Source of the DNA: a bacterium
Lineage (GTDB): Bacteria > Chloroflexota > Anaerolineae > Epilineales > Epilineaceae
DNA length: 64,000 nucleotides
Reading direction: 5' to 3'
Assembly: GCA_003576755.1 (NCBI GenBank)
Contig: QEVT01000002.1
Location: 346-64,345 of the forward strand
Shown here: one piece after another, positions 1-64,000 of the stretch
Numbering within the stretch: the first letter of the stretch is position 1
Layout of the letters: each line of letters opens with the position of its first letter
Notes under the pieces: model-generated
What the model was told of the DNA's origin: nothing
Database searches by the model: none
The model's input: the letters and a program-made list of their open reading frames with translations, nothing else
Made by a program: the position numbers and the translations under genes

Positions 1-17119: not shown

Positions 17120-17764
17120 ATGCTCAACGGACTGATCGATACGCTGGCGACCGCGGGCGGACCGGCGACCGCGCCCGGCTTCGCCGTCGCGCCGGGCGTC
17201 GTGACCAACAACCTGGATCTCACCGGCGAGGGGCGAGTGCAGGTGCGCGTGCCGACGCGGCCGGGGTTGGAGCCCTGGGCCAGGCTGCTGGGCGTGGGGG
17301 GGGGGCCGGATCGCGGGTTTGTCTGGACGCCTCAGGTCGACGACGAGGTGCTGGTGGCGTTCCACCACGACGACGCCACGGACGCCTACGTGCTCGGGGG
17401 CCTCTGGAACGCCCGCGACAAGGCCCCGCTCGGCGGGCCGCAGGACTTTCTGACCAAGCGCAAGCTGAAGACGGGCGTCTCCAAGGCGCCGGGCCACGAG
17501 GTCGAGTTCGACGACCTCAAGCAGTCCATCACCATCAAGACCTCTACCGGGCAAAAGGTGACGATGGACCCGACGACCATCGAGGTCGTCAACACGGCCG
17601 GAACGCTGAAGCTGACGCTCGACGACAAGACCCAGACGGTCACGCTGGAAGGCATCAACGTCGAGATCAAAGCCACGGCCAGGCTGACGATCAGCGCCAT
17701 GAACGTCGACATCAAAGGCGACGCGCTGACAAGCGTCAGCGGCAGCCTCGTGAAGATCAACTAG
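17120..17764 (+). CDS. Central spike, gpV/gp5-like (VgrG C-terminal-part equivalent, Afp8-like)
   Basis: APGVVTNNLDLTGEGRVQVRVP...DDEVLVAFHHDDATDAYVLGGLWN is the gpV OB-fold signature. A beta-helical repeat tail follows (TIKTSTGQKVTMD...TLEGINVEIKA...NVDIKG). Confidence 0.8.
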   Translation: MLNGLIDTLATAGGPATAPGFAVAPGVVTNNLDLTGEGRVQVRVPTRPGLEPWARLLGVGGGPDRGFVWTPQVDDEVLVAFHHDDATDAYVLGGLWNARDKAPLGGPQDFLTKRKLKTGVSKAPGHEVEFDDLKQSITIKTSTGQKVTMDPTTIEVVNTAGTLKLTLDDKTQTVTLEGINVEIKATARLTISAMNVDIKGDALTSVSGSLVKIN

Positions 17765-17776
17765 GAGCGAATCACC

Positions 17777-18073
17777 ATGCCTTCTGCGGCCCGCATGGGC
17801 GATCTGACCAGCCACGGCACGCCGCTGACTCCCGGTCCGGGCAGCCCGACGGTCTTGATCGGCGGCCTGCCCGCATGGCGGGCGACGGCGGACTTCCACA
17901 CCTGCCCGCTGTTCGACGGCCCCAAGCCGCACGTCGGCGGCGTCGTGGCCAAGGGCAGCCTGACGGTGCTGATCAACGGCCTGCCGGCCGCCCGGCAGGG
18001 CGACATGGTCGTCGAGGCCGGCCCGCCCAACACCATCGCCATGGGCCTGGCGACGGTACAGATCGGGGGCTGA
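17777..18073 (+). CDS. PAAR-repeat spike-tip protein (Afp10-like)
   Basis: 98 aa. The motifs are ARMGDLTSHG...PTVLIGGLPAWR...VLINGLPAARQGD. Confidence 0.85.
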   Translation: MPSAARMGDLTSHGTPLTPGPGSPTVLIGGLPAWRATADFHTCPLFDGPKPHVGGVVAKGSLTVLINGLPAARQGDMVVEAGPPNTIAMGLATVQIGG

Positions 18074-18075
18074 CG

Positions 18076-18495
18076 ATGCGCTTCAACGTCGAGCCGGCGA
18101 AGGCGTTCCTGGGTGTCGGGTGGGCGTTCCCGCCCGGCCTCGAAGCCGATGGCACCATCGCCGAGGCGGCCTACGACGAGGACATCCGTCAGGCCATCCG
18201 GATCATCATGTTCACCAATCGCGGCGAGCGCGTGATGCGGCCGGACTTCGGCGCGGGCCTCAAGGACTTCGTCTTCGAGCCGGTCAACACGTCGACCCTT
18301 GCCGCGGTGCAGACACGGGTGCAGGACGCGCTGACCATCTGGGAACCGCGGATCGACGTCCTGTCGGTGCAGGTCGCGACGGACCCGGCGGAGCGCAACA
18401 CGCTGAACATCCATGTCACCTACCGCGTGCGGGTCACCAACACCGTAGAGAACCTGGTCTATCCGTTCTATCTCGAAGAAGGAAGGCCGGCGTGA
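18076..18495 (+). CDS. Baseplate wedge protein gpW/gp25-like (Afp9)
   Basis: GVGWAFPP...IRQAIRIIMFTNRGERVMRPDFGAGLKDFVFEP...ALTIWEPRI is the GPW_gp25 lysozyme-like fold signature. Confidence 0.9.
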   Translation: MRFNVEPAKAFLGVGWAFPPGLEADGTIAEAAYDEDIRQAIRIIMFTNRGERVMRPDFGAGLKDFVFEPVNTSTLAAVQTRVQDALTIWEPRIDVLSVQVATDPAERNTLNIHVTYRVRVTNTVENLVYPFYLEEGRPA

Positions 18496-21400
18496 CGACG
18501 ACCCGGATCAAGCCGGTTCTGGACGCGCGCGCCGGGCTGGCGCTGCGCGATGCCCTCCTGGCACGCCGCGCCGGCTATCTTCCCGGCTGGCACCCTGAAG
18601 GCACGCGGGTGGATGCGGGGCTCATCCAGGTGGCGGCCAGCTACGCGCAGACCATCCTGCGCCGCCTGGACCGCAGCCTGGACCGCAACGAGCTGGCCTT
18701 TCTGGACCTTCTCGGCATCCAGCTCATCCCCGCGCGGGCCGCCAGGGCACCGATCGTCTTCGAGCTTGCCGCCGGGGCCCAGGACAGCCGCGTGCCGGCG
18801 GGCACGCGCGTCGCCGCGCCGCCTCCCCCCGGCGGCACCGATCAGCTCGTGTTCGAGACCGAGCGCGCCGTCGGCCTGGCCGGAGCCAGGCTGGCCCAGG
18901 TCTTCAGCCTCGTGCCGGGCCGCGACGGCTACATCGACCACACGCCGGCGCTCGCCGAGAAGAAGCCCATGCGCCTGTTCGACCCGCGCGCGCTGCGCAC
19001 GACGCCGCACGCGATCTATCTGGCGCACGACACGCTCTTGGCGCTTTCGGGCAACACGACGGTGGAGGTGCTCTTCGACCTCCTGGAGGGTGCGAGCGAG
19101 TCGATCGACCTGACGTGGGAGTACTGGGATGGCAAGGTCTGGCGCGAGTTCAAGTCGGCCCGCCGCGAGTGCGACGAGGTCGAGGCGCGGCGGCTAGATG
19201 GGACGGAGGGACTGCGGCACGGCGGCAAGGTGCGCCTCGAGGCGGACTTCGCCAAGTCCGAGAAGACCACGGTCAACGGCATCGAGGCCTTCTGGGTGCG
19301 CGGGCGCCTGGCGGACGACCGGACGCTGGCGCCGGGCGCGGTGGCGATCCTGCCCGAGGTGGACCAGATCAAGCTGCAGAATGAGACGGGACACGGGCTG
19401 TCGTTGGGCCATCTCGGCGTGACTTACAACGTCGATGGCGCCGACAACGCTGGCGTCTTCCAGTTGCAGGGCGTTTCCTTGACGGTTTCTATCACCGACG
19501 CCGATGGAGCGCCTCAACCAGGAGTTCCTGTACGTATTGACGAGGGTAACGGACCCAGACCTGGTACGACCGATGCTACCGGCTCGCTCACGTTTACAGT
19601 GGCCATTCCTACGAACCCGGCACAGATGTCCATGGCGGTCACGATCGGCGCAACAGTCCCCAACACCTTGGACGTCCCCATCGACCACGAGTACCCCTTG
19701 ACCATTGACCTCTCCCACAAGCACTTGAGATCGATTCCACACACAACGTTGCTGGATGGTGTCCGTCTCGACAAGGCCTTCGCTGGCCCGGACAAGATCG
19801 ATCTTACCGGCACGTTACAGCCTTTCGGCCCGCAAGTGGTCGCGGGGGGCGCCTTCTACTTCACATGTGAAGAGGTGTTCTCGAAGCCGGGTGCCAGTTT
19901 TAAGGTCGGTGTGGCAATCGCCGCACCGGTTCAACCCGTGGCCAAGTTCCAGGTCTTGCCGGACAAGGTAGAACACGAGCTGGCATGGGAGTATTACGAT
20001 GGCCGGGATTGGAAGTGCGTCCGGTCTTCCAAGGGGGACAGCGGCGCAGGCAACACCGCTGCGGAACGGTTCACGAAGTCGGGCATCATCGAGGGGTTCG
20101 TCGTCCATCCCGACATGGCCAAGGTGAAGGTCAACGGCGACGAGCAGCTGTGGATGCGCGTGCGCGTGGTCAACGGCAGCTTCGGTATCATCCAACAAGT
20201 GCAGGCTGCTCCACCAGTCAAGGCCTTCTTCCCCCAGCCCCCCGCCCTCTCCGACTTCCGCATCGGCTACGTGTGGAAGCCGGCTCCGGAGTTCCCGAAG
20301 CATGTGATCACGCACAACGACTTCCAGTACGTCGACGAGACCGAGACGGCCAAGTGGCCGGGCAAGGCGCTGAAGCCGTTCACGCCGGTGGACGATATCA
20401 CGGCGGCGCTCTACCTCGGGTTCGACCGCGCCCTCCCCGTCGATGCGCTGAGCCTGTATATCGACGCCGAAGAGCAGTCGGCGGCGGGCGGCGGTCCGGC
20501 GCAGGTGTGGGAGTACTGGGACGGCGGCGGCTGGCAGGCACTGGCGGGGGTCGAGGACGAGACGCGCCGGCTGCGGTCGCCGGGCATGCTGGCGCTGATC
20601 GGTCCGGCGGATGGCGAAGCGCTGGCGCGGTTCGGCACACCGCTCCACTGGGTGCGCGCGCGGCTCAAGGAGGACGAGCCGCCCGGCGTGCCGGTGATCA
20701 ACGCCATCCACATGAACGCGGTGTGGGCGTCGCAGAACCAAACCATCGTCAACGAGCCGCTCGGCGCGAGCACCGGCCAGACCAACCAGGGGTTCGCGTT
20801 TCGCCAGGTTCCGGTGTTGGAGGGCCAGGTCATCGAAGTGCGGGAGCTTGCGGGCCGCCGCGCCGACGTCGAATGGCGGATCGTGGCGCTGGACGTCCTC
20901 AACGGCGACGAGCGCGCCGTGCGCGATATCGAAGACATGCTGGCCGCGGACGGTACGCCGCTGGAGTTCGAGTACGGTACGCTGCGGTTCAAGCGCGATC
21001 GCCAGAAGCGGGTCACCGAGGTATGGGTGCGCTGGGAGGAGCCGGCGCGCGGGCACATGCGGTTCTCGGCGTCGGGCGATCGCCACTACACCGTCGACCG
21101 GGCGCGTGGGCGCGCCGCGTTCGGCGACGGCCACAGGGGCAGGGTACCACCGGTCGGCGCGCCCATCCTGGCGCGCCGCTATCGGACCGGCGGCGGGGTC
21201 GCCGGCAACGCCGCCGCCGAAGCCATTAACCAGGTGCTGGGGGCGGTCGGCGCCGTCGAGAAGGTCTTCAACCCGCGGCCGGCGCAGGGCGGGGCAGACG
21301 GCGAGCTGGCCGAGACGGTGCTGCTGCGCGGCCCGCAGACCGTCCGCCATCGCGGCCGTGCCGTGGCGGGTCCGGACTTCGCGACGATGGCGCGCGAGGC

Positions 21401-21938
21401 GGCGTCGAGCGTCGCCGTCGCCCGGGCGATCCCCGGCCGCGATCCGTCCGGGCGCCGGGCGCCGGGCTGGGTGACCGTGGTGATCATCCCGCAGAGCGCC
21501 GAATCCCGGCCATGGCCGTCCTTCGGCCTGCGCGAGGCTGTGCGCCGCTACATCGCCCGTCATGCCGCCGCCGACCTGGTGGCAGCCGACCGCATTTATG
21601 TCACCGGTCCCGTCTACGTCCCGGTCGACATCGATGCCGAGATAGCCGTCCGCGATGCCTCGACGGCCGGCGCCGTCGAACAGGCGGCGCGGGGCGCCAT
21701 CGCGGCGTTCCTGCACCCGCTGAGCGGCGGCGCCGACGGCCGCGGCTGGCAGCCGGGCCGCGCGGTCTACCTCTCGGATGTGGCGGCGGTGCTGGAGCGC
21801 GTGTCCGGGGTGGACTACGCCGTGAGCGTGGCGCTGCTGCGCGACGGCGCCGTGCAGGGACTTTCGGCGCGGGTGCCGGAAGATGGGACCGTCGTGGCCG
21901 GCGACATCCGGCTCAAGCTCCGATCGAGCGAGGCGTGA
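18492..21938 (+). CDS. Large baseplate wedge protein, gpJ/gp6-like (Afp11-like), 1,148 aa
   Basis: GTG at 18492 overlaps the gp25 TGA. The N-terminal pattern is LRDALLARRAGYLPGWHPEG...ELAFLDLLGIQLIPARAARAPIVFEL. The C-terminus is baseplate-J-like (VTVVIIPQS...YVTGPVYVPVDI). Confidence 0.8.
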   Translation: MTTTRIKPVLDARAGLALRDALLARRAGYLPGWHPEGTRVDAGLIQVAASYAQTILRRLDRSLDRNELAFLDLLGIQLIPARAARAPIVFELAAGAQDSRVPAGTRVAAPPPPGGTDQLVFETERAVGLAGARLAQVFSLVPGRDGYIDHTPALAEKKPMRLFDPRALRTTPHAIYLAHDTLLALSGNTTVEVLFDLLEGASESIDLTWEYWDGKVWREFKSARRECDEVEARRLDGTEGLRHGGKVRLEADFAKSEKTTVNGIEAFWVRGRLADDRTLAPGAVAILPEVDQIKLQNETGHGLSLGHLGVTYNVDGADNAGVFQLQGVSLTVSITDADGAPQPGVPVRIDEGNGPRPGTTDATGSLTFTVAIPTNPAQMSMAVTIGATVPNTLDVPIDHEYPLTIDLSHKHLRSIPHTTLLDGVRLDKAFAGPDKIDLTGTLQPFGPQVVAGGAFYFTCEEVFSKPGASFKVGVAIAAPVQPVAKFQVLPDKVEHELAWEYYDGRDWKCVRSSKGDSGAGNTAAERFTKSGIIEGFVVHPDMAKVKVNGDEQLWMRVRVVNGSFGIIQQVQAAPPVKAFFPQPPALSDFRIGYVWKPAPEFPKHVITHNDFQYVDETETAKWPGKALKPFTPVDDITAALYLGFDRALPVDALSLYIDAEEQSAAGGGPAQVWEYWDGGGWQALAGVEDETRRLRSPGMLALIGPADGEALARFGTPLHWVRARLKEDEPPGVPVINAIHMNAVWASQNQTIVNEPLGASTGQTNQGFAFRQVPVLEGQVIEVRELAGRRADVEWRIVALDVLNGDERAVRDIEDMLAADGTPLEFEYGTLRFKRDRQKRVTEVWVRWEEPARGHMRFSASGDRHYTVDRARGRAAFGDGHRGRVPPVGAPILARRYRTGGGVAGNAAAEAINQVLGAVGAVEKVFNPRPAQGGADGELAETVLLRGPQTVRHRGRAVAGPDFATMAREAASSVAVARAIPGRDPSGRRAPGWVTVVIIPQSAESRPWPSFGLREAVRRYIARHAAADLVAADRIYVTGPVYVPVDIDAEIAVRDASTAGAVEQAARGAIAAFLHPLSGGADGRGWQPGRAVYLSDVAAVLERVSGVDYAVSVALLRDGAVQGLSARVPEDGTVVAGDIRLKLRSSEA

Positions 21939-21940
21939 TC

Positions 21941-24166
21941 ATGGCGCTGCCGATGCCGAACCTCGACGATCGCCGCTGGGCCGACCTGGTCGAGGAAGGC
22001 CGCGCCCTCTTGCCGGTCTACGCGCCGGACTGGACCGACCACAACGACTCGGACCCCGGCATCACGTTCATCGAGCTCTTGGCCTGGATCGCCGAGATGG
22101 ACGTGTATCGGGTCAACCTCATCCCGGAGCGCCATCGGCGGAAGTTCCTGGCGCTGGCGGGGATCCGCCTACGGCCGCCCGCACCGGCACGCACGGTGCT
22201 GGGTCTTGGCTTCGACGCGACGAAGGTCGGATCGCAGCCGTTCCGGCTGCCCGCCGGCACGGAGTTCGCCGGCACCGACGTCTTCGGCGTCCGAACGCTG
22301 TTTCGCGCCAAGCATGCCGTGACGGTCGCTCCGGCGAGGCTCGAGTCGATCCAGCGCGAGATCGAGGGGCGGTTCCACGACGTGACGGGGCTTCCCGCCG
22401 CCGGCGAGCCGCTGCGGCCCTTCGGCGATGACCCCCGCCCGGGCGCCGCGCTCTACCTTGGCTTCGACGTCGCGTTCCCGCGGGACGAACCGGTGAGCCT
22501 CTACTTCCTTGGCGCGGATGCGGCTGTGAGCGCGACCGAACGCCGATCTCTGATCCGTGAGTGGTCGGCGAACCACGAGGGGTGTGACGAGCTGTCCGGC
22601 ACGATGGGGTGTGTTCGTGTTCCCGCCGGCAACGCGACGGCGTCGGCGCTGCCGTGCGCCGATACACAGATCGTCCTGCCTGGGGCTATGGCGTCGCGCC
22701 CGGCCACGACGTCGTCGCGGCGCATCGACAAGGCTGCGGCACTGAGGCACCACTCGGTGCGCACGGTATGGGAGATTGCGGTGGCGCCGGGCGTGTGGCG
22801 GACGCTGGATCCCGACCGGGGCGAAGTGCGCGACGGCACGCGGGCGTTCACGCTCGACGGGCGGGTCGTCCTCCGGGCGCCGGCGGCCATGATCGGTCAG
22901 GCGATGGGGTCGGTGCGGGCCAATCGCTACTACGTACGCTGCCGGCTGGCCGCGGGGCAGTACGACGCGGCGCCGGCGATCCACCACGTCATCGTGAACG
23001 GTGTGCGCGTGGAACAGGCGGTCGAGAGCGGGGGGGAAGGCATCGCGGCCGGCGGGGCCATCGGCACCGGCGAGCCGTTCCAGCGCATCGCGCTGCCCGA
23101 GAAGCCGGTGATCGCCTCCAGCGTGCGGCTGTTCACGGAGCCTGGGCCCGATGGGACGTGGGCGCTGTGGGAGCGGCGCGATGACCTCGACGCGTCGTCG
23201 CCGACGGACCGACACTTCGTGCTGGATGCTACCGCTGGCGAGATCACGGTCGGCGATGGGGCCCATGGGTCGACCGTGGGGGAAGGCAGCGAGATTCAGG
23301 TGGACTACCGTGTGACCCGCGCCGAAGCCGGCAACGTGCCCGCCGGGACCATCCGGGCGCTGGCCGGCAAGGACAGGTTCCGGCATTGGGAGGCGCTTGT
23401 CGCGGCGGTCGAGGACCGGGTCGCGGAAATGGAGCGATCGACGCCCGGCCTGTCGGTCGGTGCCGCGGACGCCTTGTCATGGATCGACGCGCTCGTGGTG
23501 TCGCAGCCGTTTCCGGCCGCCGAAGGCGCGGCTGCCGAGACGCTGGCCCATGCTGAGGGCCGCGCAATCGAACGGATGGAGGAACGAACCCGGGCGGTGA
23601 CGCTGGAGGACTTCGAGCAGGTCGCGCTTCACACGCCCGGCGTCCGGCTGGCACGGGCGCATGCGTGCGCCAACGTACATCCGCGCCTGCCTTGCTACCG
23701 TGCGCCGGGCATCGTCACGGTGGTCGTGATCCCCCATCTGCCCCAGGCGCGGCCGATGCCGTCGGCCGAGCTGCGGCGCACGGTCGCGTCCTACCTGGCC
23801 CGTCGGCGTCTGATCGGCTCGCGCATCGAGGTGGTCGGCCCGACGTATCACGTCGTCACGGTGCGCGCCAAGGTGCAGTTGCTTTCTGGGGTCGGCCCTG
23901 GCGGCGCACGTGAGCGGATCGCGGCAAGTCTGGAGCGGTTCTTCCACCCGCTGAAAGGCGGCACGGACCAAGAGGGCTGGCCTCTCGGTCGGGATGTCTA
24001 CCGTTCGGAGGTGTTGCAGGTGATCGACGAGACGGCGGGCGTGGACTTCGTCGTGGACCTCGAGCTGGTGGACGAGGATGGGCTGGCGTCGTGTGCCAAC
24101 CTCTGCATCGGGCCGTTCGGCCTGGTGGCGTCCGGCCGGCACGCCATCGAAGTGAGGCAGCCATGA
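21941..24166 (+). CDS. Second gpJ-like 'putative baseplate assembly protein' (Afp12/gp7-position), 741 aa
   Basis: ATG lies 2 nt after the upstream stop. PNLDDRRWADLVEEGRALLPVYAPDWTDHNDSDPGITFIELLAWIAEMDVYRVN is the conserved N-terminus of this baseplate family. The C-terminus is IVTVVVIPHLP...IEVVGPTYHVVTV. Confidence 0.8.
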   Translation: MALPMPNLDDRRWADLVEEGRALLPVYAPDWTDHNDSDPGITFIELLAWIAEMDVYRVNLIPERHRRKFLALAGIRLRPPAPARTVLGLGFDATKVGSQPFRLPAGTEFAGTDVFGVRTLFRAKHAVTVAPARLESIQREIEGRFHDVTGLPAAGEPLRPFGDDPRPGAALYLGFDVAFPRDEPVSLYFLGADAAVSATERRSLIREWSANHEGCDELSGTMGCVRVPAGNATASALPCADTQIVLPGAMASRPATTSSRRIDKAAALRHHSVRTVWEIAVAPGVWRTLDPDRGEVRDGTRAFTLDGRVVLRAPAAMIGQAMGSVRANRYYVRCRLAAGQYDAAPAIHHVIVNGVRVEQAVESGGEGIAAGGAIGTGEPFQRIALPEKPVIASSVRLFTEPGPDGTWALWERRDDLDASSPTDRHFVLDATAGEITVGDGAHGSTVGEGSEIQVDYRVTRAEAGNVPAGTIRALAGKDRFRHWEALVAAVEDRVAEMERSTPGLSVGAADALSWIDALVVSQPFPAAEGAAAETLAHAEGRAIERMEERTRAVTLEDFEQVALHTPGVRLARAHACANVHPRLPCYRAPGIVTVVVIPHLPQARPMPSAELRRTVASYLARRRLIGSRIEVVGPTYHVVTVRAKVQLLSGVGPGGARERIAASLERFFHPLKGGTDQEGWPLGRDVYRSEVLQVIDETAGVDFVVDLELVDEDGLASCANLCIGPFGLVASGRHAIEVRQP

Positions 24167-25128
24167 ACGCGTTCGATCGCCGTGCGCTCGAACGCGTGCG
24201 GCACCTCCCGGGCGAACGCCTGCGCGGGCGCGACTTCCGGGCACAGGCGGCCATCGACGATCAGCTGCGTTGGTGGCACAACCGCGCGCTGCATCAGGCC
24301 TATGGCGTGGCGACGGGCATGGAGGTGCGGGATTCGGCGACGATGAAGCGCCCGATGGTAGGTGCGGCGGCTGTCGAGATCAGCCCCGGCGTCGCTTATG
24401 ACGCCTATGGGCGCGAGATCATCAGCCCGTTCCCCGTTCGCCGCGCCGTGCCGAAGATCGGCGACTGGACCCTGGTCGTGTCGTACCGAATGCCCGTCCG
24501 GGTGGAACCGCCGCCGCCGCCGTCGCCGGCACCTCAGTTGCCGGCGCCCTGTCCTTCGGCGTGCGACATCGGCGGCGTTACGACGGCGGTATTCACCTGG
24601 GTGCCGCCTCCAGCGGCGCCCAGTCGAGATGCCGTATCGCTCGTGACGTTCCGAGCGAATGGGGAAGTCAAGGTCCACACGACGTTTACCCATGCGATGG
24701 CGCGACCGCTGGTCGCCAGCGGCGAAACGCGGCTGGGGTTTACGCCCTGGATCGTGTGGAAGGTCGCCGAAGTGGGATCGCTGGGATTGGAGACCGAAGT
24801 CGATACCTCCGCGGCGTTGTTCGCGCCCGAGCATGGGGTGCCCTGTTACTTCGCGTGGTTGAACGAGGTGATCGAGGTCGGACAGGGCAGTGACAAGCTT
24901 CCGCAGCCGCGCGGGTTTTTCGGTCATGTCGCTCCCGGTGCCGATCATCGGCGATTCACGTTTCGCGTGCTCATGCGGAACGTCTCCCTCACTCACGGCG
25001 AGGCTGCGAATCGATTTGGCGACACCGGGGCTTGGTTGGCGTTCGGCGAACATCTTCAGGTGTGCTGGCTCGGCGTTCAGTGTCTGACGTGCCTGAAGGA
25101 CCTGCAAGCAGAAGACTCGGGAGAGTGA
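24163..25128 (+). CDS. Fibre/baseplate-periphery candidate, paralogue 1 of a four-member family (321 aa)
   Basis: ATGA overlap with the upstream gene. It shares the N-terminal module (GERLRGRDFRAQAAIDDQLRWWHNRALHQAYGVATGMEV...GVAYDAYGREIIS) with 25132, 28524 and 29433. Confidence 0.6.
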   Translation: MNAFDRRALERVRHLPGERLRGRDFRAQAAIDDQLRWWHNRALHQAYGVATGMEVRDSATMKRPMVGAAAVEISPGVAYDAYGREIISPFPVRRAVPKIGDWTLVVSYRMPVRVEPPPPPSPAPQLPAPCPSACDIGGVTTAVFTWVPPPAAPSRDAVSLVTFRANGEVKVHTTFTHAMARPLVASGETRLGFTPWIVWKVAEVGSLGLETEVDTSAALFAPEHGVPCYFAWLNEVIEVGQGSDKLPQPRGFFGHVAPGADHRRFTFRVLMRNVSLTHGEAANRFGDTGAWLAFGEHLQVCWLGVQCLTCLKDLQAEDSGE

Positions 25129-25131
25129 CGC

Positions 25132-26217
25132 ATGTTGACCACGGGCTCCAGCGACTTCCAGGCTCACGAGCGACCGGCGTTCTTCAACGGTCAACGCCTG
25201 CTCGCGTCCGATCTTCAAGCCGTCGAGATCGCCAACCGCGAGATGCGCTGGCTGCACAACCGCTCACTGCACCAGGTGGGCATCGGCAGCGGGCTGGCGA
25301 TCGTCGGCAACAAGGGCGATCGCGTGGTCACCGTCATGGCGGGCTACGCGATCGACGATCTTGGGCGCGAGATCGTGCTAACGGAAGCGGTCCAGCTTGC
25401 GCTCCCGCCGGTCGCCGGCGCCGGAAAGGGTACGCCCGCCATCTACGATCTCACCATCAACTACGCCGATGATGACGACCTGAACGAGGCGGAAACGCGG
25501 GCGACGATCTGCGCGCAGTCCGAGCGTGGCGCCGTGCGATTGCGCGAGGCTCCGGCACTCTGCTGGGTATTGGTCAAGACCGAGCACGAAATCTCCCCCC
25601 TCGTCAAGTCCGGTCGCCGTATCCTCTTGGGCCGCGTGCGCATCCTGAACTGCGAGCTCTTCAGCCTTGAGATCGACCGCCGCCGAAACGCCAGGCCGTC
25701 GAAGCAGCCGTACATCGCGTGCGGCGTCGCCAATCCGGTGGCGTGGACGCCTTGGACGACAAAGAACGACAAAGGAAGCGACATCATTATCGGCTTATGC
25801 GCCGAGATCGACACCTCCACGGCGCGTTTTGGAGCCGTGCCGTGCTACACCGTTCGGATCGACGGCAAGCGGCCGTTGGATTGGCGGGTGAACGCATACG
25901 TGCACTCTGCCTTTGACGGGCCGGTAACCGTTTTCGATCCCCGCTCCGATGGCTTTACGGTTGGAGTGTTGCTGATGGAGATCCCGCCGCCCAGACCTGC
26001 TCAGCCTATAGAAGTCCCGCCCGGCGGTGGGCTCAACGTGGTTCGCGAAGTGGCCATGCCGGCAGCGTCCGCGGCGACACCGGCAGCTACTGGAGCTGCC
26101 GTCGAAGGGGTCTCTATGCCGAGCGCCTCGGTCGCTGCACCGAGCGCTTCGATCACTGATGCACTCCGGCCCGTTTTTTCGCCCTGGTCCGTCGTATGGA
26201 TGGGCGTCGAGGGATGA
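25132..26217 (+). CDS. Fibre/baseplate-periphery candidate, paralogue 2 (361 aa)
   Basis: FFNGQRLLASDLQAVEIANREMRWLHNRSLHQVGIGSGLAIV...GYAIDDLGREIVL has the same N-terminal module. The start lies 3 nt after the upstream stop. Confidence 0.6.
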   Translation: MLTTGSSDFQAHERPAFFNGQRLLASDLQAVEIANREMRWLHNRSLHQVGIGSGLAIVGNKGDRVVTVMAGYAIDDLGREIVLTEAVQLALPPVAGAGKGTPAIYDLTINYADDDDLNEAETRATICAQSERGAVRLREAPALCWVLVKTEHEISPLVKSGRRILLGRVRILNCELFSLEIDRRRNARPSKQPYIACGVANPVAWTPWTTKNDKGSDIIIGLCAEIDTSTARFGAVPCYTVRIDGKRPLDWRVNAYVHSAFDGPVTVFDPRSDGFTVGVLLMEIPPPRPAQPIEVPPGGGLNVVREVAMPAASAATPAATGAAVEGVSMPSASVAAPSASITDALRPVFSPWSVVWMGVEG

Positions 26218-28475
26218 CGATGCACGGCGCGCCACGCTTCCGGTACCTCAATCGCGAGAACCGTTGGGCCGGGTTCACGTTGAGGGGCCTCACCCTGGAC
26301 GAGGACGGCGCCCTGCGCCTGGCGCATCTGCCGGGGTTGGAGGGCGACGCGCCGGCGGGCCTCGCCGCGCTGCCCCGTCCGACGGAGCCCGGCGGCATCG
26401 CGGTAGGCCCGGACGGTGCGGCGTACTTCGCCGATGTCGTGCGGCATCAGGTGTGGCGCGTCGACCCGTGCGACGGGAGCCGGGCGCCGCTGGCCTGCAT
26501 CGGTGGTCCGGGCGATGTGCCGGGGACGGTGTACGAGCCGCGGGGTCTGGCCTACCACCCGTCCCGCCGCGCGCTGGTTGTGGTCGACAGCCTGAACCAC
26601 CGCTTGCAGCTCTTCGAGCTCGCGACGCTCCAGCTCGTCGACGTGTGGGGCGGTTGGGGCGATGGCGACGGGCAGTTCCGGAAGCCGTGGTCTGTAGCAG
26701 TCGATCGCGAGGGCAGCGTCTACGTGACGGAGCACACGACGGCGCGGGTGCAGAAGTTCGATGCGAAAGGACGCGTCGATGTCGGGTTCTGGGAAAAGGT
26801 TCGAAGCGCGATCAAAGAGAAGGAGCTTGCGTGGCAGCGGCCGGTCGCCGTCGCGACCAGCGGCGGCCGGCGCAAGGGCAGGGTCTACGTCCTCGACGGC
26901 GCCGCGGGCTGGGTCCATGTCTTCTTTGCGACGGGTGTCCATGAACGCAGTCTCAAGGTCGAAACAGACCAGGGGTCGGGTGTCGCACATACTTCGATCG
27001 AACCGATCGAGCCCATGGGTCTCGCCGCTGACGCCGAAGGCATCTACGTCGGCGACAATGCCGGCCGGCGCATCCTGCGCTTCCTGGCCGACGGCACGTT
27101 CGTCGGGGCAGCCCTAGGATACGACGGGCCGGTGGCGGCGTTGGGGATCGACGGGCAGGGTGGCCTGATCGTCCAGCCCGGCGCGGGCATGGCGCCCGTG
27201 ACGCTGACCGTGCGCGGCGGCCATGCCCGCTACGGATATGCGTGGGGGGGACCGTTCCGCAACGACAGCTACCGCGCCGAGCAGTGGCACTGGATTACGT
27301 CGGAGCTGGAGGCGAAGCCCGGCGCGCATGTACAGCTATTCGTCCTCTGCACGCGGCCCGAAGAACCGGCACCGGTGGGCGATCCCCCGTGGCGTGGCCG
27401 GGTTCAAGACTTCGACAATGCGCTGAAGGCCGGGCTGTCGCATGGCCCCGGGCTGTCCGCAACCGGACAAGCGGTGCCTTCGCCCTGGTTGGGACTACCG
27501 ATCGATGTGACGGAATGCCTGGTGCCCGGCGCGCCGGGAGGCGAGTTGGTGTGGGTGGGCGTGGCCATGACCGGTGACGGTCTGGAGAGCGCGGCGCTCA
27601 AGCAGGTCCGGCTGGAGTTCGATCATCTGACGTGGCTGCCCCACTTGCCCGCGGTGTATCAGGGCGACGATGCGTCGCGCCGCTTCCTGGCGCGCTTCCT
27701 GACGATGTTCGAGAGCCTGTTTAGCGAAGCGGAGCGGAGCATCGATCGGTTGCCGCAGTACTTCGACGCCGCGGCGGCGCCGAAGTCCGGGCTGGCGTGG
27801 TTGGGCAGTTGGCTCGGGCTGGAGGTCCACGAGGACTGGTCCGAGCCGACCAAACGGCGTGCGATCGCGGAAGCGATCGAGATGCACGGCCTGCGGGGAA
27901 CGGTCGAGGGGCTCCGGCGCGCCGTTCGGCTTTACACGGGCGCAGACGTGCGGATCCAGGAACCCTACCTGACGACCCAGTGGTGGTCGCTGGCGCCGCC
28001 GGCCGGCGACGCGGCGTCGTCCCTGGAGTCCGAAGGCTCGGTGCTCGGCCTCACCACGATGCTGGCACCGGCGGCGCCTCAGGGCGCAATCGTCGGGTCC
28101 ACGGCGACGCTGGACGGGTCGCACCTCATCTCAGGCGATCAGGTCGGCGAGCCGCTGTTTACCGACGTCGCCCATCAGTTCAGCGTACTGCTTTATCGCG
28201 GGGCAGGCTACAGCGATGCCGTCCGCGATGCAGTGCGGGCCGTGATCGATCGCGAGCAGCCGGCGCACACCACCTACCAGCTTTGTGTCATCGAGCCGCG
28301 CATGCGGATCGGTTGGCAGGCCCGGGTCGGCATCGACACCGTGGTGGCGGGCCCGCCGGGCGTGTCGCCCTTGGGCGATGCCGATGCCGCCGCGCCCGAA
28401 ATCACCCTCGGGGGCGATCCCCCGGGCGCAATCGGCGACCGGAGCCGTCTGGGCGTGACGACGCGCCTGCGCTAG
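26214..28475 (+). CDS. NHL-repeat beta-propeller fused to a P2 gpI-like phage tail protein domain (TIGR02242-type)
   Basis: NHL blades are VVDSLNHRLQLFE, GQFRKPWSVAVDREGSVYVTEHTTARVQKFD and IYVGDNAGRRILRF. The C-terminal LPAVYQGDDASRRFLARFLTMFESLF...LAWLGSWLGLEV...HGLRGTVEGLRRAVRLYTG is the gpI-family signature. An ATGA overlap at 26214 is the likely start. Confidence 0.75.
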   Translation: MTMHGAPRFRYLNRENRWAGFTLRGLTLDEDGALRLAHLPGLEGDAPAGLAALPRPTEPGGIAVGPDGAAYFADVVRHQVWRVDPCDGSRAPLACIGGPGDVPGTVYEPRGLAYHPSRRALVVVDSLNHRLQLFELATLQLVDVWGGWGDGDGQFRKPWSVAVDREGSVYVTEHTTARVQKFDAKGRVDVGFWEKVRSAIKEKELAWQRPVAVATSGGRRKGRVYVLDGAAGWVHVFFATGVHERSLKVETDQGSGVAHTSIEPIEPMGLAADAEGIYVGDNAGRRILRFLADGTFVGAALGYDGPVAALGIDGQGGLIVQPGAGMAPVTLTVRGGHARYGYAWGGPFRNDSYRAEQWHWITSELEAKPGAHVQLFVLCTRPEEPAPVGDPPWRGRVQDFDNALKAGLSHGPGLSATGQAVPSPWLGLPIDVTECLVPGAPGGELVWVGVAMTGDGLESAALKQVRLEFDHLTWLPHLPAVYQGDDASRRFLARFLTMFESLFSEAERSIDRLPQYFDAAAAPKSGLAWLGSWLGLEVHEDWSEPTKRRAIAEAIEMHGLRGTVEGLRRAVRLYTGADVRIQEPYLTTQWWSLAPPAGDAASSLESEGSVLGLTTMLAPAAPQGAIVGSTATLDGSHLISGDQVGEPLFTDVAHQFSVLLYRGAGYSDAVRDAVRAVIDREQPAHTTYQLCVIEPRMRIGWQARVGIDTVVAGPPGVSPLGDADAAAPEITLGGDPPGAIGDRSRLGVTTRLR

Positions 28476-28523
28476 AGAAAGAACATCCGTGCGCATCCAT
28501 CCAGCGTATCTTCAGGAGGAACG

Positions 28524-29411
28524 ATGAACCGCTCGCAACGAGCCAGATCGAGGGGTACCGACATCACGTCGCCGCTCCGCAACAATTACTTCCACGGCAA
28601 GATGATGGATGCGTACCACTTCCAGCTGGAGACGCACTATCACAACCACTTGCGCTCGATGCTGAACAGACTGGTGATCGGCCGGGGCGTGGTCTGCGGG
28701 CTCAACGTCACGCATCGGCAGGACTGCGACGGCTGCGAAGAGCCCGAGACTCCCGTGATCGACATTGCCCATGGCGTGGCCATCGATGCCTGGGGGCGGC
28801 CCATCGTGGTGCCGTCGGACGTCAAGTGCCTGCCCATTCCGAAGGACAGGATCATCGAGGCTCTGGAGCTGACCGAGGAGTATGGGGGCGCGGGCACCGC
28901 CAGCCGGCACGTCGGCCATGGCCCTCCGGGCAAGGACGACGACGACGATGAGAAGGGGCCCAACGGTTGGGTGCAGGTGCTCATCGGCTACCACGAGTGC
29001 CAGGTCGACCCGGTGCCGGTGTTGGCGGGGGACTGCCACGGCGGGCAGTCATGCAATGCCGGCACCATCCGCGAGTGGTACAAGTTCGACTTCCGTGCCG
29101 GCCGATCGCAGCGCATCGATCTGCACTGCAACATCCCGGATGTCGTCACACGCGGCCGGGTGAACTACGACAAGATCGTCGACTGGGTCACGATCCCGGA
29201 CGAGAACGAGCTTACGGGCTGCCGCGAACGTCCCGAAGCGTCGTGGCTGCCTTTGGCCGACGTGCACTTCGATCTGGATGAATCCGGCGACGCGCCGCGC
29301 TTCGTCATCGATCGTGTCGACATCTACCGCCGGCGGGTGGCGTACTCCAACCGGCTGCTCTTCGAGATGCTCTTGGACCTCATCCAGGCCCGGCGTGGCC
29401 CCAACCGATGA
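28524..29411 (+). CDS. Fibre/baseplate-periphery candidate, paralogue 3 (295 aa)
   Basis: RBS AGGAGG. YFHGKMMDAYHFQLETHYHNHLRSMLNRLVIGRGVVCGLNV...GVAIDAWGRPIVV has the same N-terminal module as the other three. Confidence 0.6.
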   Translation: MNRSQRARSRGTDITSPLRNNYFHGKMMDAYHFQLETHYHNHLRSMLNRLVIGRGVVCGLNVTHRQDCDGCEEPETPVIDIAHGVAIDAWGRPIVVPSDVKCLPIPKDRIIEALELTEEYGGAGTASRHVGHGPPGKDDDDDEKGPNGWVQVLIGYHECQVDPVPVLAGDCHGGQSCNAGTIREWYKFDFRAGRSQRIDLHCNIPDVVTRGRVNYDKIVDWVTIPDENELTGCRERPEASWLPLADVHFDLDESGDAPRFVIDRVDIYRRRVAYSNRLLFEMLLDLIQARRGPNR

Positions 29412-29432
29412 CCACTCAGCACGAGGTGAGAC

Positions 29433-30695
29433 ATGCAACGCACCACTGATTGCGGCTGCGGCTGCGGCCAAGGCCACGCCGGCGTGATGGAGCGGCCGCG
29501 CTACTTCCCGCGCCAGCTCATCACGCCCGACGACATGAACCTTGAGCAGGCGTACTTCCGCGACAAGATGCGGCGGCACAACAAGTACCTCCATGGCTGG
29601 GGCGTCGTGTGCGGGGCGCAGGTTTGTGCGGCCACAATGAAGGGAAAGGACGCCTCCGGCAAAGAGGTCGACGTCCCCAAGCCCTGGACCGTCGTGGTCC
29701 AGCCGGGCTACGTCCTCGGCCCCGGCGGCGACGAGATCTACATCGATTGCCCGCGCGAGGTCGACGTTCGCACGTCAGGGCTGGCCGTGAAGTCCGGCGA
29801 GCCCGCGGGTGCGTGGGAGGATCCGTGGTGCACGCCGGTCCGCGTCCCGAACAACGAAGCCGGCACGGTCTACATCGGGGTGCGCTACAAGGAGTTCAAG
29901 ACGCGCAAGGTCCCGGTGTACCCCGCCGGGTGCGGCTGCGACGACACGCAATGCGAGGAGTCGCGCTGGTGCGACGGCTACGAGATCTGCATCCTGGACT
30001 CGTGCCCGGACTCCCACAAAGGCCCGCCGCCGCTGAGCATGGTCGCCAATGCCAAGACGGCTGAGACGCTCGTTGGCAACCCATCTCCCCCGTGCCCTGG
30101 CTGCAGCGACGACTGCGTGGTCCTGGCCAAGGTCTCGTTCAACGCCGAGGGGACATTCGGCGATAACGGAATCGACCACTGCGCCTGCCGGCGGAACGTG
30201 CTGTCGTTCGGGCATGTGTGGTGGGGGTGTGGGGAGGCAGTGACGGATGGTACGAACGGTTCGGGCGGCGTTGAGCCTCCCACATCTGGGGAGTGTGAGA
30301 TCGTCGTGCATCGGATTGTTGCGCAGTACAAATATACCAGCGGGGCGCCGCAAATGGTACGAGAGATTACGCGACATGGCGGCACAGCCGATAGCGCGAT
30401 CAAGTGGGGCCCAGTGCCACACGACATCGCGAAGTACATCGAAGTGACTCTTGAAGGGGATGGATTCCTTTGCGGTAACATTGCAAAAGAGACTCAAGTA
30501 TCTGTTGGCCAAGGACTGAGGGTCGAAAGTTCTTGGGTCGAAAGAGTAGAGTTGACGAACAGTCGACAGCGCCTTATCTTCCAACTCGTTCGCGACGAGG
30601 CTCCGGTGTTCACTCCGGGCTTTCGATCACTCACTATCATCAACGCCGTGGGTAAGTCATGGCGACTCGATAATATCATCGAGGTGACAGAATAG
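29433..30695 (+). CDS. Fibre/baseplate-periphery candidate, paralogue 4 (420 aa), Cys-rich with a low-GC C-terminal domain
   Basis: YFPRQLITPDDMNLEQAYFRDKMRRHNKYLHGWGVVCGAQV...GYVLGPGGDEIYI. There are more than 20 Cys, including CGCGCG at the N-terminus and GCGCDDTQCEESRWCDGYEIC. The last ~150 codons are visibly AT-richer. Confidence 0.6.
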   Translation: MQRTTDCGCGCGQGHAGVMERPRYFPRQLITPDDMNLEQAYFRDKMRRHNKYLHGWGVVCGAQVCAATMKGKDASGKEVDVPKPWTVVVQPGYVLGPGGDEIYIDCPREVDVRTSGLAVKSGEPAGAWEDPWCTPVRVPNNEAGTVYIGVRYKEFKTRKVPVYPAGCGCDDTQCEESRWCDGYEICILDSCPDSHKGPPPLSMVANAKTAETLVGNPSPPCPGCSDDCVVLAKVSFNAEGTFGDNGIDHCACRRNVLSFGHVWWGCGEAVTDGTNGSGGVEPPTSGECEIVVHRIVAQYKYTSGAPQMVREITRHGGTADSAIKWGPVPHDIAKYIEVTLEGDGFLCGNIAKETQVSVGQGLRVESSWVERVELTNSRQRLIFQLVRDEAPVFTPGFRSLTIINAVGKSWRLDNIIEVTE

Positions 30696-30719
30696 TCGGC
30701 GCGAAAGGGGTCGTGAGCC

Positions 30720-31601
30720 GTGGTCAACGCATTCGCCGTGATGCTCATGCAGCCAGACCTCCCGGATGCCAAGACGATCCAGGACAACCTCGACTGGTTT
30801 GTCAGTGCAGTCGTGACGGTGCTTGCCTTCTTGCTGCCCTATCTCATTCGCCATTACGGCCTCATCGCCTCGAAGGGCCGGGCCGATCGGCTGGGCCGGA
30901 TCGTCGCCCTCGCCGACCAGGCCGTGGCGATGGCCGAGGAGCGGGCGCGGAAGGATGACCTGCCGCTGGGACCGGACCGTACGGAGCGCCTGAGCAAGTT
31001 GGCGACGGCGGTCGAGTTCGTGAAGAAGGAGCTGCAGAAGTCGGGCATCGAGGTCGATCCGGAAGAGGCCAAGAACTACGTCATCGCCGCCTACGGGTCG
31101 AAAGTCGGCAGCGTCCTGCCAGTCGGCGCCATCGCCGCAGCGACGGCCGCCGTGGCCGACAGGCTCCAGAGCCTGGATCGGCGCGCGGACGTCGCGCTGC
31201 CGCCCGGCGTGGATCGCGCGACCCATCTGATCGGCCTCGCCGCCAACGCACTGCAGGTGGAGCTGGCCAAGTCGGGCATCAGCATCAGCGCCGATGACGC
31301 CGCGAGCTGGCTCAGGGCGGAGGTCTTCCGACGGCTGGAGGGCGACGATGCCGCCCTTCCCGCGAGCGACCAGCTGGAGCGGCTGGCGACCGAAGCGTAT
31401 GCGTTCGTCGACCGGCTCAGGGCGGGCGGAAAGCTCGCGCTACAGGCGTCCGGACCCGCGGAAGAGACCGACTTGCGCATCGCGGCCGCCTGGCTGCTCA
31501 GCGAAGTTAGCGAACGCGGGCTGCCGGTGTCGCTGGACCAGGTGGAGGGCGCGATCCTCGCGGCGCGGGCCGCGCGGGAGGGAGGCTCACTGAGGCGATA
31601 A
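30720..31601 (+). CDS. Membrane protein with one N-terminal TM helix and three LL-H-holin-like repeats (putative holin/lysis or release factor)
   Basis: The TM helix is LDWFVSAVVTVLAFLLPYLI. Three repeats follow with the pattern '...A..V...L.KSGI.V..DE.....I.A.V', for example ATAVEFVKKELQKSGIEVDPEEAKNYVIAAY, ANALQVELAKSGISISADDAASWLRAEVF and AAWLLSEVSERGLPVSLDQVEGAILAARA. The family call is from memory of the Holin_LLH pattern and is not verified. Confidence 0.5.
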   Translation: MVNAFAVMLMQPDLPDAKTIQDNLDWFVSAVVTVLAFLLPYLIRHYGLIASKGRADRLGRIVALADQAVAMAEERARKDDLPLGPDRTERLSKLATAVEFVKKELQKSGIEVDPEEAKNYVIAAYGSKVGSVLPVGAIAAATAAVADRLQSLDRRADVALPPGVDRATHLIGLAANALQVELAKSGISISADDAASWLRAEVFRRLEGDDAALPASDQLERLATEAYAFVDRLRAGGKLALQASGPAEETDLRIAAAWLLSEVSERGLPVSLDQVEGAILAARAAREGGSLRR

Positions 31602-31668
31602 CGGGTCGGTCTGCTGCTACCAAGAGAATTCTCCGCTCGCTTTTCTTCATGGCTGAGGAGGCCCCACC

Positions 31669-32580
31669 TTGACCGTAACACGACGCATCTTTGTTAGCAG
31701 CCCTCGTGACGACCACCTGGATGCTCGCCGTCGCAGTATCAAGTGGGCGATCGTCGAGCAAATCGAGACCCTGGGATACGAAGTGCAGATGTTTGGATCG
31801 CCTGAGGGGGGTCGAGGCTTGGTCAAGTCGCAGTCTTGGAGTTCTGGTGAGGCGCATAATGTCATGAAGCGATGTATTGGTGCAGCGGTCCTCGGACTCC
31901 CGATTTGGCGCGCTAGATCAATGGTAAAGAACGAGCCTTTCTCGCTGGTCTCAGAATATTGCCACTACGAAGGTGCCATGGCACGTGTGTATGGCCTCCC
32001 GATCCTTGCAGCAATAGAGAGCAATACAGCGGAAAGAGTCTTGTTCAACCATTACGCCGGCGATACGGCCAAAGTAATTCCAGTAGATGCCGACCCGGCA
32101 TGGGCAGCGCAGGACGACTTCCGCGCTTTCCTGGGAACTTGGCACTCCCAGCTTTCAGAACGCAAGGACATCTTCTTGGCATACAGCGGCAAACTGGTCG
32201 GGACGGCAGCCAGCATTCACAACATTCTGACGAGCTTGGGGGCAACCGTGCTCGACTGGAAGCGCGACTTCGTAGGAGCAAGAACGATCCTCGAGCAAGT
32301 GGACGACGCCGCGAGGCGTACGAGTGGTGGTGTGTTTCTGTTCACACGCGACGACCGAATCAAAGGAGGCGTCGCGCAGGCGGCGCCTCGCGACAACGTG
32401 ATCTTCGAGGCGGGATTCTTCGCAAACGCCAAAGGCCATGAACGCACGTTGATTATAAGAGAAGAAGGTGTGAAAATGCCCGCTGATCTCGGGGGCGTCA
32501 TCTACGAGTCCTTGCCTGATAGAGCAGACGTGTCGAGCCTTGAAGAGCGGTTGCGGCTTTTCCTCAACGTTGCCATCTGA
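31669..32580 (+). CDS. Tandem TIR-like / nucleoside-deoxyribosyltransferase-like protein; the C-terminal domain is CAP12/PycTIR-type (predicted NAD+ hydrolase)
   Basis: TTG start with GAGGAG 8 nt upstream. The C-terminal domain is DIFLAYSG...GGVFLFTRDD...APRDNVIFEAGFFANAKGHERTLIIREEGVKMPADLGGVIYESL, with the candidate catalytic Glu at nt 32407-32409. The N-terminal domain is RIFVSSPRDD...SEYCHYEGAMA..GLPIL. Confidence 0.7.
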   Translation: MTVTRRIFVSSPRDDHLDARRRSIKWAIVEQIETLGYEVQMFGSPEGGRGLVKSQSWSSGEAHNVMKRCIGAAVLGLPIWRARSMVKNEPFSLVSEYCHYEGAMARVYGLPILAAIESNTAERVLFNHYAGDTAKVIPVDADPAWAAQDDFRAFLGTWHSQLSERKDIFLAYSGKLVGTAASIHNILTSLGATVLDWKRDFVGARTILEQVDDAARRTSGGVFLFTRDDRIKGGVAQAAPRDNVIFEAGFFANAKGHERTLIIREEGVKMPADLGGVIYESLPDRADVSSLEERLRLFLNVAI

Positions 32581-32711
32581 GGGAGCGTGATGCAGTTGGT
32601 ATCACCCGCTGCGGAACACTCGCTCGTCGATTTGACTTCCGTCGATCAAGCCTTCGTCGCGTCTCGTGCGCAATGTAGGTCGACCAAGCATCTTGGCTCA
32701 CGCACCGAACC

Positions 32712-34589
32712 TCACGGCGGATCGATATGGATCATGCTAATCCAGTCGCCGCCCGCCGTACCATTGCCGCTGACCGCGACGTCGCCGATCCGATACGGCG
32801 GGATGTTGTTGCCATCTAGCGCCCGCCCGTTTTCCACGTTCAATCCCGAGCCCTGGGCATCCAGGATGTAGTCGCCGCGCAGCACCACCGTCACGCGGTG
32901 GACGCGCTCCAGGATTCCGCTCCACTTCCCCGCGTCGCCGCTGTCGTCGAGCTGCAGCAACACGCCCTGTGCCTTCGCCGTCGGGCTGGGGTCCGCGCTC
33001 ATGTCTGGTGGGATCGGCAGATCGTCCCATCCGACGACGAGCCGGACCCTAGCCGAGCGCCGCTCGTACCCGCCGATCAGGCCGGGGACATCCTTGCCAT
33101 CGCGCATGGCGATGTCCACATCGAGGTCCACGTTGTCGACCGATGAGTCGATGGCGACCGGGATCACCTGCATCGGCAACACGGCCTCGAACTCGAAGTT
33201 GGCGAGGTCGGCGAAGGACTTCTGGATCTCGGTATCGAACGGTGCGAACAACAGGTTCTTGAGCTTCGGCGTCAACTTGAACGAGACCTTCACGAACACG
33301 CTGCGACGGTGCAGCGTACGCACGAGCACGGGGTTGAGGAACGCGATCAGCAGCCCCGGCTGCTCGGCTCCGCGCCGTCGCGTTCGGGAGTAGAGGTTCT
33401 TTCCGAACTGCGACCGGTTCACCACTTCGTCGTGGTACCAGCTTGTGCCGATCACTTGATTGAACGTCGGCATAGCGCCCAATCCAGCCGGGCCTGTCGG
33501 TCCTTGTGGTCCGGTGGGGCCGGTGGGACCGGGGAAGCCGGTTCCGATCGCACCGGTGGGGCCAGTAGGACCGACAGCGCCCGCACCGGTCGGCCCGGTC
33601 GGCCCGGTGGATCCAGTGGAGCCGGTCACGCCAACTCCCGTCGGGCCGGTAGGGCCGGTTGGACCGGGCAAGCCGAGGCCGGTGGGGCCGGTAGGACCGA
33701 CAGCGCCGAGGCCGGTCGGGCCGGTGGGGCCGGGCAGGCCGACGCCGGTCGGGCCGGTGGAGCCAGTCGATCCGATAGGCCCGGTCGGACCGGTGGGGCC
33801 GACGGTACCGCCGTTCACGTCGCCAGTCGGTCCGGTTGGACCTCGGGGTCCAGTTGGGCCGGGCGTGCCTTTCGGACCGGTGGGGCCGAGCAAGCCGACG
33901 CCGGTTGGTCCGGTGGAGCCAGCCGAACCGGTCGGGCCGGTTGGGCCGGTGGAGCCATGGGGTCCAGTTGGGCCGAGTGCGCCGGTGGGGCCCGTGACTC
34001 CCGATCCCGCCGGTCCGGTTGGGCCTGTTGGGCCGGGTATTGCAGTGCCTTCCGCAAAGGCGATAGGGCCCGTCGGTCCTATCGGCCCTGTCGGCCCGGT
34101 GGCACCCATGGGGCCAGTCGCACCGTCGGATCCACAGGCGCCAGTCGGCCCGATTGAACCTGTTGGTCCTGTTGGGCCGTCGCTACCGTCGACGCCGGTC
34201 GGACCGATGGCGCCGGTCGGACCCATTGGACCGGTTGCCCCGGTCGGACCATCGTGCCCATCCGCGCCCTTCGAGCCGATAGGACCGGTCGGTCCAGTCG
34301 GGCCTGCCGGGCCCGAGGCTCCGTCACACCCATCCGCACCCTTCGGCCCGGTAGGACCCTCTTGTCCCGTGGACCCGATTGGGCCGGTGAATCCGATTGG
34401 ACCCGTGGAGCCGGTCGGACCCATTGGACCGGTCGGGCCCGTCGCGCCGTCGCAGCCGTCCGCGCCTGCCGGGCCCGCAGGGCCGGTCGGGCCGGTCGGT
34501 CCTGTGCAGCCACTCGAACCACACGGCCCGCTGGGTCCTTCAGGTCCAGGCGGGCCGGGTGGGCCGACGATGCAGATCGTGTCGCTCAT
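32712..34589 (-). CDS. Collagen-like triple-helix-repeat protein 1 (625 aa): 8-aa N-terminus, ~360 aa of G-X-Y (mostly GPT), ~260-aa C-terminal globular domain
   Basis: It begins [22 protein letters not shown] and continues as long G-X-Y tracts with a few interruptions. The non-repetitive C-terminus ends [12 protein letters not shown]...ALDGNNIPP...[16 protein letters not shown]. No signal peptide is present. Confidence 0.85.
33480..34565 (-). repeat. G-X-Y (GGN-CCN-ACN-rich) collagen-coding triplet repeat tract of gene 32712-34589
   Basis: 3-nt periodicity is visible over about 1.1 kb. It also generates a spurious mirror ORF on the + strand (33460-34614). Confidence 0.85.
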
Positions 34590-34647
34590 GATGGTATCGA
34601 GTGTGATGGACTAAACGGTCAGTCTCGACGGAGGTGCAGGTGCTTCA

Positions 34648-36204
34648 TCAGGCATTGATCCGAATGACACTGTACCAGTCGTTGCCCTCCACCCCGTGTC
34701 CACTGGGCCTTTGGGGGACACCGGGCGCAATGGGAGCGCCGTCAAGGGCATGGACCCTGTCGTCATCATCCTGCTCCCCGAGAATCCAGGCGCCGCGGAG
34801 CACGACGGTCAACGCGTGGATCCGGAAGTGACGGTTATCCTTGCCAAGCCATTTGCGCCAGAACTCCTTCCAGTCTGGTGCAGGGTTGTCGACGAAGATC
34901 CGGACACCGTTCACTCCGGCATCCGGGTTGACCCCCACTGGCTGAAAGTCCTTGATCAGGGGTCTCGGAAGAGCCGGAAACAGTTCCGCTTTCACCTGGA
35001 CAGGCTCGATGCGAACCGGTATCCGGCGCGACCGAATGGTCCGGACCGGCGCGACTCCCGCCATCTCCTTCTCGAACGTTTCATCCGCGTCCGCGATGAG
35101 CAGTACCGTGTCGATGTTCAGGGTGGCAACTTGAACGCTCTGACTGAACTGCACGACAAAGCCGACCTTGTCCGCTGCTTCGCCACAACCGCTGTAGGCA
35201 GCCAACAGCCCATCGACGTTGACCGGGGTTCGCGCCTGCGACCAGCTCGCGTTGACAACGTGCAGCATTCCGCGAGCGTCGATTGCGGAGCCTCCGGCAC
35301 CGGGAAGACCGCGTGGGCCGGTAGCGCCTCGCGGACCGGTCGGCCCTTGCGGGCCCGGTAGTCCTTGGCCCTCGGGACCAGTCGGCCCCGCAGGTCCCGG
35401 CGGCCCCTCAGGGCCCGTCGGACCGATCGGGCCCGTGATACCCAGGGGTTCACCGTCTACAACCACGACGCCGGTCGGGCCTCGCGGGCCAGTGGGGCCA
35501 GTCGGTCCAGCGGGGCCTTGTGCGCCGGCGCCTGTTGGCCCAGTAGGTCCATCGGGTCCACGTTCGCCAACACCGGTGGGGCCAGTCGGTCCAGCGGGGC
35601 CTTGCGCGCCGACGCCTGTTGGCCCAGTAGGTCCATCGGGTCCACGTTCGCCAACACCGGTGGGGCCAGTCGGTCCAGCGGGGCCAAGTGCGCCGACGCC
35701 GGTAGGCCCGGTGGGCCCCGCCGGGCCAGTGGCACCGGTAGCTCCCTTCTCCCCACACTCGGTTGGCCCGGTGGGTCCCGCCGGACCCGTGGGACCGGCA
35801 GGTCCAGTAGGCCCCGCCGGGCCAGTAACGCCGGTTGCACCCTTCTCCCCGCACTCCGAAGGTCCGGTGGGCCCCACTGGACCCGTGGGACCGGCAGGTC
35901 CAGTAGGCCCCGCCGGGCCGGTGGCGCCGGTAGCACCCGTCTCCCCACACACCGAAGGCCCGGTGGGCCCGATTCCGGTTGGCCCAGTGGGCCCTGCCGG
36001 GCCAGTGGCGCCGGTAGCACCCTTCTCCCCGCACCCGGTCGGCCCTGTCGGTCCCGCGGGCCCTGTAGGGCCCATGGGCCCACGAGACCCGGTGGAACCC
36101 TCCGGCCCTGCCGGTCCGGCCGGACCCGTGACTCCCGGCCGTCCCTGCGGTCCCTGCTTTCCAACGGGACCGGGTGGGCCAACGACGCAGATGGTGTCGC
36201 TCAT
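34648..36204 (-). CDS. Collagen-like triple-helix-repeat protein 2 (518 aa), paralogue of 32712-34589
   Basis: The internal ATG at 36204 gives [21 protein letters not shown], the same 8-aa N-terminus as paralogue 1. There are repeated CGEKGATG(A/V)TGPAGPTGP units. The C-terminal domain ends [12 protein letters not shown]...ALDGAPIAP...[16 protein letters not shown], which is homologous to the paralogue 1 terminus. Confidence 0.85.
35290..36180 (-). repeat. G-X-Y collagen-coding triplet repeat tract of gene 34648-36204
   Basis: Continuous G-X-Y translation on the minus strand. A mirror ORF on the + strand (35219-36223) is an artefact. Confidence 0.85.
35490..35698. repeat. About 2.5 copies of an 84-nt tandem duplication inside collagen-like gene 2
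   Basis: Units 35531-35614 and 35615-35698 are identical except for 3 positions near their 3' ends. A partial copy precedes them. Each unit encodes the 28-aa [28 protein letters not shown]. Confidence 0.8.
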
Positions 36205-36527
36205 GATGTGTTCCTGGGTGTGAGGAGGCCGTGTGAGATATGCGTAGGTCGAGCGCGATCGACGGTGCGGCACGTGCTTGCCGCCGGGCGAGGCACAGGA
36301 TGGCCACAACGTAGGGCGAAGCTTGCCAACCTGTATTGTGGGTGTGAAGTGTCTGTGTCACTGTCTCTTCAATGTCTCTTCGGGCGTCTGCGGCCCACCT
36401 AAACCCTGTGTATCGCCTTGTAGCCGTCGCCGGATTGACAATTGTCGCGGCAAGCCTTCATCATTCCGCCTCGTCAAGCCACTCGGCGCGATGGCGAGCA
36501 CGTCATCCTTCTCACAAGGCGATCGCG

Positions 36528-38510
36528 ATGCGAGTCCTGATCCGAACGTACGACTTCGACGATCTCGGCGGCAGCGGGGCGTCCATGCGCACCGTCGCCG
36601 ACTTCCTCCAGGCGTGCGGCGACGAGACTTGGGCCCCACGCGGCCGCGAGACGCTCGAAAGGCTGCGCGCGTGGTCGCCGGGCGTCGTCTTGGGCCAGCA
36701 GTGGGCGACGGAAGAGGCCAGTATGTGGGCGATCGCCTTGGGCGTTCCCTTTGTGATGTTCGTCCGCGGGCCCGGACAGTACGAGCACTTCATGCCTCAA
36801 TGCGATCTGGTTGTGTTCAACGCTTCGTCGCAGCTCGAACTCGCCCTTCCGGCCATTGGAAGGACGCCGGCCGCGGTGCTCCATCCGCCGGTCCTGCCGG
36901 CAGACTACGCCACCGACGGCGGCGGATCGCACATCACGCTCATTGGAACGGGCGCGCTCAAGGGTGCCGATCGATTCCTGACACTGGCACGGAAATTCCC
37001 AGACCATCCCTTCCTGTGGGTAACCGACGAACCTTCGGAAGCACCTCCTTCCAACGTAGAAGTGTGCCCGAGGACACCGAACATGCGGTCGATCTACGCC
37101 CGCACCAAGCTGCTCGTGATGCCATCGCGAAGCGAATCCTACGGCCGCGTTGCCATCGAAGCGGCCATGAGCGGCATTCCGGTCGTGGCATCGGACCTGC
37201 CGGGCATCCGCGAAGCGACGGCCGGGCACGCGGTCTTGGTCGCGGACGAGCGGGAATGGGTGACCGCAGTACGGAACGTGCTTGCGAACATCGAGCCGCA
37301 TCGCCGCGCGGCGCTTGCGTTGGCGGCGCTCCGTGACCCCTCGGTCGAGCTCGAGGCCCTCCGCAGCCGACTCCAGGCCTTGGTCGATGCCGGCCGCCGT
37401 CGGCCGACGCTGTCGCTGTGTATGACGGTCGCCAACGAGGCGGCGACGCTGGCCAAGGCCGTCGCGTCGGTGCGGGAAGTCGTCGACGAGGTGATCATCG
37501 GCGTCGATACGCGCTCGTCGGACGACACGGCGGCCATCGCGCGCACGCTGGCCACGGATTACTTCGAGTACACCGAATCGAGCCCGCCCGACTTCCGGCG
37601 GATGCGCAACCGCGCCATGGAGCGGGTACCAACCGACTGGGCCATCGTGTTGGATGGCCACGAGTGGATCGAGAACGCCCACCTGATCCGCCCGGCGCTC
37701 GAAACGACGGCTTGGTCCATCGAGATCCGAACGCTGTTCGAGCCCGACGCGAACCGCATCCCGGGTCTCTCGTTCCCCTTCCCGCGCATCCATCGGCGCC
37801 ATGTACGGTTCGTCGGCGCGGCCGTGCACGAGGAGGTCTCGACGCCCGTCGCGCGCCGGTCACGACAGATCGACATCCGTGTCTGGCACGAGCGCAAGCC
37901 GGGCTCCGCCGCGACGACCCGCGGCGCCGAAAAGTCGGGCGCCGAGCTGGACGTGCTCCGGGCGGCATGGCAAGAGCGCAACGACCGCCGCGCGTTGTTC
38001 TACCTGGCCAACGGTCTGCGGGAGTCGGGGCGACTGGAAGATGCGGTCGAGGCATATTCAACCTACCTGGAGGCGCCGAACTTTGAGGAGGAGGGCTGGC
38101 AGGCCAGGCTGTATCTCGCCCGCTGCCACGCGGCCCGCCAAGCTTGGCCCGCGGCGAAGCAGTGCTTCGAGCAGGCGATCCTGGCGTGGCCGGAACGGGC
38201 CGAAGCCGTTATCGGCCTCGGGCATGTGCTCTTGGCGAAGGGAGAAGCGCGTCACGCGGCAGCATGGTTCCGCATGGCGGCCGGGTTGCCTGAACCGTCG
38301 GACTGTCGCCTCTTCGTCGAAGTGCCGGCCTATCGGTGGCAGGCCTGGCACGGCCTGGCGCTGGCACTGGACCGGCTTGGTGACTACGCCGGAGCGCTCG
38401 AGGCCGAGACGGAAGCCAAGGCCCGCGGCGCTGGTGCGTGGGCGGATGTGAACATCGGACGGTGGCGCGCGCTGTCGGGACATGGGACGGGAAACGGGGC
38501 GGGAAGCTGA
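36528..38510 (+). CDS. Three-module glycosyltransferase: GT4 (GT-B) + GT2 (GT-A) + C-terminal TPR repeats
   Basis: The GT4 C-terminal motif is LLVMPSRSESYGRVAIEAAMSGIPVVASDLPGIREA. The GT2 motif is LSLCMTVANEAATLAKAVASVREVVDEVIIGVDTRSSDDTAAIA. The TPR-like tail is ALFYLANGLRESGRLEDAVEAYSTYLE...ARLYLARCH...GLGHVLLAKGEARHAAAWF. The start is taken at MRVLIRTYDF. Confidence 0.8.
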   Translation: MRVLIRTYDFDDLGGSGASMRTVADFLQACGDETWAPRGRETLERLRAWSPGVVLGQQWATEEASMWAIALGVPFVMFVRGPGQYEHFMPQCDLVVFNASSQLELALPAIGRTPAAVLHPPVLPADYATDGGGSHITLIGTGALKGADRFLTLARKFPDHPFLWVTDEPSEAPPSNVEVCPRTPNMRSIYARTKLLVMPSRSESYGRVAIEAAMSGIPVVASDLPGIREATAGHAVLVADEREWVTAVRNVLANIEPHRRAALALAALRDPSVELEALRSRLQALVDAGRRRPTLSLCMTVANEAATLAKAVASVREVVDEVIIGVDTRSSDDTAAIARTLATDYFEYTESSPPDFRRMRNRAMERVPTDWAIVLDGHEWIENAHLIRPALETTAWSIEIRTLFEPDANRIPGLSFPFPRIHRRHVRFVGAAVHEEVSTPVARRSRQIDIRVWHERKPGSAATTRGAEKSGAELDVLRAAWQERNDRRALFYLANGLRESGRLEDAVEAYSTYLEAPNFEEEGWQARLYLARCHAARQAWPAAKQCFEQAILAWPERAEAVIGLGHVLLAKGEARHAAAWFRMAAGLPEPSDCRLFVEVPAYRWQAWHGLALALDRLGDYAGALEAETEAKARGAGAWADVNIGRWRALSGHGTGNGAGS

Positions 38511-38783
38511 AGGCGCTGCGGTCGATCAGGCGCTGGTGGGGGACGCGTTCGGCGGTGCGCTCGAGCGCCGCCCGCACCCCGTCGATCAGCCGTTCGTCGC
38601 CCGCGCGAAGGCTTGCCGCGTCGCCGGCAGTGCCGGCGCCGACGTCGTGTTCGCGGTAGAAGTTCAGGTTGATCGGCAGCTCGCGATCCAGCACGAGCGC
38701 GACGGCATCGGCGACGCCGGGCGGAGCCGTGCCCGCACAGCCCTCGGTGACATAGATCCGGCGATCGGTCCCCGGCGTAACCG

Positions 38784-39560
38784 CTATCCGTGGTGCGGGC
38801 CTTCCATCCACACCATCCACTTCAGGTTGATCTCGTCCCAGTCGTAGACGACGTTGGCGCCGTCGAAGGACTTGTCGGTCTGATAGCCGTACGGATCGTT
38901 GACGATCCAGCGCGTAGCGCCCGCCTCCTCGTAGAAGCCGCAGACGACGATCAGGTGATCCCACCCGAAGAGCTTGCCGCTGGCGATCACGGGGTGGCGG
39001 TTGCGCAGCAAGGTCTTGATGATCTCCGGCGCCTCGTTGGATTTGAACGCGAACTTGTCTGCGTTCCCCAGGGGGCCCAGGAAGTGCTTGAGCACCGCCT
39101 GAATGTTTGACGCCCGTGCGCACCATCCACCGCCGCAGTACTGCCCCACGACCGCGCCATAGATGCCCTGGCCCCGGCCGTTCTTCGGGGTCGCGGCCGA
39201 GGCGTCGAAGGTCCTTCCGCCGAAGGTGAAGGGATTGGAGACGTACCAGCCGAACTTGCTCTCATGCCCGTACCCGGCCGGCGCCGACACGGTGATCGGA
39301 TGGGGTTCGAGCACACCGTAATGAGCGAGCACCATCGTCGTGCTCGTCGGCCCGCAAGCCCAATGGCCGTTAAAGTCGTCCGGCGTGTCCCAAAGTTGGT
39401 GGATGAAGGGAACGTCCAGGTTGACCTCCGGGTTCGGGATCGGATGGGTGAGGCTCCTGGGGGAGTCGGCGATGGCGCGCTCCTCATCGGGCGTGGTCTC
39501 CGGCGGGTAGCCGGCGCCCGCCACGCCGTCGAGGGCATCGTGATCGAAGCCGTCGGTCAT
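38784..39560 (-). CDS. Papain-like cysteine peptidase, C39-like (Peptidase_C39_2-type), no signal peptide
   Basis: LDVPFIHQLWDTPDDFNGHWACGPTSTTMVLAHYG (Cys nucleophile context) and KLFGWDHLIVVCGFYEE...WIVNDPYG (His context). The internal ATG at 39560 is chosen. The upstream part of the 352-aa ORF is Arg/Pro-rich junk. Confidence 0.65.
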   Translation of the reverse strand: MTDGFDHDALDGVAGAGYPPETTPDEERAIADSPRSLTHPIPNPEVNLDVPFIHQLWDTPDDFNGHWACGPTSTTMVLAHYGVLEPHPITVSAPAGYGHESKFGWYVSNPFTFGGRTFDASAATPKNGRGQGIYGAVVGQYCGGGWCARASNIQAVLKHFLGPLGNADKFAFKSNEAPEIIKTLLRNRHPVIASGKLFGWDHLIVVCGFYEEAGATRWIVNDPYGYQTDKSFDGANVVYDWDEINLKWMVWMEGPHHG

Positions 39561-39636
39561 GGTGATCTCCTGATGCTGGGCGATGGGTGGTATTGATGCG
39601 AACGGCAGTTCAGGCGGACGGATCAGGACGCCGGGT

Positions 39637-42012
39637 TCATCCCGGCGCCACCGACCAATCGTGGGCCGCGATCGCGTCCCAGCGCCCTGCGTCGAGCGCG
39701 GCGTTCCATTGGAAGAAGTTGGCGCCGGCGAGGTCGAAGGTCTCGCGCGCGGCAGTGAGGAAGGCGTCGATCGCCTCCGGCGTGGCCGAGATGCCGCCTT
39801 CCATGCGATAGGCGACGCCTGTCGGGAACACGGGCCGCGCATGGGGCAGCCGGGCGTGCTCGTCGAGGCTGCGCCGCAAGCTCTCGGCAGGCGGGGTGTT
39901 TAACCAGTAGACCCGGGGCATGTCCAGGTCGCAGTGGGCGAGGAACTCGGCCCAGGGGAAGGATCGGTGCAGGCTGGGGAAGCGGTAGCTGGAGAGGCCG
40001 ATCGGCAGCTCCTGCAGGTCGGCGCGCAGGCGTTCCATGTAGTGTCCGGCGCGGCCGGGCTGGCCCTTGAAGTCGCCCTCGGCGTTGACGACGAAGCCAT
40101 CGAGCCCGTACTGCTCGATGCGTCGGATCGCGACCTCTGCCTGCAGCTCGGGTGGGATGTCGACGATCTTGGCAGGATCGGCGTTGAGCCTGATGCCGTG
40201 GACGGCCTGCCAGCCCCAGACGCCTACGCCAGCCGCGCGCAGGGCGTCGACCAGCGGACGCACGCGATCGGTGCCGCCAGGGCCGAGGTTGAAGGGCGTG
40301 GCGTGGTCGGCAATCTTGACCAGCACATGCGTCAGACCGCCGCGCGCGGCCATGTCGGCCAGGCGGGCAAAGGGGTCGGCGGGACCGGGCTGGGCGGCGA
40401 TGCGTTTGAGGAGCCGGTCGATCCGCCAGATCCACATTCCCTTGCCGCGCAGCCGCACGGCGGCCTCGGTGCTGGCGCCACGGGTCGCGATCTCCGGCAG
40501 ATCGGCGCGATCCCCGCACCCCGCCGTCACCGGAGCAAGCGCGCGGTCCCTTGCCGCCACGACATCCCCGCGCACCCTGATGTTCGCCGCAGCGGGTGGC
40601 ATCGCCCGGGCGTCGGTGGCCGGCGGGATCCCGCGCGTCGTCGGGAAGAGGTCGGGGAGACGCTGGTGGAGGAGCGTGCGTTCCTGGGCAGTGAGGTTCG
40701 GCAGATCATCGATCGCGGGGCCGGCGTAGGGGGCCTGGCGGGCCTTGACCAGATCGGTCAATCCAGCCGCGACGACGAGATCCCATCCCGCCTTGCCGAC
40801 CTGCGCCGCGGTGAAGAACAGGGCGTTGATCACGTGCTGGTTGGTGTAGACAGGGGCGCTCGGACCTGCCGGGCCGCCATCGGGAGCGGAGGGGAAGAGC
40901 CGGTCGACGGTGGACCGATAAACCCCGAAGGCAGGCTTGCGACCGGTGGGATTGACCTGGCCACGGCGGTGCAGACCGTAGAACTGGCGCTGGCCCTGGT
41001 TGATCTCGAAGTCCTCGGTGGAAAACCAGATCGCCAGGGCGACATCCCGGTCGGCGGCGACGATCTCGAGGGCCAGGCGGAGGTTGTCGGCCTGGAAGCG
41101 CAGGTCGGCCTCGTTGTCGTCATTGCTCTCCCAGCCGATCTCGGAGACGTAGAGCGGCTTGGGACTGGTGCTGCCCTCGGCGTTGCGTATGGTGTTCAGC
41201 ATCTCGGTGACATATCGCTTGTAGCAATCGCGGACGTCGCGGGCGTGCGCGCTGAAGTCCGGGTTGAACTCCGGGACGATGTATAGGTGATAGCCGATCC
41301 CGTCGAAGGGAAAGCCGCGGCCGTCGCGTCCCCAGCGGAGCTTCTGCTGCCCAGCCTGATAGGTGCGCGCAAGGTAGTTCGCTGCGCCGTTGCCGAACTT
41401 CAGCCCCTGCAGCGGCCCGCTGACCAGCTTGACTCCGCCGCCGATCCCAAGCTCACCGCGGACCTTGTCGTGGACCGCTTGGAGCATGCGGGCGAACCAG
41501 AACGGGTGGATCCAGTTCGGGCTGGGCAGCTCGGGAGAGGGTTGCATGCCGTGCCAATCGTCGGGCTCGTTGAAGGACTCGAAGACGCTGACCCGGTCCC
41601 CGAAGTGCTGCACAATACGCCCGAAGGCGGCGGTGTACTCGGCGACCCAGGCGTTGGCGGCGGCGCGGTCAGCGGCGGACATCCGCTCTTCGGGATGGCG
41701 GAAGAGCGTGTCAAGCCGGCCATCGAGGTCCGTCCGCACGCTCTCGCGCCCGACCAGGCCGTAGACCTGCAGCCCACGGGCGCGGAAGCCGTCGACGAGT
41801 GCGCCGAAGGTGTCGAGCCAGGTGCGGCCGTTGTGCCGCGTGTCGTCGTCGGGCGACGACCACGGACCCAGCATGAAGTTGAGGCGCACCCAGGCGGCCC
41901 CGGCATCGGCGAAGATCGCGGGGTCGACGGTGGGGGTCGGGGCGCCGCGCTGGGGGCCGTCGGGGTGGATGGGGCGGTTGGCGTCTAGGCCTAGTTTGTG
42001 GGGGATGTGCAT
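39637..42012 (-). CDS. Two-domain glycoside-hydrolase-like protein (791 aa): N-terminal clan GH-A TIM barrel + second TIM-barrel-like domain; no signal peptide
   Basis: The N-terminal domain has FESFNEPDDWHG (NEP acid/base motif) and LYVSEIGWES (nucleophile Glu context). The C-terminal half (GMWIWRIDRL...GLTHVLVKIADH...VGVWGWQAVHG...GFVVNAEGDFKG) looks like a second glycosidase-like barrel. The family is not assignable by eye. Confidence 0.6.
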   Translation of the reverse strand: MHIPHKLGLDANRPIHPDGPQRGAPTPTVDPAIFADAGAAWVRLNFMLGPWSSPDDDTRHNGRTWLDTFGALVDGFRARGLQVYGLVGRESVRTDLDGRLDTLFRHPEERMSAADRAAANAWVAEYTAAFGRIVQHFGDRVSVFESFNEPDDWHGMQPSPELPSPNWIHPFWFARMLQAVHDKVRGELGIGGGVKLVSGPLQGLKFGNGAANYLARTYQAGQQKLRWGRDGRGFPFDGIGYHLYIVPEFNPDFSAHARDVRDCYKRYVTEMLNTIRNAEGSTSPKPLYVSEIGWESNDDNEADLRFQADNLRLALEIVAADRDVALAIWFSTEDFEINQGQRQFYGLHRRGQVNPTGRKPAFGVYRSTVDRLFPSAPDGGPAGPSAPVYTNQHVINALFFTAAQVGKAGWDLVVAAGLTDLVKARQAPYAGPAIDDLPNLTAQERTLLHQRLPDLFPTTRGIPPATDARAMPPAAANIRVRGDVVAARDRALAPVTAGCGDRADLPEIATRGASTEAAVRLRGKGMWIWRIDRLLKRIAAQPGPADPFARLADMAARGGLTHVLVKIADHATPFNLGPGGTDRVRPLVDALRAAGVGVWGWQAVHGIRLNADPAKIVDIPPELQAEVAIRRIEQYGLDGFVVNAEGDFKGQPGRAGHYMERLRADLQELPIGLSSYRFPSLHRSFPWAEFLAHCDLDMPRVYWLNTPPAESLRRSLDEHARLPHARPVFPTGVAYRMEGGISATPEAIDAFLTAARETFDLAGANFFQWNAALDAGRWDAIAAHDWSVAPG

Positions 42013-42046
42013 GGGTTAGCTCCCAACGAATAGATGTCGATGGTGG

Positions 42047-42469
42047 TCACGGTGCCTCAACAGCTGCAGGCTCCGCGGTGGTCGTCGGGCAGGGGGTGGG
42101 CGATCGCTTGTCCAAGCTCCCGGACGCCAACATCTTGCCATTCGGGCTGAACGCCACACTCCAGATCACCGCGCTATGACCCCGTGGAGGTCGGCCCAGG
42201 CCCTGCTGGCTGGTCACATCCCTGAGGATGATCGTGTCAACCAAACTTCTTGACGCCAGGATCTTGCCGTCTGGGCTGACTACCGCGTTCCCAACCCCGT
42301 TGATGTGGCCCGTCAGTAGATGACCGAGGCGCTGCCGACTGAACACATCCCACAAGATGATCGTGTCAGTCGAGCTCAAGCGATCTGCAGAGCGGGGTGC
42401 CGCGACATCACGCACTTTCTTCACCCCTTCGCCCTGTCCTCGTGCTCTCGAACAGACACTGCGCCTCAC
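42047..42469 (-). pseudogene. WD40-repeat protein remnant (about 2.5 repeats, no N-terminal domains)
   Basis: TIILWDVFSRQRLGHLLTGHINGVGNAVVSPDGKILASRSLVDTIILRDVTSQQGLGRPPRGHSAVIWSVAFSPNGKMLASGSLDK are canonical WD40 units. The first ~40 codons are junk and abut the GH25 stop codon. Confidence 0.55.
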
Positions 42470-43642
42470 TCACCCGTCGTCAGACCGCGGCCGCTTGCGC
42501 CGCTCAGCCGCCCGCATCGCCGAGCCGCTCCTCGCCCCGGCGATATCGAGACTCCGCGCGCCATCTTCGACCGCGAGGAAGCGCCGGCCGCCGACCTGCA
42601 TCGCCGTCCACTGGCCTGGCGCCCAGCGCACCCAGGCATCGCTGCCGCCAACTTCGAGGACATCGACCCCATCGTCGCGCTTCAGCACCCCGGTTTTCTC
42701 GAAGTCAGGGCCGGGGCCGCGGTGGACGTTCAGGTTGGCGGCGAGCACCCGGCCGAGCACCTGGCCGTCGGGCGCGACCTCGATCCGGCAAAGCGGCCCG
42801 CTGGGGACCGAGCAGGTCGCCCAGCGATCCTCGCCGACCCGAATCCAGGCATCAGTGCCGCCGACATCGTGGACGGGCAGCCTCCGCCCCAGATCCACGT
42901 CCGTGAGCATCGCCACTTTGTCGTGCTTGATGCTCGGTCCGGTGCGGACGTTGACCGGCGCCTCGACGCGCACCAACAAGCGCGGTGCGACGCGTGCGGG
43001 CGCCGGAGCGCCGCCGGCATAGGCCAGGAAATCCGCCTCGGTGCCGGGAAACCGGTTCACGTCCGCATTGCCATCGATGCCCGGCACCATCTCCTGGCTG
43101 GTGAACTGCCAGAAGCGGTAGGTGCTCCAGTCCAGCGGGAGTCGCGGTTGGCCAGCCTCGGTGTAGTGGGCCACCCATAGATCGTGCTTAGACCAGCGCT
43201 CCGAACGCTCGAGGTTCGTGTTCCAGAAGCTGCCTGCCGTGTAGATGATCGGCCGCTTGTGCCCGGCGGCCTCCAGCCGGTCGAGGCAGCCCAGCGTCCA
43301 CTCCGTCCAGGCCGCCCGCGACATCGGGGCGCCGTCGCCCGGCGTGGGATCGTTCTCGACATCCAGCGCCAGCGGCATTCCCGGCTTCCGGTCGCCCAGC
43401 ACCTCGAGCATGAGATCGACCTGCCTGTCGACCGGATCTGAGGTGCGCATGAAGTGGTACGCCGAAAGCACGAGGCCCGCCGCCTCCGCACCGGCCCAGT
43501 GCTCCGCGAAGCGCCGGTCCTTCCGGTGGCTGCCGTAGGTCGTCCGTACAAACGCGTAGCGGTAGCCCACCGCGGCCACCCGCTGCCAATCGATCGGCTT
43601 CTGGTGGTGCGATACGTCGATGCCCAACACGTGATCCGCCAT
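42470..43642 (-). CDS. GH25 muramidase (lysozyme) with two C-terminal SH3b-like domains; endolysin architecture, no signal peptide
   Basis: The RBS AAGGAGG (reverse complement of cctcctt) precedes ATG 43642. LGIDVSHHQKPIDWQRVAAVGYRYAFVRTTYG...SAYHFMR is the GH25 signature. The C-terminal repeats are VNVRTGPS...WIRV and LNVHRGPG...DAWVRW. Confidence 0.85.
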   Translation of the reverse strand: MADHVLGIDVSHHQKPIDWQRVAAVGYRYAFVRTTYGSHRKDRRFAEHWAGAEAAGLVLSAYHFMRTSDPVDRQVDLMLEVLGDRKPGMPLALDVENDPTPGDGAPMSRAAWTEWTLGCLDRLEAAGHKRPIIYTAGSFWNTNLERSERWSKHDLWVAHYTEAGQPRLPLDWSTYRFWQFTSQEMVPGIDGNADVNRFPGTEADFLAYAGGAPAPARVAPRLLVRVEAPVNVRTGPSIKHDKVAMLTDVDLGRRLPVHDVGGTDAWIRVGEDRWATCSVPSGPLCRIEVAPDGQVLGRVLAANLNVHRGPGPDFEKTGVLKRDDGVDVLEVGGSDAWVRWAPGQWTAMQVGGRRFLAVEDGARSLDIAGARSGSAMRAAERRKRPRSDDG

Positions 43643-43878
43643 GACTGACTGCCTCCTTGTTTCTGGGTGAGCTCGCGACTCAGCGAATACTTGATTCACT
43701 TGAACTCCTGACATCCCTCACCCGAAGAGCGACGAATGTATCAAGTCAGTGTCCTTCACCTTTGCCAAATACCCACCCCTTTCCGGGCCCGCCGTCGCCG
43801 CCCGGAGACAGACGACCGACGACATCGTCCGTCGCTTCCATGACGAACCCGGGCGTGCGACGGATACGCAGGGCCACC

Positions 43879-44040
43879 GTGAGGGCGCTGCGAACACGGC
43901 ACGGCATTGTCGGCAGCATGAGCCGCAAGGGCGACGGCTGGGACAACGTCCCGATCGAGAGTCTCTTCTTCGACTACATCGAGGTGTCCTACAATCGCAT
44001 CGGTCGCCGCTCCGCTCTCGACTGCCCCAGCCCGGGTTAG
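43879..44040 (+). pseudogene. IS3-family transposase (OrfB, rve C-terminus) remnant
   Basis: [23 protein letters not shown]...[20 protein letters not shown] matches the conserved C-terminal motifs of IS3 integrases (SMSRKGNCYDNA..ESFF ... YN..R.HSALGY.SP), with an internal deletion. No N-terminal part is present. Confidence 0.5.
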
Positions 44041-44076
44041 TGTAACGTAGCTTCTGTAAATTGGAGGGGCCCGAGC

Positions 44077-44719
44077 ATGCAGGTGTGCCGGGCGACGGGG
44101 CAGGTCGACGAGGTACTGGAGAGTTGGCAGAACCTCGCGCTGCCCGAGTGCCGTTGCCTGATCCTGGATGCCCGCTACGGGAAGATCCTCACGGACGGCC
44201 AGATCCGCGACGGGGCGGTCTTGATTGCCAAAAGGGTAACGGCACAAGGCAAGCGCTCGGTCTTTGGGGGCGTGGGTTTCGCTCAGCGAGCACGAGGTCC
44301 ACTGGCGGCAGTTCCTCCAGAGCCCGGTGGCGCGAGGCCTGCGCGGACAGTCGTGGATCTTCAGCGATGATCACGCCGGCTTGGGCGCGGCCCGCAAGGC
44401 CGTGTTCGGCGGTGTCCCCTGGCAGCGTTGCCAGTTTCACCTCCAGCAGAATGCCACGGCCTACGTCCCGCGCTTGGAGCAGCGCCCCGAGGTCGCCTCC
44501 AGCATTCGCGCCGTGTTCAATGCCCCCGATCGCACCGAGGCCGAGGCTCGCCTGAAGCGATCGATCGACACGTATGCCACCTCAGCCTCCAAGCTCGCCG
44601 CCTGGATGGAGTCCAACCTCCACGACGGTCTGACCGTTTTTCCGTGCCTATCATACCTTCTCGGATTGGATCTGCCGTCAACGCGACACTCCCATCAGGA
44701 GCCCGCATCATCCAATTAA
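44077..44719 (+). pseudogene. IS256-family (Mutator-type) transposase remnant, frameshifted and truncated at both ends
   Basis: Frame 1 reads LILDARYGKILTDGQIRDGAVLIA. Frame 2 reads SEHEVHWRQFLQSPVARGLRGQSWIFSDDHAGLGAARKAVFGGVPWQRCQFHLQQNA...AVFNAPDRTEAEARL. These are IS256 core motifs split across frames near 44270-44370. Confidence 0.6.
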
Positions 44720-44967
44720 CAGAAGCAGACTTGCTCGAACCCGAAGGGCAGCGACCTGCAGTCAGAGGACCTGCGGCGAAGTCGGTTGGGCGACGGGGAT
44801 GGCGCTGGTGGCCCGAGCGGCGGGGATGTGCGTGCTTGTGACGTCGGTGCGGGTGGGACGCGATGGCGTTGCGGCGACGGGGGCGGGACTGGAGCGGGCG
44901 GGGTTCGAGTCAAGGGCGGGCGGACTCGCCCGCTTGACGATACGATGCGGGGCCGGGCACGGTAGCC

Positions 44968-44996
44968 TTGACAACTCGCGGCATAGGCGCTATGAA
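44968..44996 (+). promoter_or_regulatory. Sigma-70-type promoter candidate for the CHAT-SIR2/STAND operon (near-leaderless transcript)
   Basis: TTGACA (44968-44973), a 17-nt spacer, then TATGAA (44991-44996). The first plausible ATG (45006) lies 10 nt after the -10 element. Confidence 0.35.
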
Positions 44997-45005
44997 TCTC
45001 GCCTC

Positions 45006-47114
45006 ATGCGCGAAGCCATGGTTTCCCGAATCGTTGACCCGCTGACGTTCGACCTGCACATCTCACGACAGGCGGGCGATCAGTATCGCGCTGTAGCGCG
45101 CGCTCTCGGGGGTGAGTTTGAGTCCGACGTGTTCACGCTTCCCCTCACGATACGAGATTGGGTTGGAGCTTCGAGCGGGCATCATAGGGTTCGAGACTTT
45201 ACGGCCAGGTCACCTGCCGAAACGCTGCAGCCCGCTGCGATCGGGGCAAGCCTCTTCAAGACCGTGTTTTCGGGCAGGGTACTGTCCGGATACGACCAGT
45301 GCGTCATCTCGGCGATGCGTGACGATGTGCGGTTGCGCATCTGTTTGCACTTGAACAGAAGTGCACCGGAGATCATGTACTGGCCGTGGGAGTGCCTCCG
45401 CAACGAAGAGGTGAACCGCAGCCTCGCACTTTCGGAGTACTGCTCGATCGTACGGGTTCCGGCAATTGCCGAAGCGATACGTCCTCGGCTGAAGGTGCGC
45501 TCGCCCCTTAAGGTGCTGGTCATGATCGCTAATCCGAAGGGGGTCGCAGCGCTGAACAGCAACGAGGAGTGGGATCAACTTCACGAGGCCACCTCGGATC
45601 TTGTCGACCGTGGCCTGATGGCTTACACCAGACTCGATTCCGCCACACTGCCGACTCTGGCCAAAGCTCTGGATTCAGACAACTTTCACATCCTTCATTA
45701 CATCGGCCATGGCGCGTTCGATGCTCGAACCGGTCAGGCCGACTTGGTCTTGGATCGCGGAGACGGATCGCACCGCTTGATCAGCGGTGACGAGCTCTAC
45801 CCACTCCTGGACAGGAGCCGCTCTCTTCGCTTGCTCGTGCTCAACTCATGCAAGGGTGCCGTAGGTGCGCCGCACGACGCATTCAGCGGTATCGCCCAGA
45901 AGGCAATGCAGGCGGGGCTGCCGGCGGTCGTGGCGATGCAGGACGTGATCTCCGACCGCGCCGCGATCACCTTCGCGAGAGGGCTGTACGGCGGGATAGC
46001 CAGCGGCTTGACCATCGATGGGGCGGTAACCAAGGGTCGGACTGCCATCGTACACGAGCACGATGACTCCGTTGAGTGGGCAGTGCCGGTGCTCTACATG
46101 AGGGATCAAGACGGGCGGCTGTTCGATATGTCCGGTCTTGACGAAGGTGTCAGCGCCACCGCATCGAAGTCGGATCCACGCCCGGAACCGCCGATTGGCG
46201 TGATAGAACGGCTCTTCCGCAGCGGACAAATCGTTCCATTTCTGGGGCCTTTGGCATCTGCCGCACCGACATCGACCGCTCCGGTGGCTACCGAATCCCA
46301 GGATGAGGTGCCGAGTCGGCGAGACCTTGCTTATCGCCTGGCCGATTCGGCATCCTTCCCGGACAAGGACCCACACAGTCGCGGCGATCTCGCCCAGGTC
46401 GCTGCGTACTACGCCGACTTCAACGGGAGGCGTGGCCTGCGGGCGGAGCTGAGGGACGTCTTCCGCCGTACGTATGCCGTGCAACACATCCACCGGCTCT
46501 TGGCGGCGTCCGCGCAGCCGTTGCTGGTCGTGACCACGAACTACGATACGCTCATCGAGCAGGCCTTTCGCGAGGCCGGGCATGATTACGATCTCGTGGT
46601 GTACCCTACCGATCGCAAGGATCTTGCTAACGCGGTGTTGTGGTGGACACCCGGCGCCGCTGAGCCGGAGGCAGTCGCTCCCAACGAGTTGCTTGTTCCC
46701 CTGAACGAGCGCAGCACGATCTTCAAGATGCACGGCTCAGTGGACTTGTCCACAGAGAAGTTCGACTCGTTCGTGGTTACGGAGGACGACAACGTCGAGT
46801 TTCTAGCCCGAGTCAACAGCAACACCGCTGTACCGGCTCAGTTCCTCGATCACTGCCGCGATCGGTCGCTCTTGTTCCTCGGCTGCAGCATTGACGACTG
46901 GCACCTGCGCATCATGCTCAAAGCGTGGAGCCGCCACGTCGAACAGCGCCGCCGCGATGCCAATGCCGACACCATCTCGTCCTGGGCCGTACAGCCCAAG
47001 ACCGGCCTGTCCGAGATCGGCTTGTGGCAACGCTGCCAGGTACAGCCGTTCGATCTGTCCGTCGATGCGTTCGCGGACGCCTTGGCGCGCCGAACAAACG
47101 CCTCGGCCCCATGA
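45006..47114 (+). CDS. CHAT (caspase-like) protease domain fused to a SIR2-like (SIR2_2/ThsA-type) domain
   Basis: CHAT: FHILHYIGHGAF (His codon 45708-45710) and LRLLVLNSCKG (Cys codon 45849-45851), then LPAVVAMQDVISD. SIR2-like: LLVVTTNYDTLIEQAF, IFKMHGSVD, FVVTEDDNVEFL, LLFLGCSIDDWHLRIMLK. The start could be 45006 or 45018. Confidence 0.8.
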   Translation: MREAMVSRIVDPLTFDLHISRQAGDQYRAVARALGGEFESDVFTLPLTIRDWVGASSGHHRVRDFTARSPAETLQPAAIGASLFKTVFSGRVLSGYDQCVISAMRDDVRLRICLHLNRSAPEIMYWPWECLRNEEVNRSLALSEYCSIVRVPAIAEAIRPRLKVRSPLKVLVMIANPKGVAALNSNEEWDQLHEATSDLVDRGLMAYTRLDSATLPTLAKALDSDNFHILHYIGHGAFDARTGQADLVLDRGDGSHRLISGDELYPLLDRSRSLRLLVLNSCKGAVGAPHDAFSGIAQKAMQAGLPAVVAMQDVISDRAAITFARGLYGGIASGLTIDGAVTKGRTAIVHEHDDSVEWAVPVLYMRDQDGRLFDMSGLDEGVSATASKSDPRPEPPIGVIERLFRSGQIVPFLGPLASAAPTSTAPVATESQDEVPSRRDLAYRLADSASFPDKDPHSRGDLAQVAAYYADFNGRRGLRAELRDVFRRTYAVQHIHRLLAASAQPLLVVTTNYDTLIEQAFREAGHDYDLVVYPTDRKDLANAVLWWTPGAAEPEAVAPNELLVPLNERSTIFKMHGSVDLSTEKFDSFVVTEDDNVEFLARVNSNTAVPAQFLDHCRDRSLLFLGCSIDDWHLRIMLKAWSRHVEQRRRDANADTISSWAVQPKTGLSEIGLWQRCQVQPFDLSVDAFADALARRTNASAP

Positions 47115-50100
47115 CCCGGCCATTATGCCCCTACGTCGGCCTCCAACCGTTCACGGAAACGGAACGGGGGTATTTCTTCGGCCGCGAGCGCGAGATCCGT
47201 CTGATCACGGCCAACATGCGCGTCGCTCCGCTGACGGTCCTTTACGGGCACAGCGGTGTTGGCAAGAGCTCGGTGCTCCGTGCCGGCGTCATCCCGGCGC
47301 TTCAGGCACGAGCCCAAACGGCGGTGGTTTACGTCAACGACTGGCGCAGCGACCAGTCCCTCGATGCGCTCAAGCTGGCTTGTGCGGAGGCAGTGGCGGC
47401 ACTTCCCGGCGGCGCCGGTGTTCCCTCCGCAGCAGCGATCGATCTCCCGCTCGACGTCCTCTTGCTCATGTTGTCCGATCGAGGGCGCTTCGAGTTGTTC
47501 ATTGTCCTGGATCAGTTCGAAGACTGGCTGACCTATCGCCCTGCGGAAACTGTGGCTACGACCTTTGACGAAGAGCTGGCGCGCGTCATCAACCGACGGG
47601 ATCCGCACATCGCGATGTTGCTGGCAGTGCGCGCCGACGCGCTGTTCCGCCTCGACCGCTATCGGACACGTATTCCTCGCCTGCTCGAGAACTCACTCCG
47701 GCTGCGGCATCTCAGCGCTGAGGCCGCGGAGAGGGCAATTCGCCAGCCGCTAGCCGTCCACAATGCTCACAACAACGTGCCGATCGCCATCGACGACGCC
47801 GTTGTCGACGCCGTGATCGGCGATGTCACCGCCGCCGAGTTCCGGTTGGGCGAACACATGGAGCGAAGCGTCGACCCCAGCGCGGCCCGTGTCGTCGAGG
47901 CACCGCTCCTGCAGCTCGTGATGACGCGGCTATGGGATGTGGAGGTGGGCGCGGGCTCGACGACGCTACGACTGGAGACGTATGAACGACTCGGGCGCTC
48001 CGTGCAGATCGCCGAGAGCCACCTGGACCACAGCTTGACAGCGTTGCCTGAGCCCGAGCAAGCACTATGCGCCGACATGTTCCAGTGGCTGGTGACCCCG
48101 TCTGGCCACAAGATCGCCCAAACGCTGAGGGATCTGTCCGCTTATAGTGGTAGGCCCGAACCGGACGTGAGCAACCTATTGGCCAAGCTGGGCGATGCGC
48201 GCATCCTCAGGGCCTTGCCGCCGGTTCTGGACGCACGCGGGGAGCGCTACGAGCTCTTTCACGACGTTCTGGCGTCGGGAGTGTTGAGTTGGCGGCACCG
48301 GTTTCTCGCGGCGCAACAGTCCGAGCGGGTGCGTCGCGAGACTGAGGAACGCTTGGCCGAGGAGCGTCGGCAGCGCTGGAAGCGTCGGTTGGACCGGGTT
48401 TATCGCGCCGGTGTTGCGGCGCTCGTCGGCCTGGTGGCATTGGGCATTGCCATCGGCATCGAGCGCGAAGTGCACATCCGGGCCCAGTGGCACGAGCTGA
48501 ACGGACCGCCGGGCGGCACCATCGCCCCGCTGGCGATAGATCCGCAAGTTCCAAATCGGCTATATGTGGCGCTGTATGGCCGCGACGGAGGCGTGTATCG
48601 CACGGACGACGGCGGCCAGTCGTGGGCGCGGCTCCCAGTCGGGCTCGGCCAGAACGTCGCAATGGCCCTGGCTATCGACCCGCGAGATCCGGCGCGCATG
48701 TACCTGGGCACCGCCGGCAACGGGGTGATCGGGACGGTCGACGGCGGCGCGACGTGGTCGCCGTTGAACGATGGGTTGTTCAACCTCAACGTGCTCGATC
48801 TCATGCTGGCAGCAGATGACCCGGAACACATTTTGGTCGTAGCGTACGGAGGGGGCGGCGGTCTGTTCTCCAGCCGTGACCACGGCGAACACTGGTACCG
48901 GGTCAACGACGTCGATACGCAGCAGGCCTTCCGGCTCGTCAGTAGCCCGCGCGATGCCGGCGAGGTCACGGTGTTGTCCGAGCGAGGTGTTTTCCGGTCG
49001 ACGGATGGTGGGACGAGGTTCTACTTGCTCGAAAGCCCCGATGTCCCTTCCGACATCGTGAGAGACTGGGCCGTCGGCAGCGACGGAACGCGGTATGCCA
49101 TTGTGCGCGATGGGAAGTTGTCCCGGAAATCGGTGCACGATCAGGAATGGGTTGACATCCTCCTTCCTGACCGCGATGATTATGGTATTCGGGTGTGGGC
49201 AGACACCCGCAACGAGGGTTGGCTGTACACAGCAGTCCGCTCGGCGTTGGGTTCGACTGCGCTTCTAACGAGTCGGGCGACTGGGCGGATGGGGTCATGG
49301 CAGTCTGCGGGCAACGAGATCGGCCGGACGCCGGGCATTGAACTGCTGACGGACCCCCACCATCCACGCCGGGTGTACTACGGCACCAGCGGCGGGCTCT
49401 ACCACAGCAATGATGGAATGACTGGTTGGGCGCCCATCAGCACCACGCTGGCCAAGTCAACGGTGGGGGCGATCCTTGCGGATCCCGTGGATGGCAAGCG
49501 GATCTGGGCTTCGGTCGAGGGCGGTGTGTATCGAAGCGACAATGGCGGCATCCTGTGGTCGCCGGTGGTCGACGGCCTGTACGCTGCGGCCGTACGCACG
49601 CTGGCCATCAATCCACGCGACCATCGGGACGTGTTTGCCGGTGTATATCGTCCGGGTAACGTGGAATCGATCTTCCGGTTTCACGATGGCGCCGGCCACA
49701 GGGCGTGGACCGGAAGCGCCAACGGGAGCAAGAACGACGATACTCGGGCGCTGCTGTTCCGACCTTCCTCTGTCACGACGATGAGCTTGTTTGCAGGCAC
49801 CTTTGGTAGTGGTGTTTGGCACACTCATGATGGCCACAACTGGGAGGCTCGAAACCAGGGGTTGGCGCGCCTGGATGTGGTTGACCTAGCCGGCGATGCT
49901 CTGAGCGCTGAGACCCTCTATGCCGCCACCGGTGGCGGCGTCTATCGCAGTCAAGACGGCGGCATCAGTTGGATGGCATTCAACGACGGTCTTGAAGATC
50001 TTCAAGTCCATGCGATCGCCGCTGATCAATGGCGCTCGGAGACGGTGTTCGCCGGCACTGCCCGCGGACTGTTCGTATCGCACCAAGGCCGACCGTGGAG

Positions 50101-50371
50101 GCCAGCCAATAATGGCGTGGATCGGACGAACGTCATCGTCGTTCAGCCGGACCCGCGCCAAGCCGACGTAATCTACATTGCAACAGACACGGGCGGAGTC
50201 TACCGGAGTGACGACGGTGGCGAACGTTGGGTTCCGATCTCCCAGACGGCGACCACGTACGCGATCAATTCGCTCACTGTCCCGTTTTCCGGGAGGTATG
50301 CGCTCCTCGCAGGGGCGGCCGAGGCGGGAGTGCACGGCTGGGTGCGACGTTATGCATGGCAAGACCCTTAG
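47111..50371 (+). CDS. STAND-class P-loop NTPase + single TM helix + C-terminal Asp-box (BNR/sortilin/Ycf48-like) beta-propeller
   Basis: ATG at 47111 overlaps the upstream TGA (ATGA). The N-terminus is CPYVGLQPFTETERGYFFGREREI, the Walker A is LYGHSGVGKSSVL and the Walker B is LFIVLDQFEDWL. The hydrophobic helix is AGVAALVGLVALGIAIGI (about nt 48407-48463). About 9-10 S/T-x-D-x-G-x-x-W motifs follow, for example YRTDDGGQSWARL, GTVDGGATWSPL and YRSDDGGERWVPI. Confidence 0.8.
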   Translation: MTRPLCPYVGLQPFTETERGYFFGREREIRLITANMRVAPLTVLYGHSGVGKSSVLRAGVIPALQARAQTAVVYVNDWRSDQSLDALKLACAEAVAALPGGAGVPSAAAIDLPLDVLLLMLSDRGRFELFIVLDQFEDWLTYRPAETVATTFDEELARVINRRDPHIAMLLAVRADALFRLDRYRTRIPRLLENSLRLRHLSAEAAERAIRQPLAVHNAHNNVPIAIDDAVVDAVIGDVTAAEFRLGEHMERSVDPSAARVVEAPLLQLVMTRLWDVEVGAGSTTLRLETYERLGRSVQIAESHLDHSLTALPEPEQALCADMFQWLVTPSGHKIAQTLRDLSAYSGRPEPDVSNLLAKLGDARILRALPPVLDARGERYELFHDVLASGVLSWRHRFLAAQQSERVRRETEERLAEERRQRWKRRLDRVYRAGVAALVGLVALGIAIGIEREVHIRAQWHELNGPPGGTIAPLAIDPQVPNRLYVALYGRDGGVYRTDDGGQSWARLPVGLGQNVAMALAIDPRDPARMYLGTAGNGVIGTVDGGATWSPLNDGLFNLNVLDLMLAADDPEHILVVAYGGGGGLFSSRDHGEHWYRVNDVDTQQAFRLVSSPRDAGEVTVLSERGVFRSTDGGTRFYLLESPDVPSDIVRDWAVGSDGTRYAIVRDGKLSRKSVHDQEWVDILLPDRDDYGIRVWADTRNEGWLYTAVRSALGSTALLTSRATGRMGSWQSAGNEIGRTPGIELLTDPHHPRRVYYGTSGGLYHSNDGMTGWAPISTTLAKSTVGAILADPVDGKRIWASVEGGVYRSDNGGILWSPVVDGLYAAAVRTLAINPRDHRDVFAGVYRPGNVESIFRFHDGAGHRAWTGSANGSKNDDTRALLFRPSSVTTMSLFAGTFGSGVWHTHDGHNWEARNQGLARLDVVDLAGDALSAETLYAATGGGVYRSQDGGISWMAFNDGLEDLQVHAIAADQWRSETVFAGTARGLFVSHQGRPWRPANNGVDRTNVIVVQPDPRQADVIYIATDTGGVYRSDDGGERWVPISQTATTYAINSLTVPFSGRYALLAGAAEAGVHGWVRRYAWQDP

Positions 50372-51868
50372 CATTATAATTGTAGTTTGTAACAAATGCC
50401 GTCGGACATGCAAGGAGGACGACGGCAATGGACCAGATCGAGGTTTGGCAGGCGGGACTGTATGATCTGCTGGCGCGGATGAGCGGGGTGTTCGCCAACA
50501 GGGTAGGACTTGCGCGACTGGGGTTGTACGCGCGGGAACTGCTGGGGCCGGCGGAGTGCAAGAACGGCTGGCAGTTAGCAGAAGAGGCAGGAGAGGCAAC
50601 GCCGTGCGCGATGCAGCAGTTCCTGTTTCGAGGCAACTGGTTTGCGGACGAGCTCAGTCGGGACATGCGACGGTACATCATCGGAGGTTTGGCGACCCGA
50701 TGGGGGTCTTGGTGATCGACGAAACGGGCATTCTCAAGAAGGGAGCCCACTCTATGGGAGTGCGGCGACAATACAGCGGGACGGCAGGGTGGGTGGAGAA
50801 TTGCCAGATCGCGGTGTTGTTGGGCTATGCAACTGCGAAAGGGCGGGCGTTGTTGGATCGGGCGCTGTACCTGCCCAAGAGTTGGGCGGATGACCGAGCC
50901 CGACGCGCCAAGGTCGGTGTGCCGGAGACAGTCGCGTTCAAGACGAAACCGGCCTTGGCGTGGGCGATGGTGGAGCGAGCGCTCGACGAAGGCGTGCCCG
51001 CGAGGCGGGTGGCTGGCGACAGTATCTACGGCGACGATCCGCAGCTCCGTCGCAGCCTGGAAGGTCGACACATTGGCTACGTCATGGCGACCAGCCACAA
51101 CGATGCACGTGTCCCGATCAGCAGGCGTACGCGAGCGCTCTGCGACGTCGTCGCGGGACTCAAGAACGATGACTGGCAGAGCCTGAGCGCGGGCGATTGG
51201 AGCCAAGGACCCCGGTTGTGCGACTGGCAACTGGTGACGCCGTCGACCTCTCTCCTCCCAGCGTGGCGCCGCGGCAACCTCGTCCAGCGCAGCGTCAGTG
51301 ACCCCGCCGAGAGCAAGGTCCACCGTTGCTTCTTTCCAGTGGAAACGTCGCTGGCCACCCCTGTCCGCGTCGCGGGCAGCCGCTGGACAATCGAGACGGA
51401 CATCGAAGAAGCGAAGGGCGAGGTCGGTCTCGACCACTACGAAATGAGGAGCTGGGATGGTTGGCATCGGCACATCAGCCTGGCTCCACTGGCCCACGCC
51501 TTTCTCTCTGTCACCGAAGCGACCAATCACGCGGCGGACTCAGCCGCGACAATAGGGGGGTCCATGCATCGCTGCCAGACACAGTCGATAACGGCGTTCA
51601 AGGTCGGTCGGGGTCTCTTGTGCCCCTGAGCATCCCCGATATCCGGCGTCTGCTTCGTCAGATCCTGTTCACGGTCATCCACCCCGCCGAATGGGTCATC
51701 GCCTGGTCCCGCTGGTGGCGCCGCCACCAAGCCATCGCCCAACGGCACCATCGCTGCTGTCGCACTCTAAGCAGAGGGAACACTACTGTACTTGCCCGTA
51801 CCCAATCGATAGCGCCGATCGTCACTAGTTCTTGCCTCTATCACTTACAGATCATAATCACGGAGTGA
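50372..51868 (+). mobile_element. IS701-family-like insertion sequence (about 1.5 kb), boundaries approximate
   Basis: It carries a DDE transposase with IS701-type motifs. The imperfect terminal inverted repeats are CATTATAATTGTAGTTTGTAAC (50372-50393) and the reverse complement of 51838-51859 (GATTATGATCTGTAAGTGATAG). I found no clear target duplication. Confidence 0.5.
50428..51868 (+). pseudogene. IS701-family transposase split over three reading frames (two -1 frame changes, near 50690 and 51620)
   Basis: Frame a reads MDQIEVWQAGLYDLL...GWQLAEEAGEATPCAMQQFL. Frame b reads GVLVIDETGILKKGAHSMGVRRQYSGTAGWVENCQIAVLLGYA...GDSIYGDD...RWTIETDIEEAKGEVGLDHYEMRSWDGWHRH. Frame c reads IPDIRRLL...WSRWWRRHQAIAQRHH. 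Confidence 0.65.
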
Positions 51869-51873
51869 TCACG

Positions 51874-52833
51874 ATGAATCTGCGACCGATTGGCGAAGTT
51901 GAAGCGGATCGGACCCCGCAGGCAACGACGTGGAGCAGTTCGTACTCTGACTCCGAATCTGTGGAGGATCAAGGACGGCTTGACGCGATGAGGGGCGTCT
52001 CACGGCTTCAGAGAAGATTGGGGCACGACGTTGATGGTCAATCGACAGGACTCCTTGGTTGCCAGATGAGCGATACGTCGCATCGGACAGGATTGATGGC
52101 GACCGTCGTGATCACGGCAATGGCGACACTGTGGCTTGCCAACAACCCAAGCGCGGTGGTCGCCACTCGATTCTTCAGCGTACCGGAACCGAGATCAACG
52201 CGTTCCCCGAACGGCTACATCGGTCCTGAGGGCGGCACGTTCAATGGCGCCGCGCCCAAGCTCGTAGTCGATGTGTCACGGGGTTTTCTCCCCAATGGGG
52301 CGATCTTCTTCGCCTTCCCGACGGATCTCATCCCTGCAGGCACACAGGACGCCAACGGCACGCGCCTGATCGGACAGCCCCACTGCTTCAGCATCTGGGT
52401 CAACGGGCAGATGCCGGAGCAATACCATGCGCCGCTCCGGATTGTGCGTTCGCTGGCAGAGATCAGCCCCAGTCCATCGCTCTCGAATCACGAGCAGTCT
52501 ATGCTGCGATTGGCCTTCTTCGACGACCGAGAGCAGGCATGGTCCGTGATCGGCGGGCAAGACATGTCGAGACGAGGTTCATGGCACATTGAAGCGACGT
52601 TGACGCATCTCGTGCTCAGCCGGAGATGCGATCCCTCCAAGCCGCAGGTCCTCCTGGGCGTGGTACTGGAGTCTGGATCTCCCGCGTTCGATGTTGTGTC
52701 GTTGACAACCAGCCAGCGCGCCGGTTCGAGTCCCCCGCAACAACCGTTGGCCGCAGCGACGTCTGGCCCTCTACCAGCGTACAGGCCTGGCAATCGTGCG
52801 GGCGGAGCACGCGCGGCGATCCTGTTTGAGTAG
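51874..52833 (+). CDS. Hypothetical protein with one predicted membrane anchor; start uncertain (51874 or 52066)
   Basis: The open frame has a hydrophobic stretch GLMATVVITAMATLWLA, followed by a non-repetitive ~240-aa region. No motif is recognised. The 5' end of the ORF overlaps the IS end. Confidence 0.35.
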   Translation: MNLRPIGEVEADRTPQATTWSSSYSDSESVEDQGRLDAMRGVSRLQRRLGHDVDGQSTGLLGCQMSDTSHRTGLMATVVITAMATLWLANNPSAVVATRFFSVPEPRSTRSPNGYIGPEGGTFNGAAPKLVVDVSRGFLPNGAIFFAFPTDLIPAGTQDANGTRLIGQPHCFSIWVNGQMPEQYHAPLRIVRSLAEISPSPSLSNHEQSMLRLAFFDDREQAWSVIGGQDMSRRGSWHIEATLTHLVLSRRCDPSKPQVLLGVVLESGSPAFDVVSLTTSQRAGSSPPQQPLAAATSGPLPAYRPGNRAGGARAAILFE

Positions 52834-52850
52834 CCTGCGCGAGAACCACC

Positions 52851-54407
52851 ATGGACGCGGCAGCCAAGCAAGCGGGGTCGGAATTGTTGCCAAGCGTGAC
52901 CGTTTCGCGCATTGCCCGCCCGGCAGCCGTGCTCCTGCTGGTCGTCGCCTTTGCCTTGCGCGTTGGTCGCCTGGAGGCCGAGAGTTTCTGGCGCGACGAG
53001 ATCGACTCCGCTTGGTACGCACAGCAAAGCCTGAACTGGGCCCTGGCGAACTTTGGGCGCCCGGGCTGGAACGGCGCCTTGTACCATCTGGGTCTGCAAG
53101 CGTGGGCGGCGTACGTGGGATTCAGCCCGTTCACGCTACGCTTTTCGTCGGTGATCGCCGGCATGCTGCTCGTTGCGCTCATCACTGCACTTGGCCGTGT
53201 TTGGTTTGGTCGTAGGGCAGGACTCATCGCTGGCGGCACAGCGGCGGTATCGCCGTATCTGGTCTGGTACTCACAAGAGTTAAAGATGTATGCGTGGTTG
53301 GCATGCCTGGCAGCCGCGTCGATACTAGCGCTTGACTATGCCATGCGCCGGGACGACGTGCGGTTCTGGATTGCTTTCACGGCTTCAGTCGTAGCGACCA
53401 CGTTGATCCACGTCATGGGGTTCCTCATGTTCCCCGTATGGATCGGCATGATCGTATCGTGCCGCGGACGCGGTGTCGTCGCACGGCGCTTGTTCGCGAT
53501 CGTCGTGCTCGCCAGCGTGTCGATGGCATTCGCATCGTTCTGGCCGGTGCGCTTGTTTCTAGAGGGAACCGGTATCCCTCTCTCGCATGATCGCTTTTCG
53601 CAATTGGTCATGTCGACCATCGTCTTTTTTGGGCTGAATGGCGCGGCGACCACTGGCATCACTGGCGTCGCTCTGATTGTGTTTCTGTTAGTTGCTTCGG
53701 TTGTTATCAGACCGCCCCCGGCGACGGTGGCTCGCCAGTCGTCTCTCCTCTGCACGCACCGTAGCACCTTGCTTGCATGGATAAGTCTCCTCGGCCCTAT
53801 TGTCGGCTTCGGTATTGTGGGTTGGCGCGTTCCGTTGTTTGCCGATCGCTACGTCATGGTGGCCACGCCGGCATTCGTCCTTTGCCTAGCCCTCGGCCTG
53901 ACATCGCTGCGGCGATTCGGTCGAGGCCCGTTTCTGACATCCACTGCTCTGCTGCTGCTCGTTATGGGGACCGAGACGAGTGTGGACTTGGTCGGTGTCA
54001 CCAAGATGGACTATCGGGGCGCAGCAGCGATCCTGAACAGCTCGGGCTCGCCCGGCTCGACGCTAATTATGATCAGTGGACACTCCCAGCGAGCCATGCG
54101 ATTCTACGGCGTCACGGCGCTGCGTGAGATCCCGTGGCCCTATCCCGCTGTTGTTACGGATTCAGAGGTGGAACGGATCCTGCAGGATTCAGGGGCGTTA
54201 ACGAGCCGCGTATGGCTTCTCGAAAGCGATCTCATCTGGGCGGATCCAACAAGGCGCGTGAAGGCATGGCTCGATGCCCGATGTAGCGAACCGCAGCGCG
54301 CTTTTCACCTTCGTCAACTTGACCTCTACGACTACCGGTGCCCGATTCCGATCCGCCGGCCCCGAGAATTGGCCGTGCAGCCGACACGACAGGCAGCCGA
54401 TCCATAG
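52851..54407 (+). CDS. Polytopic membrane glycosyltransferase, GT39/GT83 (PMT_2/ArnT-like)
   Basis: Multiple TM helices. The N-terminal loop ESFWRDEIDSAW...LYHLGLQAW..., then VSPYLVWYSQELKMYAW, are typical of ArnT/PMT-type lipid-linked-sugar transferases. The C-terminal domain is soluble. Confidence 0.7.
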   Translation: MDAAAKQAGSELLPSVTVSRIARPAAVLLLVVAFALRVGRLEAESFWRDEIDSAWYAQQSLNWALANFGRPGWNGALYHLGLQAWAAYVGFSPFTLRFSSVIAGMLLVALITALGRVWFGRRAGLIAGGTAAVSPYLVWYSQELKMYAWLACLAAASILALDYAMRRDDVRFWIAFTASVVATTLIHVMGFLMFPVWIGMIVSCRGRGVVARRLFAIVVLASVSMAFASFWPVRLFLEGTGIPLSHDRFSQLVMSTIVFFGLNGAATTGITGVALIVFLLVASVVIRPPPATVARQSSLLCTHRSTLLAWISLLGPIVGFGIVGWRVPLFADRYVMVATPAFVLCLALGLTSLRRFGRGPFLTSTALLLLVMGTETSVDLVGVTKMDYRGAAAILNSSGSPGSTLIMISGHSQRAMRFYGVTALREIPWPYPAVVTDSEVERILQDSGALTSRVWLLESDLIWADPTRRVKAWLDARCSEPQRAFHLRQLDLYDYRCPIPIRRPRELAVQPTRQAADP

Positions 54408-55032
54408 CTTCTCAAGGCTCGACGGCGATGGGGCGACGAAGTCACGATGCGCCGACCGCTTTCGCGACGTCACCGCTCGCGGAACAGACGACACTTAGGT
54501 CGGTTGAACGCTCCAGGCCGAGGTCGAGATCACTGACCACCGTCGGTCGGTTCAAGTAGCCACACCTGAGCGAGACGAAACAGCCCGGTGTGGCATCCAC
54601 CGCCCGCATGGCACCTTTCCGCCCCGCCGGACGATCATCCAGCGTGCGGCAGCCATGCGGCCCACGGCCGCTGTCGCGCCGCGTCCCGCCCGCACCCGCT
54701 TTGGGCGAGGCCGTCCGCGTCGGTGGACCTCGATCCCACCGATGGCCCAGGAGAAGGCCCGACATGCAGGCTCGCCTGAGCCATCGAGACCATCTCGGCG
54801 CTGCGCACGCCGACAGCGTCGGCGTCTCTGTGCCCGAGGGCTGTCGGCACGCCGGCTGCGGCGGCCGGCATCGACCGCGGGCCGGTGCCGCCCGGCGTCA
54901 AGGCGCTCGCCGCAGGGCTGCACCGACTCGGCGTCGGCGTTTGTCAACGGAGGTTGCCGAAGCGGCCAAGAACGGCGGCAATCGAACCGGGGCGGACGGC
55001 TCGGCTCGGCCGTCACACCCGTTGCGTGGACG

Positions 55033-56397
55033 CTATGGCGGGCGCTCCAGCCACGGCAAGGTAAGCGGGCCCGCCCCCGGCGCCCGGCCGTCGACCAGAA
55101 CAATGGCGAAGGCAGCGCCGCGGCCGTCGGGCGCGGTGGCGCGGATGGTGTAGCTCAGGGGGTTTGCCGGCAACGGCGCCCCGGCGGGCCGGCCAAAGGT
55201 GACCGTCCCCCGAAAGGCCGTGCCGGGAGTCAGCTCGGGCGTCGTGTCGGCACTCAAGGCGGCGGGCCAGGTGCCCGACGAGACCATCAACCCGAAGCGC
55301 GCGGCAGCCCGGCCGGTGTTCGTCACGGTGAATGGCGCCTCCGCGGTGCCGCCGGCCGGGACGAGGACGCTGCTCTTCGCCGGCAGCAGCGAGAGGCCGG
55401 GGTCGACCCGTGCGGCCGCCACCTCACCGTCGTACGGGCTGGGCCCCCAGACCCATTCCGTCCACCGGGCGTCGCCACGAAGGTAGAGCTCGAAGAAAGC
55501 CGTCAGCAGGCGCCGGGTGCGGGGCAACTGGCCCTCATCGCGCCCGCCATCACAGACAAGGGGGAATGGGTCGTCCTGGAAGCCGCAGTGGGTGCCACCG
55601 CCCAGCTCGAGGAGCTGGCGCGGCGGCCCCGCGGCCTCGTACAGCGCGGCCGTGCTGGCCGGCGGTACGATCCGGTCCGCCTGGCCGACGATGAAAGCCA
55701 GCGGCGCATCGACCCGCGGCAGCACCGCCGCAGCGGATGGTCGCGTCTCGGCCGCGGCCAGGCTGACCACGGCACGGATCGTCGCCGCCTCGGCGGCCGC
55801 CAGGAGGCTCGCCCCGCCGCCCATGGAGTGGCCCGAGGCGCCCAGCGCCGCCGGGTCCACCAGGCCGGTCCACCAGGCGTCAGGCTCCGACGACCTGGCC
55901 ACCAGCCAGTCGAGGCTCTGGTAGAGGTCGGCGGCGAAGGCGGCATGGTCCGGCGTCAGGCCGGCGTGCGACGCCGGTGCGATGGTCACGTAGCCCCAAC
56001 TCGCCAGGTGGCGCAGCGTGCCCTGGTAGCGCTCCGGCGCCTGGAAGAAGCCGTGGCCAAAGGCGACCGCGGGGTAGGGCGCGCCCGCCGCATCGGGTGC
56101 CGCGCCCTCGGTGGCCGTTCGGGCGGGATAGGTCAGCAGGGCCGCGAAGGTGCCGCCGTCGGGATCGGTCACCGAGACCGTCCGCCAGCCTGCGGCATGG
56201 GGTCCCGGGTCGCCCGGATCCACCCCGCCGCCGGGGATCGCCACCGCGCGGGCTGACGGTGGCACCGCGAGGGGCGAGACGGGCCCCCGCGGCAGCCCCA
56301 CCCGCATGGCGACCGCGCCAGCCAGCGCCACACCCGCCAAGAGCACCCACTGCCCACGGCCGGCAGACGACACCCGTGGCCCGACCACGGCCGGCAT
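55033..56397 (-). CDS. Secreted alpha/beta hydrolase (dienelactone-hydrolase/chlorophyllase/PAF-acetylhydrolase-like) with a C-terminal beta-sandwich domain
   Basis: A signal-like N-terminus follows the internal ATG at 56397 (QWVLLAGVALAGAVAM). YPAVAFGHGFFQAPERYQGTLRHLASWGYVTIAP is followed by the nucleophile elbow GASGHSMGGG. The start is uncertain; 56463 is the alternative. Confidence 0.65.
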   Translation of the reverse strand: MPAVVGPRVSSAGRGQWVLLAGVALAGAVAMRVGLPRGPVSPLAVPPSARAVAIPGGGVDPGDPGPHAAGWRTVSVTDPDGGTFAALLTYPARTATEGAAPDAAGAPYPAVAFGHGFFQAPERYQGTLRHLASWGYVTIAPASHAGLTPDHAAFAADLYQSLDWLVARSSEPDAWWTGLVDPAALGASGHSMGGGASLLAAAEAATIRAVVSLAAAETRPSAAAVLPRVDAPLAFIVGQADRIVPPASTAALYEAAGPPRQLLELGGGTHCGFQDDPFPLVCDGGRDEGQLPRTRRLLTAFFELYLRGDARWTEWVWGPSPYDGEVAAARVDPGLSLLPAKSSVLVPAGGTAEAPFTVTNTGRAAARFGLMVSSGTWPAALSADTTPELTPGTAFRGTVTFGRPAGAPLPANPLSYTIRATAPDGRGAAFAIVLVDGRAPGAGPLTLPWLERPP

Positions 56398-56679
56398 CTC
56401 CAAGCTCCGGTTCCGGCGGCGGGGACCGCGATTCCATCGCCATGGGCTCACACCTTCTAGCATAAGGGCTGCCCGACGCCGTGCCAAGTAACGGGCTGCA
56501 TCGCCGCGGCCCGGCAGCGCCGGATGCCGCCAGGGGCCGACGGTCCGTGTGACGCAACGGCAGCAGGGCGACGAGGCGGACCCGGCAGCGCGGCGATCCG
56601 CGCCGGTTGTCCGACAGCGCCCGGATGGAGGGTTACTCCCGGTGAATCGGTCCGCTCCCACCCAAGGGACAACGCCAGG

Positions 56680-57270
56680 CACGCCCACCTCGCCCGTTCA
56701 ACCATCACCCTGGCGGCGCTCGGCACCCTGGCGGCCTCGGCCATGCTCGCCGTGGTGGCCGCGGCTCCCGCCTTCGACCCGGCCGACACCGGCAATCCGG
56801 AGAGCCCGCGCCAGGCCCCGACGCAGCTCGGCGGCGAGCTGGCGGCCACCTGGCCCGCCACGAAACAGGCCTGGCCCTTCGAACCGCTCGACATCGGGCT
56901 GGATGCGGACGGACGGCTGTACGTGGCGGACGGCGCCAGCGGGAAGGTGCTGATCTATGGCCGCGATGGGCGCCTGAGCGCGCTCATGGACGGCGACACG
57001 CCCGACGGGTTCCTCGGCGCGCGCGGGTACCGCGTGTCGGTGGTCACCTTCGCCGCACTGGCGAGCCTGGCGAGCCCGCCCGACGCCGGCACCGAGCCGG
57101 CCACCCTGGACGAGGCCAGGCGCCTGCGGGAAACCGGGACGCCGATCTTCACCGTGGCGGTGGGGCTCGATGCCGACCGGCAACTCCTCATCCGCATCGC
57201 CGGGCTGCCGGAGCGCAGCTTCGCGGTCGGCACCGGCGCACCCAGCGCATCGGTCAATAGCGCCAACCGA
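56680..57270 (+). pseudogene. Possible gene remnant: signal-like segment + NHL-like blade + C-terminal half of a VWA-like domain, no usable start codon
   Basis: LAALGTLAASAMLAVVAAAP...LDIGLDADGRLYVADGASGKVLIYGRDG...LDEARRLRETGTPIFTVAVGLDADRQLLIRIAG. The frame has no start near the signal-like part. It runs about 280 nt antisense into the convergent serine-hydrolase gene. Confidence 0.25.
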
Positions 57271-59242
57271 GCAGGTTCCAGTGGTGCAGGAACCAGACGA
57301 ACGCGGTCGCCGCGACCGCGGTCAGCGTGTAGTGGGCGCGGAAGGCGGTGCCCCAGTAGCCGGCCTTCCAGGCCCGCGCCGTGTAGGCCCAGGCGGCGGC
57401 CGTCAGGGCGGCGGACACGACGCCCAGCGCCAGCACGACCCGAAACTCGGTGGCGATGCCCATGGACGGCGTCGGGTTGTTCCATCGCATCGCACCGGCC
57501 ACGAACAACACGTTCAAGGTGCAGATGCCCAAGATGATCCGCTCGGCGTGACGGGCGTCCCGCGGCGAGGGGTCCCGCTCGCAGCCCGGTCGGCGGCTGC
57601 GAACCGCGTGGATCGCCAGCACGAGGACCATCGACAGGAACACGACGAGGCAGCCCGCCAACAGCGCCATGTGGAAGGCGGGAGTCTCGTACCCACGCAG
57701 CTTCTCGAACGCGAACTGGGGCGTGTAATCGGTGAAGAGGTAGGTGATCCGGCCGCGGTCGTCGCCGCGAAAGGCGAGATAGAATGGGGCATCGACCTGG
57801 CGGAACAGGAGTGGCCCGACTTCGACGAAGTGCCAGTCGCCCCAAGGCGACGTCATGGCGAGCGTGCCGTCGCCCGGATCGTCGAACGCGATGGTGTCCA
57901 TCCCGAAGAAGCCCCTGAACTTCTCGAGGGTGGTGTAAGCCGTCCGGGTCATTCGATAGGTGCCCGTGAACCGACCGGCGCGCTCGGAGAAATCGGCACG
58001 TGGCCGGACAGGCTCAACTGTCGACACAGGATAGTAGTGATCGAAGAACGCCCTCTGAAACCCGAGATGCTGGTTGATCAACGCCTCGGCCCCCAGGGTG
58101 TTGTAGGCCACGAACACGCCCAACTCCTCATCGGGCAAGAGCAGCAACAACGAGTGCATCGGTTCCGCCGTGCCACTGTGCCCGATCGTCCGCTGACCGT
58201 TGTCGCTGAAGTCGAAGAACCCGTGGGCGGTGCCCAAGATGCGTGGGTCGGAGGTGAAGAGCGTGCCATGCATCTGGCGTGTCGTGGGCTCGCGCAGGAT
58301 GCGCGCCGCACGGATGTCGGCATCGCTGTAGCGACCATCCTGCAGGTGCGCGATCATGAAGCGGGCCATGTCCGTGGCGCTGGCGCCCATGAAGCCGATC
58401 GGCGCGAGGTCCAGGGGACCGTACAGCCGCGGGAAGACCTCCAATGTCCCGTCTTGAAACACGTACCCGATGGACTCGAGCGCACCGCTCGCCGGGGGCA
58501 GGACGCCGATGACCGAGGTGTGCGACATGCCCAACGGGTCGAGGATGTTGGCCTGGATGTACGCATCGTACGATTGACCCGAAACCCGCGCCACGATGTA
58601 ACCCGCCAGCGCCGCGCCGTAGTTCGAATAGGCCGGAACCTCGCCCGGGGGGCGCACCCGTGCCGGGATATGGGTCGCGAGAAAGGCACCCGGGGGCAGC
58701 GGGTCCGGGGGAGCCAGCGACACGAAGTCGAGGTACAGGTCTTCGAAGCCGGCCGTATGGGCGAGGAGGTGCCCCAGGGTGATCGGCTGCGGGTACGTGT
58801 GCGGGATCTGGAAGTCGATGTACGTGTTGACGTCCGCGTTCAGATCCAGCTTGCCGCGCTCGACGAGCTGCATCACCGCCGTCCAGGCCAAGAGCTTACC
58901 GGTCGACCCGATACGAAAGACCGTCCGCTCGGGATCGACAGGGAGACCGATCGCCATGTCGGCCTGGCCGTAGCCCTTGGCAACGAACAGCTTCCCGTCC
59001 TTGACCACGGCGACAGCCGCCCCGGCGATGTGGTGCTCGGCCATCTGGCTGGCCATCAGCTCGTCGAGGAAGGCCTCCATTTCGGCCGGGTCACTCGGCC
59101 CCAGTCCTTCTGCCGGGGCGACAAGCGACGGGCCACCCCGGCCGTCGCGGTCAAACGCTGCGCCGGCGGGGAAGGCGACCGGCAAGGACCACGACGACGC
59201 CAACACGACCGCTACCCCGCACGCGGCGGCCTTGCCGATCAT
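57254..59242 (-). CDS. Beta-lactamase-fold serine hydrolase (class C / DD-peptidase-like) with a C-terminal multi-TM domain
   Basis: Signal-like start MIGKAAACGVAVVLASS. The S-x-x-K motif is FRIGSTGKLLAW and the Y-x-N motif is YSNYGAALAGYIV. Four hydrophobic helices occupy the last ~150 aa. Confidence 0.8.
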   Translation of the reverse strand: MIGKAAACGVAVVLASSWSLPVAFPAGAAFDRDGRGGPSLVAPAEGLGPSDPAEMEAFLDELMASQMAEHHIAGAAVAVVKDGKLFVAKGYGQADMAIGLPVDPERTVFRIGSTGKLLAWTAVMQLVERGKLDLNADVNTYIDFQIPHTYPQPITLGHLLAHTAGFEDLYLDFVSLAPPDPLPPGAFLATHIPARVRPPGEVPAYSNYGAALAGYIVARVSGQSYDAYIQANILDPLGMSHTSVIGVLPPASGALESIGYVFQDGTLEVFPRLYGPLDLAPIGFMGASATDMARFMIAHLQDGRYSDADIRAARILREPTTRQMHGTLFTSDPRILGTAHGFFDFSDNGQRTIGHSGTAEPMHSLLLLLPDEELGVFVAYNTLGAEALINQHLGFQRAFFDHYYPVSTVEPVRPRADFSERAGRFTGTYRMTRTAYTTLEKFRGFFGMDTIAFDDPGDGTLAMTSPWGDWHFVEVGPLLFRQVDAPFYLAFRGDDRGRITYLFTDYTPQFAFEKLRGYETPAFHMALLAGCLVVFLSMVLVLAIHAVRSRRPGCERDPSPRDARHAERIILGICTLNVLFVAGAMRWNNPTPSMGIATEFRVVLALGVVSAALTAAAWAYTARAWKAGYWGTAFRAHYTLTAVAATAFVWFLHHWNLLGWRY

Positions 59243-59723
59243 GCGGCCGGTTCTTCCTGGGCGCCAGCGGCACGCCGGAGCCGGCCGATAGCGACCCAAA
59301 GGTCCATCCAAGGTCCCCCAATCGCGCGTCGGTCGTGTGACGGGGATGGACGATCGCTGCTCCATCAATGAAATAGTATACCACCATCCCGGGCTTCTGC
59401 CTTCCACCGAACTCAGGGCGGTTCACCTTTCTGGAACGCTTCCGAGCACCGTCCCTGCGCCATCTCCTCGGCCACCCCATTCATCCGGCGACCGCCCGAG
59501 CCGGTCGGCATCTCGATCTGATCGCGGCAACCGACCGTTCGCGGCGCCAACGCGACCCGGCCGCCGTGGAACCTCGCGCGAATGCCCGGCCGTCGGCTTC
59601 AGAGAGGGTGACGCCTAGGGGGTGACAAACGCGTTAAGCCGCGCTATAATGGGTGTTCAGGGCAGGTTGCATTCAGGATCCGGGGCGCTGTCGGCCGCGC
59701 CCGGACCCCAAAGGAGGACGCCC

Positions 59724-62700
59724 GTGTCACGACCCCTCAACCGAAGCCGGTGGACCGCCGTCGCGCTCGCCGCGTCGTTGTGTGGACTGACGGCCGCACA
59801 CGGTGCGCCGGCGCCCGATGCCCCGGTCGAACCTGCCCGCTACCGAGGAACCGTCACCTACTACGGCGCGCCCGCTCCGGCGGGCATGCTGGTCAGCGCC
59901 CACCTCGGCACCCAGGTGCTGGCCACCACGACCGTGGTGATCGCCGACGGCGTGGCCACCTACGACATCCTGGTGCCCGGCGACGACCCGTCCACGCCCG
60001 GCCGAGAGGGCCCCGAGGAGAACGAGTTCTTCGTCTTCAAGGTCAACGGCGTCACCACCGACCAGACCGAGAACTTCAACGCCGGCGAGGACCGCACGAT
60101 CAACCTCGCCGTCACCCGCATCGAGATCTGCCTCGGCGCCTACGAGGACCTCGACCAGGACGGCGCCCGCGACCCCGGCGAGCCGTTGATCAGCGGCGTC
60201 CAGATCAACGTCGTCCAGTTCTTCATCGTGCGCACCTACACCACCAACGGCATCAGCGAGCCGAGCTGCGGCCAGCACCTGCCGGTCAACTCGCTGGTGC
60301 GGGTGGTGGACTACCCGGTCGAGTACGACCCGCTGTCCAACGACGCCCAGACCGGCTACCAGATCACGCAGACCCAAGGCGTGTTCTTCGTGATGTTCCC
60401 GTTCGTGCGCGCCGTGCCGCCGACCGGCACCGTCTCGCCGACGACGCTGCCGGCATCGCCGACGCCGACCCCGGCGTCGTTCCCGGGCCCGACCGGCCAG
60501 ACGCCGCTGCCGACCGCCACCCCGAGCCGGACCCCGACGCCTTCCGCCACGCGCACGTCCACGCCGTCGCCGTCGCCGACCGCGTCCGCGACCCCCACGC
60601 CGTCCGACACGCCCACCGCCAGCCCGACCGCCACGGCCACGCCGCCGCCGACGCCGACCGTGGCGGCCACACCGACGACGAGCGGGGGCACGCCCACCGT
60701 CGGCCCGAGCGGCACCGCGACGGCCACCGTCACCGCCACCGCCACGGCGTCGCCGAGCGCGACGCGCACCGGCACCGCGACGGCCTCGGCGACGACCACC
60801 TCCAGCACCCCGACCGTGGCGGCGTCGCCCACCCGGTCGCCGACCGTGTCGCGCACGCCCACGCGCACCGCCACGCCGACGGCCACCGAGACCGTGCTGC
60901 CGACCGAGACCGCGACGCCGTCGCTCGAGACCGGCGCGGCCATCGTCGTCAACAGCGCCGCCGACCCCGGCAACGTGGGCGACGGGCGGCTCACGCTGCG
61001 CGAGGCCATCCGGCTGGCCGTCGGCGACCTCCCCCCGGCCGCCCTGAGCGCGGCCGAACGCGCCCAGGTCACCGGCACGCCCGGCGCCAACGTCGCCGAC
61101 GCCATCCGGTTCGACGCCGCCGTGTTCCCCGCCGGCAACCCGGCGACGATCTTCATCCAGCCGCCCGCGGCGAGCCCGTCCGCCGGCGCCACGCCGACGC
61201 AGGACGCGCTCCAGGTCCGGCACGTCTCGCGGCCGAGCATGCCGCCGCTGTCGACCGGCGGCGACACCATCGACGGCGTCGGGCGCGGCGTGGTCCTGGC
61301 CGCCGGCATCGGCGGCGACGTGTTCGACGGGCTCGTCATCACGTCCGACGAGAACACCGTGAAGGGCGTGACGATGCACAGCTTCAACGCCGCGCTGGTG
61401 GTCACCGGCAAGGCGCGGAGCAACACCATCGGCGGCCGCCGCAACGGCGAGGGCGTGACGCTCGTGCGCAACATCATCGGCATCGCGCTCAGCGGGCGCG
61501 GGGTGACCCAGACGTACGTCCTCGGCAGCCGCATCGGCGTCGACGGCAACGAGACCCCCGGGCAGGGCAACGCCACGCACGGCGTCATCATCACCGACGG
61601 CGCGCACGCCAACCGCATCGGCGACATCACCACGGCCAGCCCCGAGAGCGGCGCCCCGGGCAACGTGATCGGCGGCAACAGCCTCGACGGCATCGCGGTC
61701 ATGGGCGCCGGCACCGACGACAACGAGATCTACCAGAACCTCATCGGGACCAACTCGGCCGGCACGGCCGCCATCGCCAACGGCCAGGGCATCGTCGTCG
61801 GCGGCGGCCCGATGGGCACGGTCATCGGCGGGCTGACCGGCGGCAACCTGATCAGCGGCAACGTCGGCGAGGGGATCTGGATCCAGTCGCCCGCCACGCA
61901 GAACACGGTCGTCCAGGGCAACACCATCGGCGCGGCCGCCTCGCGGGTCGACCCGCTGCCCAACGGCAGCGACGGCATCCTGATCGACGACGGCGCGCAC
62001 GACAACCTCATCGGCGGCAGCGTCGCCGCCGCCGGCAACCGGATCGCGTTCAACGACAACGCCGGCATCCGTGTGGTCGGGCGCGCCACCCTGCGCAACA
62101 CCATCAGCCACAACAGCATCGCCGGCAACGCCGGTCCGGGCATCGCGCTCGACGAAGGCGGCAACGCCGGCCTCGCCGCGCCCATCATCACGCGGATCAC
62201 GGCCGGAACGGTCGAGGGCATCGCCCCGCCCAACAGCCTGGTCGAGGTGTTCTCGGACAACGACAACGAGGGCAACACGTTCGAGGGCAGCGCCTTTGCC
62301 GACGCCAACGGCTTCTTCTTCTACCAGAAGCCGACGGCGCTCAACGGGCCGCGGCAGACCGCCACGGCCACCGACAGCCAGGGCAACACGAGCCCGTTCG
62401 GCGTCGAGGGCGTCGCGCCGCCCACCCGGACGCCCGGGCCCAGCCCGACGCCGCGCGGCGCCATCGGGCCGCAGTTCTTCCCGATCGCCCTGCGCAACCA
62501 ACCGCTGTTCACGCTCCTGGTCCTCGACCCCGCGCTGGCGACGCTCCCGGTCGGGGGCGTGCAGACCATCGAGATCCGCCTCAGCGACGTCACCGACCTG
62601 TACGGCGGCGACATCCTCGTCAAGTACGACCCCCGGATCGTCGACGTGCTCGACGACGACCCCGTCGCCGCCGGGATCCAGATCGCGCGCGGCGAGTTCC

Positions 62701-63995
62701 CGCCGCCCGACGACCTGTTCGTCCCCGACAACCGCGTCGACGAAGCCAACGGCCTGGTCTTCTACTCGTTCGCCGTGCTCAACCGCGTCGGCGCGAGCGG
62801 GTCGGGGGTCGTCGCGCGCTTCCGGGTGCGCGGCCGCACGCCCGGCACCAGCGAGCTGACGTTCGTCGACAACACGCTCCTCGACGAGTTCGCCGTCCCG
62901 ATCGAGCACCGTGCCCGCGGCGGCCTCGTCACCGTCCTGGCGCCCCCGACCGGCGTCCCGCCGACGAGCACGTCGGCGCCTCCGACGAGCCCGCCGCCGC
63001 CGTCGGCGACCCCGCGGCCGGCGACGAGCACGCCGATCCCGCCCTCGGCCACGGCGCCGCCGCCGACCGCCACCGCCTCGGCGACGCGCACGGCCACGCA
63101 GGCACCGTCGGCCACCCCGTCGGCCACGCGGACGGCAACCGCCACGGCGACCGCGACACGCACCGCCACCGCCACCGCGACGCCGACCGCGACGCGCACG
63201 GCGACGGCGACCGCGACGCCCAGCGTCACCGCGACACCGTCGGACACCCCGACGCCGACCGAGACGCCGACCCCGAGCATCACGCCGACGCCCTCGGACA
63301 CCCCCACGCCGAGCACCACGCCGACGCCGTCGGACACGCCGACCCCGACCGACACGCCGTCGGTGACGCCGACGCCGTCGGACACCCCGACGCCCAGCGC
63401 CACGCCGACGGCGTCCGACACGCCCGCGCCGAGCGAGACGCCGCGCCCGTCGTCGACCCCGCGACCGACCGCGACGGGCACCGCGACGGCGGACCCGTGC
63501 GCACACCCGTTGGTCAACGGCGGGTTCGAGACGGGCGAGGCCTGGGTGCTGCGCGGCGGTCGGCCGCCGCGCTACCTCGAGACGATGGTCCACGGCGGGC
63601 GCCGCAGCCTGTTGCTCGGCATCCTGTCGGACGAGCCCAACACCTACAGCTACTCGACCGCCTGGCAGCGGCTCGCGGTGCCGGCGAACGCCCGGACGAT
63701 GACGGTGCGGGCCTGGGCGTACCAGGCGGCGCAGCCCGGCGGCGGGCCGGACCGGCAGCTCATGCTGGTCTACGACATCGACCCCGAGCAGAACCAGCAG
63801 GGCCAGCGCTCGCCGGTGGCCGTGGTGTTCGGCGAGTGGCTCAACGTCGAGTCGTGGCAGCGGCGGACGCTGACCATCGACGTGACGGCCTACCGCGGGC
63901 GGTCGCTGTGGCTGTACGCCTCGGCCGTCAACGACGGGCTGGGCGGTCGGGTGTGGATGACCCTGGATGACATCGATGTCGCGTTCTGCCCGTAG
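59724..63995 (+). CDS. Large secreted multidomain protein (1,423 aa): signal peptide, SdrD-B-like domain, Pro/Thr linker, parallel beta-helix repeats, cohesin-like domain, second Pro/Thr linker, C-terminal CBM/galactose-binding-like domain
   Basis: RBS AAGGAGG lies 6 nt before GTG 59724 (VSRPLNRSRWTAVALAASLCGLTAAHG). Supporting motifs are EDLDQDGARDPGEPLISGV, many N-x-I-x-G-N beta-helix rungs, a cohesin-like IEIRLSDVTDLYGGDILVKYDPRIVDV, and the C-terminal CAHPLVNGGFETGEAW. Confidence 0.8.
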   Translation: MSRPLNRSRWTAVALAASLCGLTAAHGAPAPDAPVEPARYRGTVTYYGAPAPAGMLVSAHLGTQVLATTTVVIADGVATYDILVPGDDPSTPGREGPEENEFFVFKVNGVTTDQTENFNAGEDRTINLAVTRIEICLGAYEDLDQDGARDPGEPLISGVQINVVQFFIVRTYTTNGISEPSCGQHLPVNSLVRVVDYPVEYDPLSNDAQTGYQITQTQGVFFVMFPFVRAVPPTGTVSPTTLPASPTPTPASFPGPTGQTPLPTATPSRTPTPSATRTSTPSPSPTASATPTPSDTPTASPTATATPPPTPTVAATPTTSGGTPTVGPSGTATATVTATATASPSATRTGTATASATTTSSTPTVAASPTRSPTVSRTPTRTATPTATETVLPTETATPSLETGAAIVVNSAADPGNVGDGRLTLREAIRLAVGDLPPAALSAAERAQVTGTPGANVADAIRFDAAVFPAGNPATIFIQPPAASPSAGATPTQDALQVRHVSRPSMPPLSTGGDTIDGVGRGVVLAAGIGGDVFDGLVITSDENTVKGVTMHSFNAALVVTGKARSNTIGGRRNGEGVTLVRNIIGIALSGRGVTQTYVLGSRIGVDGNETPGQGNATHGVIITDGAHANRIGDITTASPESGAPGNVIGGNSLDGIAVMGAGTDDNEIYQNLIGTNSAGTAAIANGQGIVVGGGPMGTVIGGLTGGNLISGNVGEGIWIQSPATQNTVVQGNTIGAAASRVDPLPNGSDGILIDDGAHDNLIGGSVAAAGNRIAFNDNAGIRVVGRATLRNTISHNSIAGNAGPGIALDEGGNAGLAAPIITRITAGTVEGIAPPNSLVEVFSDNDNEGNTFEGSAFADANGFFFYQKPTALNGPRQTATATDSQGNTSPFGVEGVAPPTRTPGPSPTPRGAIGPQFFPIALRNQPLFTLLVLDPALATLPVGGVQTIEIRLSDVTDLYGGDILVKYDPRIVDVLDDDPVAAGIQIARGEFPPPDDLFVPDNRVDEANGLVFYSFAVLNRVGASGSGVVARFRVRGRTPGTSELTFVDNTLLDEFAVPIEHRARGGLVTVLAPPTGVPPTSTSAPPTSPPPPSATPRPATSTPIPPSATAPPPTATASATRTATQAPSATPSATRTATATATATRTATATATPTATRTATATATPSVTATPSDTPTPTETPTPSITPTPSDTPTPSTTPTPSDTPTPTDTPSVTPTPSDTPTPSATPTASDTPAPSETPRPSSTPRPTATGTATADPCAHPLVNGGFETGEAWVLRGGRPPRYLETMVHGGRRSLLLGILSDEPNTYSYSTAWQRLAVPANARTMTVRAWAYQAAQPGGGPDRQLMLVYDIDPEQNQQGQRSPVAVVFGEWLNVESWQRRTLTIDVTAYRGRSLWLYASAVNDGLGGRVWMTLDDIDVAFCP
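60420..60925 (+). repeat. Pro/Thr/Ala/Ser low-complexity linker-coding tract 1
   Basis: It translates as TPTPS/ATATP-type low complexity (for example TPSRTPTPSATRTSTPSPSPTASATPTPSDTPTASPTATATPPPTPT). Confidence 0.8.
62940..63490 (+). repeat. Pro/Thr low-complexity linker-coding tract 2 with a degenerate 18/36-nt periodicity
   Basis: SDTPTPTETPTPSITPTPSDTPTPSTTPTPSDTPTPTDTPSVTPTPSDTPTPSATPTASDTPAPSETP. The nucleotide units ACGCCGACNCCNTCGGACAC recur. Confidence 0.8.
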
Positions 63996-64000
63996 GACGG

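What the first reader, a model, noticed from the sequence alone, without database searches (positions are those of the whole stretch)
24163..30695. Four paralogues sharing a ~150-aa N-terminal module occupy the tail-fibre region: an unassigned fibre/receptor-binding family
The ORFs at 24163, 25132, 28524 and 29433 all begin with the same module. It has the pattern x-(F/Y)-x-G-x-x-L/M-x-x-x-D-x-x-x-E/Q-x-x-Y/x...h-N-R/K-x-L-H-G-x-G-V-V-x-G-h-x-V. About 20-40 residues later comes G-(Y/V)-A-(I/Y/L)-D-x-x-G-R/D-(E/P)-I, and then a Cys-containing segment. After that the four diverge completely in their C-terminal halves. They flank the gpI-like gene, where P2 encodes fibre H and chaperone G. A shared baseplate-docking N-terminus with four different distal domains would allow one particle, or a mixed population, to carry up to four binding specificities. 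I cannot place the N-terminal module in a named family from memory.
Basis: partly seen in the sequence, partly recalled or inferred. Interest (0 to 1): 0.65.

Follow-up and report, generated by a model that had tools for sequence, protein, structure and literature searches.

The report
Four TssK-like baseplate fibre paralogues
Four neighbouring genes in a phage-tail-like injection system of a Chloroflexi bacterium share a real N-terminal "shoulder" domain that docks short fibres onto the baseplate, but this domain family and the four-per-wedge layout were published in 2026, so this is a new example of a known kind.

Summary
A profile built without the window's own sequences finds exactly four copies of a ~110-aa N-terminal module in the 64-kb window (E 6e-39 to 8e-27), at the four stated ORF starts. 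They flank a Tail_P2_I (Cis12/TssG-like) gene inside a complete contractile-injection-system operon of Chloroflexi bacterium CFX6.

The module is no longer unassigned. It matches the N-terminus of NCBIfam CIS13_fam and the crown protein Cis19 of the Anabaena tCIS (PDB 7b5h). A model of protein A resembles T6SS TssK and phage receptor-binding-protein shoulders. It fits the eBAP3 baseplate-anchor class of Nachmias et al. 2026, who also describe Tail_P2_I loci carrying up to four such fibres.

First, the C-terminal halves do not all diverge: A/B are homologous end to end, and C/D share ~215-235 residues. Second, the set is not a local expansion. All 33 untruncated related loci, from many phyla, carry the same order gp25–Cis11a–Cis11b–A–B–Cis12–C–D, and each paralogue has its own conserved orthologues. 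Only D ends in a variable Ig-like domain. This points to fixed structural roles more than to four interchangeable specificities.

Verdict: real, ordinary for its lineage, new member of a known kind.

The parts
24163..25128 (+). Paralogue A (position-1 type, 321 aa): N-terminal shoulder module plus a conserved beta-rich body. Full-length paralogue of B.
   Evidence: Gene call in GCA_021463285.1. Full-length orthologues at 30-49% identity in many phyla. AlphaFold model has pLDDT 78. Foldseek finds TssK, Cis19 and phage RBPs.
24166..24498 (+). N-terminal module of A
   Evidence: HMM hit E 1e-34. Leave-out HMM E 2.9e-35.
25132..26217 (+). Paralogue B (position-2 type, 361 aa). Shares its whole length with the A family, including the IDTS-AGF-PCY and W-GV motifs.
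   Evidence: hhalign pos1 vs pos2: 306 columns, E 2.3e-40. Orthologues P0137, P0148, P0256.
25150..25494 (+). N-terminal module of B
   Evidence: HMM hit E 7e-39. Leave-out HMM E 5.7e-39.
26220..28475 (+). Cis12 / gpI / TssG-like baseplate wedge protein (751 aa) with an N-terminal NHL-repeat half. Presumed docking partner of the four shoulder proteins.
   Evidence: Pfam NHL 1e-15, Tail_P2_I 3e-15, weak T6SS_TssG 0.041. NCBIfam CIS12_fam 4e-40, TIGR02242 3e-30. Lies between the two pairs in 39 related loci.
28524..29411 (+). Paralogue C (position-3 type, 295 aa): shoulder module plus a Cys-containing body shared with D.
   Evidence: NCBIfam CIS13_fam N-terminus 4.9e-21. Orthologues P0223, P0195, P0206 are full length. 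hhalign pos3 vs pos4 E 5e-21.
28524..28850 (+). N-terminal module of C
   Evidence: HMM hit E 1e-26. Leave-out HMM E 8.3e-27.
29433..30695 (+). Paralogue D (position-4 type, 420 aa): shoulder module, a Cys-rich body (21 Cys), and a variable C-terminal Ig-like region.
   Evidence: CIS13_fam N-terminus 6.9e-16. Orthologue P0152. C-terminal blocks have identity ~0.2. Qn_am_d_aIII in 6 of 31 orthologues and PKD in 1. Conserved Cys columns.
29445..29780 (+). N-terminal module of D
   Evidence: HMM hit E 6e-33. Leave-out HMM E 1.1e-34.
18492..21938 (+). Cis11a, first Baseplate_J-like wedge protein (1148 aa)
   Evidence: Pfam Baseplate_J 2e-15. Gene call. Start read.
21941..24166 (+). Cis11b, second Baseplate_J-like wedge protein (741 aa). 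Its stop codon overlaps the start of A.
   Evidence: Pfam Baseplate_J 3.5e-12. Gene call. Two Cis11 paralogues are conserved upstream in the related loci.
17875..18495 (+). gp25-like baseplate wedge protein
   Evidence: Pfam GPW_gp25 1e-26.

Best explanation
The four genes encode TssK/Cis19-type shoulder-domain proteins of a contractile injection system. They belong to the class recently named eBAP3 tail fibres.

Shown: each starts with a ~110-aa module, a long helix followed by a small beta-sandwich.

Inferred, by analogy with solved relatives: the module trimerises and clamps a loop of the gpI/TssG-like wedge protein Cis12, and possibly an extension of Cis11. This fixes the proteins to the periphery of the baseplate.

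Shown: the four are not a recent, locus-specific expansion. They are two ancient paralogue pairs. A/B lie upstream of cis12 and are homologous end to end. C/D lie downstream and share ~215-235 residues. They form a fixed gene block, gp25–Cis11a–Cis11b–A–B–Cis12–C–D, conserved across many phyla.

Inferred: each paralogue has its own fixed seat and structural role on every wedge, giving a T6SS-like baseplate periphery with four shoulder assemblies per wedge. The variable Ig-like C-terminus of D is the most likely target-contacting element. None of the four has a transmembrane segment, so they are not membrane anchors of the Anabaena Cis13 type.
For: - Module is real and present exactly four times.
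- The operon is a complete CIS: eCIS_core cargo, AAA ATPase, Pvc16_N cap, sheath, tube, LysM tube initiator, VgrG-like spike, gp25, two Baseplate_J genes and Tail_P2_I.
- A profile of the four modules hits Anabaena Cis19 (7b5h, residues 13-82) at E 3e-4, motif for motif.
- Foldseek on the model of A finds TssK chains 6giy_D and 6n38_A (prob 0.99 and 0.97) and 7b5h Cis19 chains. In the viral library it finds phage RBP and tail-fibre shoulders (E 4.5e-6 to 1e-3).
- The cryo-EM paper on AlgoCIS reports three central helices of the Alg19 shoulder holding the C-terminal loop of Alg12, as in TssG-TssK.
- Nachmias et al. 2026 describe eBAP3 in Tail_P2_I loci, TssK-like, with up to four fibres. Their example CP015530 has genes 18, 19, 21, 22 labelled eBAP3, next to two Baseplate_J genes.
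- Synteny: 31 related loci have exactly four modules arranged 2 + Cis12 + 2. Two more have one copy split by a frameshift. The nine loci with fewer copies all end at a contig edge.
- Pair structure.
- Conservation along the length.
- Ig-like tip of D.
- No hydrophobic 19-mer above 1.17 on the Kyte-Doolittle scale.
- Single-chain pos1+pos2 fusions in metagenomes suggest 1:1 co-assembly of A and B.
Against: - No structure or proteomics exists for this lineage. Trimerisation, the docking partner and the stoichiometry are all inferred from relatives.
- Sequence links to solved proteins are weak: Cis19 E 3e-4; TssK hhalign E 0.004 with probability 8%.
- Foldseek E-values against the PDB are only ~1e-2, with TM-scores ~0.28.
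- Only protein A was modelled well. The single-sequence model of C failed (pLDDT 32).
- The locus survey was seeded with an A-type motif. It shows that A-type genes always come with B, C and D. It does not show how common the four-gene block is among all CIS loci. Nachmias et al. count only 19 of 2585 loci with four fibre genes.
- Conserved bodies do not exclude receptor binding.
Confidence: 0.7

Rival explanations
1. This is the first reader's model and the published 'advanced targeting mode'. The four are four independent homotrimeric tail fibres whose distal domains recognise four different receptors. One particle, or a mixed population, would then have a broadened target range.
For: - Shared anchor with different bodies between the two pairs.
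- Phage receptor-binding proteins are the best structural matches in the viral library.
- Nachmias et al. interpret multi-fibre eBAP3 loci this way.
- The D-type C-terminus is variable and Ig-like.
- The position-1 protein carries a ~570-aa extension in the Methylobacterium and Methylopila loci.
Against: - The bodies of A, B and C are conserved across phyla living in very different habitats, with block identity mostly 0.25-0.68.
- The set and its order are invariant in 33 of 33 untruncated loci. Receptor-binding domains under diversifying selection are usually swapped and variable in number.
- A/B and C/D are whole-length or near whole-length paralogues, not one anchor joined to unrelated tips.
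Confidence: 0.2
2. The four act as TssK-like or Cis13-like connectors. They would tie the baseplate to a membrane or membrane complex inside the producer cell, in a T6SS-like or thylakoid-CIS-like anchored mode, rather than binding a target.
For: - TssK is the best PDB fold match.
- In Anabaena, the protein encoded between cis11 and cis12 (Cis13) anchors the particle to thylakoid membranes.
- Haloarchaeal T6SS-like CIS also have two cis11 genes.
Against: - None of the four proteins has a transmembrane segment.
- No TssL/TssM-like membrane-complex genes were seen among the window genes scanned.
- The locus has eCIS hallmarks: eCIS_core (DUF4157) cargo and a Pvc16_N cap, plus a holin-like gene. 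These fit release by lysis.
Confidence: 0.08
3. The shared motif is a chance or compositional resemblance in a GC-rich genome, and there is no real module.
For: - One pairwise comparison (B-C) is not significant on its own (E 0.15).
- phmmer scaled to a large database supports only the A-B pair.
Against: - The leave-out family HMM gives E 6e-39 to 8e-27 for exactly these four ORFs and nothing else in six frames.
- The independent NCBIfam model hits all four.
- 10,489 representative clusters match the profile, nearly always at the N-terminus.
Confidence: 0.01

Closest known systems
eBAP3 (eCIS Baseplate Anchor Protein 3) tail fibres, Nachmias et al., Nat Commun 2026 (PMC12923769)
   Same: - An N-terminal shoulder-like anchor on fibre genes next to Baseplate_J and Tail_P2_I genes.
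- The locus has Tail_P2_I rather than an Afp12-type gene.
- The fold is TssK-like.
- Up to four fibres per baseplate are reported. Their example CP015530 has the same layout: two Baseplate_J genes, 2 eBAP3 genes, one intervening gene, 2 eBAP3 genes. It also shows the same two domain-sharing pairs.
   Different: - The authors' HMM is not available, so membership rests on architecture and fold.
- They describe eBAP3 as ~200 aa. Only ~110 aa is securely shared between the two pairs here.
- They count four-fibre loci as rare (19 of 2585) and read them as a targeting mode. Here the four-gene block is invariant within its lineage and mostly conserved in its distal parts.
Cis19 crown protein of the Anabaena thylakoid CIS (All3314, PDB 7b5h) and Alg19 tail fibre of AlgoCIS
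   Same: - N-terminal shoulder that trimerises at the baseplate. The gene lies just downstream of cis12, like C and D.
- Sequence-profile match to All3314 residues 13-82 (E 3e-4).
- Foldseek match to 7b5h chains.
- The Alg19 shoulder helices clamp the Alg12 C-terminal loop.
   Different: - Cis19 is 1476 aa with large flexible distal domains and is a single gene.
- Here there are four short proteins (295-420 aa) in two pairs.
- The per-family profiles of C and D match All3314 only marginally (E 0.25-0.46).
TssK of type VI secretion systems (PDB 5M30, 6GIY, 6N38)
   Same: - Shoulder fold (Foldseek prob 0.97-0.99).
- Several trimers are attached per wedge to loops of the gpI/gp7-like protein TssG, next to two copies of the gp6/J-like TssF. 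This wedge has two Cis11 paralogues plus Cis12.
- The N-terminal motif register is similar: W-x-x-G-x-x-L ... H-x-W-G-V-V.
   Different: - No Pfam TssK (T6SS_VasE) hit.
- hhalign against EAEC TssK gives only E 0.004 with probability 8%.
- The TssK neck and head that bind the membrane complex are absent.
- T6SS has one TssK gene, not four.
NCBIfam NF053767 'CIS13 family contractile injection system protein'
   Same: Model positions ~5-90 match the N-terminal module of all four: C 4.9e-21, D 6.9e-16, B 8.5e-5, A 1.1e-3.
   Different: - Scores are 18-75 bits against a curated cut-off of 370 bits.
- The remaining ~300 positions of the model are unmatched.
- Orthologues from Streptosporangium, Chlorogloeopsis and Methylobacterium also stay below the cut-off.
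Phage P2 tail fibre H with gpI/gpJ, and siphophage receptor-binding proteins with shoulder domains
   Same: - Gene position next to gpI and gpJ homologues.
- Foldseek hits to Peduovirinae and other tail fibres, and to lactococcal and Leuconostoc phage RBPs.
   Different: - No sequence-level hit in PHROGs.
- No long fibre shaft and no chaperone gene.

Membership tests
eBAP3 tail-fibre anchor class (Nachmias et al. 2026) | N-terminal shoulder-like fold resembling the tCIS crown and TssK | tested here: met
   The model of A (pLDDT 78) matches TssK at prob 0.97-0.99 and 7b5h Cis19 chains at prob 0.33-0.60, with E ~1e-2. It matches phage RBP shoulders at E 4.5e-6. Only A was modelled. B, C and D are linked to A by sequence profile.
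eBAP3 tail-fibre anchor class (Nachmias et al. 2026) | Encoded in an eCIS locus beside Baseplate_J and a Tail_P2_I gene, with no Afp12-type gene | tested here: met
   Two Baseplate_J genes lie upstream and a Tail_P2_I gene lies between the pairs. eCIS_core and Pvc16_N are present. The layout is the same as the paper's eBAP3 example CP015530 genes 18-24.
eBAP3 tail-fibre anchor class (Nachmias et al. 2026) | Match to the authors' eBAP3 HMM, or presence in their gene list | not testable with these tools
   The HMM is not in the held supplements. None of my loci's accessions occur in their lists, and CP015530 is not in the annotated plasmid collection queried.
eBAP5 (DUF6519) | Pfam DUF6519 match with its ~200-aa insertion | tested here: not met
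   No Pfam family matched A, B or C at E<=1. D gave only a spurious Flu_NS1 hit.
eBAP4 / Cis19 (tCIS crown) | Homology to the first ~200 aa of All3314 | tested here: inconclusive
   The mixed four-sequence profile hits All3314 residues 13-82 at E 3e-4. Single-family profiles give E 0.25-0.46 or nothing.
NCBIfam NF053767 CIS13_fam (equivalog) | Whole-protein score at or above the curated cut-off of 370 bits | tested here: not met
   The best score is 75 bits, covering the N-terminal ~85 model positions only. Orthologues in other phyla reach at most 81 bits.
T6SS TssK (Pfam T6SS_VasE) | Sequence match to the TssK family, including neck and head domains | tested here: not met
   No Pfam hit. hhalign against EAEC TssK, whose sequence was verified against 5m30, gives E 0.004 and probability 8% over 42 columns. 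Only the shoulder fold is shared.
Afp13/Pvc13 tail fibres (eBAP1/2) | Short helical N-terminal anchor with an adenovirus-like beta-spiral shaft | tested here: not met
   No Pfam, PHROG or PDB sequence hit to Afp13/Pvc13-type fibres. The model of A is a helix plus beta-sandwich, not a beta-spiral.

The most novel reading that the evidence does not exclude
The four paralogues are obligate, co-assembling parts of one peripheral baseplate structure, not alternative fibres. A with B, and C with D, would form paired or mixed shoulder assemblies on either side of Cis12. Each wedge would then carry a duplicated version of the T6SS (TssK3)2–TssG–TssF2 arrangement, built from Cis11a, Cis11b, Cis12 and four TssK-like proteins. 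This widespread, uncharacterised CIS lineage would then be a structural intermediate between T6SS and eCIS baseplates. Natural pos1+pos2 fusion proteins, and single chains with three shoulder modules, hint that modules of different paralogues can sit in one assembly.
Probability: 0.3. Interest if true: 0.55.

Novelty: new member of a known kind. Interest (0 to 1): 0.33.

Why it matters
Tail fibres decide what a contractile injection system hits, and they are the part that gets re-engineered for protein delivery. This locus belongs to a large, experimentally untouched CIS lineage found in Chloroflexota, Acidobacteriota, Cyanobacteria, Actinomycetota, Alphaproteobacteria and others. Its baseplate carries four conserved TssK-like proteins per wedge.

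If three of the four are structural and only the D-type tip varies, engineering and target prediction should focus on that tip. The lineage would also be a good cryo-EM target for understanding how T6SS-type and eCIS-type baseplates are related.

As a discovery, the domain class and the up-to-four-fibres layout are already in the literature. The added value is the invariant synteny, the two-pair structure and the conservation pattern.

Tried and rejected
- Pfam and PHROGs scans of the four proteins found nothing useful.
- The single-sequence AlphaFold run on C gave pLDDT 32 and was unusable.
- The first homologue search, with the 110-aa module alignment, returned only short proteins and fragments of 70-210 aa. 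It could not show full-length architectures.
- PDB sequence searches with the family profiles of A, B, C and D gave nothing, or only marginal hits to All3314. phmmer of C alone gave noise.
- I tried to fetch CP015530, the published four-eBAP3 example, for a direct comparison. It is not in the annotated plasmid collection I queried.
- I looked for my loci in the paper's gene lists and found no overlap.
- A sequence-level link to TssK by hhalign or hmmsearch is in the right register but not significant.
- A membrane-anchor reading was considered because Anabaena Cis13 has a transmembrane helix. It was rejected for lack of any hydrophobic segment.
- The idea that NCBIfam CIS13_fam is the orthologous family was rejected. 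Every protein tested scores far below its cut-off.


Full report
**Context**

The window carries a complete contractile-injection-system (CIS) operon on the + strand. In order, it encodes:
- an eCIS_core (DUF4157) protein of 1569 aa
- an AAA+ ATPase
- a second eCIS_core protein with PG_binding and CHAP domains
- a Pvc16_N cap
- sheath and tube
- a CIS_tube+LysM initiator
- VgrG-related and Phage_base_V spike proteins
- gp25
- two Baseplate_J proteins
- then the region in question

Exact-sequence look-ups place the proteins in "Chloroflexi bacterium CFX6" (RIL12717-RIL12720). They also recur in many metagenome assemblies.

**The observation**

The four ORFs at 24163, 25132, 28524 and 29433 do begin with one homologous module.
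- Pairwise BLASTP over the first ~90-100 residues gives E 1e-11 (A-B), 2e-5 (A-C), 4e-5 (A-D), 8e-5 (B-D), 1e-3 (C-D) and 0.15 (B-C).
- An HMM was built from 378 family members, excluding the window's own proteins and their near-identical cluster mates. It hits exactly these four of 547 six-frame ORFs in the window (E 5.7e-39, 2.9e-35, 1.1e-34, 8.3e-27). Nothing else scores at E<=10.
- The independent curated model NCBIfam NF053767 also hits all four N-termini.
- The gene between the pairs is gpI-like: Tail_P2_I 3e-15, TIGR02242 3e-30, CIS12_fam 4e-40. Its N-terminal half carries NHL repeats.

Two details need correcting.

First, the securely shared module is ~110 aa. A low-confidence profile alignment continues through the Cys-containing segment to roughly residue 150-170.

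Second, the C-terminal halves do not all diverge.
- Profile-profile comparison of the positional families shows A and B homologous over 306 columns (E 2e-40).
- C and D are homologous over 215 columns (E 5e-21).
- Only the comparisons between the two pairs are confined to the N-terminal 80-100 columns (E 1e-7 to 7e-14).

**How big the family is**

An exhaustive profile search of 1.84 billion representative proteins found 10,489 clusters at E<=1e-3 and 4,380 at E<=1e-10. The module is almost always at the N-terminus, typically of proteins of 280-450 aa. None carries a Pfam domain. Each of the four paralogues has its own full-length orthologues. For example, A has ~30-37% identical relatives at ~95% coverage in KSB1, Bryobacteraceae, Nonomuraea and Nitrospira.

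**Synteny survey**

A genome-collection scan seeded with the A family returned 42 loci. They come from Chloroflexota, Acidobacteriota, Cyanobacteria (Chlorogloeopsis fritschii PCC 6912), Actinomycetota (Streptosporangium), Alphaproteobacteria (Methylobacterium, Methylopila), Verrucomicrobiota and several candidate phyla.

Scanning their six-frame ORFs with the module HMM gave the following:
- 31 loci have exactly four copies, arranged as two adjacent genes, a ~3-kb gap, then two adjacent genes.
- 2 loci have five hits because one copy is split by a frameshift.
- 9 loci have fewer, and all nine end at a contig edge.

The gap always encodes a Cis12 homologue that includes the NHL-like half. Two Cis11 paralogues and gp25 lie upstream. 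The block gp25–Cis11a–Cis11b–A–B–Cis12–C–D is therefore a fixed feature of a CIS lineage.

One caveat applies. The survey was seeded on an A-type motif. It shows that A always travels with B, C and D. It does not show what share of all CIS loci have the block.

**Conservation along the proteins**

Across 32 orthologues per position (31 related loci plus the window), mean pairwise identity in 25-column blocks behaves as follows:
- It is highest in the module (0.5-0.8).
- It stays substantial through most of the bodies (mostly 0.25-0.68).
- It falls to ~0.2 over the last ~120 columns of the D type. Short dips occur elsewhere, for example at the extreme C-terminus of the A and C types.

That D-type tail is Ig-like in some orthologues: Qn_am_d_aIII in 6 of 31 and PKD in 1. 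None of the four proteins has a hydrophobic segment compatible with a transmembrane helix. D has 21 cysteines, about 11 of them conserved, including GCGC..C and CPxCP motifs.

**What the module is**

A profile of the four modules hits the N-terminus (residues 13-82) of All3314 in PDB 7b5h at E 3e-4, with the motifs in register. All3314 is Cis19, the trimeric "crown" protein of the Anabaena thylakoid-anchored CIS.

An AlphaFold2 model of A, built with 115 homologues, has pLDDT 78. It shows a long helix (residues 22-44) followed by beta structure. Foldseek results were:
- Against the PDB, TssK of type VI secretion ranks first (6giy_D prob 0.99, 6n38_A prob 0.97, E ~1e-2), followed by 7b5h Cis19 chains.
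- Against predicted viral structures, the top matches are phage receptor-binding and tail-fibre proteins (E 4.5e-6 to 1e-3, prob ~1).

The direct sequence link to EAEC TssK is in the right register but not significant: hhalign E 0.004, probability 8%.

**What is already published**

Nachmias et al. (Nat Commun 2026, PMC12923769) define five N-terminal "eCIS baseplate anchor" domains. Their eBAP3 has these properties:
- It is ~200 aa and occurs in 1420 genes.
- It has a shoulder-like fold like the tCIS crown.
- It occurs in loci that use Tail_P2_I rather than Afp12.
- It is TssK-like, while the Tail_P2_I protein is TssG-like.

One of their four-fibre examples is CP015530. Genes 18, 19, 21 and 22 are all eBAP3, and genes 23 and 24 are Baseplate_J. 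Genes 18/19 share one set of domains and 21/22 another. This is exactly the two-pair layout seen here.

The 2026 AlgoCIS firing paper (PMC13314943) reports the docking mode from its cryo-EM structure. The Alg19 shoulder resembles phage RBPs and TssK. Its three central helices hold the C-terminal loop of Alg12, as in TssG-TssK.

**Membership**

- eBAP3: fold and context criteria are met. The authors' HMM could not be applied.
- eBAP5 (DUF6519): not met.
- NCBIfam CIS13_fam: not met. [quoted passage not shown]
- TssK: no sequence membership, shoulder fold only.

**Mechanism, with shown and inferred steps**

Shown:
- four homologous N-terminal modules
- the two-pair structure
- invariant synteny around cis12
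- conserved bodies
- a variable Ig-like tail on D
- no transmembrane helix
- a TssK/RBP-like fold for A

Inferred from solved relatives:
- The modules trimerise.
- They clamp loops of Cis12 (or Cis11).
- This places four shoulder assemblies on every wedge.

Inferred from the conservation pattern:
- A, B and C have fixed structural roles at the baseplate periphery.
- D's tail is the best candidate for target contact.

The alternative is four independent receptor specificities. It remains possible but fits less well with an invariant, phylum-spanning gene set.

Metagenomic proteins that fuse a position-1 and a position-2 unit (P0136, P0172, P0214) hint at co-assembly of A with B. So do single chains with three shoulder modules (P0139, P0276). 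That idea is speculative and is offered as the most novel reading not excluded.

**Verdict**

The feature is real, well supported and correctly located. Its interpretation as a baseplate-docking fibre family is broadly right. It is an instance of a class described in 2026, so novelty is limited to a new member. The added observations are the invariant synteny, the two ancient pairs and the conserved bodies.

Noticed in passing
window 32712-34589 (- strand): A 625-aa collagen triple-helix repeat protein (Pfam Collagen 5e-36) with a non-collagen C-terminal domain, convergent on the CIS operon. A similar gene lies next to the closest related locus, L006, but not next to the others. It has no shoulder module. 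It could be an unrelated surface protein or an extra fibre.
   Followed up: partly
window 30720-31601 and 31669-32580 (+ strand): Directly after paralogue D come a Holin_LLH-like 293-aa gene and a CAP12/Pycsar-type TIR-domain gene (1e-22). The holin-like gene recurs only in L006. The TIR gene is found only in this organism's own contigs. They may be a lysis or release module and a cargo or defence gene.
   Followed up: partly
window 1537-6246 and 8465-9958 (+ strand): Two eCIS_core (DUF4157) proteins at the head of the operon. One is 1569 aa. The other also carries PG_binding_1 and CHAP domains. Both are likely cargo toxins or cell-wall-active effectors.
   Followed up: no
window 29433-30695 (protein D) and its orthologues: D has 21 cysteines. 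About 11 are conserved in at least 80% of 32 orthologues, including GCGC..C, CPxCP and C-x-C motifs. This suggests metal-binding clusters or a disulfide network in the fibre body.
   Followed up: partly
metagenomic proteins P0136, P0172, P0214, P0138, P0139, P0276: Some predicted proteins fuse a position-1 and a position-2 unit in one chain. One holds two D-type units. Two carry three shoulder modules in a single chain of 659 or 708 aa. These could be single-chain pseudo-trimers, or gene-calling or assembly artefacts.
   Followed up: partly
L031:9938-12622 and L032:9965-12625: In the Methylobacterium frigidaeris and Methylopila loci, the position-1 (A-type) protein is ~890 aa, about 570 aa longer than elsewhere. 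The A-type body can therefore acquire a long distal extension.
   Followed up: no
window 18492-21938 and 21941-24166; 26220-27500: The wedge has two different Baseplate_J (Cis11) paralogues, and Cis12 carries an N-terminal NHL-repeat half. Both features are conserved in the related loci. Two cis11 genes are also reported for the haloarchaeal T6SS-like CIS.
   Followed up: partly
L019:10812-11980 and L047:11036-11970: In Chlorogloeopsis fritschii PCC 6912 and in one Acidobacteriota MAG, the position-2 gene is split into two ORFs. This is a frameshift or a sequencing error. It produced five module hits instead of four.
   Followed up: no

Follow-up and report, generated by a model that had tools for sequence, protein, structure and literature searches.

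Two long collagen-like proteins, here called P1 and P2, are encoded side by side next to the operon of an extracellular contractile injection system (eCIS, a phage-tail-like injection machine) in a 64,000-nt stretch of DNA (the window) from an uncultured Chloroflexi bacterium (MAG), and the question that this locus raises is whether they belong to the injection particle or to the surface of the cell that makes it. An earlier note, made from the sequence, had offered both options, a long flexible eCIS fibre or a surface 'nap'. eCIS particles are under engineering as programmable protein-delivery devices, and it is the fibres that decide their targets. On the evidence considered here, the likeliest role of P1 and P2 is as accessory tail fibres of the neighbouring eCIS, or as extensions of its fibres.

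The two genes and their products

Both genes lie on the minus strand, and each product consists of an N-terminal octapeptide, a collagen tract and a C-terminal domain (CTD):

32712-34589, minus strand: P1, a collagen-like protein of 625 aa (ORF and Pfam Collagen match)
33477-34565 (approximate), within P1: collagen, residues 9-371, following the octapeptide MSDTICIV
32715-33476, within P1: CTD, residues 372-625
34648-36204, minus strand: P2, a collagen-like protein of 518 aa (ORF from the conserved ATG and Pfam Collagen match)
35284-36180 (approximate), within P2: collagen, residues 9-307, following the octapeptide MSDTICVV
34651-35268, within P2: CTD, beginning at about residue 313

The earlier note had both proteins begin with MSDTIC[IV]VGPPGP and continue in collagen, which is confirmed on these two minus-strand ORFs. 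Upstream extension of P1 is blocked by an in-frame TAG 8 codons 5' of its start; the mechanical ORF of P2 is 35 codons longer, reaching a TTG at 36309, and the extra part is unconserved in orthologues. With collagen from residue 9 there is no space for a signal peptide, in agreement with the note, and likewise, given no upstream extension, no space for a baseplate-anchor domain of the eBAP1-5 types, which is absent from both proteins. Nor do P1 and P2 show any feature, LPXTG and SLH included, for attachment to the wall or the membrane. Promoter and terminator scans returned nothing informative.

The collagen tracts comprise 112 G-X-Y triplets in P1 (43 of them GPT) and 89 in P2 (28 GPT), with about half of all triplets being G-x-Thr. 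Both proteins score above the 27.2-bit gathering cut-off of Pfam Collagen (PF01391), P1 at 122.6 bits (E 5e-36) and P2 at 82.7 bits (E 2e-23). The repeats are written in mixed codons, and the tracts are therefore not a simple DNA repeat. Two adjacent tandem repeats do occur within the tract of P2:

35492-35709, minus strand: 84-nt tandem repeat, 2.6 copies, 94% identity
35699-35970, minus strand: 96-nt tandem repeat, 2.8 copies, 85% identity, carrying the CGE[KT]GATG units

The first of these had been read as an 84-nt duplication at 35531-35698; the repeat is real, and only its span and copy number needed correction. Similarly, three of the four CGEKGATG copies that had been counted in P2 are present as such and the fourth is CGETGATG, the cysteines of these units falling at breaks in the G-X-Y register. 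A tract in active length change, as had been suggested, finds no support in five further contigs from this strain: these are 99.98-100% identical and simply end in the repeats, no difference in repeat length being seen. The breaks in the contigs of other assemblies fall at 35707 and 35558, both within the 84-nt repeat, and repeat-length polymorphism was rejected on this comparison.

A rare C-terminal domain

The CTD measures 254 aa in P1 and about 206-215 aa in P2, depending on the choice of domain start. The two domains had been described as homologous on account of a shared terminal motif; the homology holds, and the likeness extends beyond the motif over the whole domain, the full-length alignment having 26-30% identity and P1 an extra insertion of about 40 aa. 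Seven of the eight octapeptide residues are identical between P1 and P2, whereas the CTDs have diverged to this extent. Among other loci, the CTD of P2 has 59% identity to its orthologue in locus L001 and 36% to that of L016, and the CTD of P1 has 32% identity (E 2e-31) to that of a stand-alone collagen protein in L010, with which it has the insertion in common.

Sequence searches of Pfam, PHROGs and the PDB with the CTDs gave no match. Word-indexed homologue searches recovered the domain itself and one orthologue only, and their profile version recovered 9 proteins; the CTD family is accordingly defined by an exhaustive HMMER search (E<=1e-3) of 1.84 billion proteins, among which it is rare, with 40 representatives. 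The N-terminal partner is Cis19-like in 15 of the 40 and DUF6519/eBAP5 in 2, and these 17 include nearly all of the long representatives (at least 700 aa). DUF6734 is fused to the CTD in 2 further representatives, and most of those remaining are fragments. The CTD is found almost only at the end of proteins that fill the tail-fibre slot of eCIS loci and bear a Cis19/eBAP-type anchor. DUF6734, found fused to the CTD in cyanobacteria, was suspected of being a glycosyltransferase and is not counted as one, having no PDB relative by sequence.

An AlphaFold model of the P2 CTD built on a 21-sequence alignment reached pLDDT 87 (a 3-sequence alignment gave pLDDT 51, which is unusable). Foldseek comparison of this model with the PDB and BFVD produced no match at E<=1e-3, the best TM-score being 0.27. 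The C1q/TNF-like jelly roll that had been suggested for this domain therefore finds no support in either collection, and the sole TNF-family entry among the results, GITRL, has a TMq of 0.08.

Relatives of the CTD were absent from 2.9 million viral contigs and from PHROGs, and a phage origin of the CTD proteins was rejected for want of relatives among the viral contigs. The same result bears on the possibility that P1 and P2 are remnants of collagen-like prophage tail fibres, non-functional repeat ORFs or high-GC assembly artefacts. Prophages commonly carry collagen-like tail-fibre genes (PMC3368898), and given that short-read assemblies break in the P2 repeats, the copy number could be mis-assembled. 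Nevertheless, the ORFs are intact, their start, octapeptide and CTD are kept in four lineages, the CTD model is confident, and the mixed codons and preserved Thr speak for protein-level selection. We regard such remnants, non-functional ORFs or artefacts as highly improbable.

Anchored relatives and the neighbouring operon

Full-length members of the CTD family are mostly eCIS tail fibres of 920-990 aa, in which a Cis19/eBAP3-type baseplate anchor is followed by a beta-propeller, a short collagen and the CTD. The genes of these anchored fibres lie directly 3' of a gene for an NHL+Tail_P2_I protein or within baseplate clusters (loci L007, L008, L009, L012/13 and L014). In the window, P1 and P2 are convergent to an eCIS operon, which confirms the orientation given in the earlier note. 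The operon and the genes around its end are:

1537-28475, plus strand: eCIS structural operon, with eCIS_core proteins, a WHD-AAA ATPase, Pvc16_N, sheath, Phage_base_V (spike OB domain) and two Baseplate_J proteins
24163-25128 and 25132-26217, plus strand: two paralogues with a Cis19/eBAP3-like N-terminal domain, additional to the two listed below
26196-28475, plus strand: NHL beta-propeller and Tail_P2_I baseplate protein, whose gene in relatives is followed by that of the anchored CTD fibre
28524-29411, plus strand: Cis19/eBAP3-like anchor-only 'stub' of 295 aa, a candidate docking partner
29433-30695, plus strand: Cis19/eBAP3-like short fibre of 420 aa, the anchor domain being followed by a C-terminal one of about 170 aa
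30720-31601, plus strand: Holin_LLH-like protein, conserved in L001, with a candidate lysis or release function

The anchor-domain profile (A3), which was derived from other proteins of the operon and not from P1 or P2, matches Cis19, the crown protein of the tCIS (All3314, PDB 7b5h; E 7.7e-8). Cis19 is present on the baseplate as six trimers, which bear flexible fibre-like extensions (Weiss et al. 2022, PMC8894136). The anchored CTD fibres and four small proteins encoded in the operon have an N-terminal domain homologous to the baseplate-binding one of Cis19; this domain is absent from P1 and P2, and Cis19 for its part is without long collagen and without this CTD. The C-terminal end of the 295-aa stub resembles the 'neck' that stands directly before the collagen in anchored fibres. 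Homology between that neck and the octapeptide of P1 and P2 is not claimed, the stretch being too short to establish it, and one protein that appeared to be a naturally split fibre starting at the neck (P0049, MLEQG...) owes that start to faulty gene calling on an assembly with gaps and frameshifts.

In the form in which it was put, the idea of an undescribed fibre type finds no support: eBAP3-type eCIS fibres with a beta-propeller and a collagen-like shaft are already included in a catalogue of receptor-binding domains (Nat Commun 2026, PMC12923769). P1 and P2 resemble these fibres in their head-domain family, in possessing a collagen segment, in being presumed trimers and in their source, which is the eCIS loci of environmental bacteria. 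They differ in having no eBAP anchor, beta-propeller or neck, in a Thr-rich collagen of 89-112 triplets where that of the eBAP3-type fibres is charged and of 4-22 triplets (making the P1/P2-type collagen 5-25 times longer), and in lying at the locus edge, encoded on the other strand and paired with a GT2-TPR gene. Of the features by which that catalogue recognizes eCIS tail fibres (PMC12923769), P1 and P2 have the locus position and the shared CTD, and they lack the eBAP anchor. Still without a description is a form that lacks the anchor, is very long and rich in Thr, and is accompanied by a dedicated glycosyltransferase gene. Catalogues detect fibres by the N-terminal anchor, and an anchor-less class on the opposite strand would thus be systematically overlooked.

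A stand-alone subclass at the edge of the eCIS block

The anchor-less long-collagen subclass comprises the window and three other loci (L001, L010 and L016). Stand-alone proteins with the same N-terminal octapeptide, whose consensus is M-S-[DS]-T-[IV]-C-[IV]-V, are encoded in L001 and L010, and the long-collagen form of L016 is truncated by its contig, its N-terminus missing. In five long stand-alone forms Thr occupies 46-79% of Y positions (46-51% in P1 and P2), compared with 8% in the short collagens of anchored fibres, and across the long forms Thr stays at Y while X moves from Pro towards Ala.

P1 and P2 make up a transcription unit of their own that converges on the operon. The window and L001 are syntenic over 21887-38384: the shared order begins in the eCIS operon, continues past P2 and stops at the end of the glycosyltransferase gene, beyond which the flanks differ; on the operon side its extent is set by the reach of the fetched L001 locus. 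As L001 comes from a fairly close relative, common ancestry could account for part of this synteny. In L010 an eCIS_core protein is encoded nearby, and the structural operon was not found within 21 kb on that contig. The DUF6734-CTD protein of the cyanobacterial locus L011 lies outside any obvious eCIS locus.

The glycosyltransferase gene and the comparison with surface collagens

The syntenic block ends in the following gene, which is divergent from P2:

36528-38510, plus strand: GT4(GT1)-GT2-TPR glycosyltransferase, 660 aa (Pfam Glyco_trans_1_4, Glycos_transf_2 and TPR)

The ORF opens at 36372, and the start is placed at a Met conserved in the orthologue, which occupies the same position in L001. 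The GT2-TPR half has 27% identity over 319 aa (E 3e-11) to the product of a GT2-TPR gene that adjoins the L010 collagen gene, so that a homologous GT2-TPR gene adjoins the collagen gene in all three loci with readable context (the window, L001 and L010). A GT2 gene near the anchored fibre of L009 was considered as a counterpart and rejected, as it is not homologous to the window enzyme, and the glycosyltransferase link is therefore claimed for the stand-alone class only.

Among solved structures, the GT2-TPR part comes closest to GmaR (E 1.2e-9) and SunS (E 4e-4, over about 90 GT2 residues), and OGT matches the TPR part. GmaR is the flagellin O-GlcNAc transferase of Listeria and SunS the sublancin S-glycosyltransferase, both of them cytoplasmic GT2+TPR enzymes. 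The window enzyme likewise has a GT2 domain followed by a TPR region; unlike them it carries an additional N-terminal GT4 domain, and its similarity is far under the family cut-offs. On the L010 homologue the NCBIfam SunS model scores weakly, with 33 bits against a cut-off of 350. The enzyme is the putative glycosyltransferase for P1 and P2.

BclA of Bacillus and BclA3 of Clostridioides difficile (with its glycosyltransferase SgtA) combine (GPT)n collagen, a globular CTD, O-glycosylated Thr, no classical signal peptide and an adjoining glycosyltransferase gene. Compared with BclA by description, P1 and P2 have the same GPT-dominated collagen (43/112 and 28/89 triplets). Their CTD, however, is without a Pfam or C1q/TNF-like match, and they have 8 residues before the collagen and no BclA-type N-terminal targeting region, the exosporium-targeting domain of BclA being about 20-40 aa. 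The context is also different, an eCIS in a Chloroflexi MAG as opposed to spore-coat genes. Streptococcal Scl1/Scl2 and Legionella Lcl share G-X-Y repeats with P1 and P2, the NCBIfam matches covering the repeats only and scoring 138 and 151 bits, far short of the 325 required; unlike those proteins, P1 and P2 have no signal peptide, LPXTG or V-domain.

It might be expected from the BclA comparison that P1 and P2 make up a 'nap' of glycosylated collagen on the cell surface or sheath, with a head borrowed from eCIS fibres and a role in, for example, filament adhesion or as a protective coat. The missing signal peptide, LPXTG, SLH and other wall or membrane anchors speak against such a coat, as do a CTD that is not C1q/TNF-like, the binding of its family elsewhere to the eCIS fibre slot, and a conserved eCIS block that ends with the collagen and glycosyltransferase pair before the flank begins to differ. 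A nap is weakened by these points rather than eliminated; it would accommodate the BclA-type combination of GPT-rich collagen, globular CTD and adjoining glycosyltransferase, the lack of a baseplate anchor, the separate convergent transcription unit and the DUF6734-CTD protein away from an obvious eCIS locus. We consider it unlikely.

Of the two options in the earlier note, the eCIS fibre is the better fit. It is favoured by the rarity of the CTD family and its presence mostly on Cis19-like-anchored proteins in the fibre slot, and by the collagen gene and glycosyltransferase being the conserved edge of the eCIS block. The octapeptide kept while CTDs diverge, the Thr-rich Y positions, the GT2-TPR adjacency and the lack of viral relatives argue in the same direction. 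The absent anchor and separate convergent transcription unit weaken it, as do the DUF6734-CTD protein outside an obvious eCIS, the lack of a structural operon within 21 kb in L010 and the kinship of the window and L001. The cytoplasm is, moreover, a reducing compartment in which disulfides could not form, and this too counts against the fibre.

How the proteins may join the particle

There is reason to think it fairly probable that P1 and P2 serve the eCIS as glycosylated fibres and dock to it in trans; for this we infer attachment, glycosylation and trimer formation, and receptor binding and release by lysis as well. Each protein would be made in the cytoplasm, given that it has no signal peptide, and would trimerise, as suggested by its collagen repeats and its trimeric anchored relatives. 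The adjacent enzyme, whose architecture is GmaR/SunS-like, probably glycosylates the abundant Y-position Thr (or Cys) while the proteins are still in the cytoplasm. The stalk is predicted to be a flexible collagen triple helix of about 85-105 nm with short register interruptions, several of them with Cys, and to end in a distal beta-sandwich head, of the family used as CTD by anchored eCIS fibres, that presumably binds the receptor. Lacking a Cis19/eBAP baseplate-anchor domain, P1 and P2 would have to join the particle in trans, the likeliest contact being the N-terminal octapeptide and the likeliest partner one of the operon's four Cis19-like proteins, which are anchor-only or short, particularly the 295-aa stub, whose sequence ends at the point where fused fibres go over into collagen. 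Particles would then be freed by holin-type lysis, and release of this type would also explain fibres that are without signal peptides.

The absence of an anchor domain, the presumed receptor-binding head on a long flexible trimeric stalk and a holin-like gene that permits release without a signal peptide would equally suit free collectin-like soluble adhesins, freed with the particles at lysis and binding or agglutinating target cells or matrix with no attachment to the baseplate. However, the strongly conserved octapeptide at the end opposite the head suggests specific docking or cross-linking, and among the operon's products is an anchor-only stub whose sequence ends at the neck. That P1 and P2 act freely in this manner seems to us quite unlikely.

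A more specific form of the docked fibre is tentatively proposed, as a possibility that we still hold to be doubtful: a two-piece eCIS fibre, in which the baseplate would bear a Cis19-like stub able to capture, in trans, a separate collagen rope of ~100 nm, glycosylated in the cytoplasm on about 40-55 Thr (or Cys) by a dedicated GmaR/SunS-like enzyme and ending in a plug-in receptor-binding head of new fold. A length of ~100 nm is roughly that of one typical eCIS particle. If P1 and P2 are indeed fibres that dock in trans, they would provide a natural case of trans-attaching fibre modules, an eCIS fibre longer and more flexible than any other known, and a new receptor-binding head fold specific to contractile injection system fibres. 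The adjoining enzyme would possibly represent the first dedicated glycosylation of an eCIS component, and its product the first glycosylated CIS component. A Thr-rich bacterial collagen accompanied by a candidate glycosyltransferase is also of interest to recombinant collagen design.

Long collagens beside the eCIS operon

The collagen-like proteins P1 and P2, whose genes adjoin the operon for an extracellular contractile injection system (eCIS), are, on a modest balance of the evidence, most likely anchor-less and probably glycosylated eCIS collagen fibres, which would attach in trans and leave the cell with the particles on lysis. Both open reading frames are real and lie where the earlier note placed them; they run convergent to the operon, past the gene for a TIR protein.

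1537–28475, plus strand: eCIS operon (eCIS_core, WHD-AAA ATPase, Pvc16_N, sheath, spike OB domain, two Baseplate_J proteins, NHL+Tail_P2_I protein)
24163–25128, 25132–26217, 28524–29411 and 29433–30695: four small operon proteins with a Cis19-like N-terminal domain
30720–31601, plus strand: holin_LLH-like protein
31669–32580, plus strand: TIR protein
32712–34589, minus strand: P1, collagen-like, 625 aa
34648–36204, minus strand: P2, 518 aa, start at the ATG kept in orthologues
35492–35709: 84-nt repeat, 2.6 copies, 94% identity (Tandem Repeats Finder)
35699–35970: adjoining 96-nt repeat, 2.8 copies, 85% identity (Tandem Repeats Finder)
36528–38510, plus strand: glycosyltransferase

Each protein matches Pfam Collagen (P1, E 5e-36; P2, E 2e-23) and begins, as had been claimed, with MSDTIC[IV]VGPPGP; because this passes directly into collagen there is no space for a signal peptide, and the description of both as signal-less holds. 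GPT accounts for 43/112 G-X-Y triplets in P1 and 28/89 in P2, and codons for Gly, Pro and Thr are mixed within the tracts, which are therefore held at the protein level and are not simple DNA repeats. The helix has many brief interruptions of register, usually 2 residues long, and the cysteines of P2 are located at such breaks (of four supposed copies of CGEKGATG, three are exact and the fourth is CGETGATG). A collagen helix rises 0.286 nm per residue, and over residues 9–371 of P1 and 9–307 of P2 the predicted stalks would measure ~104 and ~86 nm.

Five other contigs are 99.98–100% identical and only break off inside the repeats, so the proposed active change in tract length finds no support. 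Short-read contigs of the same strain terminate inside the collagen repeats (window 33503–33605 and 35558–35707), and public gene calls cut both genes down to their C-terminal domains (CTDs; 253 and 206 aa). Annotation therefore falls systematically short for genes of this kind, and short-read assemblies leave their repeat copy number uncertain.

A head domain shared with baseplate-anchored fibres

The two CTDs are homologous over their entire length, with an insertion of about 40 aa in P1, so that the homology noted earlier is real but not confined to the terminal motif. Searches of Pfam, PHROGs and PDB sequences gave no match, and a profile run exhaustively against 1.84 billion representative proteins returned only 40 relatives at E ≤ 1e-3. 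No relative turned up in 2.9 million viral contigs; a prophage remnant or artefact is an unlikely reading of P1 and P2. The confident AlphaFold model (21-sequence alignment; pLDDT 87, pTM 0.86) is a beta-sandwich with two helices, for which Foldseek gave no PDB or BFVD match at E ≤ 1e-3 (best TM-score 0.27); the CTD is thus not the C1q/TNF-like jelly roll once suggested, and is without a solved relative.

Most full-length family members (920–990 aa) share one architecture: an N-terminal domain (RNRYFDGKLL..DF..EQ.Y....RLHN.LHG.GTVCGL), a beta-propeller, a conserved neck (IDN..HRp.vPSTnTLrqVIECMLxKGIsEGiPGPRGP), 4–22 collagen triplets and the CTD. DUF6519 replaces the usual N-terminal domain in P0013 and P0019, and in P0039 and P0042 the N-terminal domain is fused directly to the CTD. 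The N-terminal-domain profile matches Cis19 (All3314; PDB 7b5h, E 7.7e-8) from the thylakoid-anchored CIS of Anabaena. On the baseplate, Cis19 builds a 'crown' of six trimers with flexible fibre-like extensions (PMC8894136). A 2026 catalogue assigns such N-terminal domains to the eCIS baseplate anchors eBAP1-5, equates DUF6519 with eBAP5, and describes many eBAP3 fibres that combine beta-propellers with collagen-like shafts (PMC12923769). The positions of the anchored CTD genes, directly after a Tail_P2_I gene or within baseplate clusters (L007, L008, L009, L012/13, L014), agree with a baseplate anchor. One exception is a cyanobacterial DUF6734–CTD fusion without obvious CIS neighbours (L011 10001–11812, P0018), in which DUF6734 is joined directly to the fibre CTD; in an Anaerolineae MAG it stands as a gene of its own, flanked by two Cis19-like fibre genes (L006 1781–2758), and a sequence search found no solved relative of DUF6734.

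A stand-alone subclass

P1 and P2 belong to a distinct subclass in which anchor, propeller and neck are all missing, and neither frame can be extended upstream to gain one. Three further stand-alone examples were found.

Stand-alone relatives of P1 and P2
L001, Anaerolineales MAG: N-terminus of 13 letters, not shown; collagen (GAT)n-rich; CTD 59% identical to P2
L010, metagenome: N-terminus MSSTVCIVPGPEGP; 114 triplets; CTD P1-like, 32% identical, E 2e-31, same insertion
L016, metagenome: N-terminus lost at contig end; long G-x-T tract; CTD P2-like, 36% identical

Since there are both P1-like (L010) and P2-like (L001, L016) relatives, the pair goes back to two old sub-lineages and did not arise by recent duplication. 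All four proteins with a known N-terminus (P1, P2, L001, L010) share the octapeptide M-S-[DS]-T-[IV]-C-[IV]-V, although P1 and P2 are only about 26–30% identical in the CTD. Threonine fills 46–79% of Y positions in 5/5 long collagens, with X varying between Pro and Ala, whereas anchored fibres, in their short collagens, have it at 8% of these positions (12/158 triplets), with charged residues predominating. As collagen shafts in eCIS fibres have already been described, P1 and P2 are not the wholly undescribed fibre type envisaged in the earlier note; their novelty lies in the absence of an anchor, the great length and Thr content of the collagen, a dedicated glycosyltransferase, and a head that has no structural relative.

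The main rival reading is that P1 and P2 were built from a borrowed fibre head, either as an independent surface nap, which is clearly less likely, or as a free, collectin-like adhesin, which is less likely still.

Proposed docking, glycosylation and release

If P1 and P2 attach in trans to the eCIS particle, the four small Cis19-like proteins are candidate partners. Two of them, of 295 aa (28524–29411) and 420 aa (29433–30695), lie 3' of the operon, followed by the holin-like and TIR proteins. The 295-aa protein ends in ...IDRVDIYRRRVAYSNRLLFEMLLDLIQARRGPNR, which aligns with the neck directly before collagen in fused fibres; it therefore stops where collagen would start, and a split fibre of 295-aa stub plus collagen–CTD protein fits these sequences. 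The resemblance of MSDTICVV to the neck end (..VIECML..) is too short to test.

Synteny with L001 (tblastx, window 21887–38384, on the operon side as far as the fetched locus extends) takes in the two small proteins of 295 and 420 aa, the holin-like gene, P2 and the glycosyltransferase gene. Neither the TIR gene nor P1 occurs in L001. The synteny stops exactly at the glycosyltransferase end; past it L001 continues with ferritin and a PBP, the window with a variable island (peptidase, muramidase, CHAT-SIR2, STAND, transposase). In L010 an eCIS_core+PG_binding protein (12896–15103) lies two genes from the collagen gene; an eCIS_core + PG_binding_1 + CHAP protein at window 8465–9958 (plus strand) shares that architecture.

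The GT4(GT1)-GT2-TPR glycosyltransferase, identical to a 'Chloroflexi bacterium CFX6' protein, is transcribed divergently from P2. A GT2-TPR gene adjoins the collagen gene in 3/3 stand-alone loci with readable context (window, L001, L010), as a GT4-GT2-TPR fusion in the window and L001, and with 27% identity to the window enzyme over 319 aa (E 3e-11) in L010. Among solved structures the GT2 part is closest to GmaR, the Listeria flagellin O-GlcNAc transferase (E 1.2e-9), and SunS, a peptide S-glycosyltransferase, and the TPR part is similar to that of OGT. GmaR, SunS and OGT are cytoplasmic protein or peptide glycosyltransferases in which TPR repeats accompany a catalytic domain. These observations favour the collagen proteins as candidate substrate without proving it; trimer formation, glycosylation and attachment are all putative. 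A GT2 gene near the L009 anchored fibre was considered as the same link and rejected, as it is not homologous to the window enzyme, and the claim is accordingly limited to the stand-alone class.

Lysis would free P1 and P2 together with the eCIS particles. The holin_LLH-like protein (Pfam 2.6e-8; PHROG holin), kept in L001 and extended by a further C-terminal stretch of about 170 aa, is a candidate for releasing the eCIS. The last gene that the eCIS block carries on the plus strand encodes the 303-aa TIR protein (C-terminal CAP12/Pycsar-type TIR, Pfam E 1e-22), which could serve as an eCIS effector or in defence. The island itself (38784–51629), not common to L001, holds Peptidase_C39_2, a GH5-like protein, a GH25+SH3 muramidase, a DDE_5 transposase, CHAT+SIR2 (44799–47114) and nSTAND1+BNR/sortilin (46925–50371). 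At 59622–63995 (plus strand), where the GC content is 74%, lies a 1457-aa secreted-looking protein with a weak beta-helix match and long linkers rich in Pro and Thr.

What the first reader, a model, noticed from the sequence alone, without database searches (positions are those of the whole stretch)
45006..50371. Two-gene module: CHAT protease-SIR2 fusion translationally coupled to a STAND NTPase. This is the best candidate for an uncharacterised abortive-infection/conflict system
Gene 1 fuses a caspase-like CHAT domain to a ThsA/DSR-type SIR2 domain. The CHAT His/Cys dyad contexts are HYIGHG and LNSCKG. The SIR2 motifs are TTNYD ... KMHGS ... LGCS. This gives two different death or effector activities, proteolysis and NAD+ depletion, in one polypeptide. 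Its stop overlaps the start (ATGA at 47111) of a STAND P-loop NTPase with the PYxGLxxFxxxxxxxFFGRExE N-terminus, Walker A GHSGVGKSS and Walker B VLDQFED. Sensor-NTPase plus SIR2 logic is established for Avs, DSR and Thoeris-type systems, and CHAT proteases act as effectors in type III-E CRISPR. Computational surveys have also noted CHAT, SIR2 and TIR effectors with STAND NTPases in multicellular bacteria. I do not know of an experimentally characterised system with this exact CHAT-SIR2 + NTPase pairing. The module sits between IS debris and an IS701-like element and has its own promoter-like sequence, which is consistent with a mobile defence cassette.
Basis: partly seen in the sequence, partly recalled or inferred. 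Interest (0 to 1): 0.8.

Follow-up and report, generated by a model that had tools for sequence, protein, structure and literature searches.

The report
CHAT-SIR2 effector with membrane STAND NTPase
A Chloroflexi genome carries an uncharacterised operon: a membrane-anchored NLR-like ATPase, whose sensor probably faces outside the cell, is coupled to a cytoplasmic protein that fuses a caspase-like protease to an NAD-destroying enzyme; it is a rare variant of a widespread, untested SIR2 + nSTAND1 gene pair.

Summary
Gene 1 (45006-47114) is CHAT + SIR2_2 with intact His/Cys and Asn/Asp/His residues. Gene 2 (47111-50371) is an nSTAND1 NTPase whose start overlaps the gene 1 stop (ATGA).

The interpretation needs three corrections.

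1. The conserved unit is SIR2 + nSTAND1, not CHAT + NTPase. All 30 complete SIR2-bearing loci I fetched have nSTAND1 directly downstream. None of 58 CHAT-only loci does. Single-chain nSTAND1-HEAT-SIR2 fusions also exist. CHAT is an N-terminal add-on in about 11 lineages; DUF4062 is another add-on.

2. It places the BNR/sortilin-type propellers outside the cytoplasm.

3. The IS701-like element does not bound a cassette. It sits in the spacer between gene 2 and a conserved third gene (51874-52833). The promoter claim is not supported.

PADLOC has no model for the NTPase, and I found no paper on this pair.

Likely mechanism (inferred): an envelope-side signal drives NTPase oligomerisation, which activates the SIR2 NADase and the CHAT protease. 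Whether this serves phage defence is untested, and the annotated loci show no defence-island context.

Verdict: a new variant of a known kind. Interest 0.62.

The parts
45006..47114 (+). Gene 1: CHAT-SIR2 fusion protein (702 aa), predicted cytoplasmic effector
   Evidence: ORF. Pfam CHAT + SIR2_2. AF2 model with mean pLDDT 88.7 and pTM 0.70. No hydrophobic helix. An identical protein, P0001, occurs in independent metagenome assemblies.
45369..46091 (+). CHAT caspase-like protease domain (aa 122-362). Catalytic His235 = 45708-45710; Cys282 = 45849-45851
   Evidence: Pfam PF12770, 95.5 bits. The dyad is invariant in 9 of 9 fusions. Foldseek matches SAVED-CHAT 8tl0 (E 1e-9), DdvA 8rot and caspase-3/7.
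46188..47111 (+). SIR2 half (aa 395-702; Pfam SIR2_2 at aa 507-666). Asn512 = 46539-46541; Asp514 = 46545-46547; His576 = 46731-46733
   Evidence: Pfam PF13289, 82.5 bits. PDB profile hits KomC, ThsA and DSR2, with His576 aligned to KomC His146. Foldseek hits KomC, ThsA, DSR2, Avs5 and SIR2-HerA. Catalytic residues are kept in 97-100% of 147 relatives.
47111..47114 (+). ATGA start/stop overlap of genes 1 and 2
   Evidence: Read directly. A 4-nt overlap or a gap of <=25 nt recurs in most of the 29 SIR2-nSTAND1 junctions measured.
47111..50371 (+). Gene 2: nSTAND1 NTPase, then TM helix, then BNR/Sortilin-type propellers (1086 aa)
   Evidence: Pfam and NCBIfam. Identical to P0387, annotated 'hypothetical protein DCC79_00455 / Chloroflexi bacterium CFX...'. 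It aligns to residue 1084 with the 1114-aa homologue P0388, so the IS has not truncated it.
47129..48385 (+). nSTAND1 NTPase module (aa 7-425). Walker A = 47246-47272; Walker B IVLDQFED = 47501-47524
   Evidence: PF20703, 154.7 bits. Invariant G49, G51, K52, S54, D134, Q135, F136 and E137 in 23 partners.
48407..48463 (+). Predicted transmembrane helix AGVAALVGLVALGIAIGIE (aa 433-451), preceded by ERRQRWKRRLDRVYR
   Evidence: Kyte-Doolittle 19-residue mean 2.18. An equivalent helix is present in 23 of 23 partners. K+R in the flanks averages 5.9 (N side) against 3.2 (C side), N>C in 20 of 23, Wilcoxon p=2e-4.
48488..50368 (+). BNR/Asp-box, Sortilin-Vps10, Ycf48-like beta-propeller repeats (aa ~460-1086), predicted extracytoplasmic sensor
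   Evidence: Pfam Sortilin-Vps10 (3e-20), BNR and PSII_BNR. NCBIfam F510_1955-type (1.8e-48) and Ycf48. The location follows from the single TM helix.
50373..51858 (+). IS701-like insertion (DDE_5 transposase ORF 50556-51629) sitting between gene 2 and gene 3
   Evidence: Pfam DDE_5, 5.7e-37. Imperfect terminal repeats ATTATAATTGTAG... / ...CTACAGATCATAAT were read by eye; the repeat tool did not call them.
51874..52833 (+). Gene 3: TM-anchored protein of unknown function, probably the original third gene of the operon
   Evidence: 31% identity over 197 aa (E 6e-23) to the ORF that starts 9 nt after the closest NTPase homologue in L093. No Pfam, PADLOC or PDB match.
44264..44719 (+). Context only: Mutator-family transposase fragment upstream of gene 1
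   Evidence: Pfam Transposase_mut, 1.2e-23, covering profile positions 198-321 of 379. The same arrangement occurs in metagenome contig L090.

Best explanation
Proposed mechanism. This is an NTPase-gated effector module of the STAND/NLR type, built around a membrane receptor.

1. Gene 2 is a single-pass membrane protein. Its nSTAND1 NTPase is in the cytoplasm and its BNR/sortilin-type beta-propellers are outside. (Domains are shown; topology is predicted.)
2. A ligand or envelope perturbation sensed by the propellers releases autoinhibition. The NTPase modules then oligomerise on the inner face of the membrane in an NTP-dependent way. (Inferred from STAND biology.)
3. The oligomer recruits and clusters the gene 1 product through its SIR2 domain, which is the part that co-occurs, co-evolves and fuses with nSTAND1. 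(Association is shown; contact is inferred.)
4. Clustering switches on the ThsA/KomC/DSR2/Avs5-type SIR2 NADase, which depletes NAD+. It also switches on the caspase-like CHAT protease fused to it. The result is growth arrest or death of the cell. (Inferred.)
5. CHAT is a second, add-on effector riding on the SIR2 docking module.
6. A small TM-anchored protein (gene 3) was probably co-transcribed and may act with the external sensor. In this genome an IS element now separates it from gene 2.

The trigger (phage at the envelope, a competitor toxin, non-kin contact, or wall damage) is unknown.
For: Domains and motifs:
- Both proteins have intact domains and motifs.
- The AF2 model of gene 1 is confident (pLDDT 88.7). 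Its SIR2 half matches NADase effectors that work as activated oligomers or filaments (KomC, ThsA, DSR2, Avs5, SIR2-HerA). Its CHAT half matches the activated SAVED-CHAT filament and caspases.

Linkage of SIR2 and nSTAND1:
- 30 of 31 SIR2-bearing ORFs across the window and 86 loci have nSTAND1 immediately downstream on the same strand. The one exception is cut by a contig end. None of 58 CHAT-only loci has nSTAND1.
- Further examples: L087, L089, L093 and the P0392 contig.
- Reciprocal test: two NTPases picked only by NTPase similarity (P0455, P0391) both have SIR2 upstream.
- Rosetta-stone fusions: at least 8 single-chain nSTAND1-(HEAT)-SIR2 proteins.
- Identity matrices of SIR2 and NTPase correlate (r=0.74, Mantel p~5e-4).
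- Junctions are mostly 4-nt overlaps or gaps of <=25 nt.

Topology:
- One strong hydrophobic helix follows the NTPase in 23 of 23 partners, with positive-inside bias.
- The single-chain fusions that carry SIR2 at the C-terminus lack the helix. This is as expected if the C-terminus of the two-gene forms is outside the cell.
- Close nSTAND1 relatives carry PASTA after the helix.
- The window's repeats are of the BNR/Sortilin/Ycf48 types.

CHAT as an effector in its own right:
- The dyad is intact in 9 of 9 fusions.
- SIR2 catalytic residues are lost only in proteins with an extra N-terminal domain: 7 of 28 (2 CHAT fusions, 4 of the ~513-aa DUF4062-type forms, and the 470-aa P0201) against 0 of 120 standalone, Fisher p=4e-6.
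- DUF4062 was reported as a TIR-like NADase (bioRxiv 10.64898/2026.05.01.722283).
- In L096 CHAT and its alpha/beta-hydrolase partner follow the SIR2-nSTAND1 pair as separate genes.
- Trypco1 or DUF7379 hydrolase genes precede CHAT-SIR2 in L007, L040, L047, L002 and L008. These are the peptidase companions described by Kaur et al. 2020 (PMC7159879).
Against: - No activity, interaction or phenotype has been measured. Every step after the domain assignments is inference.
- Topology rests on hydropathy and charge bias only. WD40, TPR and HEAT repeats, found in most partners, are more typical of cytosolic proteins.
- No adaptor domain explains SIR2-NTPase docking.
- In the loci with gene annotation, the neighbours are housekeeping genes rather than defence genes. 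An anti-phage role is therefore not indicated by context.
- In this genome an IS separates gene 3, and IS debris replaces whatever lay upstream. The local copy may be partly disabled.
- SIR2_2 proteins could in principle modify proteins rather than deplete NAD+.
Confidence: 0.55

Rival explanations
1. CHAT is not a second death effector. It is a processing or regulatory protease: once the NTPase assembles, it cleaves the CHAT-SIR2 linker (or another component) to release or activate the SIR2 NADase. Kaur et al. 2020 proposed this for N-terminal caspase domains with variable C-terminal effectors.
For: - The window's CHAT belongs to a family with a constant N-terminal CHAT and many different C-terminal domains, including CARDB, FGE-sulfatase, TPR, CBM9 and TonB_C. 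This matches the architecture for which autoproteolytic release was proposed (PMC7159879).
- A low-confidence linker (aa 381-389) separates the two domains in the AF2 model.
- Most SIR2 + nSTAND1 pairs work without CHAT.
Against: - Two CHAT fusions (P0004, L008) have lost the SIR2 catalytic His and/or Asn yet keep the CHAT dyad and the NTPase partner. Releasing a dead NADase makes little sense.
- In L096 CHAT is a separate 1204-aa protein.
- Standalone SIR2 needs no processing.
Confidence: 0.2
2. The module is a transmembrane signalling receptor, not an immune or abortive-infection system. It would serve envelope stress sensing, development, or kin and contact recognition in a filamentous Chloroflexi bacterium. 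Its SIR2/CHAT output would be a regulated, possibly non-lethal response or developmental cell death.
For: - Predicted external sensor domains.
- The closest NTPase relatives include a large nSTAND1-Ser/Thr-kinase-multiTM family, plus FHA, histidine-kinase and PASTA fusions.
- Housekeeping neighbours and no defence islands in annotated loci.
- Absence from phage records and near-absence from plasmid records.
- nSTAND1 systems were linked statistically to multicellular bacteria (PMC8195603).
Against: - The SIR2 subfamily's nearest sequence and structure relatives are all NADase defence effectors.
- Effector swapping and stacking (CHAT, DUF4062), tandem duplicated pairs (L015, L024) and variable sensor repeats are hallmarks of conflict systems.
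- This rival differs from the best explanation in purpose rather than in mechanism.
Confidence: 0.25
3. The hydrophobic helix is only a membrane tether or is not membrane-spanning. The repeats would then be cytosolic and the system would work like Avs, sensing an intracellular phage protein.
For: - WD40, TPR and HEAT sensors are typical of cytosolic STAND proteins (PMC12803255).
- TM-less single-chain nSTAND1-HEAT-SIR2 versions exist, so cytosolic sensing occurs in the same family.
Against: - The helix is present in 23 of 23 partners, with KD means of 1.9-3.3 and positive-inside bias.
- A single pass after a cytoplasmic NTPase forces the C-terminus outside.
- The window's repeats are BNR/Sortilin/Ycf48 types, and relatives carry PASTA.
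- SIR2 is fused C-terminally only in the forms that lack the helix.
Confidence: 0.15
4. In this particular genome the locus is a decaying remnant. IS activity on both sides has removed its promoter or upstream partner and uncoupled gene 3, so it is no longer functional.
For: - A Transposase_mut fragment lies directly upstream and an IS701-like element directly downstream.
- No supported promoter.
- Gene 3 is separated by 1.5 kb of IS.
- An orphan WD40 fragment lies nearby at 42047-42469.
Against: - Both long ORFs (702 and 1086 aa) are uninterrupted with all catalytic motifs intact.
- Gene 2 aligns to within 2 residues of its end with a homologue.
- The identical proteins recur in several independent assemblies.
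Confidence: 0.1

Closest known systems
Avs5 / AVAST type 5 (SIR2-STAND, e.g. EfAvs5, PDB 9jap, 9nc9)
   Same: A SIR2 NADase effector controlled by a STAND NTPase with a C-terminal sensor. The SIR2 fold matches (Foldseek E 6e-9). Activation by oligomer or filament formation is the expected logic.
   Different: - Avs5 is one cytosolic polypeptide with SIR2 N-terminal to a different STAND clade.
- Here there are two translationally coupled genes, an nSTAND1-clade NTPase, a TM helix with predicted external repeats, and an extra CHAT protease.
- The NCBIfam Avs5 model scores 16 bits against a cut-off of 1000.
nSTAND1 conflict systems of Kaur, Iyer, Burroughs & Aravind 2021 (PMC8195603): effector/EAD - nSTAND1 - FGS lectin
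   Same: The same NTPase family (Pfam PF20703). The same idea of an NTPase switch coupling a variable sensor to swappable effectors, including caspase and NAD+-targeting domains.
   Different: - The described forms are single proteins with N-terminal effectors or EAD adaptors and a C-terminal FGS/C-type-lectin domain.
- Here the effector is a separate upstream gene with no EAD.
- The sensor is a BNR propeller (WD40/TPR/HEAT in relatives) behind a TM helix.
- The specific SIR2 partnership is not mentioned in the text I read.
SIR2 NADase effectors ThsA (Thoeris), KomC (Kongming), DSR2, SIR2-HerA
   Same: Best sequence and structure matches of the SIR2 half. The catalytic Asn/His are conserved, and His576 aligns to KomC His146.
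   Different: No SLOG/STALD domain, no TIR, KomA/B or HerA partner, and no DSR2-type sensor. PADLOC ThsA models match only positions ~56-129 of 478. Control is by an NTPase rather than by a small-molecule signal or tail-tube binding.
Caspase-centred conflict modules of Kaur et al. 2020 (PMC7159879): EACC1-caspase pairs, alpha/beta-hydrolase-caspase and Trypco pairings
   Same: An N-terminal caspase/CHAT domain with a variable C-terminal domain. Relatives of gene 1 have Trypco1 or a DUF7379 alpha/beta-hydrolase immediately upstream.
   Different: No EACC1, Trypco1 or hydrolase gene is present in the window. The partner here is an nSTAND1 NTPase, which CHAT-only family members lack.
CHAT proteases of CRISPR-linked systems (SAVED-CHAT, PDB 8tl0; TPR-CHAT/Craspase)
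   Same: The caspase-like fold and His-Cys dyad. The closest solved CHAT structure is 8tl0.
   Different: No SAVED or TPR sensor domain, and no CRISPR-Cas or cyclic-oligonucleotide genes adjacent. Activation is presumably by NTPase-driven proximity.
Apaf-1 apoptosome / bacterial caspase-STAND-WD40 proteins (PMC12803255)
   Same: A STAND NTPase plus a beta-propeller sensor that controls a caspase-family protease.
   Different: The protease is on a separate protein fused to SIR2. The NTPase clade is different. The propeller is predicted to lie outside the cytoplasm.

Membership tests
CHAT caspase-like protease (Pfam PF12770) | Profile match above the gathering score | tested here: met
   95.5 bits against a cut-off of 24, aa 122-362.
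CHAT caspase-like protease (Pfam PF12770) | Catalytic His-Cys dyad and caspase/hemoglobinase fold | tested here: met
   His235 (GHG) and Cys282 (NxCxGA) are invariant in 9 of 9 fusions. The AF2 model matches 8tl0 and caspase-3/7.
SIR2_2 NADase-type SIR2 (Pfam PF13289; ThsA/DSR/KomC kind) | Profile match above the gathering score, and fold | tested here: met
   82.5 bits against a cut-off of 24.5. Foldseek matches KomC, ThsA and DSR2 at E 1e-11 to 1e-9.
SIR2_2 NADase-type SIR2 (Pfam PF13289; ThsA/DSR/KomC kind) | Catalytic Asn and His (ThsA N112/H152, KomC H146 equivalents) | tested here: met
   Asn512, Asp514 and His576 are present. His576 aligns to KomC His146. They are kept in 143-147 of 147 relatives.
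SIR2_2 NADase-type SIR2 (Pfam PF13289; ThsA/DSR/KomC kind) | NAD+ hydrolase activity | not testable with these tools
   Needs biochemistry.
nSTAND1 NTPase (Pfam PF20703) | Profile match above the gathering score, with intact Walker A/B | tested here: met
   154.7 bits against a cut-off of 27.1. GxxGxGKS and DQFE are invariant in 23 homologues.
SIR2 + nSTAND1 two-gene family (defined here) | SIR2 gene directly upstream of, and co-oriented with, an nSTAND1-TM-repeat gene | tested here: met
   Window junction ATGA. The same layout occurs in 30 of 31 SIR2 ORFs and in reciprocal look-ups.
Avs5 / AVAST type 5 | NCBIfam NF041814 equivalog score | tested here: not met
   16.4 bits against a cut-off of 1000, local match at aa 566-631 only.
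Avs5 / AVAST type 5 | SIR2, STAND NTPase and sensor in one cytosolic polypeptide | tested here: not met
   Two genes. A TM helix follows the NTPase.
Thoeris | ThsA with a C-terminal SLOG/STALD domain and an adjacent ThsB TIR gene | tested here: not met
   The PADLOC ThsA match is restricted to the SIR2 part (HMM positions 56-129 of 478). There is no TIR among the flanking ORFs.
EACC1-caspase two-gene system (Kaur 2020) | A 5' gene encoding the single-TM EACC1 protein next to the caspase gene | tested here: inconclusive
   The upstream region is IS debris. ORFs of >=25 aa there show no TM protein, and the two larger ones have no EACC1 hit. An ancestral gene could have been deleted.
Trypco1 / alpha/beta-hydrolase - caspase pairing (Kaur 2020) | A Trypco1 or alpha/beta-hydrolase gene adjacent to the caspase gene | tested here: not met
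   tblastn with Trypco1 and DUF7379 proteins from L007, L029, L047, L002 and L008 finds nothing in the window (best E 0.59). They are present in relatives.
Any system typed in PADLOC-DB v2.0.0 | System-specific models matching the component proteins | tested here: not met
   Gene 1 gives only partial SIR2 or CHAT domain hits. Gene 2 gives no real hit. The same holds for 23 partners and for standalone, DUF4062-fused and NTPase-fused relatives. DefenseFinder was not available.
SAVED-CHAT / Craspase (CRISPR-associated CHAT) | SAVED or TPR sensor fused to CHAT, and a CRISPR-Cas context | tested here: not met
   The PADLOC SAVED_CHAT match covers only the CHAT part (positions 130-286 of 498). None of the ORFs scanned with Pfam in this window is a cas gene. 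I ran no dedicated CRISPR or cas search.

The most novel reading that the evidence does not exclude
The SIR2 + nSTAND1 family, of which this CHAT-SIR2 locus is a stacked-effector variant, may be a widespread class of transmembrane NLR-like receptors. They would sense something outside the cytoplasmic membrane (an adsorbing phage, a competitor's weapon, non-kin cells or wall damage). They would transmit this across the membrane to an NTPase switch that unleashes NAD+ depletion and caspase-like proteolysis inside. That would be an 'outside-in' death-receptor pathway in bacteria, with the SIR2 fold doubling as the docking adaptor on which other effectors (CHAT, DUF4062/TIR-like) are mounted.
Probability: 0.35. 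Interest if true: 0.85.

Novelty: new variant of a known kind. Interest (0 to 1): 0.62.

Why it matters
- Characterised bacterial STAND/NLR-like immune proteins (Avs1-5, bNACHT) are cytosolic sensors of phage proteins. As far as I recall, no member has been shown experimentally to sense across the membrane; I did not survey this, and a periplasmic sensor domain has already been predicted computationally for a NACHT-type protein (PMC10907252).
- This locus leads to a large untested family: 178 clusters at 50% identity at E<=1e-30, and more than 870 clusters at 90% identity. In it an NTPase of a clade with no solved structure by sequence search is membrane-anchored and obligatorily paired with a SIR2 NADase.
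- If the predicted topology and coupling hold, the family would add an extracytoplasmic sensing mode to bacterial NLR-like immunity or programmed cell death.
- It would also show how a catalytic domain (SIR2) can serve as an adaptor for stacking further effectors.
- It gives a concrete test case for the role of caspase-like CHAT domains next to NADases.
- Cultured carriers exist (Variovorax sp. J22P240, L071; Aromatoleum diolicum 22Lin, L077), which makes experiments feasible.

Tried and rejected
- PADLOC and NCBIfam typing: only partial domain hits, so this is not a typed system.
- EACC1, Trypco1 or alpha/beta-hydrolase partner in the window: none found.
- Promoter claim: the scan did not call it, and the count is at shuffle level.
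- IS terminal repeats by tool: the repeat finder gave only chance-like pairs. I read the imperfect ends by eye and found no clear target-site duplication.
- Truncation of gene 2 by the IS: rejected, because gene 2 aligns to residue 1084 of 1086 with P0388.
- A generally conserved secreted protein downstream of the NTPase: about 7-8 of 20 loci have a TM or signal-bearing downstream ORF. That is not clearly above background. Only the window-L093 pair is homologous.
- Mobile-element carriage: one partial plasmid hit and no phage hit.
- PDB by sequence for the NTPase and for gene 3: nothing significant.
- Monophyly of the CHAT fusions:
  - Eight fusions cluster together on SIR2 and NTPase, but the window's pair is nearer to standalone-SIR2 pairs.
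  - The CHAT halves do not separate from CHAT-only proteins.
  - So the number of fusion events is unresolved, though probably >=2.
- AF2 of the DUF4062-SIR2 form P0130: only moderate quality (pLDDT 74). I did not use it further, because Pfam already identified DUF4062.
- Literature: no paper with 'CHAT-SIR2'. The 4 papers listed (of 5 matching) for nSTAND1 do not describe the SIR2 pairing.

Full report
OBSERVATION

Both genes exist as described.

Gene 1 (45006-47114, 702 aa) has Pfam CHAT (aa 122-362, 95.5 bits) and SIR2_2 (aa 507-666, 82.5 bits). Gene 2 (47111-50371, 1086 aa) has Pfam nSTAND1 (aa 7-425, 154.7 bits). The ATGA overlap at 47111-47114 is in the sequence.

The CHAT dyad (His235, Cys282) is invariant in all nine CHAT-SIR2 fusions I aligned. 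The SIR2 residues Asn512, Asp514 and His576 are kept in 143, 147 and 143 of 147 relatives. His576 aligns with the catalytic His146 of the KomC NADase. The Walker A and B residues of gene 2 are invariant in 23 homologues.

An AlphaFold2 model of gene 1 is confident (mean pLDDT 88.7, pTM 0.70). Its SIR2 half matches KomC, ThsA, DSR2, Avs5 and SIR2-HerA. Its CHAT half matches the activated SAVED-CHAT filament, DdvA and caspase-3/7.

The window comes from a Chloroflexi metagenome-assembled genome. Gene 2 is 100% identical to a protein annotated 'DCC79_00455 [bacterium] / Chloroflexi bacterium CFX...' on a 64,447-nt contig.

After the NTPase comes a strongly hydrophobic 19-residue segment (aa 433-451, AGVAALVGLVALGIAIGIE). 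It is preceded by ERRQRWKRRLDRVYR.

The remaining ~630 residues are BNR/Asp-box, Sortilin-Vps10 and Ycf48-like propeller repeats.

IS THE PAIR CONSERVED, AND WHAT IS THE CONSERVED UNIT?

CHAT+SIR2_2 fusions are rare among homologues. In every case looked up, the next gene is an nSTAND1 NTPase.

A scan of one genome per GTDB species returned 80 loci. I searched these loci, the six fetched earlier (L001-L006) and the window with local profiles for the CHAT half, the SIR2 half and the NTPase. The result was clear-cut:
- 30 of 31 ORFs that carry the SIR2 half have nSTAND1 directly downstream on the same strand. This holds whether SIR2 is fused to CHAT or stands alone (~315-340 aa). The one exception runs off its contig.
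- None of 58 CHAT-only loci has nSTAND1.
- Junctions are mostly 4-nt overlaps or gaps of <=25 nt.

The SIR2 half of gene 1 is closest to standalone SIR2 proteins (up to 49% identity). There are 873 clusters at 90% identity at E<1e-5. An exhaustive search gives 178 clusters at 50% identity at E<=1e-30.

Further evidence for the coupling:
- More look-ups (a 513-aa form in Thiotrichales and a 316-aa form on a 9.5-Mb chromosome) again show nSTAND1-WD40 downstream.
- Two NTPases chosen only for NTPase similarity both have SIR2 upstream.
- The long hits in the exhaustive search are single-chain nSTAND1-(HEAT)-SIR2 proteins. This is a Rosetta-stone fusion.
- Identity matrices of SIR2 and NTPase across 27 pairs correlate (r=0.74, Mantel p~5e-4).

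The conserved core is therefore SIR2 + nSTAND1. CHAT is an N-terminal addition found in about 11 lineages. Another addition is DUF4062 (16 of 18 of the ~513-aa forms), recently reported as a TIR-like NADase (bioRxiv 10.64898/2026.05.01.722283).

TOPOLOGY

All 23 NTPase partners are nSTAND1. Eleven carry WD40 propellers; others carry TPR or HEAT/ARM repeats.

All 23 have one strong hydrophobic helix right after the NTPase. The flanks show positive-inside bias: K+R averages 5.9 on the N side against 3.2 on the C side, N>C in 20 of 23, p=2e-4.

The single-chain fusions with a C-terminal SIR2 lack this helix. That fits the idea that the C-terminus of the two-gene forms is outside, where an NAD+-dependent enzyme could not work.

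Among the 118 closest NTPase homologues the NTPase is always N-terminal, and 72 have the helix. Most of the rest are nSTAND1-kinase proteins that end in a multi-pass membrane domain. Two carry PASTA after the helix.

I conclude, as a prediction, that the repeats are extracytoplasmic.

ROLE OF CHAT

The dyad is intact in 9 of 9 fusions. SIR2 catalytic residues are lost only in proteins that have an extra N-terminal domain: 7 of 28 against 0 of 120 standalone, Fisher p=4e-6. The seven include the CHAT fusions P0004 and L008. This suggests two things: the SIR2 fold is also the part that docks to the NTPase, and the added domain can take over as the effector.

CHAT also brings its usual companions from the conflict-system toolkit of Kaur et al. 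2020:
- Trypco1 lies upstream in L007, L040 and L047.
- A DUF7379 alpha/beta-hydrolase lies upstream in L002 and L008.
- In L096 the order is SIR2 - nSTAND1 - DUF7379 - CHAT as separate genes.

None of these companions is in the window.

Eight other CHAT-SIR2 pairs cluster together on both SIR2 and NTPase. The window's pair lies nearer to standalone-SIR2 pairs, which suggests an independent fusion. The CHAT halves do not resolve this.

LOCAL CONTEXT

A Mutator-type transposase fragment lies upstream of gene 1. An IS701-like element (DDE_5) lies downstream of gene 2.

The IS ends, read by eye, are about 50373 and 51858. Gene 2 is not truncated.

Sixteen nucleotides beyond the IS starts an ORF (51874-52833) for a TM-anchored protein. 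It is homologous (31% identity over 197 aa, E 6e-23) to the ORF that starts 9 nt after the closest NTPase homologue in L093. The IS therefore sits inside a probable three-gene operon rather than bounding a cassette.

Homologous modules lie next to housekeeping genes: gyrB and uvrD in one case; hfq, tmk, holB and ffh in another. The module is nearly absent from plasmid records and absent from phage records. The promoter-like sequence is not supported.

MECHANISM (INFERRED)

An external signal is sensed by the propellers. This drives NTP-dependent oligomerisation of the cytoplasmic nSTAND1 modules. The oligomer clusters the CHAT-SIR2 protein through its SIR2 domain. The NADase and the protease are then activated, and the cell stops growing or dies.

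What is shown: the domains, motifs, synteny, fusions and co-variation. What is predicted: the topology. What is inferred by analogy with Avs5, ThsA, KomC, DSR2 and SAVED-CHAT: the coupling, the activation and the outcome.

Rivals considered:
- CHAT is a processing protease.
- The module is a non-immune signalling receptor.
- The helix is only a tether and sensing is cytosolic.
- This local copy is decaying.

COMPARISON AND NOVELTY

The logic 'STAND NTPase controls SIR2' is known from Avs5. However, the Avs5 model is not met (16 bits against a cut-off of 1000), and the architecture differs.

The nSTAND1 clade and caspase-with-variable-tail proteins were described computationally (PMC8195603, PMC7159879). 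The text I read does not describe the SIR2 pairing or the TM topology. A periplasmic sensor was predicted for one NACHT-type protein in PMC10907252.

PADLOC has no model for the NTPase. No paper in the library mentions a CHAT-SIR2 fusion.

I rate this a new variant of a known kind. It is interesting mainly because it opens a large, untested family of membrane-anchored NLR-like receptors.

Noticed in passing
window 1537-28475: A full extracellular contractile injection system (eCIS) locus. It has two eCIS_core/DUF4157 proteins (1537-6246; 8465-9958, the latter with PG_binding_1 + CHAP), an AAA+ ATPase with a winged-helix domain (6306-8528), a tail sheath (11005-13152), two Baseplate_J proteins (18120-21938; 21512-24166) and an NHL + Tail_P2_I protein (26196-28475).
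   Followed up: no
window 50373-51858 and 51874-52833: The IS701-like element sits in the short spacer between the NTPase gene and a conserved downstream gene for a TM-anchored protein of unknown function. A homologue of that gene lies 9 nt after the NTPase in L093. The gene has no Pfam, PADLOC or PDB match.
   Followed up: partly
window 42047-42469 (-) and 42470-43714 (-): An orphan 139-aa WD40-repeat fragment lies next to a GH25 muramidase with an SH3_3 domain. The WD40 piece could be debris of another STAND-type gene.
   Followed up: no
window 36372-38510: A 712-aa glycosyltransferase (GT1 + GT2 + TPR) with a weak match to 'GT4-conflict', the family 4 glycosyltransferase of conflict systems.
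   Followed up: no
L015 5995-12933; L024 5602-12906: Two SIR2 + nSTAND1 pairs in tandem in the same locus (Pyrinomonadaceae and Gemmatimonadaceae MAGs). This pattern is typical of diversifying receptor families.
   Followed up: no
L011 6979-8397 (also L013): A 472-aa multi-pass membrane protein with a long low-complexity Thr/Pro/Ala region is inserted between the SIR2 and nSTAND1 genes.
   Followed up: no
L096/L097 3070-9857: Four consecutive genes: SIR2 (309 aa), nSTAND1 (618 aa, weak pYEATS match), DUF7379 alpha/beta-hydrolase (618 aa) and CHAT (1204 aa). This is the unfused counterpart of the window's CHAT-SIR2 arrangement.
   Followed up: partly
P0130, P0139, P0173, P0180, P0184, P0201 (alignment A4); L087, L094: DUF4062 (TIR-like NADase)-SIR2 fusions of ~513 aa, also paired with nSTAND1-WD40. 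Four of the ~513-aa forms (P0139, P0173, P0180, P0184) and the 470-aa P0201 have lost the SIR2 catalytic Asn or His.
   Followed up: partly
P0427-P0504 (one search list): Among the closest NTPase relatives is a large family of ~885-897-aa proteins: nSTAND1, then a Ser/Thr kinase, then a multi-pass membrane domain. Rarer are nSTAND1 fusions to FHA, histidine-kinase and PASTA domains.
   Followed up: no
L090 3337-5120: A low-coverage (2.5x) metagenome contig carries the same locus as the window, but the NTPase is split into two ORFs. This is probably an assembly error rather than a real frameshift.
   Followed up: no
L003 9262-11138; P0392 contig 7441-8301: SH3_3-domain proteins with signal or lipoprotein-like N-termini lie directly downstream of the NTPase gene in two CHAT-SIR2 loci. 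They are not homologous to the window's gene 3.
   Followed up: partly

What the first reader, a model, noticed from the sequence alone, without database searches (positions are those of the whole stretch)
48400..50371. The STAND NTPase is predicted to span the membrane and expose a ~630-aa Asp-box beta-propeller outside the cell
The NTPase and its helical region are followed by a basic stretch (ERRQRWKRRLDRVYR) and then one strongly hydrophobic helix (AGVAALVGLVALGIAIGI, about nt 48407-48463). After it come about 9-10 S/T-x-D-x-G-x-x-W Asp-box motifs spaced ~45-70 aa apart, the sortilin/BNR/Ycf48-like propeller signature. By the positive-inside rule the NTPase would be cytoplasmic and the propeller extracytoplasmic. 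Characterised antiviral STANDs sense cytoplasmic phage proteins. An outward-facing sensor would mean the system monitors an extracellular or envelope cue, such as phage adsorption, a glycan, neighbouring-cell contact, or attack by a contractile injection system like the one encoded 15 kb upstream.
Basis: partly seen in the sequence, partly recalled or inferred. Interest (0 to 1): 0.7.

Follow-up and report, generated by a model that had tools for sequence, protein, structure and literature searches.

The report
Membrane-spanning STAND NTPase with outward double propeller
This Chloroflexi gene encodes an NLR-like ATPase joined by one membrane helix to a large double beta-propeller that almost certainly sits outside the cell; nearly all of its relatives share this membrane-crossing layout and pair with a SIR2 NAD-destroying enzyme, pointing to a little-described class of bacterial surface receptors that may trigger cell shutdown.

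Summary
Gene 47111..50371 (1086 aa) has four parts in order:
- an nSTAND1 NTPase;
- a basic stretch;
- one 18-residue hydrophobic helix (nt 48407-48460);
- a 636-aa Asp-box domain.

Two refinements:
- The domain has 13 Asp-box positions at 42-50 aa spacing. It models confidently as two tandem 7-bladed propellers (GH74-like), not one propeller.
- The membrane helix is not special to this protein. More than 90% of about 250 close nSTAND1 relatives carry a variable-sequence hydrophobic segment, typically about 21 residues, at the same junction. This includes the WD40, TPR and PASTA variants.

Evidence that the propeller faces outward:
- K/R excess lies on the NTPase side in 108 of 118 relatives.
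- Some relatives carry PASTA, an extracytoplasmic domain, after the helix.
- At least 90 of the 119 closest propeller homologues are signal-peptide proteins, and their propeller starts with the same motif that follows the helix here.

The gene overlaps (ATGA) an upstream CHAT-SIR2 gene. A SIR2 gene lies next to the NTPase gene in about 76 of 80 genomes.

A third, membrane-anchored gene is separated from the pair by an IS insertion. No link to the upstream contractile injection system was found.

Verdict: topology well supported computationally. Ligand and biological role unknown. New variant of a known kind.

The parts
44799..47114 (+). Gene 1: CHAT protease fused to a SIR2_2 NADase-type domain (771 aa). 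This is the predicted effector. Its stop codon overlaps the start of gene 2.
   Evidence: Pfam CHAT aa 191-431 (E 6e-27) and SIR2_2 aa 576-735 (E 5e-23). PADLOC gives domain-level hits to ThsA, SIR2 and SAVED_CHAT models only. HYIGHG and NSCKG (CHAT dyad-like) and TTNYD and MHGS (SIR2-like) motifs are visible in the translation. ATGA overlap.
47111..50371 (+). Gene 2: nSTAND1 NTPase, one transmembrane helix, then a double Asp-box beta-propeller (1086 aa). Identical to NCBI hypothetical protein DCC79_00455 (Chloroflexi MAG).
   Evidence: P0001, 100% identity.
47129..48385 (+). nSTAND1 module (aa 7-425): nucleotide-binding domain, helical domain and winged helix. The Walker A motif GVGKSS and the Walker B-like motif DQFE are conserved.
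   Evidence: Pfam PF20703 E 7e-45. Invariant family columns G46, G51, K52, S54, D134, Q135, F136 and R174 are present in the query. AF2 model pLDDT 90.8. Foldseek hits Orc1/Cdc6, ZAR1/NRC and Apaf-1.
48362..48406 (+). Juxtamembrane basic stretch ERRQRWKRRLDRVYR (aa 418-432): 8 K/R in 15 residues, predicted to be on the cytoplasmic side.
   Evidence: It is part of the continuous helix 385-463 in the AF2 model.
48407..48460 (+). Predicted transmembrane helix AGVAALVGLVALGIAIGI (aa 433-450), acting as an internal signal-anchor.
   Evidence: KD19 2.18. An equivalent segment occurs in 118 of 120 and 118 of 128 relatives, with no sequence conservation. K/R on the N side exceeds the C side in 108 of 118.
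48461..50368 (+). Extracytoplasmic domain (aa 451-1086). It has 14 repeats of about 44 aa (13 Asp-box positions, 7 of them canonical) and models as two tandem 7-bladed beta-propellers.
   Evidence: Pfam Sortilin-Vps10, BNR and PSII_BNR.
50428..51629 (+). IS element transposase (DDE_5 family, apparently split over two frames) inserted between gene 2 and gene 3.
   Evidence: Pfam DDE_5 E 6e-37 for 50556..51629. The ORF 50428..50715 in another frame looks transposase-like from its translation alone and was not scanned. In locus L001 the two genes are 8 nt apart.
52066..52833 (+). Gene 3 (about 255 aa from the Met aligned with the L001 homologue). It has an N-terminal membrane anchor (LMATVVITAMATLWLA) followed by a domain of about 200 aa with no Pfam match. 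It is the conserved downstream partner of the propeller-type NTPase.
   Evidence: 31% identity, E 6e-23, to the gene directly after P0002 in L001. Weak similarity to the SH3_3 protein after P0114. No Pfam hit. No other homologue found.
44264..44719 (+). Mutator-family transposase fragment bordering the cassette upstream.
   Evidence: Pfam Transposase_mut E 1e-23, partial.

Best explanation
Proposed anatomy:
- Gene 2 encodes a single-pass membrane receptor of the STAND (NLR-like) class.
- The nSTAND1 ATPase module faces the cytoplasm.
- A long helix runs from the winged-helix domain through a basic juxtamembrane stretch and across the membrane.
- A double 7-bladed Asp-box propeller is displayed on the outer face.
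- A small membrane-anchored protein (gene 3) probably sits beside it.

Proposed mechanism:
1. Binding or clustering of the ectodomain by an envelope-associated cue drives nucleotide-dependent oligomerisation of the cytoplasmic NTPase modules. Candidate cues are a glycan, a cell-wall fragment, or a particle docking at the surface.
2. The oligomer recruits and activates the co-translated CHAT-SIR2 protein.
3. NAD+ is destroyed, and proteins may be cleaved, leading to growth arrest or death.

Shown computationally:
- the domain order;
- conservation of the membrane segment;
- the charge bias;
- the secreted nature of the propeller lineage;
- the conserved SIR2 partner.

Inferred and untested:
- that the ectodomain is the trigger sensor;
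- how the signal crosses the membrane;
- SIR2 NADase activity;
- a defensive role.
For: Evidence that the segment is a transmembrane helix:
- KD19 is 2.18, and 8 K/R precede it against 2 after it.
- An uncharged segment (18-37 residues, median 22) is found at the same junction in 118 of 120 close homologues and 118 of 128 representatives clustered at 50% identity.
- No residue in it is conserved.
- 0 of 223 relatives have a comparable window in the NTPase module.
- AlphaFold2 gives one continuous helix, aa 385-463, with pLDDT above 90 through aa 450.

Evidence for the orientation:
- K/R on the N side exceeds the C side in 108 relatives against 3 (sign test 2e-28).
- Sibling P0018 has nSTAND1 (9-422), a transmembrane segment (440-462) and PASTA (522-585). 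PASTA is an extracytoplasmic peptidoglycan-binding domain according to established knowledge.
- At least 90 of the 119 best propeller homologues begin with a signal peptide. These are fused to FN3, PKD, IPT/TIG and DUF11 domains.
- Their propeller starts 'W-T-x-x-G-P-x-G-G-x-V-x-x-L-A-I-D-P'. The same motif follows the helix here as 'W-H-E-L-N-G-P-P-G-G-T-I-A-P-L-A-I-D-P'.
- The fold's best structural matches are GH74 enzymes, which are secreted enzymes according to established knowledge. The periplasmic double-propeller sensors of Bacteroides hybrid two-component systems appear among weaker matches (ranks 31, 32, 40, 47; E about 1e-18, TM only about 0.35-0.38).

Evidence for the system:
- Gene 1 and gene 2 overlap by ATGA.
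- The same SIR2 (with or without CHAT) to nSTAND1 order is seen for P0002, P0006, P0114, P0018 and P0069.
- A SIR2 gene is adjacent in about 76 of 80 species-level genomes.
- Gene 3 homologues directly follow the propeller-type gene.
Against: - No experimental topology exists, and no dedicated predictor (DeepTMHMM, TOPCONS) was available.
- The query's helix is at the short, Ala/Gly-rich end of the family. It has 18 uncharged residues and a simple Hessa-scale sum of about +1.7 kcal/mol, with scale values taken from memory.
- Most relatives carry WD40 repeats after the helix (103 of 192). WD40 is more familiar as a cytoplasmic domain, so the model requires many exported WD40 propellers.
- The NTPase partner matches no PADLOC or NCBIfam model.
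- Flanking genes in 42 loci show only sparse defence-gene hits, so a defence role is not established.
- In this window an IS separates gene 3 from the pair, so the local copy may be impaired.
Confidence: 0.6

Rival explanations
1. The topology is right, but the propeller is not the trigger sensor. It tethers or positions the complex at the envelope, for example by binding wall polysaccharide. Activation comes from something else, such as membrane perturbation, gene 3, or a cytoplasmic signal read by the NTPase or CHAT module.
For: - The domains found after the helix in relatives include wall-binding types: PASTA, and SH3_3 in the gene 3 position.
- The propeller is no more diverged than the NTPase between the query and P0002 (about 40% against 38%). 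There is therefore no sign of arms-race diversification.
- The short relatives have only about 170 aa after the helix.
Against: - In STAND proteins the C-terminal repeat domain is the sensor in every characterised case (established knowledge; Kaur 2020, PMC7159879).
- The region after the helix is swapped among WD40, TPR, BNR, PASTA and pYEATS types on a constant NTPase. That is the pattern expected of a specificity module.
Confidence: 0.17
2. It is a membrane receptor for developmental or social signalling, or for programmed cell death, in a filamentous bacterium. Examples would be cell-cell contact or kin recognition. It would not be an anti-phage system.
For: - The CHAT domain's best NCBIfam match is HetF, a cyanobacterial cell-differentiation protease, though far below the cutoff.
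- Kaur et al. link such NTPase conflict systems to a multicellular habit (PMC7159879).
- Defence-gene enrichment around 42 loci is weak.
Against: - The SIR2_2 partner is closest to ThsA, Dsr2 and PDC-S25 SIR2 domains of defence systems.
- The cassette is IS-flanked with low GC here.
- It is patchily distributed across phyla, with tandem duplicates, which is typical of mobile defence genes.
Confidence: 0.13
3. The hydrophobic segment does not cross the membrane. It would be a buried or oligomerisation helix, or a peripheral anchor, and the propeller would be cytoplasmic like the sensors of known Avs and NACHT proteins.
For: - The query's segment is only 18 residues and rich in Ala and Gly.
- Some Aromatoleum and Thauera relatives have weaker segments (KD 1.4-1.5), and one lacks it.
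- WD40 sensors are cytoplasmic in Apaf-1-like proteins.
Against: - Sequence is not conserved but hydrophobicity is, with a typical segment length of about 21 residues.
- The charge asymmetry is strong.
- PASTA siblings exist.
- The propeller homologues are secreted.
- A 79-residue continuous helix cannot be buried.
Confidence: 0.07

Closest known systems
nSTAND1 family of STAND NTPases (Pfam PF20703; named by Kaur, Iyer, Burroughs and Aravind 2021, PMC8195603)
   Same: The NTPase module is a clear member: 154.7 bits, all invariant motifs present, and an NBD-HD-WHD fold. The family is described as the central switch of multi-domain conflict systems with variable C-terminal repeats.
   Different: The texts I could search (PMC8195603, PMC7159879, PMC10907252) do not describe a transmembrane helix between nSTAND1 and its C-terminal domain. 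They also do not describe a dedicated SIR2 partner gene. Here both are near-universal in the clade around this protein.
Characterised antiviral STANDs: Avs1-5/AVAST, bNACHT, and SIR2-STAND fusions such as Avs5
   Same: Tripartite logic of effector, NOD switch and C-terminal sensor. A SIR2 NADase serves as effector (fused in Avs5, a separate gene here).
   Different: Those proteins are soluble and bind phage proteins in the cytoplasm. Here a membrane helix separates the switch from the sensor, the sensor belongs to a secreted-protein lineage, and the effector is a separate polypeptide. No PADLOC Avs or NACHT model is matched.
Bacterial NACHT proteins with TM-type C-terminal regions (Kibby et al., bioRxiv 10.1101/2022.07.19.500537) and DGR-diversified NACHT-TM-CLec targets of Thiohalocapsa (Dore et al., PMC10907252)
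   Same: These are prior predictions that some bacterial STANDs read intramembrane or periplasmic signals.
   Different: They belong to a different NTPase family (NACHT). They mostly have multiple TM regions or C-type lectin sensors. They have no large Asp-box or WD40 ectodomain and no SIR2 partner, and none has been tested.
Receptor Ser/Thr kinases PknB (PASTA) and PknD (NHL propeller), and Bacteroides hybrid two-component sensors with periplasmic double propellers (PDB 4a2l, 3v9f, 3ott)
   Same: The layout is the same: a cytoplasmic signalling module, one membrane helix, and an extracytoplasmic PASTA or beta-propeller sensor. The HTCS sensors appear among the Foldseek matches, though weakly (E about 1e-18, TM about 0.35-0.38).
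   Different: The output module is a kinase or two-component module, not an oligomerising STAND ATPase with a NADase partner. There is no homology in the cytoplasmic part.
GH74 xyloglucanases, Sortilin/Vps10 and Ycf48 (Asp-box/BNR propellers)
   Same: Asp-box repeats are shared. The GH74-type tandem two-by-seven-blade arrangement is the best structural match (E about 1e-28, TM about 0.6).
   Different: Identity to GH74 is only 16-18%, and the catalytic Asp pair was not checked. Sortilin is a single 10-bladed propeller and Ycf48 a single 7-bladed one (both from established knowledge). The Ycf48 NCBIfam score is 28.5 against a cutoff of 326.

Membership tests
nSTAND1 (PF20703) STAND NTPase | Profile match above the curated threshold over the whole domain | tested here: met
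   154.7 bits against a cutoff of 27.1; profile positions 1-373 of 379 matched at aa 7-425.
nSTAND1 (PF20703) STAND NTPase | Intact P-loop (GxxGxGKS) and Walker B region; NBD-helical-winged helix architecture | tested here: met
   Family-invariant G46, G51, K52, S54, D134, Q135, F136 and R174 are present. AF2 pLDDT 90.8. Foldseek hits Orc1/Cdc6, plant NLR resistosomes and Apaf-1.
Single-pass (N-in/C-out) membrane protein | One hydrophobic helix long enough to span the bilayer, with positive residues on the cytoplasmic side | tested here: met
   The 18-residue uncharged run has KD19 2.18, with 8 K/R before and 2 after. The equivalent segment in 118 of 120 relatives is 18-37 residues long (median 22), and the K/R bias runs 108 to 3. 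No dedicated predictor or experiment was available.
Single-pass (N-in/C-out) membrane protein | Experimental localisation of the C-terminal domain outside the cytoplasm | not testable with these tools
   Needs PhoA/LacZ/GFP fusions or protease shaving.
BNR/Asp-box, Sortilin-Vps10-type beta-propeller | Repeated S/T-x-D-x-G-x-x-W motifs in a propeller fold; profile above threshold | tested here: met
   Sortilin-Vps10 72.9 bits (cutoff 33) and BNR 32.8 (cutoff 27). 13 in-register motifs. All-beta model with pLDDT 90.
GH74 xyloglucanase | Two catalytic Asp residues in the cleft between the two propellers | not tested
   There is only fold-level similarity (16-18% identity). No structure-based residue mapping was possible.
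Ycf48/HCF136 photosystem II assembly factor | Equivalog-level profile score; single 7-bladed propeller | tested here: not met
   NCBIfam PRK13684 28.5 bits against a cutoff of 326. The model is a double propeller.
Avs/AVAST or bNACHT defence systems | Match to the family's NTPase models | tested here: not met
   PADLOC gives no Avs or NACHT hit. The only hit is NsnB at E 0.008, and there are none for homologues.
Thoeris ThsA / DSR SIR2 effectors (for gene 1) | SIR2 domain plus the family's own partner domain (SLOG for ThsA; long C-terminal sensor for Dsr) | tested here: not met
   Only the SIR2 core aligns: ThsA model positions 56-129 of 478, and Dsr2 at E 0.007. The N-terminal half is CHAT instead.
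CHAT (caspase-like) protease (gene 1) | Profile above threshold and a His/Cys dyad | tested here: met
   95.2 bits against a cutoff of 24. HYIGHG and LNSCKG motifs are seen in the translation. Assigning them as the dyad rests on my knowledge of the family, not on an alignment made here.

The most novel reading that the evidence does not exclude
The clade around this protein may be a widespread, undescribed class of bacterial transmembrane NLR-like receptors.
- It comprises hundreds of 50%-identity clusters and occurs in at least 351 species-level genomes of Chloroflexota, Acidobacteriota, Geobacter, Aromatoleum/Thauera and others.
- The STAND switch would read an extracytoplasmic WD40, BNR, PASTA or TPR ectodomain through a single membrane helix.
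- It would fire a dedicated SIR2 NADase.

That would be surface surveillance of phage docking, wall damage or neighbouring cells, rather than the cytoplasmic sensing known for all characterised STANDs.
Probability: 0.4. Interest if true: 0.85.

Novelty: new variant of a known kind. Interest (0 to 1): 0.66.

Why it matters
- Every experimentally characterised bacterial STAND/NLR-like immune protein senses its trigger inside the cell. In animals and plants, surface sensing is done by separate receptor classes (TLRs, RLKs).
- A STAND ATPase wired through the membrane to an external propeller would merge the two logics. It raises a concrete mechanistic question: how does an oligomerisation switch read a signal across a single helix?
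- The trait is clade-wide and present in cultivable strains: Geobacter hydrogenophilus DSM 13691, Aromatoleum tolulyticum ATCC 51758, Aromatoleum evansii KB740 and Thauera aminoaromatica S2. The question is therefore directly testable.
- It would also flag many 'WD40 repeat protein' annotations as probable exported domains.

Tried and rejected
- **PADLOC and NCBIfam** were scanned for the NTPase and for typical homologues. No system-level match was found.
- **Gene 3** was searched for homologues. Only the protein itself was returned, so its family stays undefined.
- **IS ends** were sought as inverted repeats. None was convincing, so the IS boundaries are not defined.
- **Defence-island test** on 130 flanking ORFs from 42 loci gave only scattered defence hits: TIR, PDC-S35, DRT, mads and phospholipase. 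The 'pVip' hits are probably generic radical SAM proteins. The result is inconclusive.
- **The WD40-type locus downstream gene** (L005 11608-12426) is unrelated to gene 3.
- **Link to the contractile injection system** was rejected as unsupported. The baseplate and tail genes lie at about 18-28 kb, separated from the cassette by collagen-like, glycosyltransferase and lysozyme genes and a transposase fragment.
- **Sortilin-like single 10-blade propeller and Ycf48 identity** were rejected.
- **Literature searches** for a described transmembrane helix in nSTAND1 found none. Related general statements exist for NACHT and for DGR targets.


Full report
**What is there**

The finding lies in ORF 46925..50371. 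The likely start is ATG 47111, because it overlaps the TGA stop of the upstream gene (ccATGAcc) and the family-conserved N-terminus (M-x-x-x-x-C-P-Y-V-G-L-Q-P) begins there. The 1086-aa product is identical to an NCBI hypothetical protein from a Chloroflexi metagenome-assembled genome (P0001).

Pfam gives nSTAND1 over aa 7-425 (E 7e-45). It gives Sortilin-Vps10, BNR and PSII_BNR in the C-terminal part.

Between the two lie the basic stretch ERRQRWKRRLDRVYR (aa 418-432) and the uncharged run AGVAALVGLVALGIAIGI (aa 433-450, nt 48407-48460). The run's 19-residue Kyte-Doolittle mean is 2.18, the only window of 2.0 or more in the protein.

**The propeller**

The strict Asp-box pattern finds 8 hits, 7 of them in register. 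Alignment with 73 homologues shows a repeat of about 44 residues. It has 14 conserved Trp positions at 42-50 aa spacing, which means 13 Asp-box positions (7 canonical, 6 degenerate) plus an N-terminal Trp strand.

AlphaFold2 on that alignment gave an all-beta model with pLDDT 90 and pTM 0.86. Foldseek against the PDB puts GH74 xyloglucanases first (E about 1e-28, TM about 0.6). That GH74 enzymes are two tandem seven-bladed propellers is from my own knowledge. Other double propellers follow in the list (Gemin5; Aip1, titled 'two seven-bladed beta-propeller domains'). The periplasmic sensor domains of Bacteroides hybrid two-component systems appear as weaker matches (E about 1e-18, TM about 0.35-0.38).

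The domain is therefore a double propeller, not a single sortilin-like or Ycf48-like one. The Ycf48 equivalog model scores 28.5 bits against a cutoff of 326. Whether the GH74 catalytic aspartates are present was not tested.

**Is the hydrophobic segment a real membrane helix?**

The most informative result is comparative.
- Of the 120 best homologues of the whole protein, 118 have an uncharged hydrophobic segment directly after the NTPase module. It is 18-37 residues long (median 22) with a median KD of 2.3.
- Of 128 further full-length representatives clustered at 50% identity, 118 have it.
- Of 83 genes from species-level genomes, 71 pass the same threshold. Nine of the other twelve were inspected. 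Eight have a weaker uncharged segment of 19-20 residues at the same place, and one (L059) lacks it. Two of the remaining three carry their hydrophobic segments only after aa 700, the pattern seen in the kinase-containing variants. L015 could not be scored.
- The NTPase is strongly conserved up to R-Y-E-I-F-H-D-V-L-A-x-A-I-L-D-W-R. No residue of the hydrophobic segment is conserved. Conserved hydrophobicity and typical length without conserved sequence is what a lipid-facing helix shows. A packed core helix would not.
- As a control, none of 223 relatives has a KD window of 2.0 or more in the NTPase module, while 149 have one at the junction. Only 4 of 119 soluble propeller homologues have one anywhere.
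- AlphaFold2 of aa 1-480 (pLDDT 90.8) gives the NBD-helical-winged-helix module followed by a single continuous helix, aa 385-463, that contains the basic stretch and the hydrophobic run. I had no coordinates to measure contacts, but a 79-residue helix cannot be buried in that module.

**Orientation**

- Lys plus Arg in the 15 residues before the segment exceed those after it in 108 relatives, against 3 the other way (2e-28). In the query the counts are 8 against 2.
- The NTPase needs cytoplasmic nucleotide, and the protein has no N-terminal signal peptide.
- Sibling P0018 has nSTAND1 (9-422), the hydrophobic segment (440-462) and then a PASTA domain (522-585). PASTA is known only from the extracytoplasmic parts of penicillin-binding proteins and PknB-type kinases (established knowledge).
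- The propeller has thousands of homologues. The 119 best are proteins of 600-1100 aa fused to FN3, PKD, IPT/TIG, DUF11 and similar surface domains. At least 90 of them start with a signal-peptide-like N-terminus.
- In those proteins the propeller begins right after the signal peptide with W-T-x-x-G-P-x-G-G-x-V-x-x-L-A-I-D-P. In the query the same motif (W-H-E-L-N-G-P-P-G-G-T-I-A-P-L-A-I-D-P) begins nine residues after the helix. The helix therefore occupies the place of the signal peptide, as an uncleaved signal-anchor.

I rate N-in/C-out topology at about 0.85. What is missing is a dedicated predictor and any experiment. The query's helix is at the short, Ala/Gly-rich end of the family range.

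They carry the same membrane segment.

Among 192 relatives with one or two hydrophobic segments, the region after the helix breaks down as follows:

| Region after the helix | Count |
|---|---|
| WD40 | 103 |
| pYEATS-like | 18 |
| Asp-box propeller | 4 |
| PASTA | 3 |
| TPR | 2 |
| Unclassified | 62 |

A further group has nSTAND1, then a protein kinase, then four or five membrane segments. The membrane-spanning layout is thus a property of the clade, and the Asp-box propeller is a rare sensor choice.

**The system**

- Gene 1 (44799..47114) encodes CHAT plus SIR2_2 and is translationally coupled to gene 2.
- The three other Asp-box-type genes have the same upstream partner. P0002 has a SIR2_2 gene with a 4-nt overlap. 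P0006 has a 788-aa CHAT-SIR2_2 gene with an overlap. P0114 has a SIR2_2 gene.
- The PASTA-type and a Dechloromonas WD40-type gene have it too.
- In 80 loci from species-level genomes a SIR2_2 gene lies next to the NTPase gene on the same strand in about 76. It is usually directly upstream and often overlapping. It is downstream in three loci, and four loci have tandem pairs.
- The CHAT fusion is unusual. The minimal partner is a SIR2 protein of about 313 aa.
- The SIR2 domain resembles those of ThsA, Dsr2 and PDC-S25 only at domain level. The NTPase has no model in PADLOC 2.0 or NCBIfam.

**A third gene**

In L001 a gene starts 8 nt after the propeller-type NTPase gene. Its product is 31% identical (E 6e-23) to window ORF 51832..52833 from the Met at 52066. 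Both begin with a membrane anchor followed by a domain with no Pfam match.

The genes in the same position after P0006 and P0114 carry a bacterial SH3 domain. The N-terminal part of the P0114 one is weakly similar to the L001 and window gene 3 products. The P0006 gene could not be compared because no DNA was held for that contig.

In the window a DDE_5 transposase gene (50428..51629) sits between gene 2 and gene 3. Only 50556..51629 was scanned. The reading of 50428..50715 as its N-terminal, frameshifted part rests on the translation alone. The local operon has therefore been split by an IS insertion. A Mutator transposase fragment lies upstream, and the region has lower GC (0.62-0.64) than its surroundings.

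**How it most likely works**

The part shown computationally is a cytoplasmic STAND switch, one membrane helix, an extracytoplasmic double propeller with a co-encoded membrane-anchored partner, and a SIR2 (here CHAT-SIR2) partner.

The rest is inferred by analogy with characterised STANDs and with single-pass receptor kinases:
1. A cue at the envelope binds or clusters the ectodomains.
2. This promotes ATP-dependent oligomerisation of the NTPase modules.
3. The oligomer activates SIR2, which degrades NAD+.
4. The CHAT protease adds or gates a proteolytic step.

PASTA and SH3 domains in sibling systems hint at peptidoglycan-related cues. The GH74-like cleft hints at a glycan. Neither hint is tested.

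A defence role is plausible from four observations: the SIR2 type, the patchy distribution across phyla, the tandem duplications, and the IS-flanked low-GC context. It is not established. Only a few of 130 flanking ORFs from 42 loci hit defence models.

**Relation to what is known**

- nSTAND1 was named by Kaur et al. 2021 as a central NTPase of conflict systems. The accessible texts do not mention a membrane helix or a SIR2 partner for it.
- The general idea that some bacterial STANDs read membrane or periplasmic signals has been stated for NACHT proteins with TM-type C-termini. It has also been stated for DGR-diversified NACHT-TM-lectin targets.
- TM-plus-PASTA arrangements are noted for iSTAND ternary systems.
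- The 2026 survey of STAND sensors does not discuss extracytoplasmic sensors.

I therefore file this as a new variant of a known kind. It is a member of nSTAND1 with an ectodomain drawn from a secreted-protein lineage. It works like a single-pass receptor rather than like Avs or bNACHT proteins.

**Link to the contractile injection system**

This is not supported. Baseplate J and Tail_P2_I genes lie at about 18-28 kb. They are separated from the cassette by collagen-like, glycosyltransferase and GH25 lysozyme genes and a transposase fragment. The cassette occurs without such neighbours elsewhere.

Noticed in passing
window 50372-52065: A DDE_5-family IS transposase (ORFs 50428..50715 and 50556..51629, apparently in two frames) is inserted between the NTPase gene and its conserved downstream partner gene. 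In the related locus L001 these two genes are only 8 nt apart. No clear terminal inverted repeats were found.
   Followed up: partly
window 52066-52833; L001 4074-4691; L002 5348-6247: A small membrane-anchored protein with no Pfam match follows all four Asp-box-type nSTAND1 genes examined. The versions after P0006 and P0114 carry an SH3_3 domain. It is absent after the WD40-type gene of L005. It may be an extracytoplasmic co-receptor.
   Followed up: partly
P0041-P0118 (about 50 proteins of about 885 aa), e.g. P0055: A sister architecture has nSTAND1 (aa 13-397), a Ser/Thr protein kinase (aa 451-647) and 4-5 membrane segments at the C-terminus. It is common in Anaerolineae metagenomes.
   Followed up: no
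L025, L029, L067, L075: Tandem copies in one locus: two SIR2-nSTAND1 pairs in L025, L029 and L075, and two adjacent nSTAND1 genes after a single SIR2 gene in L067. Found in Pyrinomonadaceae and Anaerolineae genomes.
   Followed up: no
flanks of L006-L048 (alignment A4): Genes recur next to SIR2-nSTAND1 pairs among the flanks of 42 loci: hexapeptide-repeat/LbH proteins (13 of 130 ORFs), Zn_ribbon_HMPTM (8), clostripain-type Peptidase_C11 (7) and radical SAM (7). Which loci carry them was not resolved. They may be extra components of a subclade.
   Followed up: no
window 18120-28475: A contractile-injection-system or phage-tail-like cluster. It contains two Baseplate_J proteins, one of 1272 aa with a macroglobulin MG4 domain, and a 759-aa protein that combines NHL repeats with Tail_P2_I.
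   Followed up: partly
window 32712-36309 (- strand): Two adjacent large collagen-triple-helix-repeat proteins (625 and 553 aa). They are followed by a 712-aa protein that combines GT4, GT2 and TPR domains and includes a 'GT4-conflict' Pfam hit (36372-38510).
   Followed up: no
window 42470-43714 (- strand): A GH25 lysozyme fused to a bacterial SH3 domain lies just upstream of the transposase fragment that borders the cassette.
   Followed up: no
window 1537-6246 and 59622-63995: Very long ORFs (1569 aa and at least 1457 aa) in high-GC stretches with strong AT skew (GC up to 0.74). They were not examined.
   Followed up: no
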